Part shown: positions 1 to 64,000 of the stretch, piece by piece | Layout of the letters: the number at the start of each line of letters is the position of its first letter | How positions within the stretch are numbered: position 1 is the stretch's first letter | Source of the DNA: Squalus acanthias | Lineage: Eukaryota | Length of the DNA: 64,000 nt | Direction: 5' to 3' | NCBI GenBank assembly: GCA_030390025.1 | Contig: CM059432.1 | Span: forward strand, 41,666,001-41,730,000 | Notes under the pieces: generated by a model | The model's input: only the letters and a program-made list of their open reading frames with translations | What the model was told of the DNA's origin: nothing | Databases searched by the model: none | Program-made: the position numbers and the translations under genes

Positions 1-58
1 AATTATTTTAAAGTTGATGTTTACAGTTGCATAGCTGGCAGCAGTACATTTCCCAATG

Positions 59-516
59 TTACCTCTCCAGTGCTTTGAGGTGCCTGCTGTACATCGTTCG
101 CATGCCTGATACGAGACTCCCAAAACAAGCGCTCTACTCGGAGCTCCGACATGGCAAGAGAGCCCCAGGTGGGCAGAGGAAATGCTTCAAGGACACCCTC
201 AAAGCCTCCTTGAAAAAGTGCAACATCCCCACTGACACCTGGGAATCCCTGGCCCAAGACCACACAAAGTGGAGGAGAAGCATCCGGGAAGGCGCCGAAC
301 ACCTCGAGTCTCTTCACCGGGAGCAAGCGCAAACAGCGGAAGGAGCGCATGTCAACCCAAGCACCCCACCCACCCGCCCCTTCAACCACCGTCTGCCCCA
401 CCTGTGACAGAGACTGTAGGTCCCACATTGGACTCATCAGTCACCTGAGAACTAATTTTTAATGTGGAAGCAAGTCATCCTCGGTTGCGAGGGACTGCCT
501 AAGAATAATAATAATA
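59..516 (+). mobile_element. 5'-truncated RTE-clade LINE 3' end with short 5' inversion
   Basis: Translation ...RMPDTRLPKQALYSELRHGKRAPGGQRK...KDTLKASLK matches the RTE copy at 41097-42490. (AAT)n tail. 11-bp TSD ATTTCCCAATG at 48-58 and 517-527. Bases 60-94 are antisense RTE sequence. Confidence 0.85.
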
Positions 517-1419
517 ATTTCCCAATGGTTGGGGAGCGCTCATGCAAGTCAGTAGCTATAAAGAACAGCCAGAGGTGGCAGCTGAAACCACTTTTTTTTT
601 GGTGGTGCACATCACAACCTGCACCTGCAGGGCTGCTTTGATTACATTGTAGCTTGACGCCAACTGTAGAGATGCAAACTCAATATGCAAAAATCACCCC
701 GGATTAATAATGTTTACAAAGTATTGTGGTTGAACAGCGGTTTCAGTAATTTTCTGATGAAAACTGAGAGCATATGTATATAGGTTACTGTCATCTAAAG
801 AATGAACAAATTTATATAACGCGTTTATCAGATTGTCCCAAAGCGCTTCACAGCCAACCTAGGAAACCACATCTTAGTCCTGTCCTTTTATGCTCCAATA
901 GAAACACACTCAGTTTCTGCTACAAAGTGGAATCCTACCATGAAATAGGCGAGATGGACAAAAACAGGGCTCATAATTCTACTTGCCTCTAAGAGGAATG
1001 GTTATACCAGAACCTACTAAGTATTTAGGAGTTGCTAAAGCTCCGTTTCCTTCTTATCATAGTGAGAATTTTTTTCAGCAAAATACAGCAATGATGACGC
1101 ACTATAACAGCAGGAATACAGGATTTATTTCACTCACTGGGAAAGACTGGTAACCCTTGCTAGGAACAGTTAGGTTTAAAGCATGCTTGACTAACCATAA
1201 AAACAAAAACAAAAAACTTTTTGTGCCACTAAGTTCTGAGAATTGGTACAATTTTCGATTTTAGGTATTCAATGCCAGCATGAAGCACTCAGGTCAGAAG
1301 TAGCAGTCTAAGCCTCCCTTTATTCTTCCCTAACAATATTAAAATGTCTGCAAATTCCTCTTTTAATAAAAAATGGAAATGCCTGTTTCTCTGTGCAATC
1401 AACAACCCGCCATCTAGTG

Positions 1420-1675
1420 GCAAAAACTTTGAGGAAAAACTTTTTTACACAGCGAGTGGTTAGGATCTGGAATGCACTGCCTGAAAGGATGGTGGAGGCA
1501 GATTCAATCGTGGCTTTCAAAAGGGAACTGGATAAGTACCTGAAGGGAAAAAATTTGCAGGGCTATGGGGAAAGGGCAGGGGAGTGGGACTAGCTGAAGT
1601 GCTCTTGCAGAGAGCTGGCACGGGCTCAATGGGCCAAATGGTCTCCTTCTGTGCTGTAACCATTCTATGATTCTA
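1420..1675 (+). mobile_element. CR1 LINE 3' fragment
   Basis: KNFFTQRVVRIWNALPERMVEA C-terminal CR1 motif; (ATTCTATG)n-type tail. Confidence 0.85.
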
Positions 1676-1740
1676 ATTTTGCTGTACCTCTGATTGGTAT
1701 CTGATTGGGATGGGGATGTACCAGATTAGAGTCATGTCCT

Positions 1741-2432
1741 TTTTTAAAATTCATTCTTGGGATGTGGGCATTTCTGGCATGGCTGGCATTTATTGCCCAA
1801 TCCTAATTGCCCTTGAGAAGCTGGTGGTGGAGTCTTCTTCTTGAACCAATGCAGTCTCTGCTGTGAAGGTACTCCCACAATGCTGTTAGGTAGGGAGTTC
1901 CAGGATTTTGACCCAGCAACGATGAAGGAATGGTGATATATGTCCAAGTCAGGATGGTGACTTGGAAGAGAACTTGGAGGTGATGCTGTTTCCATGCACT
2001 TGCTGCCATTGTCCTTCTATGTGGTAGAGGTCGTGGGTTTGGGAGGTGCTGCCGAAGAAGCCTTGGCGAGTTGCTGCATTGCCTCTTGTGGGTACTACAC
2101 ACTGCAGCCACAATACGCCGGTAGTGGATGTTGAGGCTCATGGATGACATGCTGATCAAATGGACTGCTTTGTTGTGGATGGTGTCGAGCTTCTTGAGTG
2201 TTGTTGCAGTTGCATCCATCCAGGAAAGTGGAGAGTATTTGTGCCTTGTAGGCAGTGGAGAGACTTTGGAAAGTCAGGAAGTGAGCCACTCACTGCAGAA
2301 TACCCCCACCTCCCCTGCTCTAGTAGCCATGATATTTGTGTAGCATGTCCAGTTGAGTTTCTGGTCAATGGTGACTCCCAGGATGCTGATGGTGGGGGAC
2401 TCGGCAATGGTAATGGCATTGAATGTCAAGGG
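1741..2432 (-). mobile_element. CR1/L2-group LINE ('family B') 3' fragment
   Basis: Matches the 3' part of the element at 36039-38328 (ILGVTIDQKLNW..., SFIVAGSKSWNSLPNS). Confidence 0.8.
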
Positions 2433-5400
2433 GAGTTTAAATATGCTGATGATGTCATCGGGCCTCGACTGCAATTTTAACCCGAGGCCTGTGTGGGAAA
2501 GCCGTCGAGGTTTCCCCGCAAGACCAACCTGGCAGCAAGTGGATCTGGGATCAGAAGAGACCCAGAATAGTAAGTTATTAGTAACTTATTTGCTTGTTTA
2601 CTTGTGGGCCATGAGAAGCAGGAGTGCTCCAACCCAGTCCAGCGATGGAGGAGTTCTGAACGGTGAGTGGAGTCAGTGGCTATGGGAAGGAAGTGGAAAA
2701 CAGAAAATCAAAGGTCATTTGGGATCAGCAGGAACAGAGCAGCGCTAGCTCAGTGTGGCGTGAAAAATTCCCAACACTGGTCAGAAAACTGAGGATGCAG
2801 GAGCATACCGAGTACTACAATAGAGGCATAGAACAATGGATGACTTAATTTGTAGTTTCTTATCAGACACATACCTTGGGCCTCCCCTGCCCAGGCTCCG
2901 CGCCCCCCCCCCGCACCCCCCCCCCCCGATCGCAGACCAGCCAACCCCTACCTCCCTACTTGCCTTGCTAAGAGATCGTTTCCATGGGTCCCCAGTGGCG
3001 GCCTGATCCCAACCAGTTTTGACTCCTGCTCACCAGTGGTGTCATCATTCCTGTCGGCTTTGGGCAGGCAGTCAAGGCATGCAAATGAGGCTTGGGACCT
3101 AAAATTGGGCCTCATGCTCCGGGGGCTGGATGGTTTGCCACCTCTTCAGCCCCTTCACCCCCGATTCCTGCTCTGAGTTAAAATCATCCCTTAGCGACTA
3201 TTTTGCCATGGCAATTTTACATGTAACTAGCATTCCAATTCCAGGAGAATACCTGATGCAATTAGCATGTAATGACTTGCCTCCAAGACACTGCAACACC
3301 AGGTGTAAAATATGGTGATATATAACTGGCATTGAGGATTGCTAGAGGATTAGCTGCAGAGTGAAGTTCATTTGAAGGAAAAGGAAGATTAAATTAACTT
3401 ATCTGCAAGACATTGTTGCACATACCTGGCAACGACTGTGGGGAACTGTCTTCACAGTGTTATTAGAGAGACAAATGCAGAGCTGTAGCATCTGGTACCA
3501 GGGCATATGCAGCCACCATCCAGTATAGGGATGGCACAGATAGTGATTAATAGCAATAGCCTTCAAATTGTCTCCACCTACTTCCAGGTATGCTGCAATG
3601 CTGGCATATGGGGATGTTTCCCTGGTGGACCCTCAGAACCACTTCATGCAGCAGCATCTCCACATTAGCAGTCATCAAACAGGGTATCGGGTGCTGGGCT
3701 GCTGTGTCATTTGTGTCCAGAATCATGCCTGCACATGCGTTTCTTTTCTGCTCATTTTTGCCAATGGGCTGACATACCATTTGAGCCTTTCCAAAGACTG
3801 TAAGAATATGTGTTCTCCTAATCTATCACTTTCTTCTGCATCACGTTAAATTTTGCCTATACACAAATTTTTGCTCCCATGCTCCTCCCTCTATCAAATC
3901 TACAGCTGGAACTGTGAGTAATTATGGAAATAAGCTGATCCACAAAAATTTAGTACTATTAGCATATTGCCTTTCTGGTGAGATTGACCAGCAGTCTTAA
4001 ACCATTTAGAACTTTCTTACACCAGCACACGAAAACCAAGGCCACTCTGTTCAGTTACTGGTAACATAGCTTTTTCTTTTCTTGTGAAGGATGGTGCAAT
4101 CTTAGTGTTTATGGCAGTTACTTGTATATTTGTTGTCATCTTTTCTGTACTAGCTACGCCTGATTGCTTCAGTGCTTTAGTCAAACAAGAATTTGCTCAA
4201 GTTTGTTAAGTACTGCAGATGCATATATAATAGAACATCTGAGACAGCCAATCAACACAGAACTTTGGGGATCAGTTTCAGATGTCTAATAATTCTATTT
4301 AAAGGAAGATAACACATTTTATTTTTTATTAAAAATGTTATTTAACTGGCCAAGGATGAATATGTAGCAAGATATTCTGGAAATCCACTTGATTTACCTC
4401 TGGAAGGGCAGTGATAAACTTTTTAGAACCATTCCTTAAACAATTAAATGATAGAGTCTATAATAGAGCTGACTGTACATGGTCGGTGGACAGACTGGGT
4501 TTGAAGGACTGAATTATCTTATTTTTATTCCATGATTTGTTATATTCAACAGATAAATAGAGGTGATTTCTGCCCAATAGTAATTTTCGCATCCACTTGC
4601 TGCCATCTAGAAAGTGGGCATCTAGCTATGAATTGCAGTTTGCCTAGCTTTTTACCATTTTTGTATGTTCTAACATAGGCTTCACATGACAGTAATTACT
4701 TTATACCATTTTAAACCTATGTCAGAACACAGAGAAACCGCCCCCCCCCCCACCCCTCCCCCCCACCTGATTATGTCCTCAGGACATCTCAAAGTGCGGT
4801 TTACTTGTGTGATATAGGCAAATACAGCATCCAATTTGCACAGTTCCTGGTCCCACAAACAGTAAATGAGATAAATAACCAGTTAGTGTCAGTTTAGATG
4901 TGTTTAAGTCGAGCAATGGGGTTCGGATCCAGAATCTTCTAACTCAGGGCAAGCTCGGCTCGGAGACATTTCTTTACACAGAAGATTGTTGGAGTATCGG
5001 ATGCTTTGCCACAGGGACTGGTTAAGTAGTGACCATTGCATCTTTTAAGGAAAGATTAAGTAAATATTTGAAGCAGAGAAAGATACAGTGCTCTGGGGAG
5101 AAAATGAGGCAGTGGGATTAGCTTTCGGTTGCTCTTGCATACAGCTGGCACAGACATGATGGACTGAATTGCCTCCTTCTGTGCTGGAAACCTCTATGGT
5201 TCTATTAACTAAATAATTACTTAGTTTTAGTGAAATTGGAATGATTACATTTGAATGAATTTTTTTGTGACATAAGTCTAAAGAGTTTAGATAAAAGATT
5301 TTTTAAACAAGTTAAAGGCTACAATGAATGCAAACAGACCTTATTGTGGTTACTTCACTGATGCATGAAATTTAGTCAATGAAGCAGAACTCTTTAGTAA

Positions 5401-6019
5401 TAGTTGTACTGTTATTAAATGAAACATGATATTGAAGATAAAGTAAGGCTATTCAGGTCATGGAAATCTACTTAAATGTACCAGCACAACAGAGCATAGG
5501 ATGTGGGAAACATCTACAAAAAATTCTGAAGAACAGATAGGCTCACCCACCACAGATGATGTATAATCTATCCGATTATGATCTCTACTCCATATATTTA
5601 ATTCCAGAGGGAAATTTCTGCATAAATATTTCCTGATCTCCAAACACAATCATGTAAAATAACAGCATATTCATCCATTCCCAGATCTGTGTTATTTCTG
5701 GTGCCCTCCATGCAACATGCTCCCTTCATCACTCCAGCAGCATATGAATCACCAAAATGGCTCAGTACTACATATGCCACCTACAGTTTGGCCTTGCTTC
5801 TTGTTGCTTCTGACCACTGGAGGATATTCACCCCTATACACAGCAAGAGCTTCTTAGAAGCACTATGACATCCCCTATGGGTATACCCTTGCATGCTATT
5901 ATTATGAGGAGCAATAGTACAGGATGGAGCAAAGAAGAGTCACACAGCATTTAAGCGGGATGGACCCCACCAGATATTATCCCCTCCCCCATAGAATATA
6001 CAGGCAACACATAGAAAGA

Positions 6020-7860
6020 AATAACTCAATATCATGAGGTTTAGAGTAGTTATGGAAAAGGACAAGGAAAAATCAAATGTGAAATTACTCAACAGGAGGA
6101 GGGCTAATTTCAGTGAGTTGAAAAGGGATCTGGTCCAGATAGATTGGCAGGTAAAACAGTCAATGAGCAATGAGAGGCCTTCAAAGAGGAGGTAGTACAG
6201 ATGCAGACTAGACACATTCCCACGAGGGGGAAAGGAGAGCATCCAAAGCTAGAGCTTCATGGATGACTAAAGATATAGAGATTAAAATGAAACAGAAAAA
6301 ATAGGCTTATGATAAATGTTGGGTTCATAATTCAGTAGAGAACCAAGCTGAATACAAGAAGTACAGGGGACAACTGAAAAAGGAAATAAGAGGGACAAAG
6401 AGAGTGTATTAGAATAGATTAGCGGCTAACATAAAAGGGAACCCAAATGTCTTTTATATACAAATAAATAGTAAAAGGGTAGTCAAAGGAAGGGTGGGGC
6501 TGATTAGGTACCAAAAAGGAGATCTTCTTGTGGAGGCAGAGGGCATGGCTGAGGTATTAAATGAATACGTTGCATCTGTCTTCACTGAAAAGGAGGATGC
6601 TGCCAATGTCACAGTAAAGGAGGAGGTAGTAGAGAAATTGGATAGGATAAAATTAGATAAAAAGGAGTACTTAAAAGGTTGGCTGTGTTCAAAGTAAAAA
6701 AAAGTCACCCAGTCTGGATGGATGCATCCTAGGTTGCTGAGGGAAGTAAGGGTGGAAATTACGGAAGCTGTGGCCACAGTCTTCCAATCCTCCTTAGCTA
6801 TGGGAGTGATCCCAGATGACTAGAGGATTGCAAATGTTACACCCCTGTTCAAAAAAGGGGAGAGGATAAACTTGGCATCTACAGGCCAGTCAGTCTAACG
6901 TCAGTGGTGGGGAAACATTCAGAGACATTAATCCGGGACAAATTAATTGGCTCTTGGAAAAAGTATGGGTTAATAAATGAAAGCAAATGTTAAATGCAAA
7001 TAGTATTTGACTAACTTGATTGAGTTCTTTTAAGAAGTAATGGAGAGGGTTGATGAGGGTAATGCAGTTGATGTATATGGACTTTCAAAAGGCGTTTGAT
7101 AAAGTACCACATAATAGACTTGTTAGCAAAATTAAAGCCCATGGGATTAAAGGGCAGTGGCTGCGTGGATACAAATTTGGCTAAGGAACAGAAAGCAGAG
7201 AGTACTGGTAAACGGTTGTTTTTCATACTGGAGGGAAGTGTGCAGTGGTGTCCCCCAGGGGTCAGTATTGGGCCCACTGCTCTTTTTGATGTATATTAAT
7301 GACCTGGACTTGGGTATACAGGGTATAATTTCGGAGTTTGCAGATGACACAAAACTCAGAAATGTAGTAAACAGTGAGGATGATCGTAACAGACTTAAGG
7401 AGGACATAGACAGACTGGTGAAATGGGCATCACATGGCAGATTAAATTTAATACTGAGAAGTGTAAAGTGATTCGTTTTGGTAGGAAGAATAAGGAGAGG
7501 CAGTATAAACTAAATGGTACAATTTTAAAGGGAGTGCAGGAACAGAGAGACACAGGGTGTATGTATACAAGAAGTTGGCAGGACAAGTTGAGATGGCTGT
7601 TAAAAAGGCATGGGGAGCCTTGGCTTTATAAATAGCGGCATAGAGTACAAAAGCAACGAAGTTATACTAAACCTTTATAAATCACTGGTTAGGCTCCAGT
7701 TGGAGCATCATGTCCAATTGAGGGCACCACACTTTAGGAAGGATGTCAAAGCCTTAGAGAGGATGCAGAGGAGATTTACTAGAATGGTACCAGGGACGAA
7801 AGACTTCAGTTACGTGGAGAGATTAGAGAAACTGGGGTTATTCTACTTACAGCAGCAAAG
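6020..7860 (+). mobile_element. CR1 LINE ORF2 remnant, 5' part (continues at 20262-20490 and 21960-22113)
   Basis: RT motifs SGVPQGSVLGPLLF, FADDTKL. Sequence resumes directly after the provirus (...cagcagcaaag | gttatagggagat...). Confidence 0.9.
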
Positions 7861-7877
7861 CTGTAACCGGTTTTTAT

Positions 7878-8838
7878 TGTAAGTGGTTTCGCCCCGCCCG
7901 TAGCGAGCACGCAAACCCCCTTACTACAAGTTCTGGACGATAGGGATTACTGAGGACAGATTTGAACACGGACAGCGTTTTCGGGCTCACCCGTACAGTG
8001 TTTATTAAGGTTGACAAAAACCACTCCACTCGCATACAGTACGAGCGGTGTGAACACAACAGTACAGTTTAAAACAGTACAAACCTGACTTGTCCAACAA
8101 GCCCCTGCCGTGCTGACTTACCACGGCCTAAGAATACCCTCCCGTGAACTAAACTATCAAAGGACCCTTCCAACGCTAAACCCCCTCTGGTTTGGTAGGA
8201 ACATACAGGCACCCCCTCACACAGCTAAGTGATCTTGTGGGTGTGTAGGCTTGGCAATGCTCACCTAGATTGCTCTTTGATCTTGCTTGCAGCTTCCTCC
8301 CGTACGTCTTGGCTACCTGGTTCGTACCGGCCTTGCGGTATGCGAGTCCCAGCCTTAGTCGAAGTCCGTCTCGGTTGGAAGAGCAAGGCTCAGCTCCTCT
8401 TGACGTTCCGTTGTGTGGAGGGCAGGAGAGAGAGAGAGAGAGAGAGCTATCCAAACTGCTCTCTAATATACCCCTCCAATACACAGACCGCTGTCTATGG
8501 TTTTAATGGACACATGGCCTCAGGGAAATGGTTTCCAGGCTTCCTCCCAGGTTTGGATGGTTTAGATCTCGTTTCGATCTCCCAGCCGATTAACATAACG
8601 AGCTCATCTTCTCCAGAAACAATGAGTCGCCAGCCTTGTTATTCAAGACTTGGGAGTGGGCCTCTCGGGCCATTGTTCCCAAGGACAGTTCGTTACCATA
8701 CGAATGCAACCTGGTTATGTGAGCCACCTTCAGCTTGAGTGCTTTTTCACTGCTTCCCCCCCAAACAGCCTGTCCAGTTTTTAATAAGGGTATATGTTCA
8801 TAATCTAAAAATCCATGGAGTCTGTGCCGACTGCTACA
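7878..8838 (-). repeat. 3' LTR of provirus
   Basis: Near-identical to 19306-20261 (about two dozen differences by eye); TG...CA ends; preceded on the minus strand by the PPT. Confidence 0.95.
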
Positions 8839-8849
8839 GGCCCCCTTTT
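8839..8849 (-). promoter_or_regulatory. Polypurine tract
   Basis: Minus strand AAAAGGGGGCC directly abuts the TGTAG start of the 3' LTR. Confidence 0.8.
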
Positions 8850-8913
8850 GATATTTCAACTTTTCCCAAACAGAAATATCATCAAAAGTTCTGTCGTCTT
8901 CCGCTGCAGGAGG

Positions 8914-11049
8914 TGTAGGGTTCTCAAAATTCCCACATTTCCCAGAGTTATTAATAAGGGGTACCCTAGACAAAATGGCTTCTAGACCTCGTGGCAGAAG
9001 CCTGCGACATTGAACAGAAACCAGGGCCCTGCAAAAACAGCAGGCCAGGTGACATGCCTGGGTCTGTAAGAGAGTTGCGAAATTCCCAGACTCCCAAAAG
9101 ACTCGGAGGAAAAGAGAGAGACCCTAAGAAAAAGGGGCTTTGGACATTTTAAAACCAATTGAGTATATTGGACCAGGGACATTTTAAAACATGCCTGGGC
9201 AGACCTCAGTACAGGCTGCCAAAGGAGGCGGGGCTGGCCTCTACAGAGACATTGGCCCAAAAATTAGACCTAATACGCGAGAGTACGCACTGTGTACTCT
9301 CGCGTTTTAGGTCTCCAATTGCCGGTTTTCAGCATGCACTGCGCATGCGTGGGAAACCGGCACTTCGTGAACTCAAAAGGGGGCGGTTCCTAAGTGAACC
9401 GCGTGCGCGCTACAGGCTGCGCGCACACAGTGCACTTAGTGCTTTGAACGCGCAGGTAAGCATGGAAGATTTTGCACATAAAGAAAGGAGGCGTAAGACC
9501 CTCTTTTAACAAGGTAAGTAGTTAATTAAGTATTATTTAAACATTTTTTCAACAGGTTTATCTTTTTTAGAGACTTTAAAGAAAGGTAAGTTTATTTTTA
9601 TAACTTTTAAAAAGATTTTTAATTTTTTCAAAAATTTAATTTTTTGTTTAAAGTGGTTAATTTATTTAACTATACTTATTTTATTAATGTGATGGCTTTT
9701 TTTTAAAATTTAATTGAGGTTTAGCTGTTCTTTTGGGGGGGTATAGATTCATAGCTTTGACATAGCTGTCAAAACTATGAATGAAAGATGGTGTGCTGCC
9801 ATTGGCTCTAACTGAATCACGTGATCCCAGAGCTCGCACGAACTAACTCCGTCTCTGGGATACGCACGCACTGCACAGCTGCAGCCTTGAAACTAAAGTT
9901 CGTGTGAGCTCGGAGGGAAAAGGTAGGCGCGCAGTGAGATATCGCGGGGAAGCCTTACCCCCGCAGGAACGCTCCGTCTTTAATTTCTGGGCCAATGTTG
10001 TATATTACAGGTGGTCGACCTGTCTGGGGAACCGGATGACCCCACTCCAGCCCATCAAACTGCTTAGCATTTATACAAAGAAGTAAAGGAATGGAGTCCT
10101 CACCAAAACTCCAGGCATGTTAGAAAAACATGAATAAAACAAGCCCAAAAGCCCAGTCTATTCATACCAAGGCCCAGTTTCGATGGCCCGAAACTCAACA
10201 CAAATGAACAACCGTCAGACCAGCAATCATCCTCCACTTAACAAATATTTAATATCGTTAAAGGCCATTCTCCTGCCATTAAAGTTAATGACCTTAACGA
10301 GCCCACCAGAATTAAACAAAGCACTGGGAAGATTTGGCGGGCAGATAAGGAACAATCCAACAGTATAACTATAGACCTGTGCTGGGACAAGAGAGGACTA
10401 CAGAGATGAGAGGCTGGGACAAGCCAGTTCTACAGAGAACAGAGATTGCAAGGCAGAGCACAGACTGGCAGTTTTGCAGACTAGCAGATTACAGCAAGGG
10501 AGCTACGGAACACGGAACAGCAAGGCCAAGCAGACTGCAGTCGACCGAAGCAAGGACGAAACCAACCGCATCAGCGGATTCGCAAAGACTGAGCCTGGAG
10601 AGCCGCTGAAGTTTTCTGCCACGTACGGATACGGCAGCTATCATCCAACACATTGAGCGAACTCCAAGACCACGACCGGCTTAATCGACAGGATTCGACC
10701 TGTCCAGAGACCCTTATTGGTGAGCATGATCCCTGGCCCCTCACAGCACACTTAGTTAGATATGGGTAAGGGGATTAAGACTGTGATTTTTCTCCCTCGA
10801 TGTGCCGTGTGTTCCCCATTCCAATTTATGTGTATTTTAGTAAGCCTGTAACTATTCCAGTAATTTTTCAGTGTTGTATCGTTCATAAAATAAATACGAT
10901 TTTCTTGTACCAAACCAGTCGTCTACTCCAATTCTGTATCGCCGCCTGTACCTAAGTCTGGTGTCTAGAACCCAGGGGTGTGGGAGCGATTCGAACTGCT
11001 CAGGAACCCAGTCAGAGGCGAGCTGACTACACACACGCTGCCCCCTACA
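8914..11049 (+). mobile_element. Solo LTR of an unrelated LTR element, inserted antisense in the provirus 3' UTR
   Basis: 7-bp terminal inverted repeat TGTAGGG...CCCTACA; 4-bp TSD GAGG (8910-8913, 11050-11053); TATAA at 10364; AATAAA at 10889. Confidence 0.8.
9253..9994. mobile_element. Non-autonomous TIR DNA transposon (MITE, PIF/Harbinger-ISL2EU-like) nested in the solo LTR
   Basis: TIRs TGGCCCAAAAATT / AATTTCTGGGCCA, AT on both flanks; homologous to 47831-49493. Confidence 0.8.
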
Positions 11050-11174
11050 GAGGCGCACTGTATCCCAACCAAACCGTACATCAAATTTTACCCCAGGGTC
11101 CTGCATCTCACACTTTATACAACAAATCACATCACAGTTACAGGTATATATACAAACAGACAGTCAACTCCGGG

Positions 11175-13503
11175 CTATTCTTTAATCAAAGCTTGCCACC
11201 AGTTTCGGAGTGTTTTACTTCGCTTTCTGCATGACAACCGGAGAAGGTAAAACACTAACACACATTGAACTATTACAATCACATGAGAAATCACACGAAT
11301 CCATGGGGGAATCTCGATATTCAGACCGATGTCCCACCATGGCGGAGAAACCAGTTCTTTTATCTCATTCCCCATTTCCCTGTTCCGTTGTTCGAGGGTA
11401 TAGAAATGCTTTTTGGGAGAGTTCAACTTCCTTTATTAATTTTGTGAGGTGTTCGGGCAGAGGAGGATTTTCATACCCGAACCGTGTTACGTATTGCTGC
11501 AGGTCCTGTACCGTGTCGTTCACCGTGAGGTGCACCGTGGTGGGCTCTGGAATGGGAATGATGCGCTCTTGAGCCACCTGAACTTCTGTGTGGGGTTTGA
11601 AGCAGAAAGTCTTATCGGTGACCGGGTACCAAGTGTCGTTGTGTACCCGGTACTGGTCCACGCTTGTCGTGATGCACTACGTCCCTCTGCCCGCATATGC
11701 TACCTGGGGTGGAATGTGGCTTTGGGCCATCACCTCCATGGTGCAATTAATGGGCTCCGCACCCTCTGATTCAAACCTGCACACCGGTCGATTAAACGCA
11801 TTCAAATGCTGGGGACATAACACCACGTGCGCGCCCCTGCTTTGGCATCCATTGAGGTCAGTGCCGGTCATGGCGTGCTCCCACTTTACAACAAACGGTG
11901 GGGCCCCATGATGTCGCATGCGCACCCCGTCCCTTAGGACGGCAATATTCTCTACTCGGTATACCGGCGCTGGCCGTGGTGACCCGCCCATTACCGGCAT
12001 CTGGAGTACAATCCCCATTACAGTGTGGTTGGACTGGCCACAGTCAACTGGGACCGGGTATGCCTCTGAGGCCAGTCGGAGTTGGCACGGGCTTATTAAA
12101 TTTTCGTACGGGCTGATCGCAGTGAGGTGCCGGTTGCTGACCCACGAAGGGACGCAACCTTGCTGTAGGTCCTCCAAATTACTGCACCCTTCGTTCAGCA
12201 GCCACGCACCGTACAACACACACGCATCGTTTTTCGCTGCCTGTGCCGAGGCATTCTGATCCTCCCTGATCAAACTATTGATCGTCTGAGCGTGTGCCTC
12301 CAACTCGGCAATGACTTCCTTTAAATGTATAGTCATAGCCTGATCTTCCCGTAACTCCGACCCCTCTAGCTCGTTACCCTCCCCCAGTATCTTTCGCAGC
12401 TGGTCCCTTAGGGTGTTGACCTGCATCTGCAACTGTACATCGTCCAAACTGTTGATAATGGACGTGCCTGTGCTGATGGCAGTAGCCGCATCATCAAATA
12501 CCCCCCGTCTATATCTCCCCGAACAATGTGATGGTTTACAGTTAAATCGTACAGACTTTCCCGATTCACGTCCCCGTAACTTAATTCATAAAATTGTCGG
12601 AACATTTCCTTCAACAGGGCCTCATAAAATGTTTCCGTTTCTACTGGACACCACCGGGGCAGCTGTACCCGGGTTAAATTTAGAATGAGCGACGTGACTT
12701 TGTAGTGAACTTCTTGGTACAAGATCTTGCCGGTCGGGACTAACACTAACCCATTCCTCGGTCCCGGTGTGGTGGCGGGGCAACTAATCTGTGTTTCCTG
12801 TACCGGTGGGGCTGTGGGCAGGGGCTTCCTCTCGTGTGCTACCAGTTCCGTGGAATTTACTGTGTTGGGAGGGTCTGGGATCACGCAGGAGTCCCCACTC
12901 TGATCCCATCCGATCCCGGCTCCGGAATCCTGCCATCACCGCAAGAAGGCGATCGACACACCCGCCGGGCAGACCCGTTCCGACCCCCACATACACACGT
13001 AAATTCCCTGTTCCTCTTTCCACCATTTGTTCCAGCACACTTCTACTCCCCCCCTCGCCCCCATAATCTGTCGGTACGTATCGTCCCTCAGTTTCTCCCA
13101 GTTCGCGGATCTGTTACCCTTGGCCTGGCCCAACTTCCTTAACCACCACCACCGTCCCAAGGGAATGTGTTCCTCACATCTTAGACAGACGCGATTTCCC
13201 CTCAGTCACCCTAACCCGTGTGGCTGTGACCTGCAGTTTGGGGCACGGTATGGAAGCTTCTCCATACGTGAAACCCTCGCTGCCGGAGTACCGAGTCGAG
13301 TTCGATCCCAGCCACCCTGGCCACCTTCTCTCGTGGAAGTAAGTGCCCATTCCGTCCATGTCCCCTGTCCTACCCCCCTGTGTCACGGTAGGCCCGTTCC
13401 CTCCTGTGCAGCCATAGAGGAAGGACACCTCGGTGTCTCCTCTTTCCATGCTGCCAGTACCGATCATCATTAGGAATAGAAGTATGATAAATTTGTTGGC
13501 CAT
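11175..13503 (-). pseudogene. env: env: signal peptide, Ig-like domain, Pro/Thr linker, furin site, fusion peptide and heptad repeat, Cys-rich region, TM; disrupted by 3 frameshifts and 2 stops
   Basis: MANKFIILLFLMMIGTGS signal peptide; RYRR|GVFDDAATAISTGTSIINSLDDVQLQMQVNTLRDQLRKIL (RYRR at 12516-12505); TM WIRVISHVIVIVQCVLVFYLL; about 776 codons in total. Confidence 0.85.
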
Positions 13504-13535
13504 ATCCCCTTGTTCCTCTGATCTCCTTTGGATCC

Positions 13536-13558
13536 CTGCCAAAACAAAAGCAAAACAG
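13536..13558 (-). promoter_or_regulatory. Splice acceptor for subgenomic env mRNA
   Basis: Minus strand CTGTTTTGCTTTTGTTTTGGCAG|GG, 32 nt upstream of the env ATG at 13503. Confidence 0.7.
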
Positions 13559-13652
13559 TTCCGCTCTGTGAGAGGGTTTTCCTCCACGGATCTGGTTTTG
13601 GTTATTTACAAAATATTTACAGTGTTCCCTGCCGCATTAACGAGCGCCCCAT

Positions 13653-16600
13653 TTAAGACCTCTCCCGTCGGGGCCTCTTGTGGCTCGCGGTCGGCGAGTA
13701 AGGAGGCGTCCACGGCACCCTAGGCCATGGGACCCGACTGCTCCTCCTTACTGCCCCGTCCTCCGAGTCATCATCGTCCCACACCAGGGGAGGAAGACCC
13801 GCGTCCACCAGGCTCATGACTGTGCCCTGGTGCCTTTTGGCCTTTGTTTTTCCCTCCTCGGGGTTAAACAACTTGCACTGGTTTACATGAAACCATTTCG
13901 TGCATTTCGGGAGTTTTACTGCATATACCATGGGGCTCGCTTTATCCACGGTATTATAAGGCCCCATGTACAGCGGCTTGAACGTCCCTACTCAGGCGTA
14001 ATTACGGACCATTACCTGGTCTCCCGTCTCCCACTCGTGGGTTCTCTGGGGTTCTAACAGCAGCTGATTTTTCTGGTGCTGGCTCCCCAGGTTACTGGCT
14101 GCCTGCCAGTGAATCCGTTTCAATGTCTCGTACAGATTCTGGACAAACCTGTCCCGGTTTACCTCCCTGACCTGCGCTTCGGTGAGGACCGGCGCCAACA
14201 CATGGGTTGGGGTGCGCATCATCCTCCCGGTCATAAGCTCGTGTGGGGAGTATCCTGTGCTTCTGGAGGGGCTGGCCCGGACACCCATTAAGACTAGAGG
14301 CAAGACCTCGTCCCATCTCTGCGGGAACAGGCTTATCTCCTTCCGCAGTCTTTCTTTCAGTGTCCGGTTCATGCGCTCCACAATCCCCGATGACTGGGGG
14401 TTGTGAGCCACATGCCACTTCCCTTGTATTCCCAAGAGTTTTAAGGTGGCCTGCATCACCTGCCCCGTGAAATGGCTCCCTTGGTCGGACTCCATGACCT
14501 GTGGCAGCCCCCACCGGGAGAACACTTCCCTCACCAGGATTCTAGCTGTTGCTAGTGCTGTGGCTGCTCAGCAGGGGAAGGCTTCCACCCACTTGGAAAA
14601 TATGTCCACCAGGACTAAACAGTACTTGTTGCCTGCTTTAGTGGTGGGCAGTGGTCCGATGAAATCGACCTGCAGGGACCGCCACGGCCACTCTACCTTC
14701 CTGGTGTGTCCTATGGGGGCTTTCCTGCGCTGCGGATCGGGGTTATTGGCTGCGTACACCAAACAGTGTGCACAGAAAACTCGGACATCCTCCCTGAGCT
14801 GGGGCCACCACCCTGCCTCCTCTACCCTTTGCCAGGTAGTTTCCGGCCCTGGGTGTCCCGCCCCCGGGCCCCCATGGGCCAACTGGAGGAACTCCTCTCG
14901 GTGCTGCGCTGGTACCCACCGATCCCCTTTGAAAAGCATTCCCTCTTTGATACTAATGTCCGCTGCCCCGAACGGACCTTCTATGGACTCCCCATTCTCT
15001 TTCTTTACCAGGACGGCCTTAAGGACGGGATCCTGGGCTTGGACCTGCTTTAAGTCCGGGGCCAAAGCTACCCCCTGTGTGCCTCCCTTGTCCCGGATTG
15101 CTGCTACCGGACCTGCTTTGTACGGATCCCAGAATACTCCTTCCCTGGCCCCCTGTTTGGCCAGCTCGTCTGCCTTTTGGTTGCCCTCCCACTTGGGCTC
15201 TGTCTTTGAATGGGCTTTAACTTTGTGAATATAGTGATCTCCCCGGGTGCCTGTGGCCTCCAAAATTTTACCTAGCAGCGGTGCTGTTGCTAGGGGCTTC
15301 CCATCTGCGGACTTGAATCCGTGCCTGGCCCAGATTGCCAAGTATTCGGTGCATGAGTTGCACGTGAACATAGGAGTCCGAGCAAATGGTGTAGGAGGTG
15401 GGGAACTCGTCGGGGTGGGTGATCATGTACGCCACCGCCGCCAGTTCGGCGTGCTGAGCGCTTAGGGTGTTGGGGAGTTTAATGGCCTTCGCTATTTTAG
15501 CCATAGGGTCATAGATTCCGCACCCGGTGAGACGCTCCCCCTTCACGACCGAACTGGACCTGTCTATATAGATGTCCCGGCCCGTCGGGTGTATCCCGGC
15601 CCGGAATCCTTCATCTACATCCCACACCCCTTCTACCGTACACGTGTGGGCCGTCCCTGGGTAAATCATGTTGGCTGCTAGCTTTGGCTCGGTCAACCCC
15701 TGCACTCGCAAGTTCATCTGCGAGAGCAATAAAGTCCAGCGAGCAATGCGAGCACTGCTCACTGTCCCGTCCTTTATTCTCCCGTCCAACAACATCTGAG
15801 TGGGGGTCTGTTGGGTGAGTAGAATTATCAGGGATGATCCCGTAAAGAGCTGTGAGCGCTTTACGGCCCAATGCGTGGCCAGGAGATGCTTCTCGCAGTT
15901 GGAATATCCCCGTTCTACCTCGGTGAGAACCCTAGATGAGTAGACCACGGACCGTAGCTTGCCATGTCGCTCCTGGAGCAGCACCACGCTCAAGCTATCC
16001 CCACTGGCTGCTACCTCTAAGAAGAATTCTTCCCCACCATTAATGGCTCCCAATGCGGGTGCCGTCTGCAAATTCTCCTTGAGGCGGGTGAACGCTTCCT
16101 GGCAGTTCTGGTCCCACTCCCACCCGACTCCCTTGTGGAGGAGCCGAAGCAGAGGGGCTGCCGTGGCTGCGTAACCCTCTATGAAGTCCCAGCAGTACCC
16201 TGTGAGTCCCAGAAAAGACCTTACCCCGGTCACATTCTTGGAGGCTGGTAGCTCCTGTACTACCTTCCTCCTAGCCTCGTCTATGGCCCTTTCACCAGCC
16301 CTTATGGTCAGCCCGAGGAATTTGACTTCCTCCTGGCCGATCTGGGCTTTCTTGGGGTTGACCTTGAACCCCGCCTCCTGCAACAGCTTTAGCAGCTCGT
16401 TCAGCAGTGGCCCGTGGTTCTCCCCCTCTGCGGAGAACTAAAGCAGGTCGTCCACGTACTGGATTAACTGGTGGGGTCGGCTGAAGCCTTTTAATGCGTC
16501 CGCCATGCATTGGTGGAATATGGAGGGGCTGTTGTGGAACCCCTGGGGAAGGCATGTTCATGTATACGCTGCCCTTTAAAAGTGAATGCAAACTTGTATT

Positions 16601-17528
16601 GCTCTTCCCGTCTGAGGGGAATCAACCAAAACCCATTGGAGATATCCAGCACCGTGAATGTGGTTGCGGTTGCTGGAATGCTCCCTATCAGATCGGCGAC
16701 AGCTGCGACTGTGGGCGCGCAAGCTGGAATGTTCTTATTGAGGACTCGATAGTCCACGGTGGCTCTCCATGACTGGTCGGGTTTCTTCACTGGCCAGAGT
16801 GGTGAGTTCACGTGGGTGGCTATTAGTCTCAACACCCCCTGTTTTACCAGGGATCCCAGTGCCGTCTCCAAGTCGGCTTCTGCCTCCCGGGGGAAACTAT
16901 ACTGCTTTTGTGGCCGTGACATGGGGTCCCCTTGCACCCGGACCTCTACCCCGGTCACCCTGCCACTATCGTGTTTATGGGTGGCGAATGCGGCGAGGTT
17001 GTCCCGTACATTCGCCTGGTACTGGGCAGGGGCGCTACTAACCAACTGTTCCAGGTCATAACTCCCTTTGGGTTTCATGGTGCATACACTACCCCCTCCT
17101 CCCTTATCTCTGGGGATCACTATCACCTCCTCTGTCTTGTCCGAGACCACTGCCCCCCACAGGCAGTGATTCCTCAGGTCCACAATGACCCGGTTGGCTA
17201 ACATGAAATCAGCCCCGAGGACTCCCCACCCTGGTTGCTCCCATTTCATTAGCACGCACTTCCACGTGGTGCGGAGGGACCCTAGCTCTGTTCTCAGGGG
17301 TTTGGACATTGCCCCCGCCTGCTCGTTCCCTGTGAATCCCATTAGGCTAAATGGGACCTTGTTAGACCAGGGTGAATTGGTCGGGTCTTCTGAATGGACC
17401 ACCGTGCTGGAAGCTCCGGTGTCCACCAAATATCTCCCCTGCACCGTCTCCACCCCCATCTTAACACAGGGCCTGTCCCACTCATCATAAGTGAGCGGAC
17501 ACAGGTACTCAGGCTGGGCGCGTTCTAG
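13653..17528 (-). pseudogene. pol: pol: protease, RT, tether, RNase H, integrase; several stops and frameshifts
   Basis: PR YLVDTGAS. RT LDISNGFW...LPQGFHNSP...QYVDDLL (YVDD 16458-16447). Tether LEVAAS...YSSRVLTEVERGYS. RNase H IYID...SAQHAEL...ICSDS...KVKAH...GNQKADELAK. IN H-H-C zinc motif, LQVDFIGPLP, SDQGSHF, SSGIVERMNRTLK, and GPY motif. Confidence 0.95.
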
Positions 17529-19205
17529 TCAGGAGGAAGGGGGACATGCAGGTGCGGTCAGCGTTATGCTGCTCACAGCAGCGTCTAGCCTTCCTTTGTC
17601 CTTCCCCAGCACCGTGCGAAGGGCGGCCACCAGATCATCAAACGGTTCATTGGTTGCCTCCTTCGCCTCAGTGACCTGGGGTTTTCGCACGGGAGGACCC
17701 CCTCGGCCTGACCCCCCCTTTTGGGCCGGGCAATCCCGCCTCCAGTGTCCCGTCTTCCCACACTTGAAAGAAGTCTTAGACTCGGGGGTGTTACCCACTT
17801 CCTGACGCCATTCCTTCCTATCCCCCTTACTGGCCTTCATCTCATGTACCCTCCCGTTGTGTTTGACCTCCTCCCCGGAACCGGCCTTAAAAGCTAAGCC
17901 CAATTTCCGGAGCACGCCTGCCTCCGTGCTCGCGAGGTCCTCAGAGTCAAACCATGCTTCTGCCTTGGCTTTATTCCGTGGCAGGCTGTTTGCTACCAGG
18001 GTCCTGAGCCAGTGATCTCTGGGGACCCCTATCAGTTGCGCGTGGTCTGGTGCACCTCCAGTTGCCTTTGCGTACATTGGCCATAGCCTGTCCGCAAATG
18101 CAGCTGGTGCCTCGCCGGCCAACTGTAGAGTCCGCTCCACTTGTGAGAACGGACTATCCTGGGTATGCCCCATGGCTCTCAGGATCTCCTCTTTCAACCC
18201 CTTTGTGGTGCCTCGCCCCACTTTTGTGGCTGCGGACAGGCTCTGATACAGTTTCCCGTCAAGGGAGAGCAGCATCAGCCTGTGGGTCTCGCCCTCACTA
18301 CGCCCGTTGATCACCCCCTACCTGCTCGACCTCCATAAAGTGAACTGAGGGGTCCCCGTCCTGTTTTAGTTTGGACAACTCTGCCACCATGGCTTGCAAC
18401 TGCGGGGTGGTGAATGGGACCACGTAATCGCTCTGCAGCGGGCCCTGGTCACCGTTTGGTGTGGGTGGACCGTACTTTTGCTGCCGCAGAGGATACATTG
18501 GTCTTGGTGGTGCTTCCGGCGCCGGTGGAACTTCCCTGTCCTGAACCTTATCCTCTGCTTCCTGACCCTCCTCGTCCCACTCCACCCGGGTTTCCCCTTG
18601 TGCCATGAAACAGACCATGCCTCTGGCCCCAGACAAGGCTTGGGTCAATTTTTAATCCTTTCTTCGCAGGGACCGTGATCAGAGTCTTCATAGCCCCTAC
18701 TTCTAGTTACCTTATGAGCTATTTTAATGTCCCTTAGCTGACCCTCCAAACCGTCAGCTCTCGTTGTTAATCTTGCGTTCTCCTCCCGTAAGGTCTGCTC
18801 ATTTAACCTGACCTCCATAACCTGGCACCGCAGGTATTCCCTCATATTACGGGAGGTCTCTTCCTGCGCGCGTCTTTCCTGTCTTTCCTCGCGCAACTCC
18901 TCCACTAGTCTACTCCCGACTATCCCCCTTGCGTCTGACTTGTCTTCAGACTTCTTCAGCTCGTTTTTGAGCTTTTCAACCTGCTCCTGCAACAGTTGAA
19001 CTTGCTTTTGGAAGCACAGGAGCCAAATCGCCTTCTCTTTGGACTTCCCGTGCTCCTTGCTCCCTGTCCACTCTGCGGCCCTATCCTGGGGACTCTCAGA
19101 GCGCAACATCTCCAGCACCCATTGCTGGGATACGTTAACCTTTTTAAACACGTAGGAGGAAATTCTGTCCTCCATTCCGGATCTCTTGCCCTCCAAACTG
19201 TCCAT
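17529..19205 (-). pseudogene. gag: gag: N-terminal coiled coil, capsid-like region, CCHC knuckle; 2 frameshifts
   Basis: Heptad-rich QVQLLQEQVEKLKNELKK...LREENARLTTRADGLEGQLRD; knuckle (S)FKCGKTGHWRRDC with the first Cys lost; ends in TGA in frame with pol. Start codon uncertain. Confidence 0.85.
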
Positions 19206-19282
19206 ATCTAATCCACAACCTATCGTCCTGCCAGCGGTCGCCAATTCTGTAACCGTTTTTTGCGGTGGCCAATTCCCTATGG

Positions 19283-19300
19283 CCCCTGCCGCAATCGCCA
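19283..19300 (-). promoter_or_regulatory. Putative primer-binding site (tRNA-Ser-like)
   Basis: TGGCGATTGCGGCAGGGG 5 nt after the 5' LTR; resembles the complement of tRNA-Ser 3' ends (TGGCG...GGCAGG), imperfectly. Confidence 0.55.
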
Positions 19301-19305
19301 ATTAT

Positions 19306-20261
19306 TGTAAGTGGTTTCGCCCCGCCCGTAGCGAGCACGCAAACCCCCTTATTACAAGTTCTGGACGATAGGGATTACTGAGGACAGATTTGAACACAGA
19401 CAGCGTTTTCGGGCTCACCTGTACAGTGTTTATTAAGGCTGACAAAAACCACTCCACTCGCATACAGTACGAGCGGTGTGAACACAACAGTACAGTTTAA
19501 AACAGTACAACCCTGACTTGTCCAACAAGCCCCTGCCGTGCTGACTTACCACGGCCTAAGAACACCCTCCCGTGAACTAAACTATCAAAGGACCCTTCCA
19601 ACGCTAAACCCCCTCTGGTTTGGTAGGAACATACAGGCACCCTCTCACACAGCTAAGTGATCTTGTGGGTATGTAGGCTTGGCAATGCTCACCTAGATTG
19701 CCCTTTGATCTTGCTTGCAGCTTCCTCCCGTACATCTTGGCTACCTGGTTCCGTACCGGCCTTGCGGTATGCGAGTCCCAGCCTTAGTCGAAGTCCGTCT
19801 CGGTTGGAAGAGCAAGGCTCAGCTCCTCTTGACGTTCCGTTGTGTGGAGGGCAGGAGAGAAAGAGAGAGCTATCCAAACTGTTCTCTAATATACCCCTCC
19901 AATACACAGACCGCTGTCTATGATTTTAATGGACACATGGCCTCAGGGAAATGGTTTCCAGGCTTCCTCCCAGGTTTGGATGGTTTAGATCTCGTTTCGA
20001 TCGCCCAGCCGATTAACTTAACGAGCTCATCTTCTCCAGAAACAATGAGTCGCCAGCCTTGTTATTTAAGACTTGGGAGTGGGCCTCTCAGGCCATTGTT
20101 CCCAAGGACAGTTCGTTACCATACGAATGCAACCTGGTTACGTGAGCCACCTTCAGCTTGAGTGCTTTTTCACTGCTTGCCCCCCAAACAGCCTGTCCAG
20201 TTTTTAATAAGGGTATATGTTCATAATCTAAAAGTCCATGGAGTCTGCGCCGACTGCTACA
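19306..20261 (-). repeat. 5' LTR of provirus
   Basis: Direct repeat of 7878-8838; minus-strand TATA-like TATATTA near 19890; AATAAA at 19434-19429. Confidence 0.95.
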
Positions 20262-22113
20262 GTTATAGGGAGATTTTATAGAGGTGCTCAAAATCTTGAA
20301 GGGTTTTGATAGAATAAATGAGAAACTGTTTCCAGTGGCAGAAGGGTCAGTTACCAGAGGACACAGATTTAAGGTAAAAAACCAGAGGTGACATGAGGAT
20401 TTTTTTTTTCAATGCAGCGTGTTGTTATGATCTGGAATGCACTGCCTGAAAGGGGGGTGGAAGCAGATTCAATAATAACTTTCAAAAAATATATTTTTTT
20501 TAAATTTGTTTATGGGATGTGGGCATCACTGGCAAGGCCAGCATTTATTGCCCATCCCTAATTGCCCTTGAGAAGGTGGTGGTGAGCCACCTTCTTGAAC
20601 CGCTGCAGTCCGTGTGGTGAAGGTACTCCCACAGTGCTGTTAGGGAGGGAGTTCCAGGATTTTGACCCAGCGACGATGAAGGATCGGCGATATACGTCTA
20701 AGTCAGGATGATGTGTGACTTGGAGGGGAACTTGGAGGTGGTGGTGTTCCCATGCACCTGCTGCCCTTGTCCTTCTAGGTGGAAAAGGTCGCGGGTTTGG
20801 GAGGTGCTGCCGAAGAAGCCTTGGCAAGTTGCTGCAGTACATCTTGTAGCCACGGTATGCCGGTGGTGGAGGAAATGAATGTTTAAGGTGGTGGATGGGG
20901 TGCTAATCAAGCGGGCTGCTTTGTCCTGGATGGTGTCGAGCTTCTTGAGTGTTGTTGGAGCTGCACACATCCAGGCAAGTGGATAGTATTCCATCACACT
21001 CCTTACTTGTGACTTGTAGATGGTGGAAAGGCTTTGGGGAGTCAGGAGGTGAGACACTCGACGCAGAATACCTAGCCTCTGACCTGCTCTTGTTGCCACA
21101 GTATTTATGTAACTGGTCCAGTTAAGTTTCTGGTCAATGGTGATCCCCCAGGATGTTGATGGTGGAGGATTCGGCAAATGTAATGCCGTTGAATGTCAAG
21201 GGGAGGTGGTTAGACTCTCGCTTGTTGGAGATAGTCATTGCCTGGCACTTCTGTGGCGCAAATGTTATCTGCCACTTATCAGCCCAAGCCTGAACGTCGT
21301 CCAGGTCTTGTTGCATGTGGGCATGGACTGCTTCATTATCTGAGGAGTTGTGAATGGCGCTGAACACTGTGCAGTCATCAGAGAACATCCCCATTTCTGA
21401 CCTTATGTTGGAGGGAAGGTCATTGATGAAGCAGCTGAAGATGGTTGGGCCTAGGACACTGCCCTGAGGAACTACTACAGCGATGTCCTGGGGCTGTGAT
21501 GATTGACCTTCAACCACCACAACCATCTTCCTTTGTGCTAGGTATGACTCCAGCCAGTGGAGCGTTTTCCTCCCGATTCTCATTGACTTCAGTTTTACTA
21601 GGGCTCCTTAATGCCACACTTGGTCAAATGCTGCCTTGATGTCAAGGGCAGTCACTCTCACCTCACCTCTGGAATTCAGCTCCTTTGTCCATGTTTGGAC
21701 CAAGGCTGTAATGAGGTCGGGAGCCGAGTGGTCTTGGCAGAACCCAAACTGGGCATCAGTGAGCAGGTTATTGGTGAGTAAGTGCTGCTTGATAGCACTG
21801 TCGATGACACCTTCCATCACTTTGCTGATGATTGAGAGTAGACTGATGAGGTGGTAATTGGCCGGGTTGGATTTGTCCTGCTTTTTGTGGACAGGGCATA
21901 CCTGGGCAGTTTTCCACATTGTCGGATAGATGCCAGTGTTGTAGCTGTACTGGAACATAACAGAATTGGATAAATACTTGAAGTGTAAAAATTTGCAGGG
22001 CTATGGGGAAAAAGCAGGGTCGTGGAACTAATTGGATAACTCTTTCAAAGAGCCAGCACAGGCATGATGGGCCAAATGGCTTCCTTCTGTACTGTATCAT
22101 TCTATGATTCTAT
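20262..22113 (+). mobile_element. 3' remainder of the CR1 split by the provirus, itself split by a family-B LINE
   Basis: CR1 3' sequence at 20262-20490 and 21960-22113, ending in an ATTCTATG tail. Confidence 0.8.
20493..21958 (-). mobile_element. CR1/L2-group LINE ('family B'), 5'-truncated
   Basis: KQDKSNPANYHLISLL, VPQGSVLGPTIF, MFSDDCTV RT motifs; poly(A)-like tail near 20493. Confidence 0.85.
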
Positions 22114-22114
22114 G

Positions 22115-22430
22115 AACTTGCATTTATATAACACCTTTTACTACCTCAGGATGTCCCAAAGTGCGTCACAGCCAATGAAAGACTTTTGAAGTGTAGTCAC
22201 TGTTGTAATGTAGGAAACGCGGCAGCCAATTTGCGTACAGTAAGGTCCCTCGAGCAGCAATGTGATCGTGACCAGATAATCTGTTTTCGTGATGTTGGTT
22301 GAAGGATAAATATTGGTTAGGACACCAGAGAGAACTCTCCTGCCCTTCTTCAAAATGGTGCCATTGAATCTTTTACGTCTTGAAAGGGCAGACAGGGACT
22401 CAGTTTAACGTTTCATCCAAAAGATGGTAC
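22115..22430 (-). mobile_element. Deu-domain SINE (SacSINE1/AmnSINE1-like), 3' part
   Basis: Minus strand ...GATGAAACGTTAAACTGAG...AAATTGGCTGCCGCGTTTCCTACATTACAACAGTGACTACACTTCAAAAG...ATATAAATGCAAGT; second copy at 51826-52140. Confidence 0.75.
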
Positions 22431-23148
22431 GCCCATAGAATCATAGAAATTTACAGCACAGGAGGAGGCCATTCGGCCCATCGTGTCTGTGCTTGCCGAA
22501 AAAGAGCTATCCAGCCTACTGTTTCCTAACATTGTGCTTCCCCTGGGTGTAAAAACTTTTATTTCTTGTAGTTCTTCTCCAAGGTGCAACCTGAGAGTCA
22601 GTATCACGAAAGTTGGTTAGCTATTCATGTTCTACAAGAGGGTCAAAAGACTGAGGTAGCCCTTGTCTTATAGCAGCTTGCTCTTGGCAGCATGTCGCTG
22701 TTGCTGCATCTCTGGAGCTTGTTCCTGGTCAGCCTGGTGTCAACTTATATGTTCCACTGACGTGGTGCTCTGATGGGGAAGGCATGTCCTGAGGGACAGC
22801 AGTATCAGGCAGGTCGATTCCACTGGTTCCTGGATCTGTGTCCCCACTGGTCAATGGGATGGCTGGTCTAATGACAGCTATCAGATCCTGAAAGACATGA
22901 GAGAGAGCAGCATGCAATGGCCACTGTGGTCTGGAAGCTGTTCTGCAGGCTGCTGTGTATTCTCTCCCCTATTACCGCAAGGGCTGCTGCTTGTGCTTCT
23001 GTGGAGGTGGAGGCACCGACTGGTCCCAGGCTGCTTCTTAGATGGGGGTCTGCTGCAGATTTTAGTGGTGACCTTAATCCATTTATTTTAGATAAGTGCA
23101 TTAACATTTCTTTGCTTGTCCCATACAGTGGTCAAGTTCAAAACCTAT

Positions 23149-24800
23149 GGCCGGAATTTTCCCAGTGCCAAGCATACGGGTTTGGGGGCAGGTCGGCAAT
23201 TAAAATCGTGGAAATTGACAGCGTGTTGAGAACCTGCCGTCATCTCGCCGACTTCCGCATTTAACTCGGGCGCATTTCAAGGCACGCCACGGACCCGCTC
23301 GGGAGAGGCGGGCGACCTCATTGAGGTACTTAACTGCTTGTTGAGAGACCCTTAACTGCCTTTTTAACATCAAGTTTTGGCTTTAACTTGTTGCGCATGG
23401 GATTCATGCTCTTCAGGAACCTCGCCTGTGAAGGGGAGGCAGAAGCTCAGTGGCCATTGTACGAGTCCATTAAGAAAAATCACATAAATACTCACACATT
23501 ACACCTGCTTCCTTGCCTTATATTGCAGACATTTGTAGCTTGCTGGAGCAAGACCTGCTGCCTACAGGACCTGGTGGACACGCCTTACCAGTGGCTCACA
23601 AAGTCACCACCGTCCTCAACTTCTTCGCCTCTGGCGCCTTCCAGGGATCTGCAGCAGACATTTGCAGGATCCCGCAGTTGGCAGCCCACAGAAGCATCAC
23701 CCAGGTGACCGATGCCATGTTTCACAAGTCAGCCAATTATGCAAACTTTGCCACTGATGAAGCCAGTGTTACTGAGTGGGCACTCGGATTTGCGGCTCTG
23801 GCTGGCTTCCCACAGGTGCAGGGCATCATCGACTGCATACATGTGGCCATCAAGGCACTCCCACATCACCCAGGGGTGTTTGTGAACAGCAAGGGCTTCC
23901 ACTCCCTCAATGTGCAGCTCGTCTACAACCATAAAAAGATCATCATGCATGTGTGTGCCAGATCCCTGGCAGCTGTCATGACTCTTTTGTGCTGCGCCAG
24001 TCCACCCTCCCTCAGCTCTTCGCACCTCCAAACAGACTTACCAGCTGGCTGCTTGGAGACAAGGGCTATCCACTGAAGACGTGGCTGATGACACCCTTGA
24101 GGAGGCCAAGTAATGAGGCTGAGGAGCGTGATAATGACAGTCACATGTCCACCAGATGTGTCATAGAGCAAGCAATCGGCATGATGAAGATGCGCTTCAG
24201 ATGCCTTGACAGATCTGGAGGAGCCCTTCAGTACACATCAGCCAGGGTCTCCAGAATCATCATCGTATGCTGCGCGCTGCACAACATAGCGCAGCAGTGA
24301 GGTTTGGTGGTGCAGGAGGAGCAAGGCACAGAGCACACAGCCTCTTCGGAGGAGGAGGAACAGGTGGAACATGAGGAGGAGGGACAGGTGGAACACGAGG
24401 AGGAGGAGGAACCTGAGGTGGAGGTGGCACCAGCAGCGGCGCACATTGCTGCCCGGGAGGTCTGGGATGGCCTCATAATGGGCAGATTTACTTAACTTGC
24501 ACCAGTGCACCCATACGGCTGCCAGATGCTGTACTAACCCACCCCCACCCACCCCCGCAACAACACCACAAAGCAGTCCTACAATGACCAAGCCATTCCT
24601 CTCACCCAAATCCCCATTGCTCGAGGTTAAGTAATGTCTCACCATTCACTCAGTGATAAAGCCACTTCCCAGGTAGCAGACAAAAATGGACAAGACGGGA
24701 AAGTGGTGTAAAGAAAGAAATTTATGTGAGTCATAAATATAACTGAAACTTAACATATCCTTGTGCATCTAGGATTGTGTCTTTTTTCATTTACGCATGC
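23149..24800 (+). mobile_element. Truncated PIF/Harbinger transposon with frameshifted HARBI1-like transposase (about 23513-24495)
   Basis: Left TIR GGCCGGAATTTT; motifs [59 protein letters not shown]. Confidence 0.9.
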
Positions 24801-24964
24801 TTCTACGAGGTGCTGAGTATTTTCAGCATTTTCTGTTTTTATTTCAGATTTCCAGCATCCGCAGTATTTTGCTTCAGAATTTTACAACTTGTTTTGTTAT
24901 AGCCGTTATCTTTTGCATCAGTGTGTGCTGTAAAAGACAGACACTGCATTTAGGATTTGGAAAA

Positions 24965-25250
24965 GGGTTGCATTTATATCCCACCTCATCATGTCTCTGA
25001 GAAATGTCTCAAATTGTTTCATATACAATGAATACTTGAAATGCAGTGACAGTTATATAGCAAAAGCTACAGCCTTTTTGTACACAAATGACAATGAACT
25101 TATTGGCCAACTGATCTGCTTTTGATGGTGTTGTTTAAAAGGGAGTAATATTGGCCAGGACAGAAAGCGAACTCCCTCCTCTTCTTCAAATAGGGCTATA
25201 TGATCTTTAATATCCACCTAGTTCACTGTAACAGGCAGATGGAGCAGTTA
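24965..25250 (-). mobile_element. Diverged Deu-type SINE
   Basis: Degenerate similarity to 22115-22430. Confidence 0.55.
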
Positions 25251-25580
25251 GAAAAGGCTTTGAGAGTGGTGGGCTATCTAAGTAGGTTGTTCAGTTCTGA
25301 TGCATTTATCAAAAGTATTCCTATACAAGTTTTGCCACCGCAATTATACATTGCAAATAAATACACACAACTTTAATTTCTTAAAGCAGGTAGTTACAGG
25401 TCACAGCAATGCTATAAATAGAATTTGGGCCCATTCCAAAATCTGCGTGAAACCCTTTCAAACCGGAATATCCAGCTACAAAGTGATTAAAATTGAATTA
25501 CCAAAAACCCCTCAATACTCTGACTTTTTGAATTTATGTACAATAACAAACACAAAATTGTAACTTTCTCTGAAAAGTGC

Positions 25581-25586
25581 TTTATT
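25581..25586 (-). promoter_or_regulatory. Probable TMEM67 polyadenylation signal
   Basis: AATAAA on the minus strand about 600 nt after the stop codon, in AT-rich unique sequence. Confidence 0.55.
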
Positions 25587-26186
25587 AAATTTATATATGA
25601 CATTGTATATAAACCAAAGATTGTTATTATGAACATTTCCTAACAAAGAACTCAAGATTCATAAATGTAAATTCAGTACAGTAGATTGTACCTGTTCTCC
25701 AATGTAATTTAGGAAAAAATGGTAGGGCATTAGTTTATGCCAATGAATTCCAACAGGCAACAGCAGAAGCTAAGCACTTTCCCAAGCGAGGAGGAATCGT
25801 CAGAAGGCCAGCATCTAAAGTTATTTTCAAGCATTTCCCATTGTCTGGTTACAGAACATTTGGTTGAAGAATGGTGCTTGGCATGAAAACAACAGAGAAA
25901 AGGTAAAGGAAGGGGGAGAAAAACTCAAATACATAAATATTCCTACTTATCAAATGACAAACTTGTCTAAAACATTAACATCATGATATAACTCAGAAAA
26001 TTAGGCAACACAACATTTATGAATACTGTAACAGCCTGTACTCACAACAAATGAAAACAATATCAACAGAACTATTTTTGTTTAGTGGCAAGTATGAGAA
26101 GCAAGTCCAAGAACAACAGAAGTTTTTAATAGTAGAGTTCCACTTGACATTTGTCCTCCTAATGAACCCCTAAGTTTCTCTGCATT

Positions 26187-26267
26187 TTAGAGGAGGAATC
26201 TTTCATCAACCAGTGTTTTTGCGGCCAAGTTCTTGCGTCCTACTGCATGCCGGATGAACTGAATAAT
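26187..26267 (-). CDS. TMEM67: Meckelin, last coding exon
   Basis: IIQFIRHAVGRKNLAAKTLVDERFLL*, matching the meckelin C-terminus (human ...[21 protein letters not shown], from recall); AAG acceptor. Confidence 0.93.
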   Translation of the reverse strand: MIQFIRHAVGRKNLAAKTLVDERFLL

Positions 26268-27771
26268 CTTGGAATTAGAAAGAAAAAATTAAAATTTTAG
26301 AGAAATGTTCAGAACTTTTAGATTTTTTTTCTCCCCTCTTCTCTGCAAGATTCCAACTTATGCTACAGTTCCACGAATACTGGTTGCTCTCTGGTACCTT
26401 GTTTGTGTGGTCAATTTTTACGCATTAGCCTAGACTTTGAGGGGCCAATTTTTCCTGTCCAATACTGTATGTCCTAGTCCCTGTGGCATTATGGACAGGG
26501 AATAGGGTGCTGCCAGGTTACTGCCCCTTTTGCTCAAGGCATTCATTTCCTGGGGCAAAAGGATGGGGCAGGGAAGTTCCCATTGGAAAAACAAATAGTT
26601 CACTAGCAATTTGTTCCCTTTAAGTTGTGTGGTCGTGCGGCGTTCTGAGGGTCCCACACAGCCGGCGAGCCGGCTTTTAAATAGAAACCCCCCCCCAAAA
26701 AATTAGAGGGAATATTTTTCACTGGAGGTCAATTTGGGTGTGTGCAAAATGTGCACCACCTAAATTACACTGGGGTGATCGGGGACATCGAAATCGGCTC
26801 CCCGAATCTTTACAGACCATAGAGCTCATTACAGCTAAGTTTAATTCTCTCATCATGCAACATATCCCCATCTCTCTCCCCCTACCTCCCACACACACTT
26901 TCCAGGAGTCACTGGATGACATGCAGCAGTGTCAACCATGGCTGATTTTTCTTGTCACTACTCCAGGGACAGTGAGCGCCCATGCCACTGCTCCAACTGA
27001 GATCTAATTTTTGGGAATTAAACTTGGGACTTTCCGAAAATATATGCATCAGTTCTACACTGGGCTACAAATTTATTACACAGGCCATTAGTAGAACCTC
27101 TTTGTGTTGTATAAAACAAATGAAAAAATTTGCCCATTTGAAAATTTCAACATTTCTGGTTCAAAAAATAATGGTTGACCTTTACATAAAATGGCATTTC
27201 CAAATAGAAAAATATCATTATATATATATATATATATATATCTTCTGCTCTGCCGCCGTAACTTTGGCAGAAACCCCATTTACGGCATCTGGTATCAGAG
27301 CAGGAGAAGGTCCAAGAAAATTCATGCTGGTGGTTTCTGTTGAGACTGTAATTTACATTTTCAGACAGAATTTAAAAAACAAAAGTAACACACACAAAGA
27401 CATTTCAGAACAAAATTGCAAATGCTTGAAATCTGAAAAACAGAAAATTCTGCAAATATACATGTCAGTATTTGTAAAGAGAAAAAGAGTTAACATGTCA
27501 GGTGTTAATCGTAGTCAGAACTGGCAAAACCATATGACCAAAATGTGAACAGATACTGACTAATCTGCTGTACACTTCCAGTATTTTCTGTTTTAGGAGA
27601 CAGTAAATAGCTGGGAACATATACTGGGTTATAATTCAATTTGTGAGGGATGATATTGGGGTTTACTTTCCTGGAGTCACAGTGGGAAATTATTTCTCAT
27701 GAACCCAGAAGAAACAAGTCTTAAGGCATTGCCCTGAGCCCTCTCTGTTCAGAGTATCAGAGAAGGATAGA

Positions 27772-28405
27772 CAGAAATAAAAACAGAAAATGGTGGAAAT
27801 ACTCAGCAGGCCAGGCAGCATCTGTGGAGAGAGAAACAGAGTTAACGTTTCAGGTCGATGACCCTTCGTCAGAACTGGAAAAAGCTGGAGATCGAACAGG
27901 TTTTTAAGCAAGTGCAGGGGCAGGGAAAGGGGGGAGGGGAGGAAAGAACAAAAGGGAAGGTCTGTGATAGGATGGAAGGCAGGAGAGATTAAGAGACATT
28001 AAGAGATGGTGCAAGGCAAAAGGAGATGGTAATGGGACAAGTTAAGAAAAAAAAAGATGGCTCTAGATGAAGTGTAAATGGCACTGGCAGAATAAAAGAC
28101 AGCTGCCATGTGGGAGAGAGAAAAAAATATATAAAAACAAATGATAAATAAAATAAATGGAAAAAAAAGGATAGGGGCAGAGGTTATGGTCTGAAATTGT
28201 TGAACTCTATGTTGAGTCCAGAAGGCTGTAAAGTGCCTAATCGAAAGATGAGGTGCTGTTCCTCGAGCTTACGTTGAGCTTCATTGGAACAGTGTAAGAG
28301 GCCGAGGACGGTGAGGTCTGAGTGGGAGTGGAGCGGAGAATTAAAGTGACAGGCGACCGGAAGCTCGGTGTCACCCTTATGGACTGAACGGAGGTGTTCA
28401 CAAGT
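27772..28405 (-). mobile_element. Penelope-like element 3' end (GIY-YIG C-terminus plus pLTR)
   Basis: Minus-strand KLEEQHLIFRLGTLQPSGLNIEFNNF; pLTR carries a hammerhead core. Confidence 0.75.
27840..27876 (-). ncRNA. Minimal type-I hammerhead ribozyme motif
   Basis: AGTT-CTGACGA-AGGGTCATCGACCT-GAAACGTT-AACT: stem I AGTT/AACT, stem II, palindromic ACGT. Confidence 0.65.
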
Positions 28406-29699
28406 AGAGCCACAATGGATTCTCTGCTTTCTTTTGTTATATGGAAGTTACCTTGTAAACTAATTGAGAGCACTTCTGTCTCTAATGTTAAAACACCATG
28501 TAAACCACCAAGCCTTTTTCTGAAAGTGGAATTGATAAGATAAATTGATAAAAATAAAATTGATATGAGTTGCTGTTTCAAGCACTCGAGAAGGGAAAAT
28601 CTAACTGAAGTTTAAGGGAATAGTCAAATTTTCATTGAAAGAAACTGGTTGGAAAGCAGTTTAGGTGGTCCTGCCAATTGCTGTGTATCAAGAGAAAAAG
28701 GTTTTGGGGAAATAAAATTGAACATTGACAAAACCAGTCAGTCCAACAATACTGCTGTTTGGTTTTGGGATAAGTTTGAAATGACAAAATGGACTCGGGC
28801 ACAATATAACGGGTTATAAAGAATGAAAATAATGTGTTAATAACTTGGACCAAGTGGGAATGTTTGATCTATGTTTTCTATCTTTAATATTGTATTGGAC
28901 AGTAAAGTTCTTCCAGGGCTCATGAATGAGATATGAATAGTGATTAATGGGAAGCCCCACTTAAGATGTAAGATAGAAACAGGAAATGTTTCATTACACC
29001 ACTAAATGGGAATCATTTTTCTTGGGTAAATTGGCATAAATCACCTGGGTGCAATCTGGTATTAATGTATATTCTAGTGAAAGTGTAGTAAAGAATAGTA
29101 AATTGATAGCTTTCTCTTGGAGAGGTTTGAGTCCTTGCCTATGAACCTTTTTAGAAAACTGCATTTGATAGACCGGCCACTACCTGAGACATCAGGTCCA
29201 TGCAGAGGGAGATGAGCAAAGATCTCCAGATGACTACGATCTTTTGATGAGATCACCTGAAAGCCCAAGAATGGCTTGTATTGGATGGCACGTGTGGCAT
29301 GATATTGAGATACTGGTTTGTGTGTGCAGATGTGATTTGTTATGTGTGAAGTAATCAGCATGCAGGAATGCATGGAGAATTTGCACAGAAGAACAGGCCT
29401 CAGACACGCTCAGTTACTTGACAACAACAAGACATGAAATGGTTAATGTGGCTCAGGAGAGTGAGACAGCTTTTAAAGCACTGACACATACTCCATTGAG
29501 AAACTATCTAATTAATGATACAATCAGGATAGAGTTAAACACACTGGTACCTGTCAGAGGGATTAACATTTAAGTAAAAAGTTATATGGAATTTGGATTG
29601 GGACAATTGAGGACTAAGCAGAAATAAATTTAGTAAGAATTATCCACAAAATGGATACGAGTAAAAGAGATCTAGAGAATCTTTTAAATCTACGATTTA

Positions 29700-30652
29700 T
29701 TGATTGGAGTTTAACTGTAGCTTTCTTTACAAAGAGAAGGAAATGTGTTCAGCTCTCTTCGAATACAGAGCCCCAGTTATCTCCCTTATGCAACAATGCA
29801 CAGCAAAATGGGAGATGTTGCAAATATCTCTTGCTCCAGTCTGGAAGAAGCCCGACGCATAGAAGTGCATGGCTACTGTGATCTTCACAGCCACTGGCAA
29901 TACAGTCCTCGCCCTGCTCTAAGGTTGCAGTTGTGGCTGCAGCAGGTGGCAGATTTCAGTGAGGACGTCCTTGGTGAAGTGCAGATGAAAGACATACTGT
30001 TCCTCGCTGAGGTTCAGGTAGGAGTATTGCTCCCTGAACACCCTGGGCAGATATGGCCTCCTGCTGAGAGCCCTTCTTCCCCTCCTCCTCCTCCCTCTGC
30101 CAGCAGCTTGTCCTGCTCTGTGTCACCTCTGCTCGTTCTCCCTGCCATCCTGCAGGCCAAGTGGAACGCCTACTACTGCACCCATGTCTTGGAGCAAGTG
30201 GTCTGTGCAGAATCCTTGAAATCACGACAAAGTCCTTTAGCACTTGACACACCACTCCCTGTAGACTTTAGCAACTTGAAATACCGGTACAAACCACCAA
30301 ACACTTCTACAAATGCAACAACAGCCAGTAGAAATCAATCAGCAACTAACCTGCAAGTAGATTTAAATGGTGGAGGGTCCTTCCTGCTGCTGAATGTGTG
30401 TTCAGCTGTGTGTGTTTAAGAAAGCGTTAGCTGGCGTGTTGAGTTCCAAAATGGCAGCGCTGGCGTCAAATTAGCATTGCACACTGATTGACGTCATGAT
30501 CTGCCTACTCTGCATACTTCTGGCACATGCACCCACGCTAACGCCCTACCCAAGATGGCTTCCGGTGCAGCGTGTGCCATGGACATCACTTTGGAACCAA
30601 AATGGCACCTGTAGCCCAAACAATGGGCGCTGTGGAGCCGAATTTTATGGCC
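29700..30652 (-). mobile_element. Degraded Harbinger transposon end with transposase N-terminus
   Basis: Minus strand RRPYLPRVFREQYSYLNLSEEQ resembles 63280-63100; TIR-like GAATTTTATGGCC ending at 30652. Confidence 0.6.
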
Positions 30653-30654
30653 AT

Positions 30655-31190
30655 CGTGTTTGACTAACTTGACTGAGTTCTTTAATTAAGTAACGGAGAG
30701 GGTTGATGAGGGTAGTGCAGTTGATCTTGTGTATACGGACACTCAAAAGGCGTGCCTTTTGAAAGTCCATATACACAAGATTAACTGCACTACCCTCATC
30801 AACCCTCTCCGTTAGACATAATAGACTTGTTAGCAAAATTAAAACACATGGGATTAAAGGGACAGTGGCAGCGTGGATATGAAATTGGCTGAGGGACAGA
30901 AAGCAGAGAGTAGTGGTGAACGGTTGTTTTTCAGCAGTGTTCCCCAGGGGTCGGTATTAGGAGCACTGTTCTTTTTGATTTATATTAACGACCTGGACTT
31001 GGGTATACAGGCCATAATTTCAAAGTCTGCAGATGACACAAAACTCGGAAATGTAGCAGTTAATTTGGATGATAGTAACAGACTTCAGGAGGACATAGAC
31101 AGACTGGTAAAATGGGCAGACACATGGCAGATGCAATTTAATGCAGAGAAATGTGAAGTGATAGGTTTTGCAGGAAACATAAAACATAGG
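30655..31190 (+). mobile_element. CR1 RT fragment containing a fold-back inverted duplication
   Basis: VPQGSVLG, ADDTKL motifs; inverted repeat at 30691-30814. Confidence 0.8.
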
Positions 31191-31273
31191 ATACAGTAAG
31201 GTAATTGGATGCAAGGTAAGACTTCTAAAGGGACTGGCCTCCTTTGATTTTCCTGCTTGCATTACTGATGTTA

Positions 31274-31474
<201 letters not shown>

Positions 31475-33183
31475 TTAGTGTTAACACAAAGTAAATAAAC
31501 TGCATCATTAAAATATCTTTAAGAACCTGTGACGATTAGAGATCTGCCTTGTTTCAAATCATAAATGTTACGTTTTTGATATTTCGTAATGCAATTTAGA
31601 TAGCTGATGACCACTTTAATCTGTGTGTGTATCCAAAATACACGTAATTTGTCTCACTTCAAAGTGACGGATGAGTCACTTCTGTCCAGGTGGACTGCTT
31701 AATGATAGTTGCTAAGTCCACATAGCTGTCAGAAACTTGTAATATTGATTATCTGACTGCAAGAAAGATGCAGAGCTAACCAAAGGAAAGCTAATCTCGC
31801 TTTCTAAGCACTGGGTGCAACAGTTTCGCTCAAATCTAGCCTTCTCTACAATTATCAATGTCACCCAGGAGAAATATTTATATCAGGGTAGACAAGCTCT
31901 CAACTGGAGTGCTTCATCACCAATGTTCACTTTAATTTTTTTTTGGCTGCCAGGCCCCTTTAAGGGACTTTGTGACCCATTCAAAAGTATTTTTTCCTAT
32001 TTAAAAGCCGGTGATCCAGCTGCGTGGGAGATGCAGAGCGCTGCGCCGCTGCATGGGGAGCATTGTTCATTACCCCTCAGAATAAAATTTTAATTTGATT
32101 AAATTTCATTTTGGTTAATTTACAGTTTATGGGTTGTGCCCCATTAAGATAGTAAGACAGGTAGTTAACAGGCAGTTTTTTGGCTAATCCTTATTTTTAG
32201 CCCTGAAGTGTGGGCTGCCCGACGGCTCCAAACCACGCCAAGTTAGCGAGGCGGACCGTCGGTCTGCAGGGCTTGGAGGGGTCGAGATGTCCGGTGTACA
32301 GGTGAGTGATGGGTGCATGAGTGCAGAGGTAAGTGTGTTTGGTGTGTGTAAAGTGTTTTAATAAGTTTTACTTACCTTTACTTTCTCCTCCAGGCTTCCT
32401 CCCTTCAGTTCTTGGGAGTCCCTCAGCTCACCGGCACAGAAAGCAGAATGGCCGCTGAGCTGTCAAAAGCTGTAGCCTCTGCTTTCTGGTCTGGAGAACG
32501 CTCTAGCTGAGTCTGAGTAGAAGGACTCAAGTTAGAAGACAGATTGTCAGTGTTTGACAGCTTCACAGAGCTGTCAAACGCTGATATTTCATCTGTCAAA
32601 AGCTCTTGACAGATGAAATGTCAATCGCTGACGTCACCAGTATCCAGGTGTCCCTTAATTGGCTTGCTGAGCCCGCTGGGTGGGCTTAACAAGGTCAATC
32701 AAGGGAAAGTAGCGTGGGTTGGCCACAAATCGATGGAGGCGGGACTACAACCCAAAAAGTGGGAGTCCCGCCTCCATCACGTCCCCATTGACAAAATCGA
32801 ACCCAATGAGTCTGTATCACTGGGTGAGACTAATAACATTTGTCAGAATAGCAACAGACAGATTTTGACTCCCAAGACGAGCTGTGCTCTTGTGGCTGAG
32901 AAATTATTATTTTGTTACTTGATCTAACAGTCTATTTGTCCAGTTGTGATGTTATAACTAAGTTTATTGCAGGACAAGATATTTGAAAATAAAACTATTT
33001 CCATCACTAGTTCACCTTATGATAAGCAACTGCAACCTTCAGTAGGATTAATATCCAAAGATATTAAATCAAATGAAATTAAATCAAAGTATTTGGTCCA
33101 AACGTCTTTTTTCTTACACCAGTTACCCAAGTTATCTCTTTCAGTGATAGAACATGAATTGATTATATCCTGTTAAAATGTTA

Positions 33184-33450
<267 letters not shown>

Positions 33451-36038
33451 TCACATGAAAATTATATTTGTATAAAAAGAAAGAGCTGCAAATACTTGAA
33501 ATCTGAAATAAAAACACAAACAGAAATAAAAACTGGGGTTTTCCAATCCCTGTAAAACTAGAATTGGAAAATCAGTCTGCAGCTTAGCACTTGTTGTGGC
33601 ACAATTTTCTGATTTAGGCCCCTCTTCTTAATTTGAATAGGCTCTCTGCACATGGAAAACTTAATGGAGTCAAGTCTGGAAGCTAATTGGCTGCAAATTG
33701 AAAAATTGGGCCAATCATCTACTCTTAAATGGCTGCGGGACGTCCTTAATGGGAACAGGGGTGGGGGGTACTTCAAGATGCAGTGATACTATGATCACAC
33801 TTTCAAAATAACACCGTGGGAGATCATCTTGCAGGAGGTGTGGTGAAGGGGTGGAATGCCACCCACCTCTTAAAGCAGGGGCCCATGCTGCCTAGGAATA
33901 GGTTTTAGGGCAAATGAATTCAGCCTTCCAGGTTTTGCTATACCTAGAAGCAAATGAGAAAGTACAGTGGTATGAAAAGTAATGCCAACGTAAGTGTGGG
34001 CACCTTTGCATATATTTGTATTATTTCTTTACACAAAGAAAGCACAGCCCCAATGTAATTAGCCATTACTTGCATCCGAGGGAGAAACATGCATGTATTC
34101 CACAGAAGTTATATGATACAGTGTTGGCGGGGGCCAAATGTTTCATGTACAGAGCTCTTGATGATCAACTATAAAACAGCCAGGTCTGGAAAAACACTAT
34201 GGGAACTCAGGGGTGGTGTTTCTTCTGCTCTTTCACTTACTAACATCTGCTAAAAGGAAAAGGCTGCCCACAACCATTGGGAGTGAACCAGGATAGGAGG
34301 TGGGGCAACAGCAGAAAGACTGCACCTTGTACAGCAGCAGTTAAGACTGCAGGCAATTAATTGTTGGCCAAATGCAGGCTGCAGCAAAAAGGACCAAAAA
34401 TGAAGGCAACGATAAGCATGTGAATTGTACAATACATCAGCACGTAAATGTCTAGTCCCCAAAAATCATTAGTTGGTTTCCAAATGCAACCTTGATTTAA
34501 GAGAATATATAAAGCAGGCCAAAAAAGTCTCCTTGAGAAGCACACTTGGGTCTTGCTCAACCTCAAGAAAATCAGCAGTGGTCCTCATATAAATAATTAT
34601 ATTATGTAAAGTGGGGTTTCACATATCTACAGCAATGCCCACTTTTCTTTCATAAATTATCTGTTGGAAAAATCAGACATAGAAAATGCAGCCCGGAATT
34701 TCAGAGGCTGCATTTCCTGACCTGTGCCTGCCACCAGCAAGGCATTTTCTGTGTGCAGTGCTTCGGAAAATTTACTCCCAAAACAGCATTTTTTTGTTTT
34801 TATTTCAAAATTATTTTCATATATCTTGAGATTATTTAGTGATAATTCAGTCACAATTTCATAGAATCATAGAATGGTTTCAGCACGGAAGGCCATTCGG
34901 CCCGTCGAGCCCGTGCCGGCTCTCTGCAAGAGCACCTCAGCTAGTCCCACTTACCTGCCCTTTCCCCGCAGCCCTGAAAATGTTTTTCTTTCAGGTACTT
35001 ATCCAACTCCCTTTTGAAAGTCATGATTGAGTCTGCCTCCACTACCCTTTCCAGCAGTGCATTCCAGATCCTAACCACTCGCTGCATAAAAAAGTTTTTT
35101 CTTATGTCGCCTTTGTTTTTTTTGCCAATCACCTTAAATCTGTGTCCTCTGGTTCTCAACCCCTCTGCCAATGGGAACAGTTTCTATCTACACTGTACAG
35201 ATCCCTCATGATTTTGAACACCTCTATCAAATCTCCTCTCAATCTTCTCTGCTCCAAGGAGAACAACCCCAGCTATTTCCAGTCTATCTACGTAACTGAA
35301 GTCCTTCATCCATGGAATCATTCTTGGAAATCTTTTCTGCACCCTCTCTAAGGCCTTCACATCCTTCCTAAAGTGCGGTGCCCCGAATTGGACACAATAC
35401 TCCAGTTGAGGCTGAACCAGTGTTTTGTACAGGTTCATCATAATTTCCATGCTTTTGTATTCTATACCTCTATTCATGAAGCCCAGGATCCCGTAAGGTT
35501 TTTTAACTGCTTTCTCAACCTGCCCTGCTACCTTCAATGATTTGTGCACATATACACCTAAGTCTCTCAGTTCATGCACCCACTTTAGGATTGTACCCTT
35601 TAGTCTATATTTCCTCTCCTCATTCTTTCTACCAAAATGTATCACTTCGCATTTTTCTGCGTTAAATTTCATCTGCCACGTGTCCGCCCATTCCGCTAGC
35701 CTGTCTATGTCCTCTTGAAGTCTATCACTATCTTCCTCACTGTTCACTATACTTCCAAGTTTTGTTGCATCTGCAAATTTTGAAATTGTGCCCTGTACAC
35801 CTACATACATGTCATTAATATATATATCAAGAAAAGCAGTGGTCCTAGAACCGACCCCTGGGGAACACCACTGTATACCTTCCTCCCCTCCGAAAAACAA
35901 CCGTTCACAACTCCTCTCTGTTTCCTGTCACTTCGCCAATTTCGTATCCATGCAGCCTCTGTTACTTTTATTCCATGGGCTTCATCTTTGCTGGCAAGCC
36001 TATTATGTGGCACTTCCTCAAACGCCTTCTGGAAATCC

Positions 36039-38328
36039 TCATCCTCACCAAGCTACCTGTCGCAGATGCATCTGTCCATGACAGCATTGGTAGCAGTGAC
36101 CACCGCACAGTCATTGTGGAGACAAAGTCCCGTCTTCACACTGAGGACACCCATCATCATGTTGTGTGGCATTACCACCGTGCTAAATGGGATAGATTCA
36201 GAACAGATCTAGCAACTCAAAACTGGGCATCCATGAGGCGCTGTGGACCATCAGCAGCAGCAGAATTGTATTCCACCACAATCTGTAACCTCATGGCCTG
36301 GAATATCCCTCACTCTACCATTACCATCAACCCTGGTTCAATAAGGAGTGTAGAAGAGCATGCCAGGAGCAGCACCAGGCGTACCTAAAAATGAGGTGCC
36401 AACCTGAGGAAACTGCAACACAGGACTACATGCATGCTAAAAAGCGGAAGCAGCATACTATAGACAGAGCTAAGCGATCCCACATTCAACGGATCAGATC
36501 AAAGCTCTGCAGTCCTGCCACATCCAGTCGTGAATGGTGGTGGACCATTAATCAACTAAGGGGAGGAGGAGGCTCCATGAATATCCCCATCCTCAATGAT
36601 GGTGGGGCCCAGCATGTGAGTGCAAAAGGCAAGGCTGAAGTGTTTGCAACCATCTTCAGCCAGAAGTGCCGAGTGGATGATCCATATCGTCCTCCTCCTG
36701 AGGTCACCACCACCACAGAAGCCAGTCTTCAGCCAATTCGATTCACTCCATGTGATATCAAGAAACAGTTGAGCGCACTGGATACAGCAAATGTTATGGG
36801 CCCCGACAACATCCCGGCTGTCGTGCTGAAGACTTGTGCTCTAGAACTAGCCGCGCCTCTAGCCAAGCTGTTCCAGTACAGCTACAACACTGGCATCTAT
36901 CCGACAGTGTGGAAGACTACCCAGGAATGTCCTGTCCATAAAAAGCAGGACAAATCCAATCCGGCCAATTACCGCCCCATCAGTCTACTCTCAGTCATCA
37001 GCAAAGTGATGGAAGGTGTCGTCGACAGTGCTATCAAGCAGCACTTACTCACCAATAACCTGCTCACTGATGCCCAGTTTGGGTTCCGCCAGGACCACTC
37101 GTCTCCAGACCTCATTACAGCCTTGGTCCAAACATGGATGAAAGAGCTGAATTCCAGAGGTGAGGTGAGAGTGACTGCCCTTGACATCAAGGCAGCATTT
37201 GACCGAGTGTGGCAGCAAGGAGTCCTAGTAAAACTGAAGTCAATAGGAATTGGGGGGGAAACTCTCCACTGGCTGGAGTCATGCCGTGCACAAAGGAAGA
37301 TGGTTGTGGTGGTTGGAGGTCAATCATCACAGCCCCAGGACATTGCTGCAGGAGTTCCTCAGGGCAGTGTCCTAGGCCCAACTATCTTCAGCTGTTTTAT
37401 CAATGGCCTTCCATCCAACATAAGGTCAGAAATGGGGATGTTCGCTGATGAATGCACAGTGTTCAGTGCCATTCACAACTCCTCAGATAATGAAGCAGTC
37501 CATGCCCACATGCAACAAGACCTGGACGACATTCAGGCTTGGGCTGATAAGTGGCAGGTAACTTTCGCGCCACACAAGTGCCAGGCAATCACTATCTCCA
37601 ACAAGTGAGAGTCTAACTACCGCCTTTGACATTCAACGGCATTACCATCGCTGAATCCCCCACCATCAACATGCTGGGGGTCACCATTGACCAGAAACTT
37701 AACTGGGCCAGCCACATAAATACTGTGGCAACAAGAGCAGGTCAGAGGCTAGGTATTCCGCAGCAAGTGTCTCACCTCCTGACTCCCCAAAGCCTTTCCA
37801 CCATCTACAAGGCACAAGTAAGGAGTGTGATGGAATACTCTCCACTTGCCTGGATGAGTGCAGCTCCAACAACACTCATGAAGCTCGACACCATCCAAGA
37901 CAAAGCAGCCCGCTTGATTGGCACCCCATCCACCACCTTAAACATTCACATACCGTGGCTGCAATGTGTACCATCTACAAGATGCACTGCAGCAACTCGC
38001 CAAGGCTTCTTTGGCAGCACCTCCCAAACCCTGCGACCTCTACCACCTAGAAGGACAAGGGCAGCAGGCACATGGGAACACCACCACCTCCAAGTTCCCC
38101 TCCAAGTCACACACCATACTGATTTGGAAGTATATCACCGTTCCTTCATCGTCGCTGGGTCAAAATCCTGGAACTCCCTCGCTAACAGCACTGTGGGAGC
38201 ACCTTCACCACACGGACTGCAGCAGTTCAAGAAGGCAGCTCACCACCACCTTCTGAAGGGCAATTAGGGATGGGTAATAAATGCTGGCCATGCCAGCGAC
38301 GCCCAGATCCAATGAACGAATAAAAAAA
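36039..38328 (+). mobile_element. CR1/L2-group LINE ('family B') with long RT ORF, nested in CR1
   Basis: 405-aa ORF 36391-37608 with NYRPISLLS, QFGFR, LDIKAAFD, GVPQGSVLGP, FADE; A-tail; AAATCC TSD. Confidence 0.9.
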
Positions 38329-39574
38329 AAATCCATGTACACCACATCAACCGCATTGCCCTTATCAACCATTTCTGTTACCTCATCAAAAAAACTCGAT
38401 CAAGTTGGCGATTTACCTTTAACAAATCCGTGCTGGCTTTCCTTAATTAATCCACCCTTGTCCAAGTGATTGTTAATTTTGTCCCTGACTATTGTTTCTA
38501 AAAGCTTCCCCACTACCGAGGTTAAACTGACTGGCCTATAGTTGCTGGGTTTATCTTTACACCCTTTTTTGAACAAGGGTGTAACATTTGCAATTTTCCA
38601 GTCCTCTGGCACCACCCCCATTTCTAAGGAGGATTGGAAGATTATTGCCAGTACCTCCACGATTTCTTCCTTCACTTCCCTCAGTGTCCTAGGATGCATC
38701 CCATCTGATCCTGGTGACTTATCTACTTTAAGTACAGCAGCCTTTCTAGCACCTTGTCTTTATCAACTTTTATCCCATCCAGTATCTCCTCTACCTCCTA
38801 CTTCACTATGTCTATGGCAACATCTTCTTCCTTGGTGAAGACAGATGCAAAGTACTCATTTAGTACCTTAGCCATACCCTCTGCCTCCGTGCGTAGGTCT
38901 CCTTTTTGGTCCCTAATCATCCCCACCCCTCCTCTTACTACCCGTTTTCTATTTATATGTTTATAGAAGACTTTTGGATTACCTTTTATGTTAGCTGCCA
39001 TTCTATTCTCATACCCTCTCTTTGCCCCTCTTATTTTCTTTTCCACTTCTCCTCTGAAATTTCTATATTTAGCCTGATCTCAGATGTATTCTCAACCTGA
39101 CATCTGTCATACGCGCTCTTTTTCTGCTTCATCTTACTCTCAATCTCTTTCATCATCCAGGGAGCTCTGACTTTAGTTGCCCTACCTTTCCCCCTAGTGG
39201 GAATGTACCTCGACTGTACCCGATCTAGTTCCTCTTTAAAGGCAGCCCATTGTTCCACTACAGTTTTGACTGCCAATCTTTGATTCCAATTTATCCGTTC
39301 TCATCCCACTGAAATTGGCCTTCCTCCAATTAAGTATTTTTACTCTAGATTGCTCCCTGTCCTTTTCCATAGCTAATCTAAACCTTATGATACCATGATC
39401 ACTGTTCCCTAATGTTTACCTACTGACTCTTGCTCCACTTGACCAACCTCATTCCCCAGAACCAGATCCAGCAATGCCTCCTTCCTCGTTGGGCCGGAAA
39501 CGTACTGATCAAGAAAGTTCTCCTGAACACACTTCAGAAATTCTTCCCCTTCCCTGCCCTTTACACTATTACTG

Positions 39575-40000
39575 TGTAGAATGGGCCTATACTCTCTGGA
39601 ATTTAGAAGAATAAGAGGTGATCTCATTGAAACATACAAGATTCTGAAGGGGATTGACAGGGTAGATGCTGAGAGGTTGTTTCCCCTGGCTGGAGTGTCT
39701 AGAACTAGGGGGCATAGTCTCAGGATAAGGGGTAGGCCATTTAAGACTGAGATGAGGAGGAATTTCTTCACTCAGAGGGTTGTGAATCTTTGGAATTCTC
39801 TGCCCCAGAGGGCTGTGAATGCTGAGTCTTTGAGTATATTCAAGGCTGAGATAGATAGATTTTTGGACTCTAGGGGAATCAAGGGATATGGAGATCGGGC
39901 GGGAAAGTGGAGTTGAGGTCGATGGTCAGCCATGATCTTACTGAATGGCGGAGCAGGCTCGAGGGGCCGTATGGCCAACTCCTGCTCATACTATGTTCTT
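39575..40000 (+). mobile_element. CR1 3' fragment nested antisense in CR1
   Basis: GLYSLEFRRIRGDLIETYKIL...RNFFTQRVVNLWNSLP. Confidence 0.85.
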
Positions 40001-41096
40001 GTTATCCCAGTCTATATTAGGATAGCTGAAGTCCCCCATTATCACTGCTCTATAGTTCTTGCATCTCTCTGTAATTTTTCTGCAAACTTGCTCCTCCATA
40101 TCTTTCCCACTAGTTGGTGGCCTATAGAATACACCTAGTAGTGTAATGGCTCCTCTATTATTTCTTAAATCTAGCCATATAGATTCTGTCCTTGACCCCT
40201 CCAGGACATCCTCTCTCTCTCCAGCACTGTAACAGTCTCCTTAACCAATACTGTCACACCATCTCCTATCTTTCCTTCCCTATCTTTCCTGAACATCTTA
40301 TATCCAGAAATATTTACTACCCAATCCTGCCCTTTTTTGAGCCAGGTCTCTGTCATTGCCACAACATCATATTCCCATGTGGCTATTTGTGCCTGCAGCT
40401 CACCAACCTTGTTTACTATGCTTCGTACGTTCACATACATACATTGTAAACCTATCTTAGACCATCTCTTAGTCTGACCCCACCTAATACCTTACTATTT
40501 CTTACTTTAGTGCTATCCATCTCTCCCAATCCTTTGTGCCCATTGTTTCTCCATTCTAATGCTACATCCTGGTGCCCATCCCCCTGCCAACTTAATTTAA
40601 ATCCTCCGCAACAGCACTAGCAAACCTCCCCGTGAGGATATTGGTACCGGCTCTGCTGAAGTGCAACTCGTCCGGCCTGTACAGGTCCCACCTCCCCCAG
40701 AACTGACCCCAATGCCCCAGAAATCTGAAGTCCTCCCTCTTGCACCATCTCTCCAGCTACGCATTCATTTGCTCTATCCTCCTATTTCTATACTCACTTG
40801 CGCGGGGCACCGGGAGTAATCCGAAGATTACTACCTTTGAGGTCCTGCTTTTTAATCTCTTTCCTAGTTCCCTAAAATCTGCCTGCAGGACCTCATCCCT
40901 CTTTCTACCTATGTCTATGGAAGAAAGCAGCAAGTTGGTGATTTGAAATGTTCTTCACAATGGAATAGGACCAGATAAGTAACCTGCTGATATCTGTATT
41001 GATTTTGCAGGAGAATACTATTACCGAGTACTTGAAATTGTTCTTTCTTGCCAAATATTTTGTTAAGTCTTTTTGTCTGTCAGACATATGTACTAT

Positions 41097-42490
41097 TTCT
41101 TCTTCTCCTTAGGCAGTCCCTCGGAACCGAGGATGACTTGCTTCCACACTAAAAATGAGTTCTCAGGTGACTGATGAGTCCAATGCGGGACCTACAGTCT
41201 CTGTCACAGGTGGGGCAGACGGTGGTTGAAGGGGCGGGTGGGTGGGGTGCTTGGGTTGACATGCGCTTGGCTTCCGTTTGCTCCCGGTGAAGAGACTCGA
41301 GGTGTTCGACGCCTTCCCGGATGCTTCTCCTCCACTTTGTGCGGTCTTGGGCCAGGGATTCCCAGGTGTCGATGGGGATGTTGCACTTTTTCAAGGAGGC
41401 TTTGAGGGTGTCCTTGAAGCGTTTCCTCTGCCCACCTGGGGCTCTCTTGCCATGTCGGAGCTCCGAGTAGAGCGCTTGCTTTGGGAGTCTCATATCGGGC
41501 ATGCAGACGATGTGGCCTGTCCATCGGAGCTGATCGAGCATGGTCAAAGCTTTGATGCTGGGGATGTTAACCTGAGCAAGAACACTGATGTTGGTGCGCC
41601 TATCCTGCCAATGGATTTGCAGGATCTTGCGGAGGCAGCGTTGGTGGTACCTCGCCAGTGCTTTGAGGTGCCTGCTGTACATGGTCCATGTCTCTGAAGC
41701 ATACAGGAGGGCGGGTATCACTACTGCTCTGTAGACCATGAGCTTGGTGCTGGGTTTGAGGTCCTGGTCTTCAAACACTCTCTTCCTCAGGTGACCGAAG
41801 GCTGCACTGGCACACTGAAGGCGGTGTTGGACTTCGTCATCGACGTCTGCCCTTGTTGACAGTAGGCTCCCGAGGTATGGAAAGTGGTCCACGTTGTCCA
41901 AGGCCTTGTCGTGGAGTCTGGTAATTGGGAAGCAGTACTGTGTGGCGGGGGCAGGTTGGTAGAGGACCTTTGTCTTACGGATGTTTAGTGTAAGGCCCAT
42001 GTTCTCGTATGCTTCAGTGAAGGTGTTGACGATGGTTTGGAGTTCGACCTCAGAGTGTCCGCAGACGCAAGCGTCGTCTGCATACTGTAATTTGATGACA
42101 GAGGATGGGACGACCTTGGATCTGGACTGGTGGCAACAGAGGTTGAACAGTTTCCCATTTGTTCTGTAAATTAGCCCCACTTCAGCGGGAAGCTTACTGA
42201 GGGTGAGATGGAGCATTGCAGCCAGGAAGATCGAGAAGAGCATTGGTGCGATGATACAGCCTTGCTTGACCCCGGTCCGTACGTGAATTGGGTCTGTGGT
42301 GGATCCGTTGGTCAGGATGACGGCTTACATCTCGTCGTGAAGCAGGCGGAGGATGGTGACAAACTTTTGAGGGCAGCCGAATTTGAGGTCACTCCATAAT
42401 CCCTCACGGTTGACAGTGTCGAAGGCCTTCGTGAGATGAAAGAAGGCCAGGTACAGCGGTTGGTGCTGTTCCCTGCATTCCTCTTGTAGT
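41097..42490 (-). mobile_element. RTE-clade LINE, 3' half of RT
   Basis: 364-aa ORF with QYADD, FPYLGS and C-terminal CPTCDRDCRSRIGLISHLRTH; (GAA)n tail. Confidence 0.9.
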
Positions 42491-42859
42491 TGATTATTTA
42501 GCTTGCAGTTCAGCATGCAGTTAAAGTTTTGTGGCTGTCTCTTTCATTCTATGCCATTTTATTGTTGAGACTGACAGAGATAATACATTGAATGCTAACA
42601 GGGTGTTGGCTCAGTATTGCTTGCTCTTTTATGATTTAACTTTAGTAGTTCTCTGGATTGTTTCCTGTTCTCTTTTTCTTTTGTCTGTCTCGTTGTAAAT
42701 GCTAAATCCTCTGGTCCTTTGTCATCTTGCTTCCCATTTTTGATGCTATCATTCAGTTTCTCTAGCTATTCCAAAGCACAACACTGTTGTAAGTCATCAA
42801 AGTGCATGTTATTTAATTTTAATAGTTTATCAATAAGGCTTTTTGTTTATTTTTGCCTT

Positions 42860-43900
42860 CCTTTCATTCTGTCCATTGTGTATGTACCGGCTCTTTGCTC
42901 GAGCAATCCAAAACTAATATTGCTGTCCTGTTTTCTCCTCAATTTTCCCTTAAAAGATGCATTGGTCTCTGACTCAACTACTCCCCATGACAAAGTATTC
43001 CATGATCTAACAACCTTCTGTATAAAGAAATATCGCCTAACCCAACCTTTCTCCTCTTAGTGATAATTTATGACCCCTCACCATTGACTCCCCATAGGGA
43101 ACAGTCTTATTCATTCTATCTAAACTCCTCATAATTAAAAAAAGGTTCTATTAAATCTCCTCTTAACCTTTTCTTGTCTAGCGCCTGCATCTCAAGTGTC
43201 TCATCACAACTATAGTTTTTCTTCCCTGGCATCATCATGGTTAATCTAAGCTATATGTTCTCTAGGGCTTTAATGTCTATTTTATAATGTGGTGCCAAAA
43301 ACAGTACTCTAACTGCGGTCCAACAAAAGTTTTGTATAAATTCATCATTACTTCTTTACTCTTGTACACTTTGCCTCTGTTTATAAAATCCTAAATTCTA
43401 TTGTCATTTTTATGGTTTTATCTACCTGCGCTCACACTTATTATGTATTTAAACGCCTGGGTTTCTGTTCATCCACACTTTTCAGTGTCCTTTCATTAAG
43501 TGTACATTCATTCGCATTCTTCATTTTTCACCCAAAACATTTGACCTCACACTTATATCCATATTAATATGCATCTGCCACCTGTTTGCCCATTCTGCTA
43601 ACCTGTCTATGTCTTCTGCAATCCTCTTTGTTGCTGTCTACCAAACATTTGCATAATCAACAAATGTTGTGATTGTGTTCCTTACACCCAAGTCCAAATC
43701 ATCTATATATATCTCAAGAACAAAAGTGGACCCAGCACTGTTTGCTGGGATACCCCACTTCTAACTTTCCTCCAAACAAAACCAATTTACCCCAACCCTT
43801 TGTTTCCTGTTCATCAACCAACGTTCTAACCAAGCTGCTACATTTCTTCTTATACCATATGCCTGAATGTTTCTAACAAGCCTCTTGTGAGACACTTTCC
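42860..43900 (-). mobile_element. Old degraded CR1
   Basis: HKRLVRNIQAYGIRRNVAAWLERWLMNRKQRV remnant. Confidence 0.7.
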
Positions 43901-43979
43901 TTCTAAAAATTACTACAGAATCACCTGCTGAGCCATTTAGCAATACCACTACAGGAAGTCAATGCTTTATTTAGTAAGA

Positions 43980-44173
43980 AGTCGCACAACACCAGGTTAT
44001 AGTCCAACAGCTTTATTTGAAATCACAAGCTTTCGGAGCGCTGCTCACCTGACGAAGGAGCAGCGCTCCGAAAGCTTGTGATTTCAAATAAAACTGTTGG
44101 ACTATAACCTGGTGTTGTGCGACTTCTCACATTTGTCCACCCCAGTCCAACACCAGCATCTCCACATCATGGC
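43980..44173 (+). mobile_element. Penelope-type pLTR inverted-repeat insertion
   Basis: About 70-bp near-perfect inverted arms (43974-44046 / 44058-44130); 13-bp TSD TTATTTAGTAAGA at 43967-43979 and 44174-44186. Confidence 0.75.
44046..44080 (+). ncRNA. Minimal type-I hammerhead ribozyme motif
   Basis: CAC-CTGACGA-A-GGAGC-AGC-GCTCC-GAAAGCTT-GTG. Confidence 0.7.
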
Positions 44174-44849
44174 TTATTTAGTAAGAGTAATGGACATGTG
44201 TAGACATGGCTGTCATGGATGGGATTATAAATTCCTTACTTAAAAGGTTCATCTATTTGACCATGCCTGATGACTCTTGCTGACTGAAGTGTTACTTGTG
44301 GTCAAGTTTGTCTTTTTATTTCGGTTGTTGCTGCCCTCCTTCTCCTACTTGCTCCATGACTATGCCCCTTTGTAGGGCAAAGTTGTGCATTGCAAAGTTG
44401 TTCAGGACAAAGCAGACTATAGATAATCTTTCAGACATTATTTTGGCTGTACTGTAGAACTGTCTCAATCTTTGCAGGCACCTGAATAACAGCTTGAGGA
44501 TGCTGGTGGTGTGTTCGAATAAGATCCAGGTGGAAGGATCTGTCACACTGTACATCACTTCAGGTCTTATCTTATACAGTGGTGGCATCAGCCTTGGCTG
44601 CAGTACATATCTTTGGTCACCCAGGAGCCATCCCTTTAGTTTTTGGGACCTTTCAAATAATGGTGACTACTGTAGGATAAAAGAAAGCTAGCGTAGCAGC
44701 TCCAATAATGCTCATCACATACATAATTCTGTTCTTATGGTCGCAGACCAGCTGCACATTCATGGAATGGCAGCCCTTTTTGCTCATGAATGAAGCAGCA
44801 TTGGGTAGGGGTGCATATCCCGCTTGACTACGACCATGCCCTGCAAAAA

Positions 44850-47283
44850 CAACCTTTTGTAATGTAATAAAAACATCCCAAGATGCTTCAGAGGAGTTTT
44901 ATTATACAAAACTTTACACAGAGCCACATAAAGAGATATTAAGACCGATGACCAAAAGCTTGGCCAAAGAGCTAGGTTTTAAGGAGCGACTTAAAAGGAG
45001 AGAGAAGTAGAGAGATTTAGGGAGGGAATTCCAGAGCTTGGGGTCTAGGCCAGGGGTTCTCAACCTTTTTGTTTCTGAGGCCCCCTTCCCCTGTTATAAA
45101 AATTCCACGGATCCCCTGTGAGGGGAGAGAAGGGGAGGGGAGAAGTGGGTGTGGGAGGGAGAAGGGGGTGTGTGAAGGGTGGGGATGGGGGTTCATCTCA
45201 CATGGCTGCCATTAGCAAACGTCATAGTTCACTAGGCCTCAGCCCCTCAACACAAACAGGGATAACTTTCTATCCACTTTACGGCACCTGGAGGTCCTCG
45301 CGTCCAGGTCCCAGGCCTCATTCACCCTCTGACAGATCTTCGATGCACTCGAAGGTGATCTCGAACTAAAAAGGGTTGAAAAACGGTGACGGGTTGTACA
45401 GCACCACCACGTTGTTCACCTGCATCTTCGCCATGGCTCCTACGGGGTAGTTTTGTGGTTTTTTCCCCCTTAGGCTCACCCACGCTGATTTAAAACAGTG
45501 ACCTAGGCCCCAGGCTGGCTTGGCAGAATGTGGCGGGCCCCAAGTCCTTGCTTTCCCGCAGAAGCTCCAGCCCAACCTTCTTCTCCACCTGCCGCTCTCG
45601 ATTGGTTCCCAGAGCGCCCACTGGCAGCGCGCGCCTCTACTGCCACCAAAGGCCCGGCCGCTGACCACCCCGCAGGGTGCCACCTGCAGGCGGCAGCAGT
45701 GAGGCGGGACCACCCAAAGCCACCTGCTTAAACTAGTTGATTTCCCATGGCATGGACCCCTTGAAATCTTCTTGCGGACCCCCGTTTGAGAACCCCTGGT
45801 CTGAATGAAAGGCCGCCAATGGTAGAGCGATGGAAAATCAGGGATGCGCAAGAGGTCAGATTGGAGAAGGGAGGGGTGAGGCCATGGAGGGATCTGAACA
45901 GAAGGCTGAGAATTTTAAAATCGAGGTGTTGCAGGACCAAGAGCCAATGTAGGTCAGCGAGCACAGGGTGATGGGTGAATGGGACTTGGTGAGAGTTAGG
46001 ATAAGTTTACGGAGGGTGGAAGTTGGTGGGCCAGGAAAGCATTGGAATAGTCGAGTCTGGCGGTAACAAAGGCATGGATGAAGGTTTCAGCAATGGATGA
46101 GCTGAGGTAGGGGCAGAAGCAGACGATATTACGGAGGTGGAAGTAGGCGGTCTTGGTTATGGAGAGGATATGGAGTCGGAAGCTCATCTTTGGCTCAAAT
46201 AGGATGCTGAGGATGTGAACAGTCCGGTTCAACCTCAGACAGTTGCCAGGGAGGGGGATGGAGTTGGTGGCTAGGGAACGGAGTTTCTGGTGGGGACCGG
46301 CTGTGATCTGCCAATATTTAATTGGAGGAAATTTCTGCTCATCCAATACTGGATGTCGGACAAACAGAGTGACAAATCAGAGACAGTGGAAAGGTCAAGA
46401 GAGATGGTGGTGAAGTAGAGCTGGGTGTCATCAGCTGACATTGTGTTTTAGGATGATGTCGCTCTGGGACAACATGTAGATGAGAAATAGGAGGGGGGCA
46501 AGGATAGATCTTTGGGGGACTGCAGGAGGTAATGGTGCGGATGTGGGAAGAGAAGCCATTGCAGGAGAATCTCTTCCTACGACTGGAGAGATAGGAATGG
46601 AACTAGGTGAGGGCAGTCTCACCCTGCTGTACAATGGAGGAGAGGCGCTGGAGAAGGATGGTGTGGTCAATCGTGTCAAAGGCTCCAGACAGGTCGAGAA
46701 GGATGAGAATGGATAGTTCACCATGGTCACAGTCACATAAGATGTCATTTGTTGTGACTTTTGTGGCGGGGCGGAAACCTGATTGGAGAGGTTCAAGCAT
46801 GGAGCTGTGGGAAAGTTGGGCACGGATTTTGGAGGCGACAACATGTTCAAGGACTTGAGAGGAAAGAGAGGTTGGAGATAGGGTGGTAGTTTGCAAGGAC
46901 AGAGCGTTCAAGGGTGGATTTTTTGAGGGGAGGGGTTGATGTTGGCAGATTTGAAAGGGAGGGGGGACAGGACCTGAGGAGAGGAAACCATTAACAATAT
47001 CAGCTAACATGGGGGCCAGGAAGGGAAGTTGGATGCTCAGTAGTTTGGTGGGAATCAGGTCAAGGGAGTAGGAGGTAGGTCTCATGGACAAGATGGGCTT
47101 GGACAGGGCATGAGGGGAGATAAGAGAGAAACTAGAGAAGTTGCGAGTTCAGGGCCAGGGCAGGTGAACACCTTGGGGGAAGTTTGGCTTGGTGGTCTAG
47201 GGGAAGGGAGGGAAGCGGCAGAGGCAGCTAAATGGATGGTCTCAATCTTAGTGACAAAGACGTCCATGAGCTCCTCATACTTG
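44850..47283 (-). mobile_element. L2 LINE, 5'-truncated
   Basis: LDLIPTKLL, PLQSGFRP, LLDLSGAFDTIDH, AYFHLRNI, LADLHWL: typical L2 ORF2 motifs. Confidence 0.85.
45051..45798. mobile_element. hAT (Charlie-like) MITE nested in L2
   Basis: TIR CAGGGGTTCTCAA / TTGAGAACCCCTG; target GTCTAGGC on the left, only GTCT retained on the right. Confidence 0.8.
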
Positions 47284-47830
47284 TTGTACCCCTGCCACAC
47301 AATAGAAGTGGATACTTTTCAAAGGCAAACTGATTGATTCAATGGGCCTGTCAAACAATGTAACAATGAAATGCACGATGCAAGTGTGCCCTGAAGGCTG
47401 GGAGTTGTGACAGAAATCTCGTGTGGTTGCTTGGTAGGAGTTTGCCGTATAAAAGTTCAATGCACCTGTAACCTTCACAGCCACTGACAGCCTGTCCTGG
47501 AAGTTTTTCTCTAGTCTGGCTGCAGGAGTGTGCATAGTTTTGTTATTGCCATCTTCAGGAATACTAGTGGTTTCAGACAAATGTAGATACAAGAATCTAA
47601 TCATGTACACATGGGCAGATGGATTCAAATGGAATGTCAGTATATATTCTATAATTCTGCTGCTACTCTATTACCTGCAAATAGAGAGGTTTCTCCATCG
47701 GGATAGCTCATTGTAAGTCAGTACACCATTTACTGGACAAAAAATTCAGATGCATATACAGTACAGATTTAAGAAGCTATCAGGAAATCTCTAAGAAATG
47801 TCCCTATCTTCCTTTGTCCAACCATATCAT

Positions 47831-49493
47831 TGGGCCAAAAATTCGGCCCTTGCCGGGTGAGTACGCACTGTGTACTCACCCGTAAGGCGTCCTGAAGTGC
47901 CGGTTTCCTGCATGCACTGCGCATGTGCGAGAAACTGGAACTTCCGGTCTGGTGAAGGGAGCGGTTCATAGGTGAACCGCGTGCGCGGTAGAGGCTGCGC
48001 GCACGCAGCAAACTTAGGGGTAGAAATTAGGTCGCGCCCCATTTGGGGCGCAAATATCGTCCGGACGCAAATATTAGCGCCTGGCGCTAATTATCGGCAC
48101 TGACGGGAAACTTCACTTTTACCGCCCCGGGAGGTGAGTGGAGCGCTAAAGCAGGCGCTGCACACCTCTCTTAAGGCGCAAAGGCCAAGGAGTGAGGCGC
48201 TAACTCGGAGCGCTGGCGAAGCTCATGTAATGTCAGTCAGCAATAGAACACACACACAATGGCACGGGCCAGTTCTTAAAGGGGATGGTTAATCTTGCTT
48301 TCCATCCACATCCTGTTCATTGCTGCCTTGAATCTCGGCCTGGAGAGACTTGCACATCAAATGTGCTGGAAAGAACAATGGAGAGCACCAGGCAAAGAGC
48401 TCAGAGTGCAGCTCCCACGGTCTCTGCTAAATCGATACAAGGAATGGCAAATCAAAATGAACCTGCAAAGTGCTGCTCAGTACCCAAAACTCCTTCACAC
48501 AGCGTTGAATCTCTCCAGAAGTCTCTCCCTCTCTCTCTCAGAATGCGTAGTTCAAAAATGCCACCAACAATAAAAGACAGGAAGAGGCCCCCTTTAAATA
48601 GCGCCCCCCCCAGCCCCACAGCGATTGATAGCGTTCCAGTCTTCTGGTCGTTGGAAGCGCCAGGCGGTAAGGCAGGGGGCGCCACTCAATTTCCGCTACG
48701 GGGCGCCCCAAGGGCGTTGCACCATGGAATGACGTCACAATCTGCGCGCGCAGGTGGTCGCAGCGGTAAGTTTTAGCGCCGCCGCACAATCTCAAGTTAA
48801 GTTCTCGAGCGGCGCAAACATCGCTGCGCCCGGGCGTTAGTGGCTTTGCGCCCCATTAGCGCCCTCTTAAGGCGCTAACGGGTGGCGCAACCAAGTGAAT
48901 TTTTACCCCTTAGGGTTTTTTTCAGGTTTCTCCGGGAGGGTAAGTATTGAAGAACCTGCGCTTTTAAAAAGGAGGCGCAGGACCCGTTTTCAACAAGGTA
49001 AGTGGTTAATTCATTATAATTTAAACATTTTTTCAACAGGTTTATCTTTTTTAGATACTTTAAAGAAAGGTAAGTTTATTTTTAGCACTGTTAAAAAGTA
49101 TTTTAATTTTTTCAAAAATTTAAATTTTTGTTTAAAGTAGTTAATTTATTTAACTTATAGTTATTTTATAAATGTGATGGTTTTTTAAAAAATTATTTTA
49201 AGTTTAGCTGTTCTTTTGGGGCCGATTTCAATTCATAGATTTGACAGGTCTTCCTGTCAAATCTATGAATGAAAGATGGTCTGCTGCCATTGGCTCTCCA
49301 TGGCCCACGTGATCCCAGGGGACGCATCGCACTAACTACACCCCTGGGACACGCAAGCACTGCGCGCCGGCACTTGGAGCAGGCCCAGGAGCTGAAGTTC
49401 CCGTGGGCCCAGAGGTCAACGGCAGGCGCGGTAGGTAAGTGCGCGCGTGATTCTTACCCGCGCGGCAAGCCGGAGAGGCAAATTTCAGGGCCA
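47831..49493. mobile_element. MITE of the same family as 9253-9994, interrupted by a second MITE
   Basis: TIRs TGGGCCAAAAATT / AAATTTCAGGGCCA, AT flanks, colinear with the 9253-9994 copy. Confidence 0.8.
48017..48909. mobile_element. Harbinger-type MITE, CpG-rich
   Basis: TIR GGGGTAGAAATT / AATTTTTACCCC; TTA TSD at 48014-48016 and 48910-48912; many subterminal GGCGC/GCGCC motifs. Confidence 0.85.
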
Positions 49494-49504
49494 ATATAGT
49501 AGAG

Positions 49505-50687
49505 AAACAGTGACATAAACAGAGAGAGTAGACAAGGGTAATGCAGTAGATGCAATTTATCTAGATTTCCAAAAGGCCTTCGATAAGGTGCCACATAATA
49601 GATTAATGAATAAAGTCAGAGCATGTGGAGTCAGGGGACAAGTAGCAGAATGGATAGCTAGCTGGCTTCAAGACAGAATGCAGAGAGTAGGGGTAAACGG
49701 TAGTTATTCAGTGTGGCAACAGGTGGAAAGTGGGGTCCCACAAGAATCACTGCTGAGATCACTGTTGTTCGCAATTTATATTAACAATTTAGACTTTGGA
49801 ATCAAAAACACAATTTCTACATTTGCAGATGACACCAAATTGGAGCGGGGGGGATAGTCAATACTGAGGAGGACTGCAACAAATTACAAGAAAGACATTA
49901 ATAAACTTGCAGAATGGGCATATAATTGGCAAATGAATTTCAACATGGATAAGTGTGAGGTATTACATTTTGTTAAGAAAAATAAGGAGGTCGCATATTA
50001 CTTGTAAAATATGAATCTAAATGGGGTAGAGGAACAATGGAATCTCGGAGTACAAATACACAAATCACTAAAAGGTTAAAAAGGCCATTAAAAGCAAACC
50101 AAGCTCTAGCGTTTATTTCTAGAGGGATAGAATTGAAAAGTAGAAAGGTTACGCTAAACTTGTATCGAACCTTGGTTAGACCACACTTGGAGTACTGTGT
50201 ACAATTCTGGTCGCCATATTATAAAAAGGCACCGGAGAGGGCGCAAAAAAGATGTGTGAGGTTATACCTATCAGGAAAGGATGAACAGGGAAGGAGAAGG
50301 CTGAGGGGTGACCTATTAGAGGTCTTTAAAATTATGGAAGGTTTTAATAGAGTAGACACAGAGAGAGTGTTTCCACTTGTGAGGAAGAGCAAAACTAGAG
50401 GTCATCAATATAAGAGTCACCAAGAAATCAAATAGGGAATTCAGGAGAAACTTCTTTACCCAGAGAGTGGTGAGAATGTGGAACTTGCTACCACAGGGAG
50501 TGCTTAAGGTGAATAGTACAGATGCATTTTAGGGGAGGCTAGATAAACATATGAGGGAGAAGGGAATAGAGGGTTATGTTGACAGAGTTAGATAAGGAAA
50601 GACAGGAGGAGGCTCGAGTGGAGCATAAACACTGGCATGGACTGGTTGGGCCGAATAGCCTGTTTCTGTGCTGAATATTCTATGTAA
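49505..50687 (+). mobile_element. CR1 LINE 3' 1.2 kb
   Basis: SGVPQ, FADDTKL, LVRPHLEYCVQFWSP motifs. Confidence 0.85.
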
Positions 50688-50919
50688 ACAGAAATATTAA
50701 ATGTAACTTCAATAGCAAAAATCTAATTGAAGCTCCCAGTTTATATGGGTGGTTAGCCTATGGAGCACTGTTCAGATGCTCAACTTGCGCGATCTCCCCT
50801 TATTTGTATCAAAAGTGGAATTTTAATGAGCCTGGCAGACAGCTTTCCAAATCTAGTAACTTCCATGAATATATGAAAGATAAGAATGTAATAATCAGAT
50901 TCTGATTAGATATCATAAG

Positions 50920-51345
50920 ATTTTTTTTTGTTCATGGGATGTGGGCATCGCTGGCAAGGCCAGCATTTAGTGCCCATCCCTAATTGCCTTTGAGAAGGTG
51001 GTGGTATGCCACCTTCTTGAATCACTGCAGTCCATGTGCTAAGTATACTTCTTTGTAGCGGTTTGGAACAACTGATTGGCCATTTCAGTTAAGAGTCAAC
51101 CACAAGTCACATATAGGCCAGACCAGGTAAGCAGATTTCCTTCCCTAAAGGACATTAGAGAACCAGATGGGTTTTTATGACAATCCAGTAGTTTCTGATA
51201 CTAGCTTTTTATTCCAAATGTATTTAATTAACTGAATTTAAATTCCCCAGCTGCCATGGTGGGATTATGAACTCATGTCTCTGGATCATTGGTCCAGGTC
51301 CTCTGGATTACTGGTCCAGTAACATAACCACTATGCTACCATACC
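50920..51345 (-). mobile_element. tRNA-derived SINE with family-B LINE 3' tail
   Basis: Minus-strand head TGGTAGCATAGTGG (A box)...GAGTTCATAATCCC (B-box-like); tail matches the LINE end at 20505-20615. Confidence 0.7.
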
Positions 51346-51462
51346 CAACACGAATTAATGGTCAAGATAAAGTAATTATTTTGTTATGACAACCAGTATA
51401 AAGCTGGCTATTGGAATACACTGTTATCACTTTTAAAATTGGCAAATTAATAGAATACTTAC

Positions 51463-51567
51463 ATGATCAATGAATGAACCAAGAAATCTATTTGTGGTAT
51501 TATAGGCCCTCATTCTACTTTCAGTAAGGTCACTAGAACTATTCAATATCCGGGAAGGTCCATCTGT
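51463..51567 (-). CDS. TMEM67: Meckelin exon (105 nt)
   Basis: TDGPSRILNSSSDLTESRMRAYNTTNRFLGSFIDH; CAG/GTAAGT splice sites. Confidence 0.95.
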
Positions 51568-51667
51568 CTGCAAAATTGGTACAAAATTTAGGAATAGAGC
51601 ATTTAAACTATTCTCTAAATCATATTTTGGAAATGTCTTATGGCAATAAATTAATTGGTACTCAGAC

Positions 51668-51784
51668 CCAATATAATGGCTCTCGAATCTTGTCATATTG
51701 CTCTCTGATCTTGCTTGTGATGAATATCTGAAATGTCTCAGTTTCTGTGTTGGGAACCAAGCCTCTTTGACCGCACAGGTTTTC
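51668..51784 (-). CDS. TMEM67: Meckelin exon (117 nt)
   Basis: ENLCGQRGLVPNTETETFQIFITSKIREQYDKIREPLYW; CAG acceptor, weak GTCTGA donor. Confidence 0.9.
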
Positions 51785-51825
51785 CTGTGAAGGAATAATT
51801 ATTTGGTGATCAGAATGAAAAAAAA

Positions 51826-52140
51826 ATACTTGCATTTCTATAGCGCCTTTCACGACCACAGGACGTCCCAAAGCACTTTACAGCCAATGAAGTACTTTTG
51901 AAGTGTAGTCACTGTTGTAATGTAGGAAACGCGGCAGCCAATTTGCACACAGCAAGCTCCCACAAACAGCAATGTGATAATGACCAGATAATCTGTTTTT
52001 GTGATGTTGATTGAAGGATAAATACTGGCCAGGACACCGGGGATAACTCCCTGCTCTTCTTCGAAATAGTGTCATGGGATCTTTTAGGTCCACCTGAGAG
52101 AGCAGACGGGGCCTCGGTTTAACGTCTCATCAGAAAGACG
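51826..52140 (-). mobile_element. Deu-domain SINE (SacSINE1-like), 3' part
   Basis: Same family as 22115-22430. Confidence 0.8.
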
Positions 52141-53416
52141 GATGACCACATTTAAAATTGATAGAGAGTTCACGTAATAGTTGTTACTTCCAATAATTAT
52201 AGAACAAATAAATAAAACTCGTAAGAGCTATATAGCTTTGAGATTCATAAGAAAACATGAAAGGGGTGATTTTTCTGAGTACATGCTGTTAGCAGAGAGG
52301 CTTACCTACTGGCCGCACATATCAGCAGATTGCTGTAGTGTGCTCTCAATTTCCCATATTCATGGTCAGTAGGTGAAACGTCCAACCAGCAGTGTGTACT
52401 CAGAAAATTGGCCATAAAAAGTTATGATGTGTCTTTGCTATAAGTATGCATTGAAAAATCACTTAAAAAATGTGCATAATTATATCAAAACCTCCGGAAT
52501 AGAACCTCTGCGTGATGACATTTACGTACAAAAGCTTAAAATGCTCATACTATATTCTTGTTTGTGCTGGGTTAGGGAGCAAAAAGAGCATCCAGGAAAG
52601 TAGTATGAGCACCTTGAGCACTCACATGTGAACTTTGTTGATCGGAAGTTCTATTCTATTAACACTACAAATGTATAATTATGATGACACAGATCATATT
52701 ACATACTAGATAGTTTTTCTAATCCATGAGTTTAAAGGAAAGCAGAACAATTTATTTTTGAGAGATTTAGTACCTTCAAAGTGGAAAAGCTTTGCAAAAA
52801 AAAATAAGTGTAAAACATGAATTCTACAAAATATGTATATTTGAAGCCATTTATAAACTGAAAAATGTAAAAAAAAATAATGGGCTAATTTAGCTCTACA
52901 TAAATATGTGAAATAAACTAAACTACAATTGCTGGAAAACCTGAAATAAAAACAGAAAATTCTGGAGTACACAGCAGGCTTCTTACACACTGAAAGAGAA
53001 AAGGTAGTTCAGCATTTCAGGTAGACCTTACTTCAGCCGAAACATTAAGGCCTAGAAATTCGATACAGGTAAAAACCTGCCAGTGCCACTGCAGGCCGGT
53101 GTTAACGACCACCAAAAATGGTGGCGCTGGCAGGTAAATTGGCGCTGGTGGCTAACTGACATTAGCGCAGCGCTAAATTGACTGCGCAACGCCATTCTGG
53201 TGGCGTTCGTCCCAGCAGGAGGCCCCAATGTAGCGTGACCGTAGCGTCATTGCAACACGAACAGCAATGTTAAAACAAAGCTGTCATTTCAGAAAGTAGT
53301 CGGTCTCTTAAATGAAAAAAATAAAAACCATGTAAAAATATGCAGTTTGTAGCCCTTATAGCTCAACTACCTTCTGAAATTTTTTTTTACTTTAAAAAGA
53401 ATTTCCAAAGGGGAGT

Positions 53417-56400
53417 ACATAAGACATAAGAAATAGGAGCAGGAATAAGTCATTTGGCCCTTCGAGCCTGCTCCGCCATTCAATAAGATCATGGCTGATC
53501 TTCTACCTCATCTCCACTTTCCTCATATCCCTTGGTTCCCTTAATATTCAAAAATCTATCGATCTCTGTCTTGAATATACTCAACGACTGAGCCTCCACA
53601 ACTCACTGTGGTAGAGAATTCCAAAGATTCACCACCCTCTGAGTGAAGAAATTTCTCCTCATCTCAGTCCTAAATGGCCGACCCCTTATTCTGAGACTCT
53701 GACCCCTGGTTCTAGACTCCCCAGCCAGGGGACACACCCTCCTTGCATCTACCCTGTCAAGCCCTGTAAAAATGTTGTATGTTTCAATGAGAACACCTCT
53801 CATTCTTCTAAACTCTAGAGAATATAGGCCTAGTCTACTCAATCTCTCCTCATAGGACAATCCCCCCATCACAGGAACCAGTTTGGTGAACCTTTGTTGC
53901 ACTCCCTCTATGGCAAGTATATCCTTCCTTAGGTAAGGAGACCAAAACTGTACACAATACTCCAGGTGTGGTCTCACCAGGGCCCTATATAATTGCAGTA
54001 AGATGTCTTTACTCTTATACTCAAATCCTCTTGTAATAAAGGCCAATATACCATTTGCTTTCCTAATTGCTTGCTGTACCTGCATATTAACTTTCAGTGA
54101 TTTGTGTACAAGGACACCCAGGTCCCTCTGAACACCAACATTTCCCAATCTCTCACCATTTAAAAAATACTCTGCTTTTCTATTTTTCCTACCAATTTTT
54201 CCTACTTCACATTTCTGCACATTATATTCCATTTGCCATGTTCTTGCCCACTCAAGTAGCCTGTCTATATTCCCTTGAAGCCTCCTTGCATCCTCCTATC
54301 CTCCTCTACAACTTACATTCCCATCCAGCTTTGTATCATCAGCAAACTTGCATATACAGTATTACATTTGGTCCTCTCAGCCAAATCATTGATGTAGAAA
54401 AGAGGCCCAAGCACTGATCCTTGCGGTACCCCACTAGTTACAGCCTGCCAACCCGAAAATGACCCGTTTATTCCTACTCTCTGTTTTCTGTCCATTAACC
54501 AATCCTCAATCCATGCTAGTATGTTACCCCCAATCCCATGCGCCCTAATTTTGTTTAGTAACCTCTTTAGTGGCACCTTATCGAATGCCTTCTGAAAATC
54601 CAAATACACCACATCTACTGGTTCCCCCTTATCTATTCTGCTAGTTACAACCTCAAAAAACTCGAACAGATTTGTCAAACACGATTTCCCTTTCATAAAT
54701 CCGTATTGACTCTGCCCAGTCCTATTAATATTTTCTAAGTGCCCTGTTACCTCGTCCTTAATAATAGATTCTAGCATTTTCCCTACTACTGATGTCAGGC
54801 TAACTGGTCTGTAGTTCCCTGTTTTTCTCTCTCCCTCCTTTCTTAAATAGTGGGGTTACATTTGCTACCTTCCAATCCGCGGGAACCGATCCAGAATCTA
54901 TGGAATTTTGGAAAATGGCAACCAATGCATCCACTATCTCTATAGCCATCTCCTTCAAAATCTACGATGTAGGCCATCAGGTCCAGGGGATTTATCGGCT
55001 TACAGTCCCATTAATTTCTCCAGTACTATTTTTTTTACTAATACTAATTTCTTTCAGTTCCTCATTCTCACTGGAGCCTTGGTTCTCCACTATTTCCGGG
55101 AAGTTTATTGCGTCTTCTTCGGGCTGGATTTTGTCTTGGGGTCGGGTTGGGGTCGTGTAATCCGCATTTCGTGTTTCCCCCCCGACTCCAGATTAATGTG
55201 GAAAAATGATGCAATTTTCACTTAATTGGGCAATTGAGTTCCAGCATGTGGGAACCCATGAACCAATTAGTGGTTTCAGTCTGAAAGTTGCCTCTGATGA
55301 TGCCATCATTGCTGACTGCCTAGTCTCAGAGACTGTTGGTGAGAGAGGACATGCCTGGCTTGCTTTTGATGTGAGTGGACCTGGATGCAAAATATGGGGG
55401 GGGGGGAGAAGGACAGAGAGAGAGAGAGAGAGAGAGAATTTTTTTTGCATCCAAGTCCTCTCACAGCAAAGGCCAGGCAGTCTCTGAACACATTCAATGC
55501 AGCAGCGGCGACTTTCAGACCTAATACTACTACTACCTTCATCACATCTCCGTTGTAATAGTGGACCTGCAGCTGATAGTCAGCTGTCCACTTGTGCTCC
55601 CGCCAGGTTTCACTGGAGTGTTTCACACCAGGCGTACTTCACGTCAGAAAAGGGTTAAACTAGCTAAAACGTTTCAAAATGGCATTACAGAGCCAATTTA
55701 GAGCTTGTTAAGGGCTTTAATGGCCTCTCCCGCCTCTTGGAGGCGGGACGGAGTCGGGGACCCCGCGACTGATTTTGTCAAAATTGCGTGGAGGCGGGAT
55801 GGAGTCGGGATGGGGTCGGAAACCCCGACCCCGCAAATTTAACCCCCCACATGCCTCCAAACCCGACTCCATGGGTCATTCAAAATCCAGCCCAAAGTAT
55901 TTGTTTAATTTCTGTCATTTCCTTATTCCCCATCATAACTTCTCCTGTCTCAGCCTGTAAGGGACCCACATTTATTTTCGCTAATCTTTTCCAGTCTGTT
56001 TTTATGTCTCTCGCTAGTTTACTCTCATATTCTATTTTCCCTTTCTTTATCAATTTCTTGGTCCTCCTTTGCTGAATTCTAAAATCCTCCCAATCCTCAG
56101 GCTTACAACTCTTTTTGGCAAAATTATAAGCCTCTTCTTTTGATCTAATACTATCTTTAACTTCTCTTGTTAGGCACGGTTGGACCACTTTTCCTGTGGG
56201 GGGTTTTGTGCCTTAAAGGAATGTATATTTGGAATAAATTATTTATTAATTCTTTAAATGCTAGCCATTGCTTGTCTACCATCATAATGTAGTTTCCCAA
56301 TCTACCATAGCCAACTCGGCCCCTCATACCTACGTAGTTTGCTTTGTTTAGATTTAAGACCCTAGTTTCAGATTTAACTAAATCACTTTCAAACTGAATA

Positions 56401-56910
56401 TAAAATTCTATCATATTATGGTCACTCTTCCCTAAAGGCCCCTTTACTACAAGGTTATTAATTAAGCCTTTCTCATTGCACAATACTAGATCTAAAATAG
56501 CATGTTCCCTAGTTGTTTCCTCAACATACTGATCTAGAAAACTATCTTGCATACATTCCATGAATTCGTCCTCCACACTATTACTGCAAATTTGGTTTGC
56601 CCAGTCCATATGTAAATTAAAGTCCCCCATGATCACTTTATTACCCTTGTTACATGCGCCTCTAATTTTCTGATTTATACTCTGCCCTACATTACAACTA
56701 CTGTTTGGGGGCCTATAAACAAATCCCACCAATGTTTTCTGCCCCTTGCTGTTTCTTAGCTCTACCCAAACTGATTCTACTTCTTGATTTTCGGAGCTAA
56801 GATCCTTTCTCTCTACTGTCTTTATCACATCCTTTATTATCAGGGCTACCCCTCCTCCTTTTCCATTTTGCCTATCTCTTCTAAAACTTGAGTATCCTGG
56901 AATATTCTTC
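53417..56910 (-). mobile_element. CR1 LINE ORF2 (endonuclease plus RT)
   Basis: VYRPPNS, MGDFN, SDHNMI; YLDFQKAFDKVP, SGVPQGSVLGP; RNFFTQRVVNLWNSLPQ. Confidence 0.9.
55121..55893. mobile_element. Harbinger-type MITE nested in CR1
   Basis: Perfect 13-bp TIR GGGCTGGATTTTG / CAAAATCCAGCCC. Confidence 0.8.
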
Positions 56911-58178
56911 AGAGTCCTCAGCTCTTAGAGCTGAATTGCGTTCTGCACTTAAAAGAAATGCTAAAAGTGCTCCAGCACTAACACAACTGGCTCAGCAAAC
57001 TAGGGAAGGGGCCCCCAGGGTCTTGCATGCAGCACTCCAGCTTTGTGCAGGGAGTCAACACTGCAAGAGAGGCCCTCTACCCACAGGGGCCAGGAGGCCC
57101 TCCAGAAAGAATGATGTGGGACTAGATCACCGAGGCCATCACTGCCAGTAGTGTTGCCCCCACGACCTGGCATTAGTGCCCAAAGAAGCATCATGACCTC
57201 AGACCAGTGGTCAAGGTCAGTGAATGCATCTTCAAAAGCCGTCTCCTACCAACTGCACCACTAGCCTCACACACTGCTCAATGCATGCATCCCCCACCCC
57301 GCCCGCTCCCAATCACTTGCCTACCAACAATCTGTACCAAGCACGAGGCACACCTCTCATTCCTAGCTTCACCTCACCCCCTTGGAAGAGATGGTGCAGG
57401 CCATCCTTGGCAGGGGCATGGCTGAGCCCTTGGCTAGTGGTGGGGTATAAGATGCTGGTATCCTCATACGTTATCCTCCTTCTTGCATGTACCTCTTGCT
57501 TTCCTGCTCTTTCCTCACCACAACTCCACCCTTGTGCCTTCCTCATTTCACACACCCAAGAATGCAGCCTGCCCAGCCAGTGGTTGACCAAGAAGAGGGA
57601 GAGGAGAGTGAAGAAGAAGAAGAAGAATACCGTCACTCGATTTCACACTCCCAGCCACCAGCTCCTCAAGGTTGACCAGCAAGGCCATTTGCGGTGACCC
57701 CCACCGAAAGTCAGCAGCCTTCCACCAGCCATGCTGCAGCTACTGGGGTAGCACTGTGTAACATCACTGGGATAGGCAAAAGCACACACAAGACAGTCAC
57801 TAAGGGAATGCGTAAGGGCGATGAGTTGATTTCTTGATGTCATATTGGATGGATAGATGTATAAAGTTGGATTGGAAAGTTTACTTTGTGTTGGCTTTTA
57901 TTTCAGCATTGTGGCCAAGAGGACGCTGTGATGGTCAGTAACAGAGGGAAGATAAGGTGTGGGACAAATGTTGAAAGGGCAATTGGGGTTGTGTTCACTG
58001 GTACCTCTGCCATTTTTCGCCACAATTCCAGTGCTAACAGGTGGTGCTAAGGTAGGGAATTTCGAGGCCTAACTTTTTCATTTTTCAGATACTGGCAGAC
58101 CTGTTGTATATTTCCAGCATTTTTAGCTTTTATTTCTGCTGTACATATGTTGAGTTTTGTGCAACAGACAAGTTATTA

Positions 58179-58298
<120 letters not shown>

Positions 58299-58421
58299 CT
58301 ACAAAATAAGAATGTAGATCCAGAATAAATATCTACTTTGATTTTGTGAAAACAATTTTTAAAAATGTGGTAACATTTCTTCAAAAGAAAGAGAAGTTAA
58401 ATATTACAGTATAATACTCAC

Positions 58422-58502
58422 ATTACTTATTGAGCAAACATCAATAAACTGGCTTACTCTGTCTTCCACAAATCGTTCATAAATACCTGTGCAGAAAATT
58501 AC
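58422..58502 (-). CDS. TMEM67: Meckelin exon (81 nt); upstream exons not identified in this window
   Basis: VIFCTGIYERFVEDRVSQFIDVCSISN; TAG/GTGAGT splice sites. Confidence 0.95.
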
Positions 58503-58710
58503 CTACGAACAAAACACACTAGTTTAACTATTTGAAGCTACATTTCAAAATGATCAAAAGTTACTATTCTTCATTTACACATATTGTACTAATCTATTAT
58601 GGAAATATATATGACCATACCTTATTTAATGGAAATTTTAAAATTCTTAGGAGCAAAACACTTGAACAGAGAATTTCACACTTGAACACTTACAAAGAAT
58701 TATGATTAAC

Positions 58711-59390
58711 TTTAATAAGAACATAAGAAATAGGAGCAGGAATAGGCCAGTTGGCCCCTCGAGCCTGCTCCGCCATTCAATAAGATCATGGCTGATCTTG
58801 GGCTCAAAGCCACTTCCCCGCCCGCTCTCCATAACCCTTCACTCCCTTATCTTGCAAAAATCTGTCTATCTCCACCTTAAATGTATTTAGTGATCCAGCC
58901 TCCACGGCTCTCTGGGGCAGAGAATTCCACAGATTTATGACCCTCTGAGAGAAGAAATTCCTCCTCATCTCAGTTCTAAAAGGGCGACCCTTTATTCTAA
59001 AACTGTGCCCCCGCGTTCTAGGTTTCCCCACGAGGGGAAACATCCACTCTGCATCTACCTTGTCGAGCCCCCTCAGTATCTTATATGTTTCACCTCTCAT
59101 TCTTCTAAATTCCAATGAGTATAGGCCCAGCCTGCTCAACCTTTCCTCATAAGTCAACCCCCTCATCTCTGGAATTAACCGAGTGAATCGTCTCTGAACT
59201 GCCTCCAATGCAAGTATATCCTTCCTTAAATAAGGAGACCAAAACTGTACGCGGTACTCAAGGTGTGGTCTCACCAATACCCTGTACAGTTGTAGCAGGA
59301 CTTCCCTGCTTTTATACTCCAACCCCTTTGAAATAAAGGCCAACATTCCATTTGCCTTTTTGATTACTTGCTGTACCTGCATGCTAACTA
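58711..59390 (-). mobile_element. CR1 3' fragment
   Basis: 192-aa ORF of the CR1 C-terminus. Confidence 0.9.
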
Positions 59391-59991
59391 ATGTCCTTTA
59401 TTTCTACTGTTTTAAATAGATTTATTTAAATGATATGGGGCGAATTCGCTAAAAGAGTTTACTGAGCCTGACACTGTGGAGGAGCTAAAGTGCATTGATA
59501 GAGATCAACAACTTTATAAAAAGGCAGAACAAGGAATGATAATGGAAACTGTATAGCCTCAGTAATCTTGCAATTTTATACATGCACCTTAATAGTTCCT
59601 TCATAATCACAGCAGGCCTACCAACTCTACTGCATTTGACAGGAGCTTCACAAGTGTGACTGCAATCTTAGCCTGTGGAGAACAATTTTTTCCATATTGT
59701 AGAATGGCACAACAAAGACTACGGCTGCGATTTTACCATTGGTGGTGGGTTGGAGTCGGGTTGGCTGTTCGGCGGGTTCTGGTCCTGCTGCCGGTTTCAG
59801 CCACTCTGAATTAACGATTTTCTCTTAACTGGGCTTATAGCCTGTCGTGCGCGCTACCCGGCCCAATCAGTGGGTTCGGGTCTGCTGTTCGCCTCTGCTG
59901 ACGTCTTCCAGCCAGCTGCATTTAAGGGGCCCGTGCAGCCTTGTGGTTTTTCATTCATATTCTGATGCTTCTCAGTGTAGCAGATAGCGAG

Positions 59992-61895
59992 ATGACAGCT
60001 TCAAGATCAAAGGCCTCTCCAAGATTCGATGATGACTCCCTCCATGCTCTTGTGGAGGGAGTGAGAGGGCGCAAAGAGGTTCTGTATCCCTCAAATGGAT
60101 GGAGGAAGCCTCCTCAGAAAACCAAGGCAGCCTGGCTGCAAATTGCTGAGAAGATCTTTGTACTCATGCACCTGGGTTCAGTGCCGCAAAAGATTCAATA
60201 ATCTGCTACGCTCAGCAAAAGTGAGTATAACATCACACTTACCTTCAATCTGCTCCCCATCTTCTCTCATCACCAGCACTATGCATTGTCAACCTACTCC
60301 TGCACATCCCACTTTACCCTTACATCCCTTGCACTCTAAACCTTCCCTCTCTCTCTATGTACAGAATCACTCCACCATTCTACTATGCACCCCTCACATT
60401 CGATAACACTGTTATGCAATGACAACAACTAACAACGCACAGGGAGGGACCTTGGTATTGGCACCTCACTCCATCTTTGTCTCCCTCTAAGCATCTATGC
60501 TACGGATTCTCTACACTCACTCCAACATTCTCACTCAAACTCCACTTGTACTCCTCATTGCAGGAAAAGAGAGCCCACAATAAGAGGGAGAGGGGGAAGA
60601 CAGGAGGAGGGCCACCTTTCATGGCGCACTTGACCACCGCTGAGGAGGCTGCTCTCGACAACGTCGGAGGTGCTGAGGAGCTGGAAGTGGGGTACGGAGA
60701 GACGGGCGCAGTAGAGCAAGCTGGTGACAGAATAGATTTGCAACCCTCTCATTTAGATTGCATGAGTGACTGATATGGCATCTGATGTTCATACAGATTG
60801 AGTTCTGATCATCTGCACAATTGGATGTGTCTGCTACGTTAATATCACATGTCTAACTCATGTCTTTACTCCCCCACAGGACCATCGAGAGCCCCCCTCC
60901 CCACTGTCCAGGACGAAAAGCCGGAAGACTCCTCAGAGGAAGCTGCAACCTCTGAGGGTGCAGTGTCAGGAGAATTGAGCGCACCCAGCACCAGTGCAGA
61001 GACGCACACCTCGCTGGGTCATTTGCGAGACAGATTAGTTTTGTCACCTGGTGTATCACAGTTCACAAGTGAGCATCAGCAGATGGTGGAGACAGGGAAA
61101 ACAGTGGAGAGTCCTTGTCGGAGGCCGCAGGACGCTCCTAGCTCTGCTCAGCTGCATGTGGACCCTGTGCCTCTGGGGCCATCCAGAAAAAGAGCGGTGC
61201 TGGAACTTCAGCAACAAGTGCAGGAGTCTCTGACAGGGTTTGCAACCACTGTAACTGCGAGTGTGCAGAGAATGGAGGAGTCCATCTCAAACATGAGCAG
61301 TGCCGTGGTGCACTCAATGGCGAATGTAGGTGCCGCCATGGAAAGGATAGCCACCTCCATGGAGGACATAAATCGTCAGATGCAAATGAACATGGTGACT
61401 CTTCTAAATAGATGGTCTGTAATGGAGGACAGATGGCCATCTATTGAGGAGAGGAACCAGAGGTACATGGACGTCCCCGTTATGAGGACTGTCAGTACAG
61501 AGACGGGTCCTCGTGGCCCCACTGATGTACGGCAAGGTGCTCTCCAGCTACTTGCTAGCAGTGAAGTGCGGGCGACCCATGAGAGGGATGTTGGTGGTCG
61601 ACAACAAGCAAGTGTGGGCTCCTCTGCAAGCGCTCACACTCCCATTCCACTACGGAGCCCTCGGTCAGAGCCCCAGATTCCTCACCCAACTCAGCTGGCC
61701 ATCTCAGCCCCTGCACAGCCACAGGAGGAGCAGATTGTTGCCGAGCCCTCCCAGGCTCCCAAACCCAGAGGACGCCCGCCAAAGGTGTTGAAGCAGGTGC
61801 AGCATGAAAGTGAGCAAGGTGCCTCAACATCTGCTGAAGCCACAGGGGAAGCAGCATGTAGAAGCACGCATAAGAGAAAGTTAACACACAAATAG
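59992..61895 (+). pseudogene. Harbinger Myb/SANT-like (NAIF1/MSANTD-type) DNA-binding protein, 3 exons (59992-60220, 60564-60723, 60880-61895)
   Basis: PRFDDDSLHALVEGV...AWLQIAEK...TWVQCRKRFNNL; EKRAHNKRERGKTGGG; GT-AG introns; frameshift in exon 1. Confidence 0.85.
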
Positions 61896-62120
61896 TCACA
61901 AGGGTAGTCACTTGGGTGTTTTGATCTAATACAAAGTGAAGAATGTCATCGTTATTTCAATTGTAATAAAGAAATGCGATGGCAAAGATTCAAATAGTTG
62001 GCCTATGTGTGTCCAGAAATGGAAGTGTCAGAGTGAGGGGTGAGGGCGCCTTTCATCTGTAATGATGGTGGTGAGAGTGATAGGAACCCACAGTTTATTG
62101 TACAGATGCTGTATGGTGTG

Positions 62121-63336
62121 TTACGCGAATCTGGCATGGAATAGTGCATCCCTTGCCTCACGGCCAGCAATGTGCTCGCGTGCTGGTGGAACTGGCACAT
62201 CCGCCTCCGCAAGTTCTTCCTCCTTCTCCTCCTCCTCTGAGGAGGCTGTGCACTGAGCCACTTGTTCCTCAGGAAGCGGTAAGCCACGTTGCTGTGTGAT
62301 GTTGTGCAGTGCACAGCAGACCACGATGATTCTGGAGACCCTGGCTGGTAAGTACTGCAGAGCTTCATCAGATCTGTTGAGGCATCTGAATTGCATTTTG
62401 AGCAAGCCGATAGTTTGGTCTAAGATGCTTCTGGTGAAAATGTGGCTCACATTGTAGCGCTCCTCAGCTTCGTTTGATGGCCTCCTCATTGGTGTCATGA
62501 GCCACATCTTCAGGGGATAGCCCTTGTCTCCAAGTAGCCATCCGGAAAGTTGGGTTGGCGGATTGAACAACTGAGGCACAGTAGACTGCCGCAGGATGAA
62601 CGAGTCATGGCAACGCCAGGGAACTTGGTGCAAACATGCATAATGTTCTTCCTGTGGTTACACGCCAGCTAGACGTTAAGGGAGTGGAAGCCCTTGCAGT
62701 TGACAAATACAGCTGGGTTGTGTTGGGGTGCCCTAATGGCCACATGTGTTCAGTCTACGACGCCCTGCACCCTTGGAAAGCCTGCCATATTTGCAAAGCC
62801 AACTGCACGCGTGGTTACACTTGCTTCATCTGTGGAGAAGTGGATGTAATTGTGCACCTTTGCAAAGAGGGCATCGGTAACCTGCGTGATGCAAGTGTGT
62901 GCGGCCGACTGGGAGATGCTGCTGATGTCTGCTGATGACCCCTGGAAGGACCCTAAAGCAAAAAATTTGAGGGCAGTGGTGACTTTGACAGCCACTGGTA
63001 AGGAGTGTCCGCCCGCTCCTCTGGGCTCCAGGTGTTGGTGCAGCATTGCGCAGATGTTAGTGACTACCTCTCGCGAAAGTCTCAGCCTCCTTTGGCACTG
63101 CTGCTCACTCATGTTGAGGAAGCTCATCCTCGGCCTGTAAACCCAGTGTTGTGGGTATCTCCTGCAGCGAGGTGCAGCCCTGCGCTGATGCCCTCTGCCC
63201 TGTGCAGCATCAGGTGAGTGAGGAGGAGGTTGGCGCTCCTGTTGTTGCTGCTGCTGTTGTGCCTGTTCTGCTGTTGCCACAGCTGCTCTTCCTCCGATTC
63301 TGAGGACCAGGATGAGAGGGTATAAATGGTTCCCAT
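62121..63336 (-). pseudogene. Harbinger DDE transposase (HARBI1-like), frameshifted
   Basis: [52 protein letters not shown]. Confidence 0.9.
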
Positions 63337-63878
63337 TCCACTGGTATATATCTCAGTTGAGGAATAGATGTTATAAGCGCTCAGTCAATGTGGGGAGAGG
63401 GTTTTCCAAGGAGGTCACAGTGCATATGGATCTCAGCTTAACCACTTACAAGCTCAATAGATGTGCAAAATGTGTTCCAAAACCTCAAAACACAAAGTTC
63501 TGGCATCTGAAAGTCAGCCATGTTACAGGTCCGCTTTTATGCTGCAGGAGCAGCTGTCAAGAATTCAGGTAGTTGCTGAACCCGGCACAATCAGCTGGCG
63601 TGTTTGACGCATGACGTGCAACACACTGAAAAAGTCATAAAATGGGAAGAGCCTGTTAAAATGGGATTATGTAGGCAGTTAACAAGCTGTTAACTGCCTT
63701 AAGTGTCTCTCCCGCCACTTGGTGTCAGGTCTGATTGGGACTCGGAGACCCGACACTTTGCAAAGTTGTGTGGAGGTGGGATGGTGGCGGGTTCGCAACC
63801 CGCCGTCAATCATTTAGATTTTCACTCCTTACCCGCCTCCAAACCCGCCCTCTGAGCGCCGGCAAAATCGCGGCCTAT

Positions 63879-64000
63879 GGGGGTTAAAATGGGCCGAGTA
63901 GCGCCTGTTTTTAGACTCTACTTGGCCACTCAAGATTCAAAAATGGGGTACAAGATGCACACGCACATTTGTGACAGGAAGTGTGCAGGACGCCACCTTG
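63879..64000. mobile_element. Start of another Harbinger-type TIR element (runs off the window)
   Basis: GGGGGTTAAAAT terminus 3 bp after the previous TIR, followed by GC-rich subterminal sequence. Confidence 0.5.

Follow-up and report, generated by a model that had tools for sequence, protein, structure and literature searches.

The mode of Pol expression, whether UAG readthrough, frameshifting or splicing, helps to classify retroviruses, and gag-pol readthrough at UAG defines the gamma- and epsilonretroviruses. In MoMLV and WDSV, an in-frame stop between NC and protease serves this purpose, in the form of UAG-GGN with an H-type pseudoknot. An in-frame UGA has also been described at the junction. 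According to the available sections of a 2026 review, SSSV (UGAAGA), ZFERV (UGACGA) and the cane toad ERV (UGAAGU) carry one, and snakehead retrovirus (SnRV) has UAG-GGC (PMC13517186). The class III element XtERV-S has a TGA between gag and pol, for which suppression was proposed (PMC8278194), and Tca2 likewise has an in-frame UGA there (PMC2194720).

The type II readthrough context UGA-CUA(G) is known from other systems. Its recorded hosts so far are alphaviruses, a dicistrovirus, giant viruses and vertebrate genes. In the same sections of the review, UGACUA is given among animal viruses for alphaviruses and PSIV only (PMC13517186). At the alphavirus nsP3/nsP4 junction and in OPRL1, OPRK1, AQP4, MAPK10 and MDH1, the frame is open on both sides of the stop. 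This leaky context is conserved across vertebrates (PMC4132726, PMC13517186). It is leaky in reporters, where deletion of CUAG nearly abolishes readthrough (PMC4132726); in human genes UGA-CUAG alone gives at least about 1.3% readthrough, and UGA-CUA may function without structure (PMC13517186). In the open-access literature we found no description of UGA-CUA at a retroviral gag-pol junction, and "lokiretrovirus" combined with "readthrough" gave 0 matches. An in-frame UGA between gag and pol has thus been published before, and only its CUA(G) context there appears to be unreported. A preliminary description of the locus analyzed here had called UGA-CUAG suppression an unusual strategy for a retrovirus-like element. 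Put in that way the view lacks support, given the in-frame UGA of SSSV, ZFERV, the cane toad ERV, XtERV-S and Tca2.

The gag-pol junction and the element that carries it

The window, a 64,000-nt stretch of Squalus acanthias DNA (contig CM059432.1, positions 41,666,001 to 41,730,000), contains a full-length endogenous retrovirus (ERV) of the Retroviridae on the minus strand, at about 7862-20261. All of its features given below lie on that strand. The order is gag, protease, RT, tether, RNase H, integrase and an env in pieces. The gag gene (17529-19205) is broken near 18647 and 18368-18318; its N-terminal part is coiled-coil-like, and its single zinc knuckle, near 17770-17730, bears a private change of this copy. 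The long coiled-coil-like stretch at the Gag start (19205-18648) recalls the smc-like part of Loki Gag, with sub-threshold Pfam matches only. The pro-pol region, from protease to integrase (13653-17528), is broken near 16560, 16440, 15372, 14570 and 13994. The env pieces (11175-13503) include an RYRR site and resemble Env of the paramyxovirus-F type or of lokiretroviruses, a resemblance that serves as a lead only. Just before the env ATG lies a T-rich splice-acceptor-like site (13536-13558), which ranked fourth by pyrimidine share and had the highest T share of the top 15.

The 5' LTR (19248-20261, TG...CA) carries a TATA-like sequence at 19893, AATAAA at 19434 and donor-like sites at 19549 and 19418. 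A PBS-like TGGCG... stretch, recognized from sequence, follows at 19226-19243, and a purine tract (8839-8860) stands ahead of the 3' LTR (7862-8838). The LTRs are 97.2% alike over 967 columns, with 20 mismatches and 3 gaps. The end of the 5' LTR (19301-19248, compared with 7878-7862) has about 40 extra nt that are absent from the 3' LTR, including a second TGGCG PBS-like start at 19300. The positions of the TATA-like sequence, the GTAAGT donor-like site at 19549 and AATAAA imply a long R with a splice donor inside the LTR, an arrangement described for foamy viruses and XtERV-S. No target-site duplication was visible at 7850-7861 and 20262-20275, and by eye the flanks looked like halves of one LINE tail. 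The stretch of about 2.3 kb between env and the 3' LTR (8860-11170) may be a nested insertion or an accessory region: it contains host repeats at 9250-9838, which match 47828-49363, and, near 10030-11060, another LTR-like block that carries signals of the AATAAA type. Elsewhere the window holds pieces of LINE RT and endonuclease and a weak DDE_Tnp_4 match (36289-37605, 41152-42324, 56160-56924, 23474-24073), and an inverted copy of 23541-24382, 74% alike, lies at 62204-63045.

The copy itself is dead. Further stops stand at 18647, 18368, 18320, 16440, 14570 and 13994, accompanied by several frameshifts. The RT stop at 16440 is TAG, and the two integrase stops (14570 and 13994) are in-frame TGA, as at the junction. 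Because of this decay, a single copy was insufficient to settle the origin of the junction stop, and because the two integrase stops are TGA too, decay had to be tested against relatives.

The junction, for which the preliminary description gave no strand, lies on the minus strand. TCC is followed by the gag stop codon TGA (17531-17529) and then by CTAG (17528-17525), which is both the type II readthrough motif (PMC4132726, PMC13517186) and a YAG. Translation of 18317-16491 gave ...TLTAPACPPSS before the stop and LERAQPEYLCPLTYDEWDRP...YLVDTGAS after it, with one stop and zero frameshifts. After the TGA, the frame continues as CTA GAA CGC and stays open through DTGAS into RT. This confirmed the earlier account that gag ends TCC TGA CTA GAA and runs on in frame into the protease, and the two cited sources bore out its statement that UGA-CUA(G) is an established leaky context. 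Pfam placed zf-CCHC in the piece before the stop (18317-17532, E 6e-6), and RVP and RVT_1 in the piece after it (17528-16494). The locus therefore has the in-frame UGA between two coding regions that marks type II sites, and one of their 3' contexts, CUA(G) or CGG. The internal region, 10,391 nt long, contains a single TGACTAG. Within the five unbroken pieces of the copy, CTA makes up 18 of 1,375 codons (1.3%) and 18 of 132 Leu codons, and it follows none of the 6 other tabulated stops.

The stop in related copies and published elements

Part of the stretch was found in 20 of the 24 sequencing runs listed, from 9 studies. In four runs, from four organisms and four studies, 170, 292, 803 and 132 contigs aligned to 17360-17810 at 80% likeness. 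They gave 185 difference rows in all, and the results rest on the best-supported 40. Changes private to this copy reached, or came close to, 100% of depth in their rows (17550, 17577, 17635 and 17770). Among the best 40 of 185, no variant row fell at 17525-17531, and none across 17506-17531. The codons just 5' of the stop were covered and variable, at 17534 and 17535 (depth 662, 248, 2552 and 53). The blank stretch alone is without significance (P 0.54 for 7 nt and P 0.09 for 26 nt). Contigs lose rare variants, and minority variants at the stop could sit among the remaining 145 of 185 rows. Contig depth was high at 17472-17535, though contig depth is not copy number. Since a private change would give a near-100% row and none appeared at 17506-17531 among the best 40 of 185, most relatives, as far as their contigs tell, lack a sense codon at the stop. 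The comparison thus supports a stop that is common to relatives in both presence and place, rather than a private CpG change.

More divergent families also seemed to switch at this point. Loose ends lay directly behind 17531 (7 contigs of run X1 and 1 of run X17) and 17533 (7 contigs of run X4); in these families the protease side matched up to the stop and was followed by unrelated gag tails. Their letters at the stop are read from alignment end points, and no in-frame stop occurred within the 30 letters of tail given. One X4 contig kept TGA and had a second TGA at the CTA position. As for CUA(G), no variant was found among the rows listed in the four runs, and this X4 contig differed, as did both CmiERV elements described below. 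The proposed check on TGACTAG conservation thus came out in favor of the stop, with these departures from CTA. No confirmed related locus was found in viral contigs or metagenome contigs, and the Gag C-terminal piece had 0 matches in longer proteins among 7,686 candidates.

Published elements carry comparable junctions. In the CmiERV lineage I of Callorhinchus milii, which in the available part of the source clusters with snakehead retrovirus (PMC4422223), scaffold 2 has a CCHC box and then TGA-CAT, in frame with LCVPFEKYEGPRPFISMK...LVDSG. By eye, the window protease N-terminus, LCPLTYDEWDRPCVKMG...LVDTG, is close to this counterpart, and the CCHC box, in-frame stop, tether and integrase end are also alike, but the junction reads TGA-CAT and the env start looks unlike that of the window. 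In scaffold 324, from lineage II, the junction is TGA-CTC, in frame by eye.

The lokiretroviruses, a separate lineage, were examined by eye in the supplement of PMC7947760. The junction is TGA-CTA-GGC in Loki-Ofa, -Cne and -Sau, TGA-CTA-GGA in Loki-Pyo, TGA-CTA-AGC in Loki-Bsp and CGA-CTA-AGC in Loki-Pfl. TGA-CTA is therefore present in 5 and CTA in all 6 of the junctions examined, out of 24, and all six are in frame with the protease N-terminus, with differing flanking residues. The six are mutually related and count as about one case. A 7-mer search of the supplement found TGACTAG at gag-pol junctions in 4 of 17 places among the matches listed; line breaks hide motifs from such a search, which missed Bsp. 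The annotation gives gag-pol as a single ORF in 10 of the 24 Loki consensus records, and pol records start at a later TTG or CTG (PMC7947760). In the main text of that paper, as far as available, "readthrough", "stop codon", "frameshift" and "suppression" are absent, and TGA-CTA goes unremarked.

These comparisons bear on an alternative in which gag and pol of the active element were fused into one ORF by a sense codon, the TGA having arisen by repeated CpG decay in many copies. In its favor, integrase in this copy carries two nonsense changes to TGA, the homologous codon of Loki-Pfl is CGA, and the Loki records annotated as a single ORF would fit a fused arrangement. However, a sense codon in most relatives would give a near-100% row like those at 17550 and 17577, and there was none among the best 40 of 185. 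The preliminary description had named CGA or another sense codon in other copies as a finding against its proposal, and no such majority variant was seen among these rows. CpG decay also leaves CTA unexplained, a 1.3% codon here that nevertheless follows the stop in the window and stands in 6 of 6 Loki junctions, and it does not account for CmiERV lineage I having an in-frame TGA at the corresponding position. Opal-to-sense variants, moreover, occur also at real alphavirus readthrough sites (PMC13517186, available sections), to which Loki-Pfl may be compared. On these sequence comparisons, CpG decay appears largely refuted, and we regard it as highly improbable.

Routes to Pol

No ATG occurs between the gag stop and 17459, although the LxPL...GRP stretch located there is conserved protease. 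Ahead of the first in-frame ATG, 23 codons follow the stop (17460-17528); they encode the N-terminal LCPL...RP of the protease, which is common to relatives, as judged from 11 aligned N-termini and, by eye, from CmiERV lineage I. Retroviral proteases require the N-terminal strand for dimerization. The ATG itself (17457-17459) has a good start context (AAGATGG), with the catalytic Asp 12 residues further on.

Pol is most likely made by readthrough, because the stop is common to relatives, the type II motif follows it, and the protease residues ahead of the ATG are conserved. We consider it very probable, on the sequence and by analogy, that the TGA is a genuine gag terminator and that programmed type II (UGA-CUA) readthrough makes Gag-Pol; the feature is real and was probably functional in the ancestral virus. 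On unspliced RNA, most ribosomes would stop at the UGA and release Gag. A few percent would decode the UGA by a near-cognate tRNA and continue into protease-RT-RNase H-integrase, so that the leak at the UGA would set the Gag:Gag-Pol ratio. The occurrence and level of readthrough, and any help from a hairpin downstream, we infer from the analogy with characterized sites. As in MoMLV and WDSV, an in-frame stop would serve here between NC and protease, with UGA-CUAG in place of UAG-GGN and a pseudoknot. SSSV, ZFERV, the cane toad ERV and XtERV-S share the in-frame UGA and the presumed suppression, but here the context is CUAG and the lineages differ. As in alphaviruses, the polymerase lies downstream of the UGA. 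Unlike the alphavirus and vertebrate type II sites, this one is a retroviral gag-pol junction, and it lacks a supported stem 8-12 nt after the stop.

A 14-bp hairpin was predicted at 17472-17505, starting 23 nt after the stop, with pair probabilities of 0.8-1.0 at four window lengths. Its z value was -1.3 to -1.9, and it ranked 29th of 227 windows. Folding of about 150 nt downstream, which the preliminary description had recommended, gave nothing better than shuffled sequences (z -1.67 for 152 nt), and for 70 nt 114 of 1,000 shuffles were as stable. Downstream structure was therefore rejected as evidence for readthrough. Hairpin variants accounted for 6 of the 40 rows listed, compared with 3 expected; three were in the loop, two kept the pair and one broke an end pair. 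A weak 5-bp stem at +8, in the 8-12 nt region where a stem is optional for CUA, was unstable across window lengths. Two 60-nt windows spanning the stop (17560-17481) ranked 225 and 227 of 227, among the least structured, an observation made post hoc.

The CTAG could also be a 3' splice site. In that case a foamy-style spliced pol RNA would join a donor in the LTR R or leader to 17524, and translation would start in the upstream exon or at the ATG at 17459. This reading had not been considered in the preliminary description. Among 126 clean YAG sites (from 812 AGs), CTAG ranked first by pyrimidine share (0.84), in a scan that was crude and used no trained splice model. It is preceded by a C-rich pyrimidine tract with a branch-point-like CTGAC (17532-17563), 33 nt 5' of the site. 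There are donor-like sites at 19549, 19418 and 18710, and the first ATG is in a strong context. The relative P0001 and CmiERV lineage I likewise have a Met 12 residues ahead of the catalytic Asp, and in several more distant relatives a Met is annotated directly ahead of the protease N-terminus. The tract, however, is rich in C, with a T share of 0.32 compared with 0.68 at the env acceptor, which follows from Pro and Ser codons. It varies in relatives at 17534, 17535, 17541 and 17550, and the T of the branch-like CTGAC (17560) differs in most of the depth of the four runs. The tails of the X1 and X17 families contain AG and are richer in purine, and both CmiERVs keep an in-frame TGA-C without an AG there. 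Splicing would need no shared gag and pol frame, and a start at 17459 would lose the conserved protease N-terminus. We therefore hold splicing at CTAG to be very unlikely, and the proposal of Pol expression by UGA-CUAG suppression stands as very probable.

The remaining routes accept the stop as real and bypass it otherwise, by reinitiation or an internal start at 17459, by an internal promoter, or by a frameshift near the gag end. The strong-context ATG lies 24 codons on from the stop, and one slippery-like heptamer, CCCAAAA, was found at 17725. Tca2 also offers a precedent that an in-frame UGA junction need not itself direct readthrough (PMC2194720, available part). But gag and pol are in one frame, which a -1 shift would leave, and an internal start would lose the conserved protease N-terminus. 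None of reinitiation, an internal promoter or a frameshift accounts for the CUAG, and such a bypass seems very unlikely.

Lineage of the element and the distribution of type II junctions

The best protein matches were a Logan protein (63%) and, at 38-42%, "NYNRIN-like" models from frog and coelacanth, and related pieces were also present in a Mustelus gene model. In an RT-tether tree of 44 rows, both window pieces grouped with P0001 (100/100) and fell on the retrovirus side; Gypsy (100/100) and the rows of gamma/epsilon type (100/100) stood apart from them. The window, SnRV (P0072), and the frog and coelacanth elements shared one open fork. The rows exclude Loki, foamy viruses and ERV-L, and one row labelled gypsy fell with epsilon-like rows. 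P0072 matched the published SnRV row, and when RT motifs were used to match relatives with the named FLERV rows, SnRV alone was recovered; its RT-tether was 35% identical to that of P0001, the closest relative. By this sequence comparison, the element appears to fall in the snakehead-retrovirus grade. SnRV, namesake of the SnRV-like clade (clade Huo, CmiERV lineage I), shares the tree fork with the window pieces, but its own junction is UAG-GGC.

Other assignments were rejected. A lokiretrovirus had been the first guess, and the Loki elements Ofa, Cne, Pyo, Sau, Bsp and Pfl have a dual RNase H in common with the element here and an Env that is alike by eye. Their RT motifs and protease are unlike those of the window, where RT reads LPQG, APTV and YVDD, compared by eye with PFGY and SRWP/SGWP in about 24 Loki rows. 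In the available part of PMC7947760, Loki was present in 0 of 3 Orectolobiformes genomes. For a gamma- or epsilonretrovirus, the RT lies outside their clade and the UAG-G context is absent. For Spumaretrovirinae or a fish foamy-like virus, the Gag has a Cys-His box (zf-CCHC), which foamy Gag lacks (PMC5210030, available part), and gag and pol share a frame without an ATG before the protease N-terminus, whereas foamy Pol has its own start in another frame (PMC8278194, available part).

The env piece at 12585-11680 scored 0.93 in the atlas to an F0 cluster in which 47% of members carry PF00523, the Mononegavirales F family, with recognition below threshold. Env had no Pfam match and no PDB sequence match, and the single-sequence AlphaFold model had a pLDDT of 37. 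Capture of an Env, or an F-type Env shared in the SnRV grade, with a non-Loki Pol, is possible.

Frog models named "protein NYNRIN-like" (P0002, P0004, P0005 and P0054) are ERV Pol sequences in which the protease active site comes only one or a few residues after the start. A late start of this kind would be expected had an upstream stop or splice been overlooked. Annotation treats such junction stops as the end of a gene or as decay and places the Pol start at a later ATG or TTG, which clips the protease, as in P0001, the frog models and Loki pol.

Lokiretroviruses are the sister group of all retroviruses. Taken with the SnRV-grade family in the window, the Loki subgroup suggests that type II UGA-CUA(G) may be a recurrent and overlooked Gag-Pol route in aquatic retroviruses, which would have arisen independently or come by deep descent, with switches to a fused ORF. 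Three Loki elements carry the strongest known context, UGA-CUA-GGC. We lean slightly towards this view. If it is true, UGA-CUAG would add a pseudoknot-free mode to the known ways of Pol expression, one that borrows the leak of vertebrate cells' own genes, and its presence in two distant lineages would bear on the ancestral mode of Pol expression.
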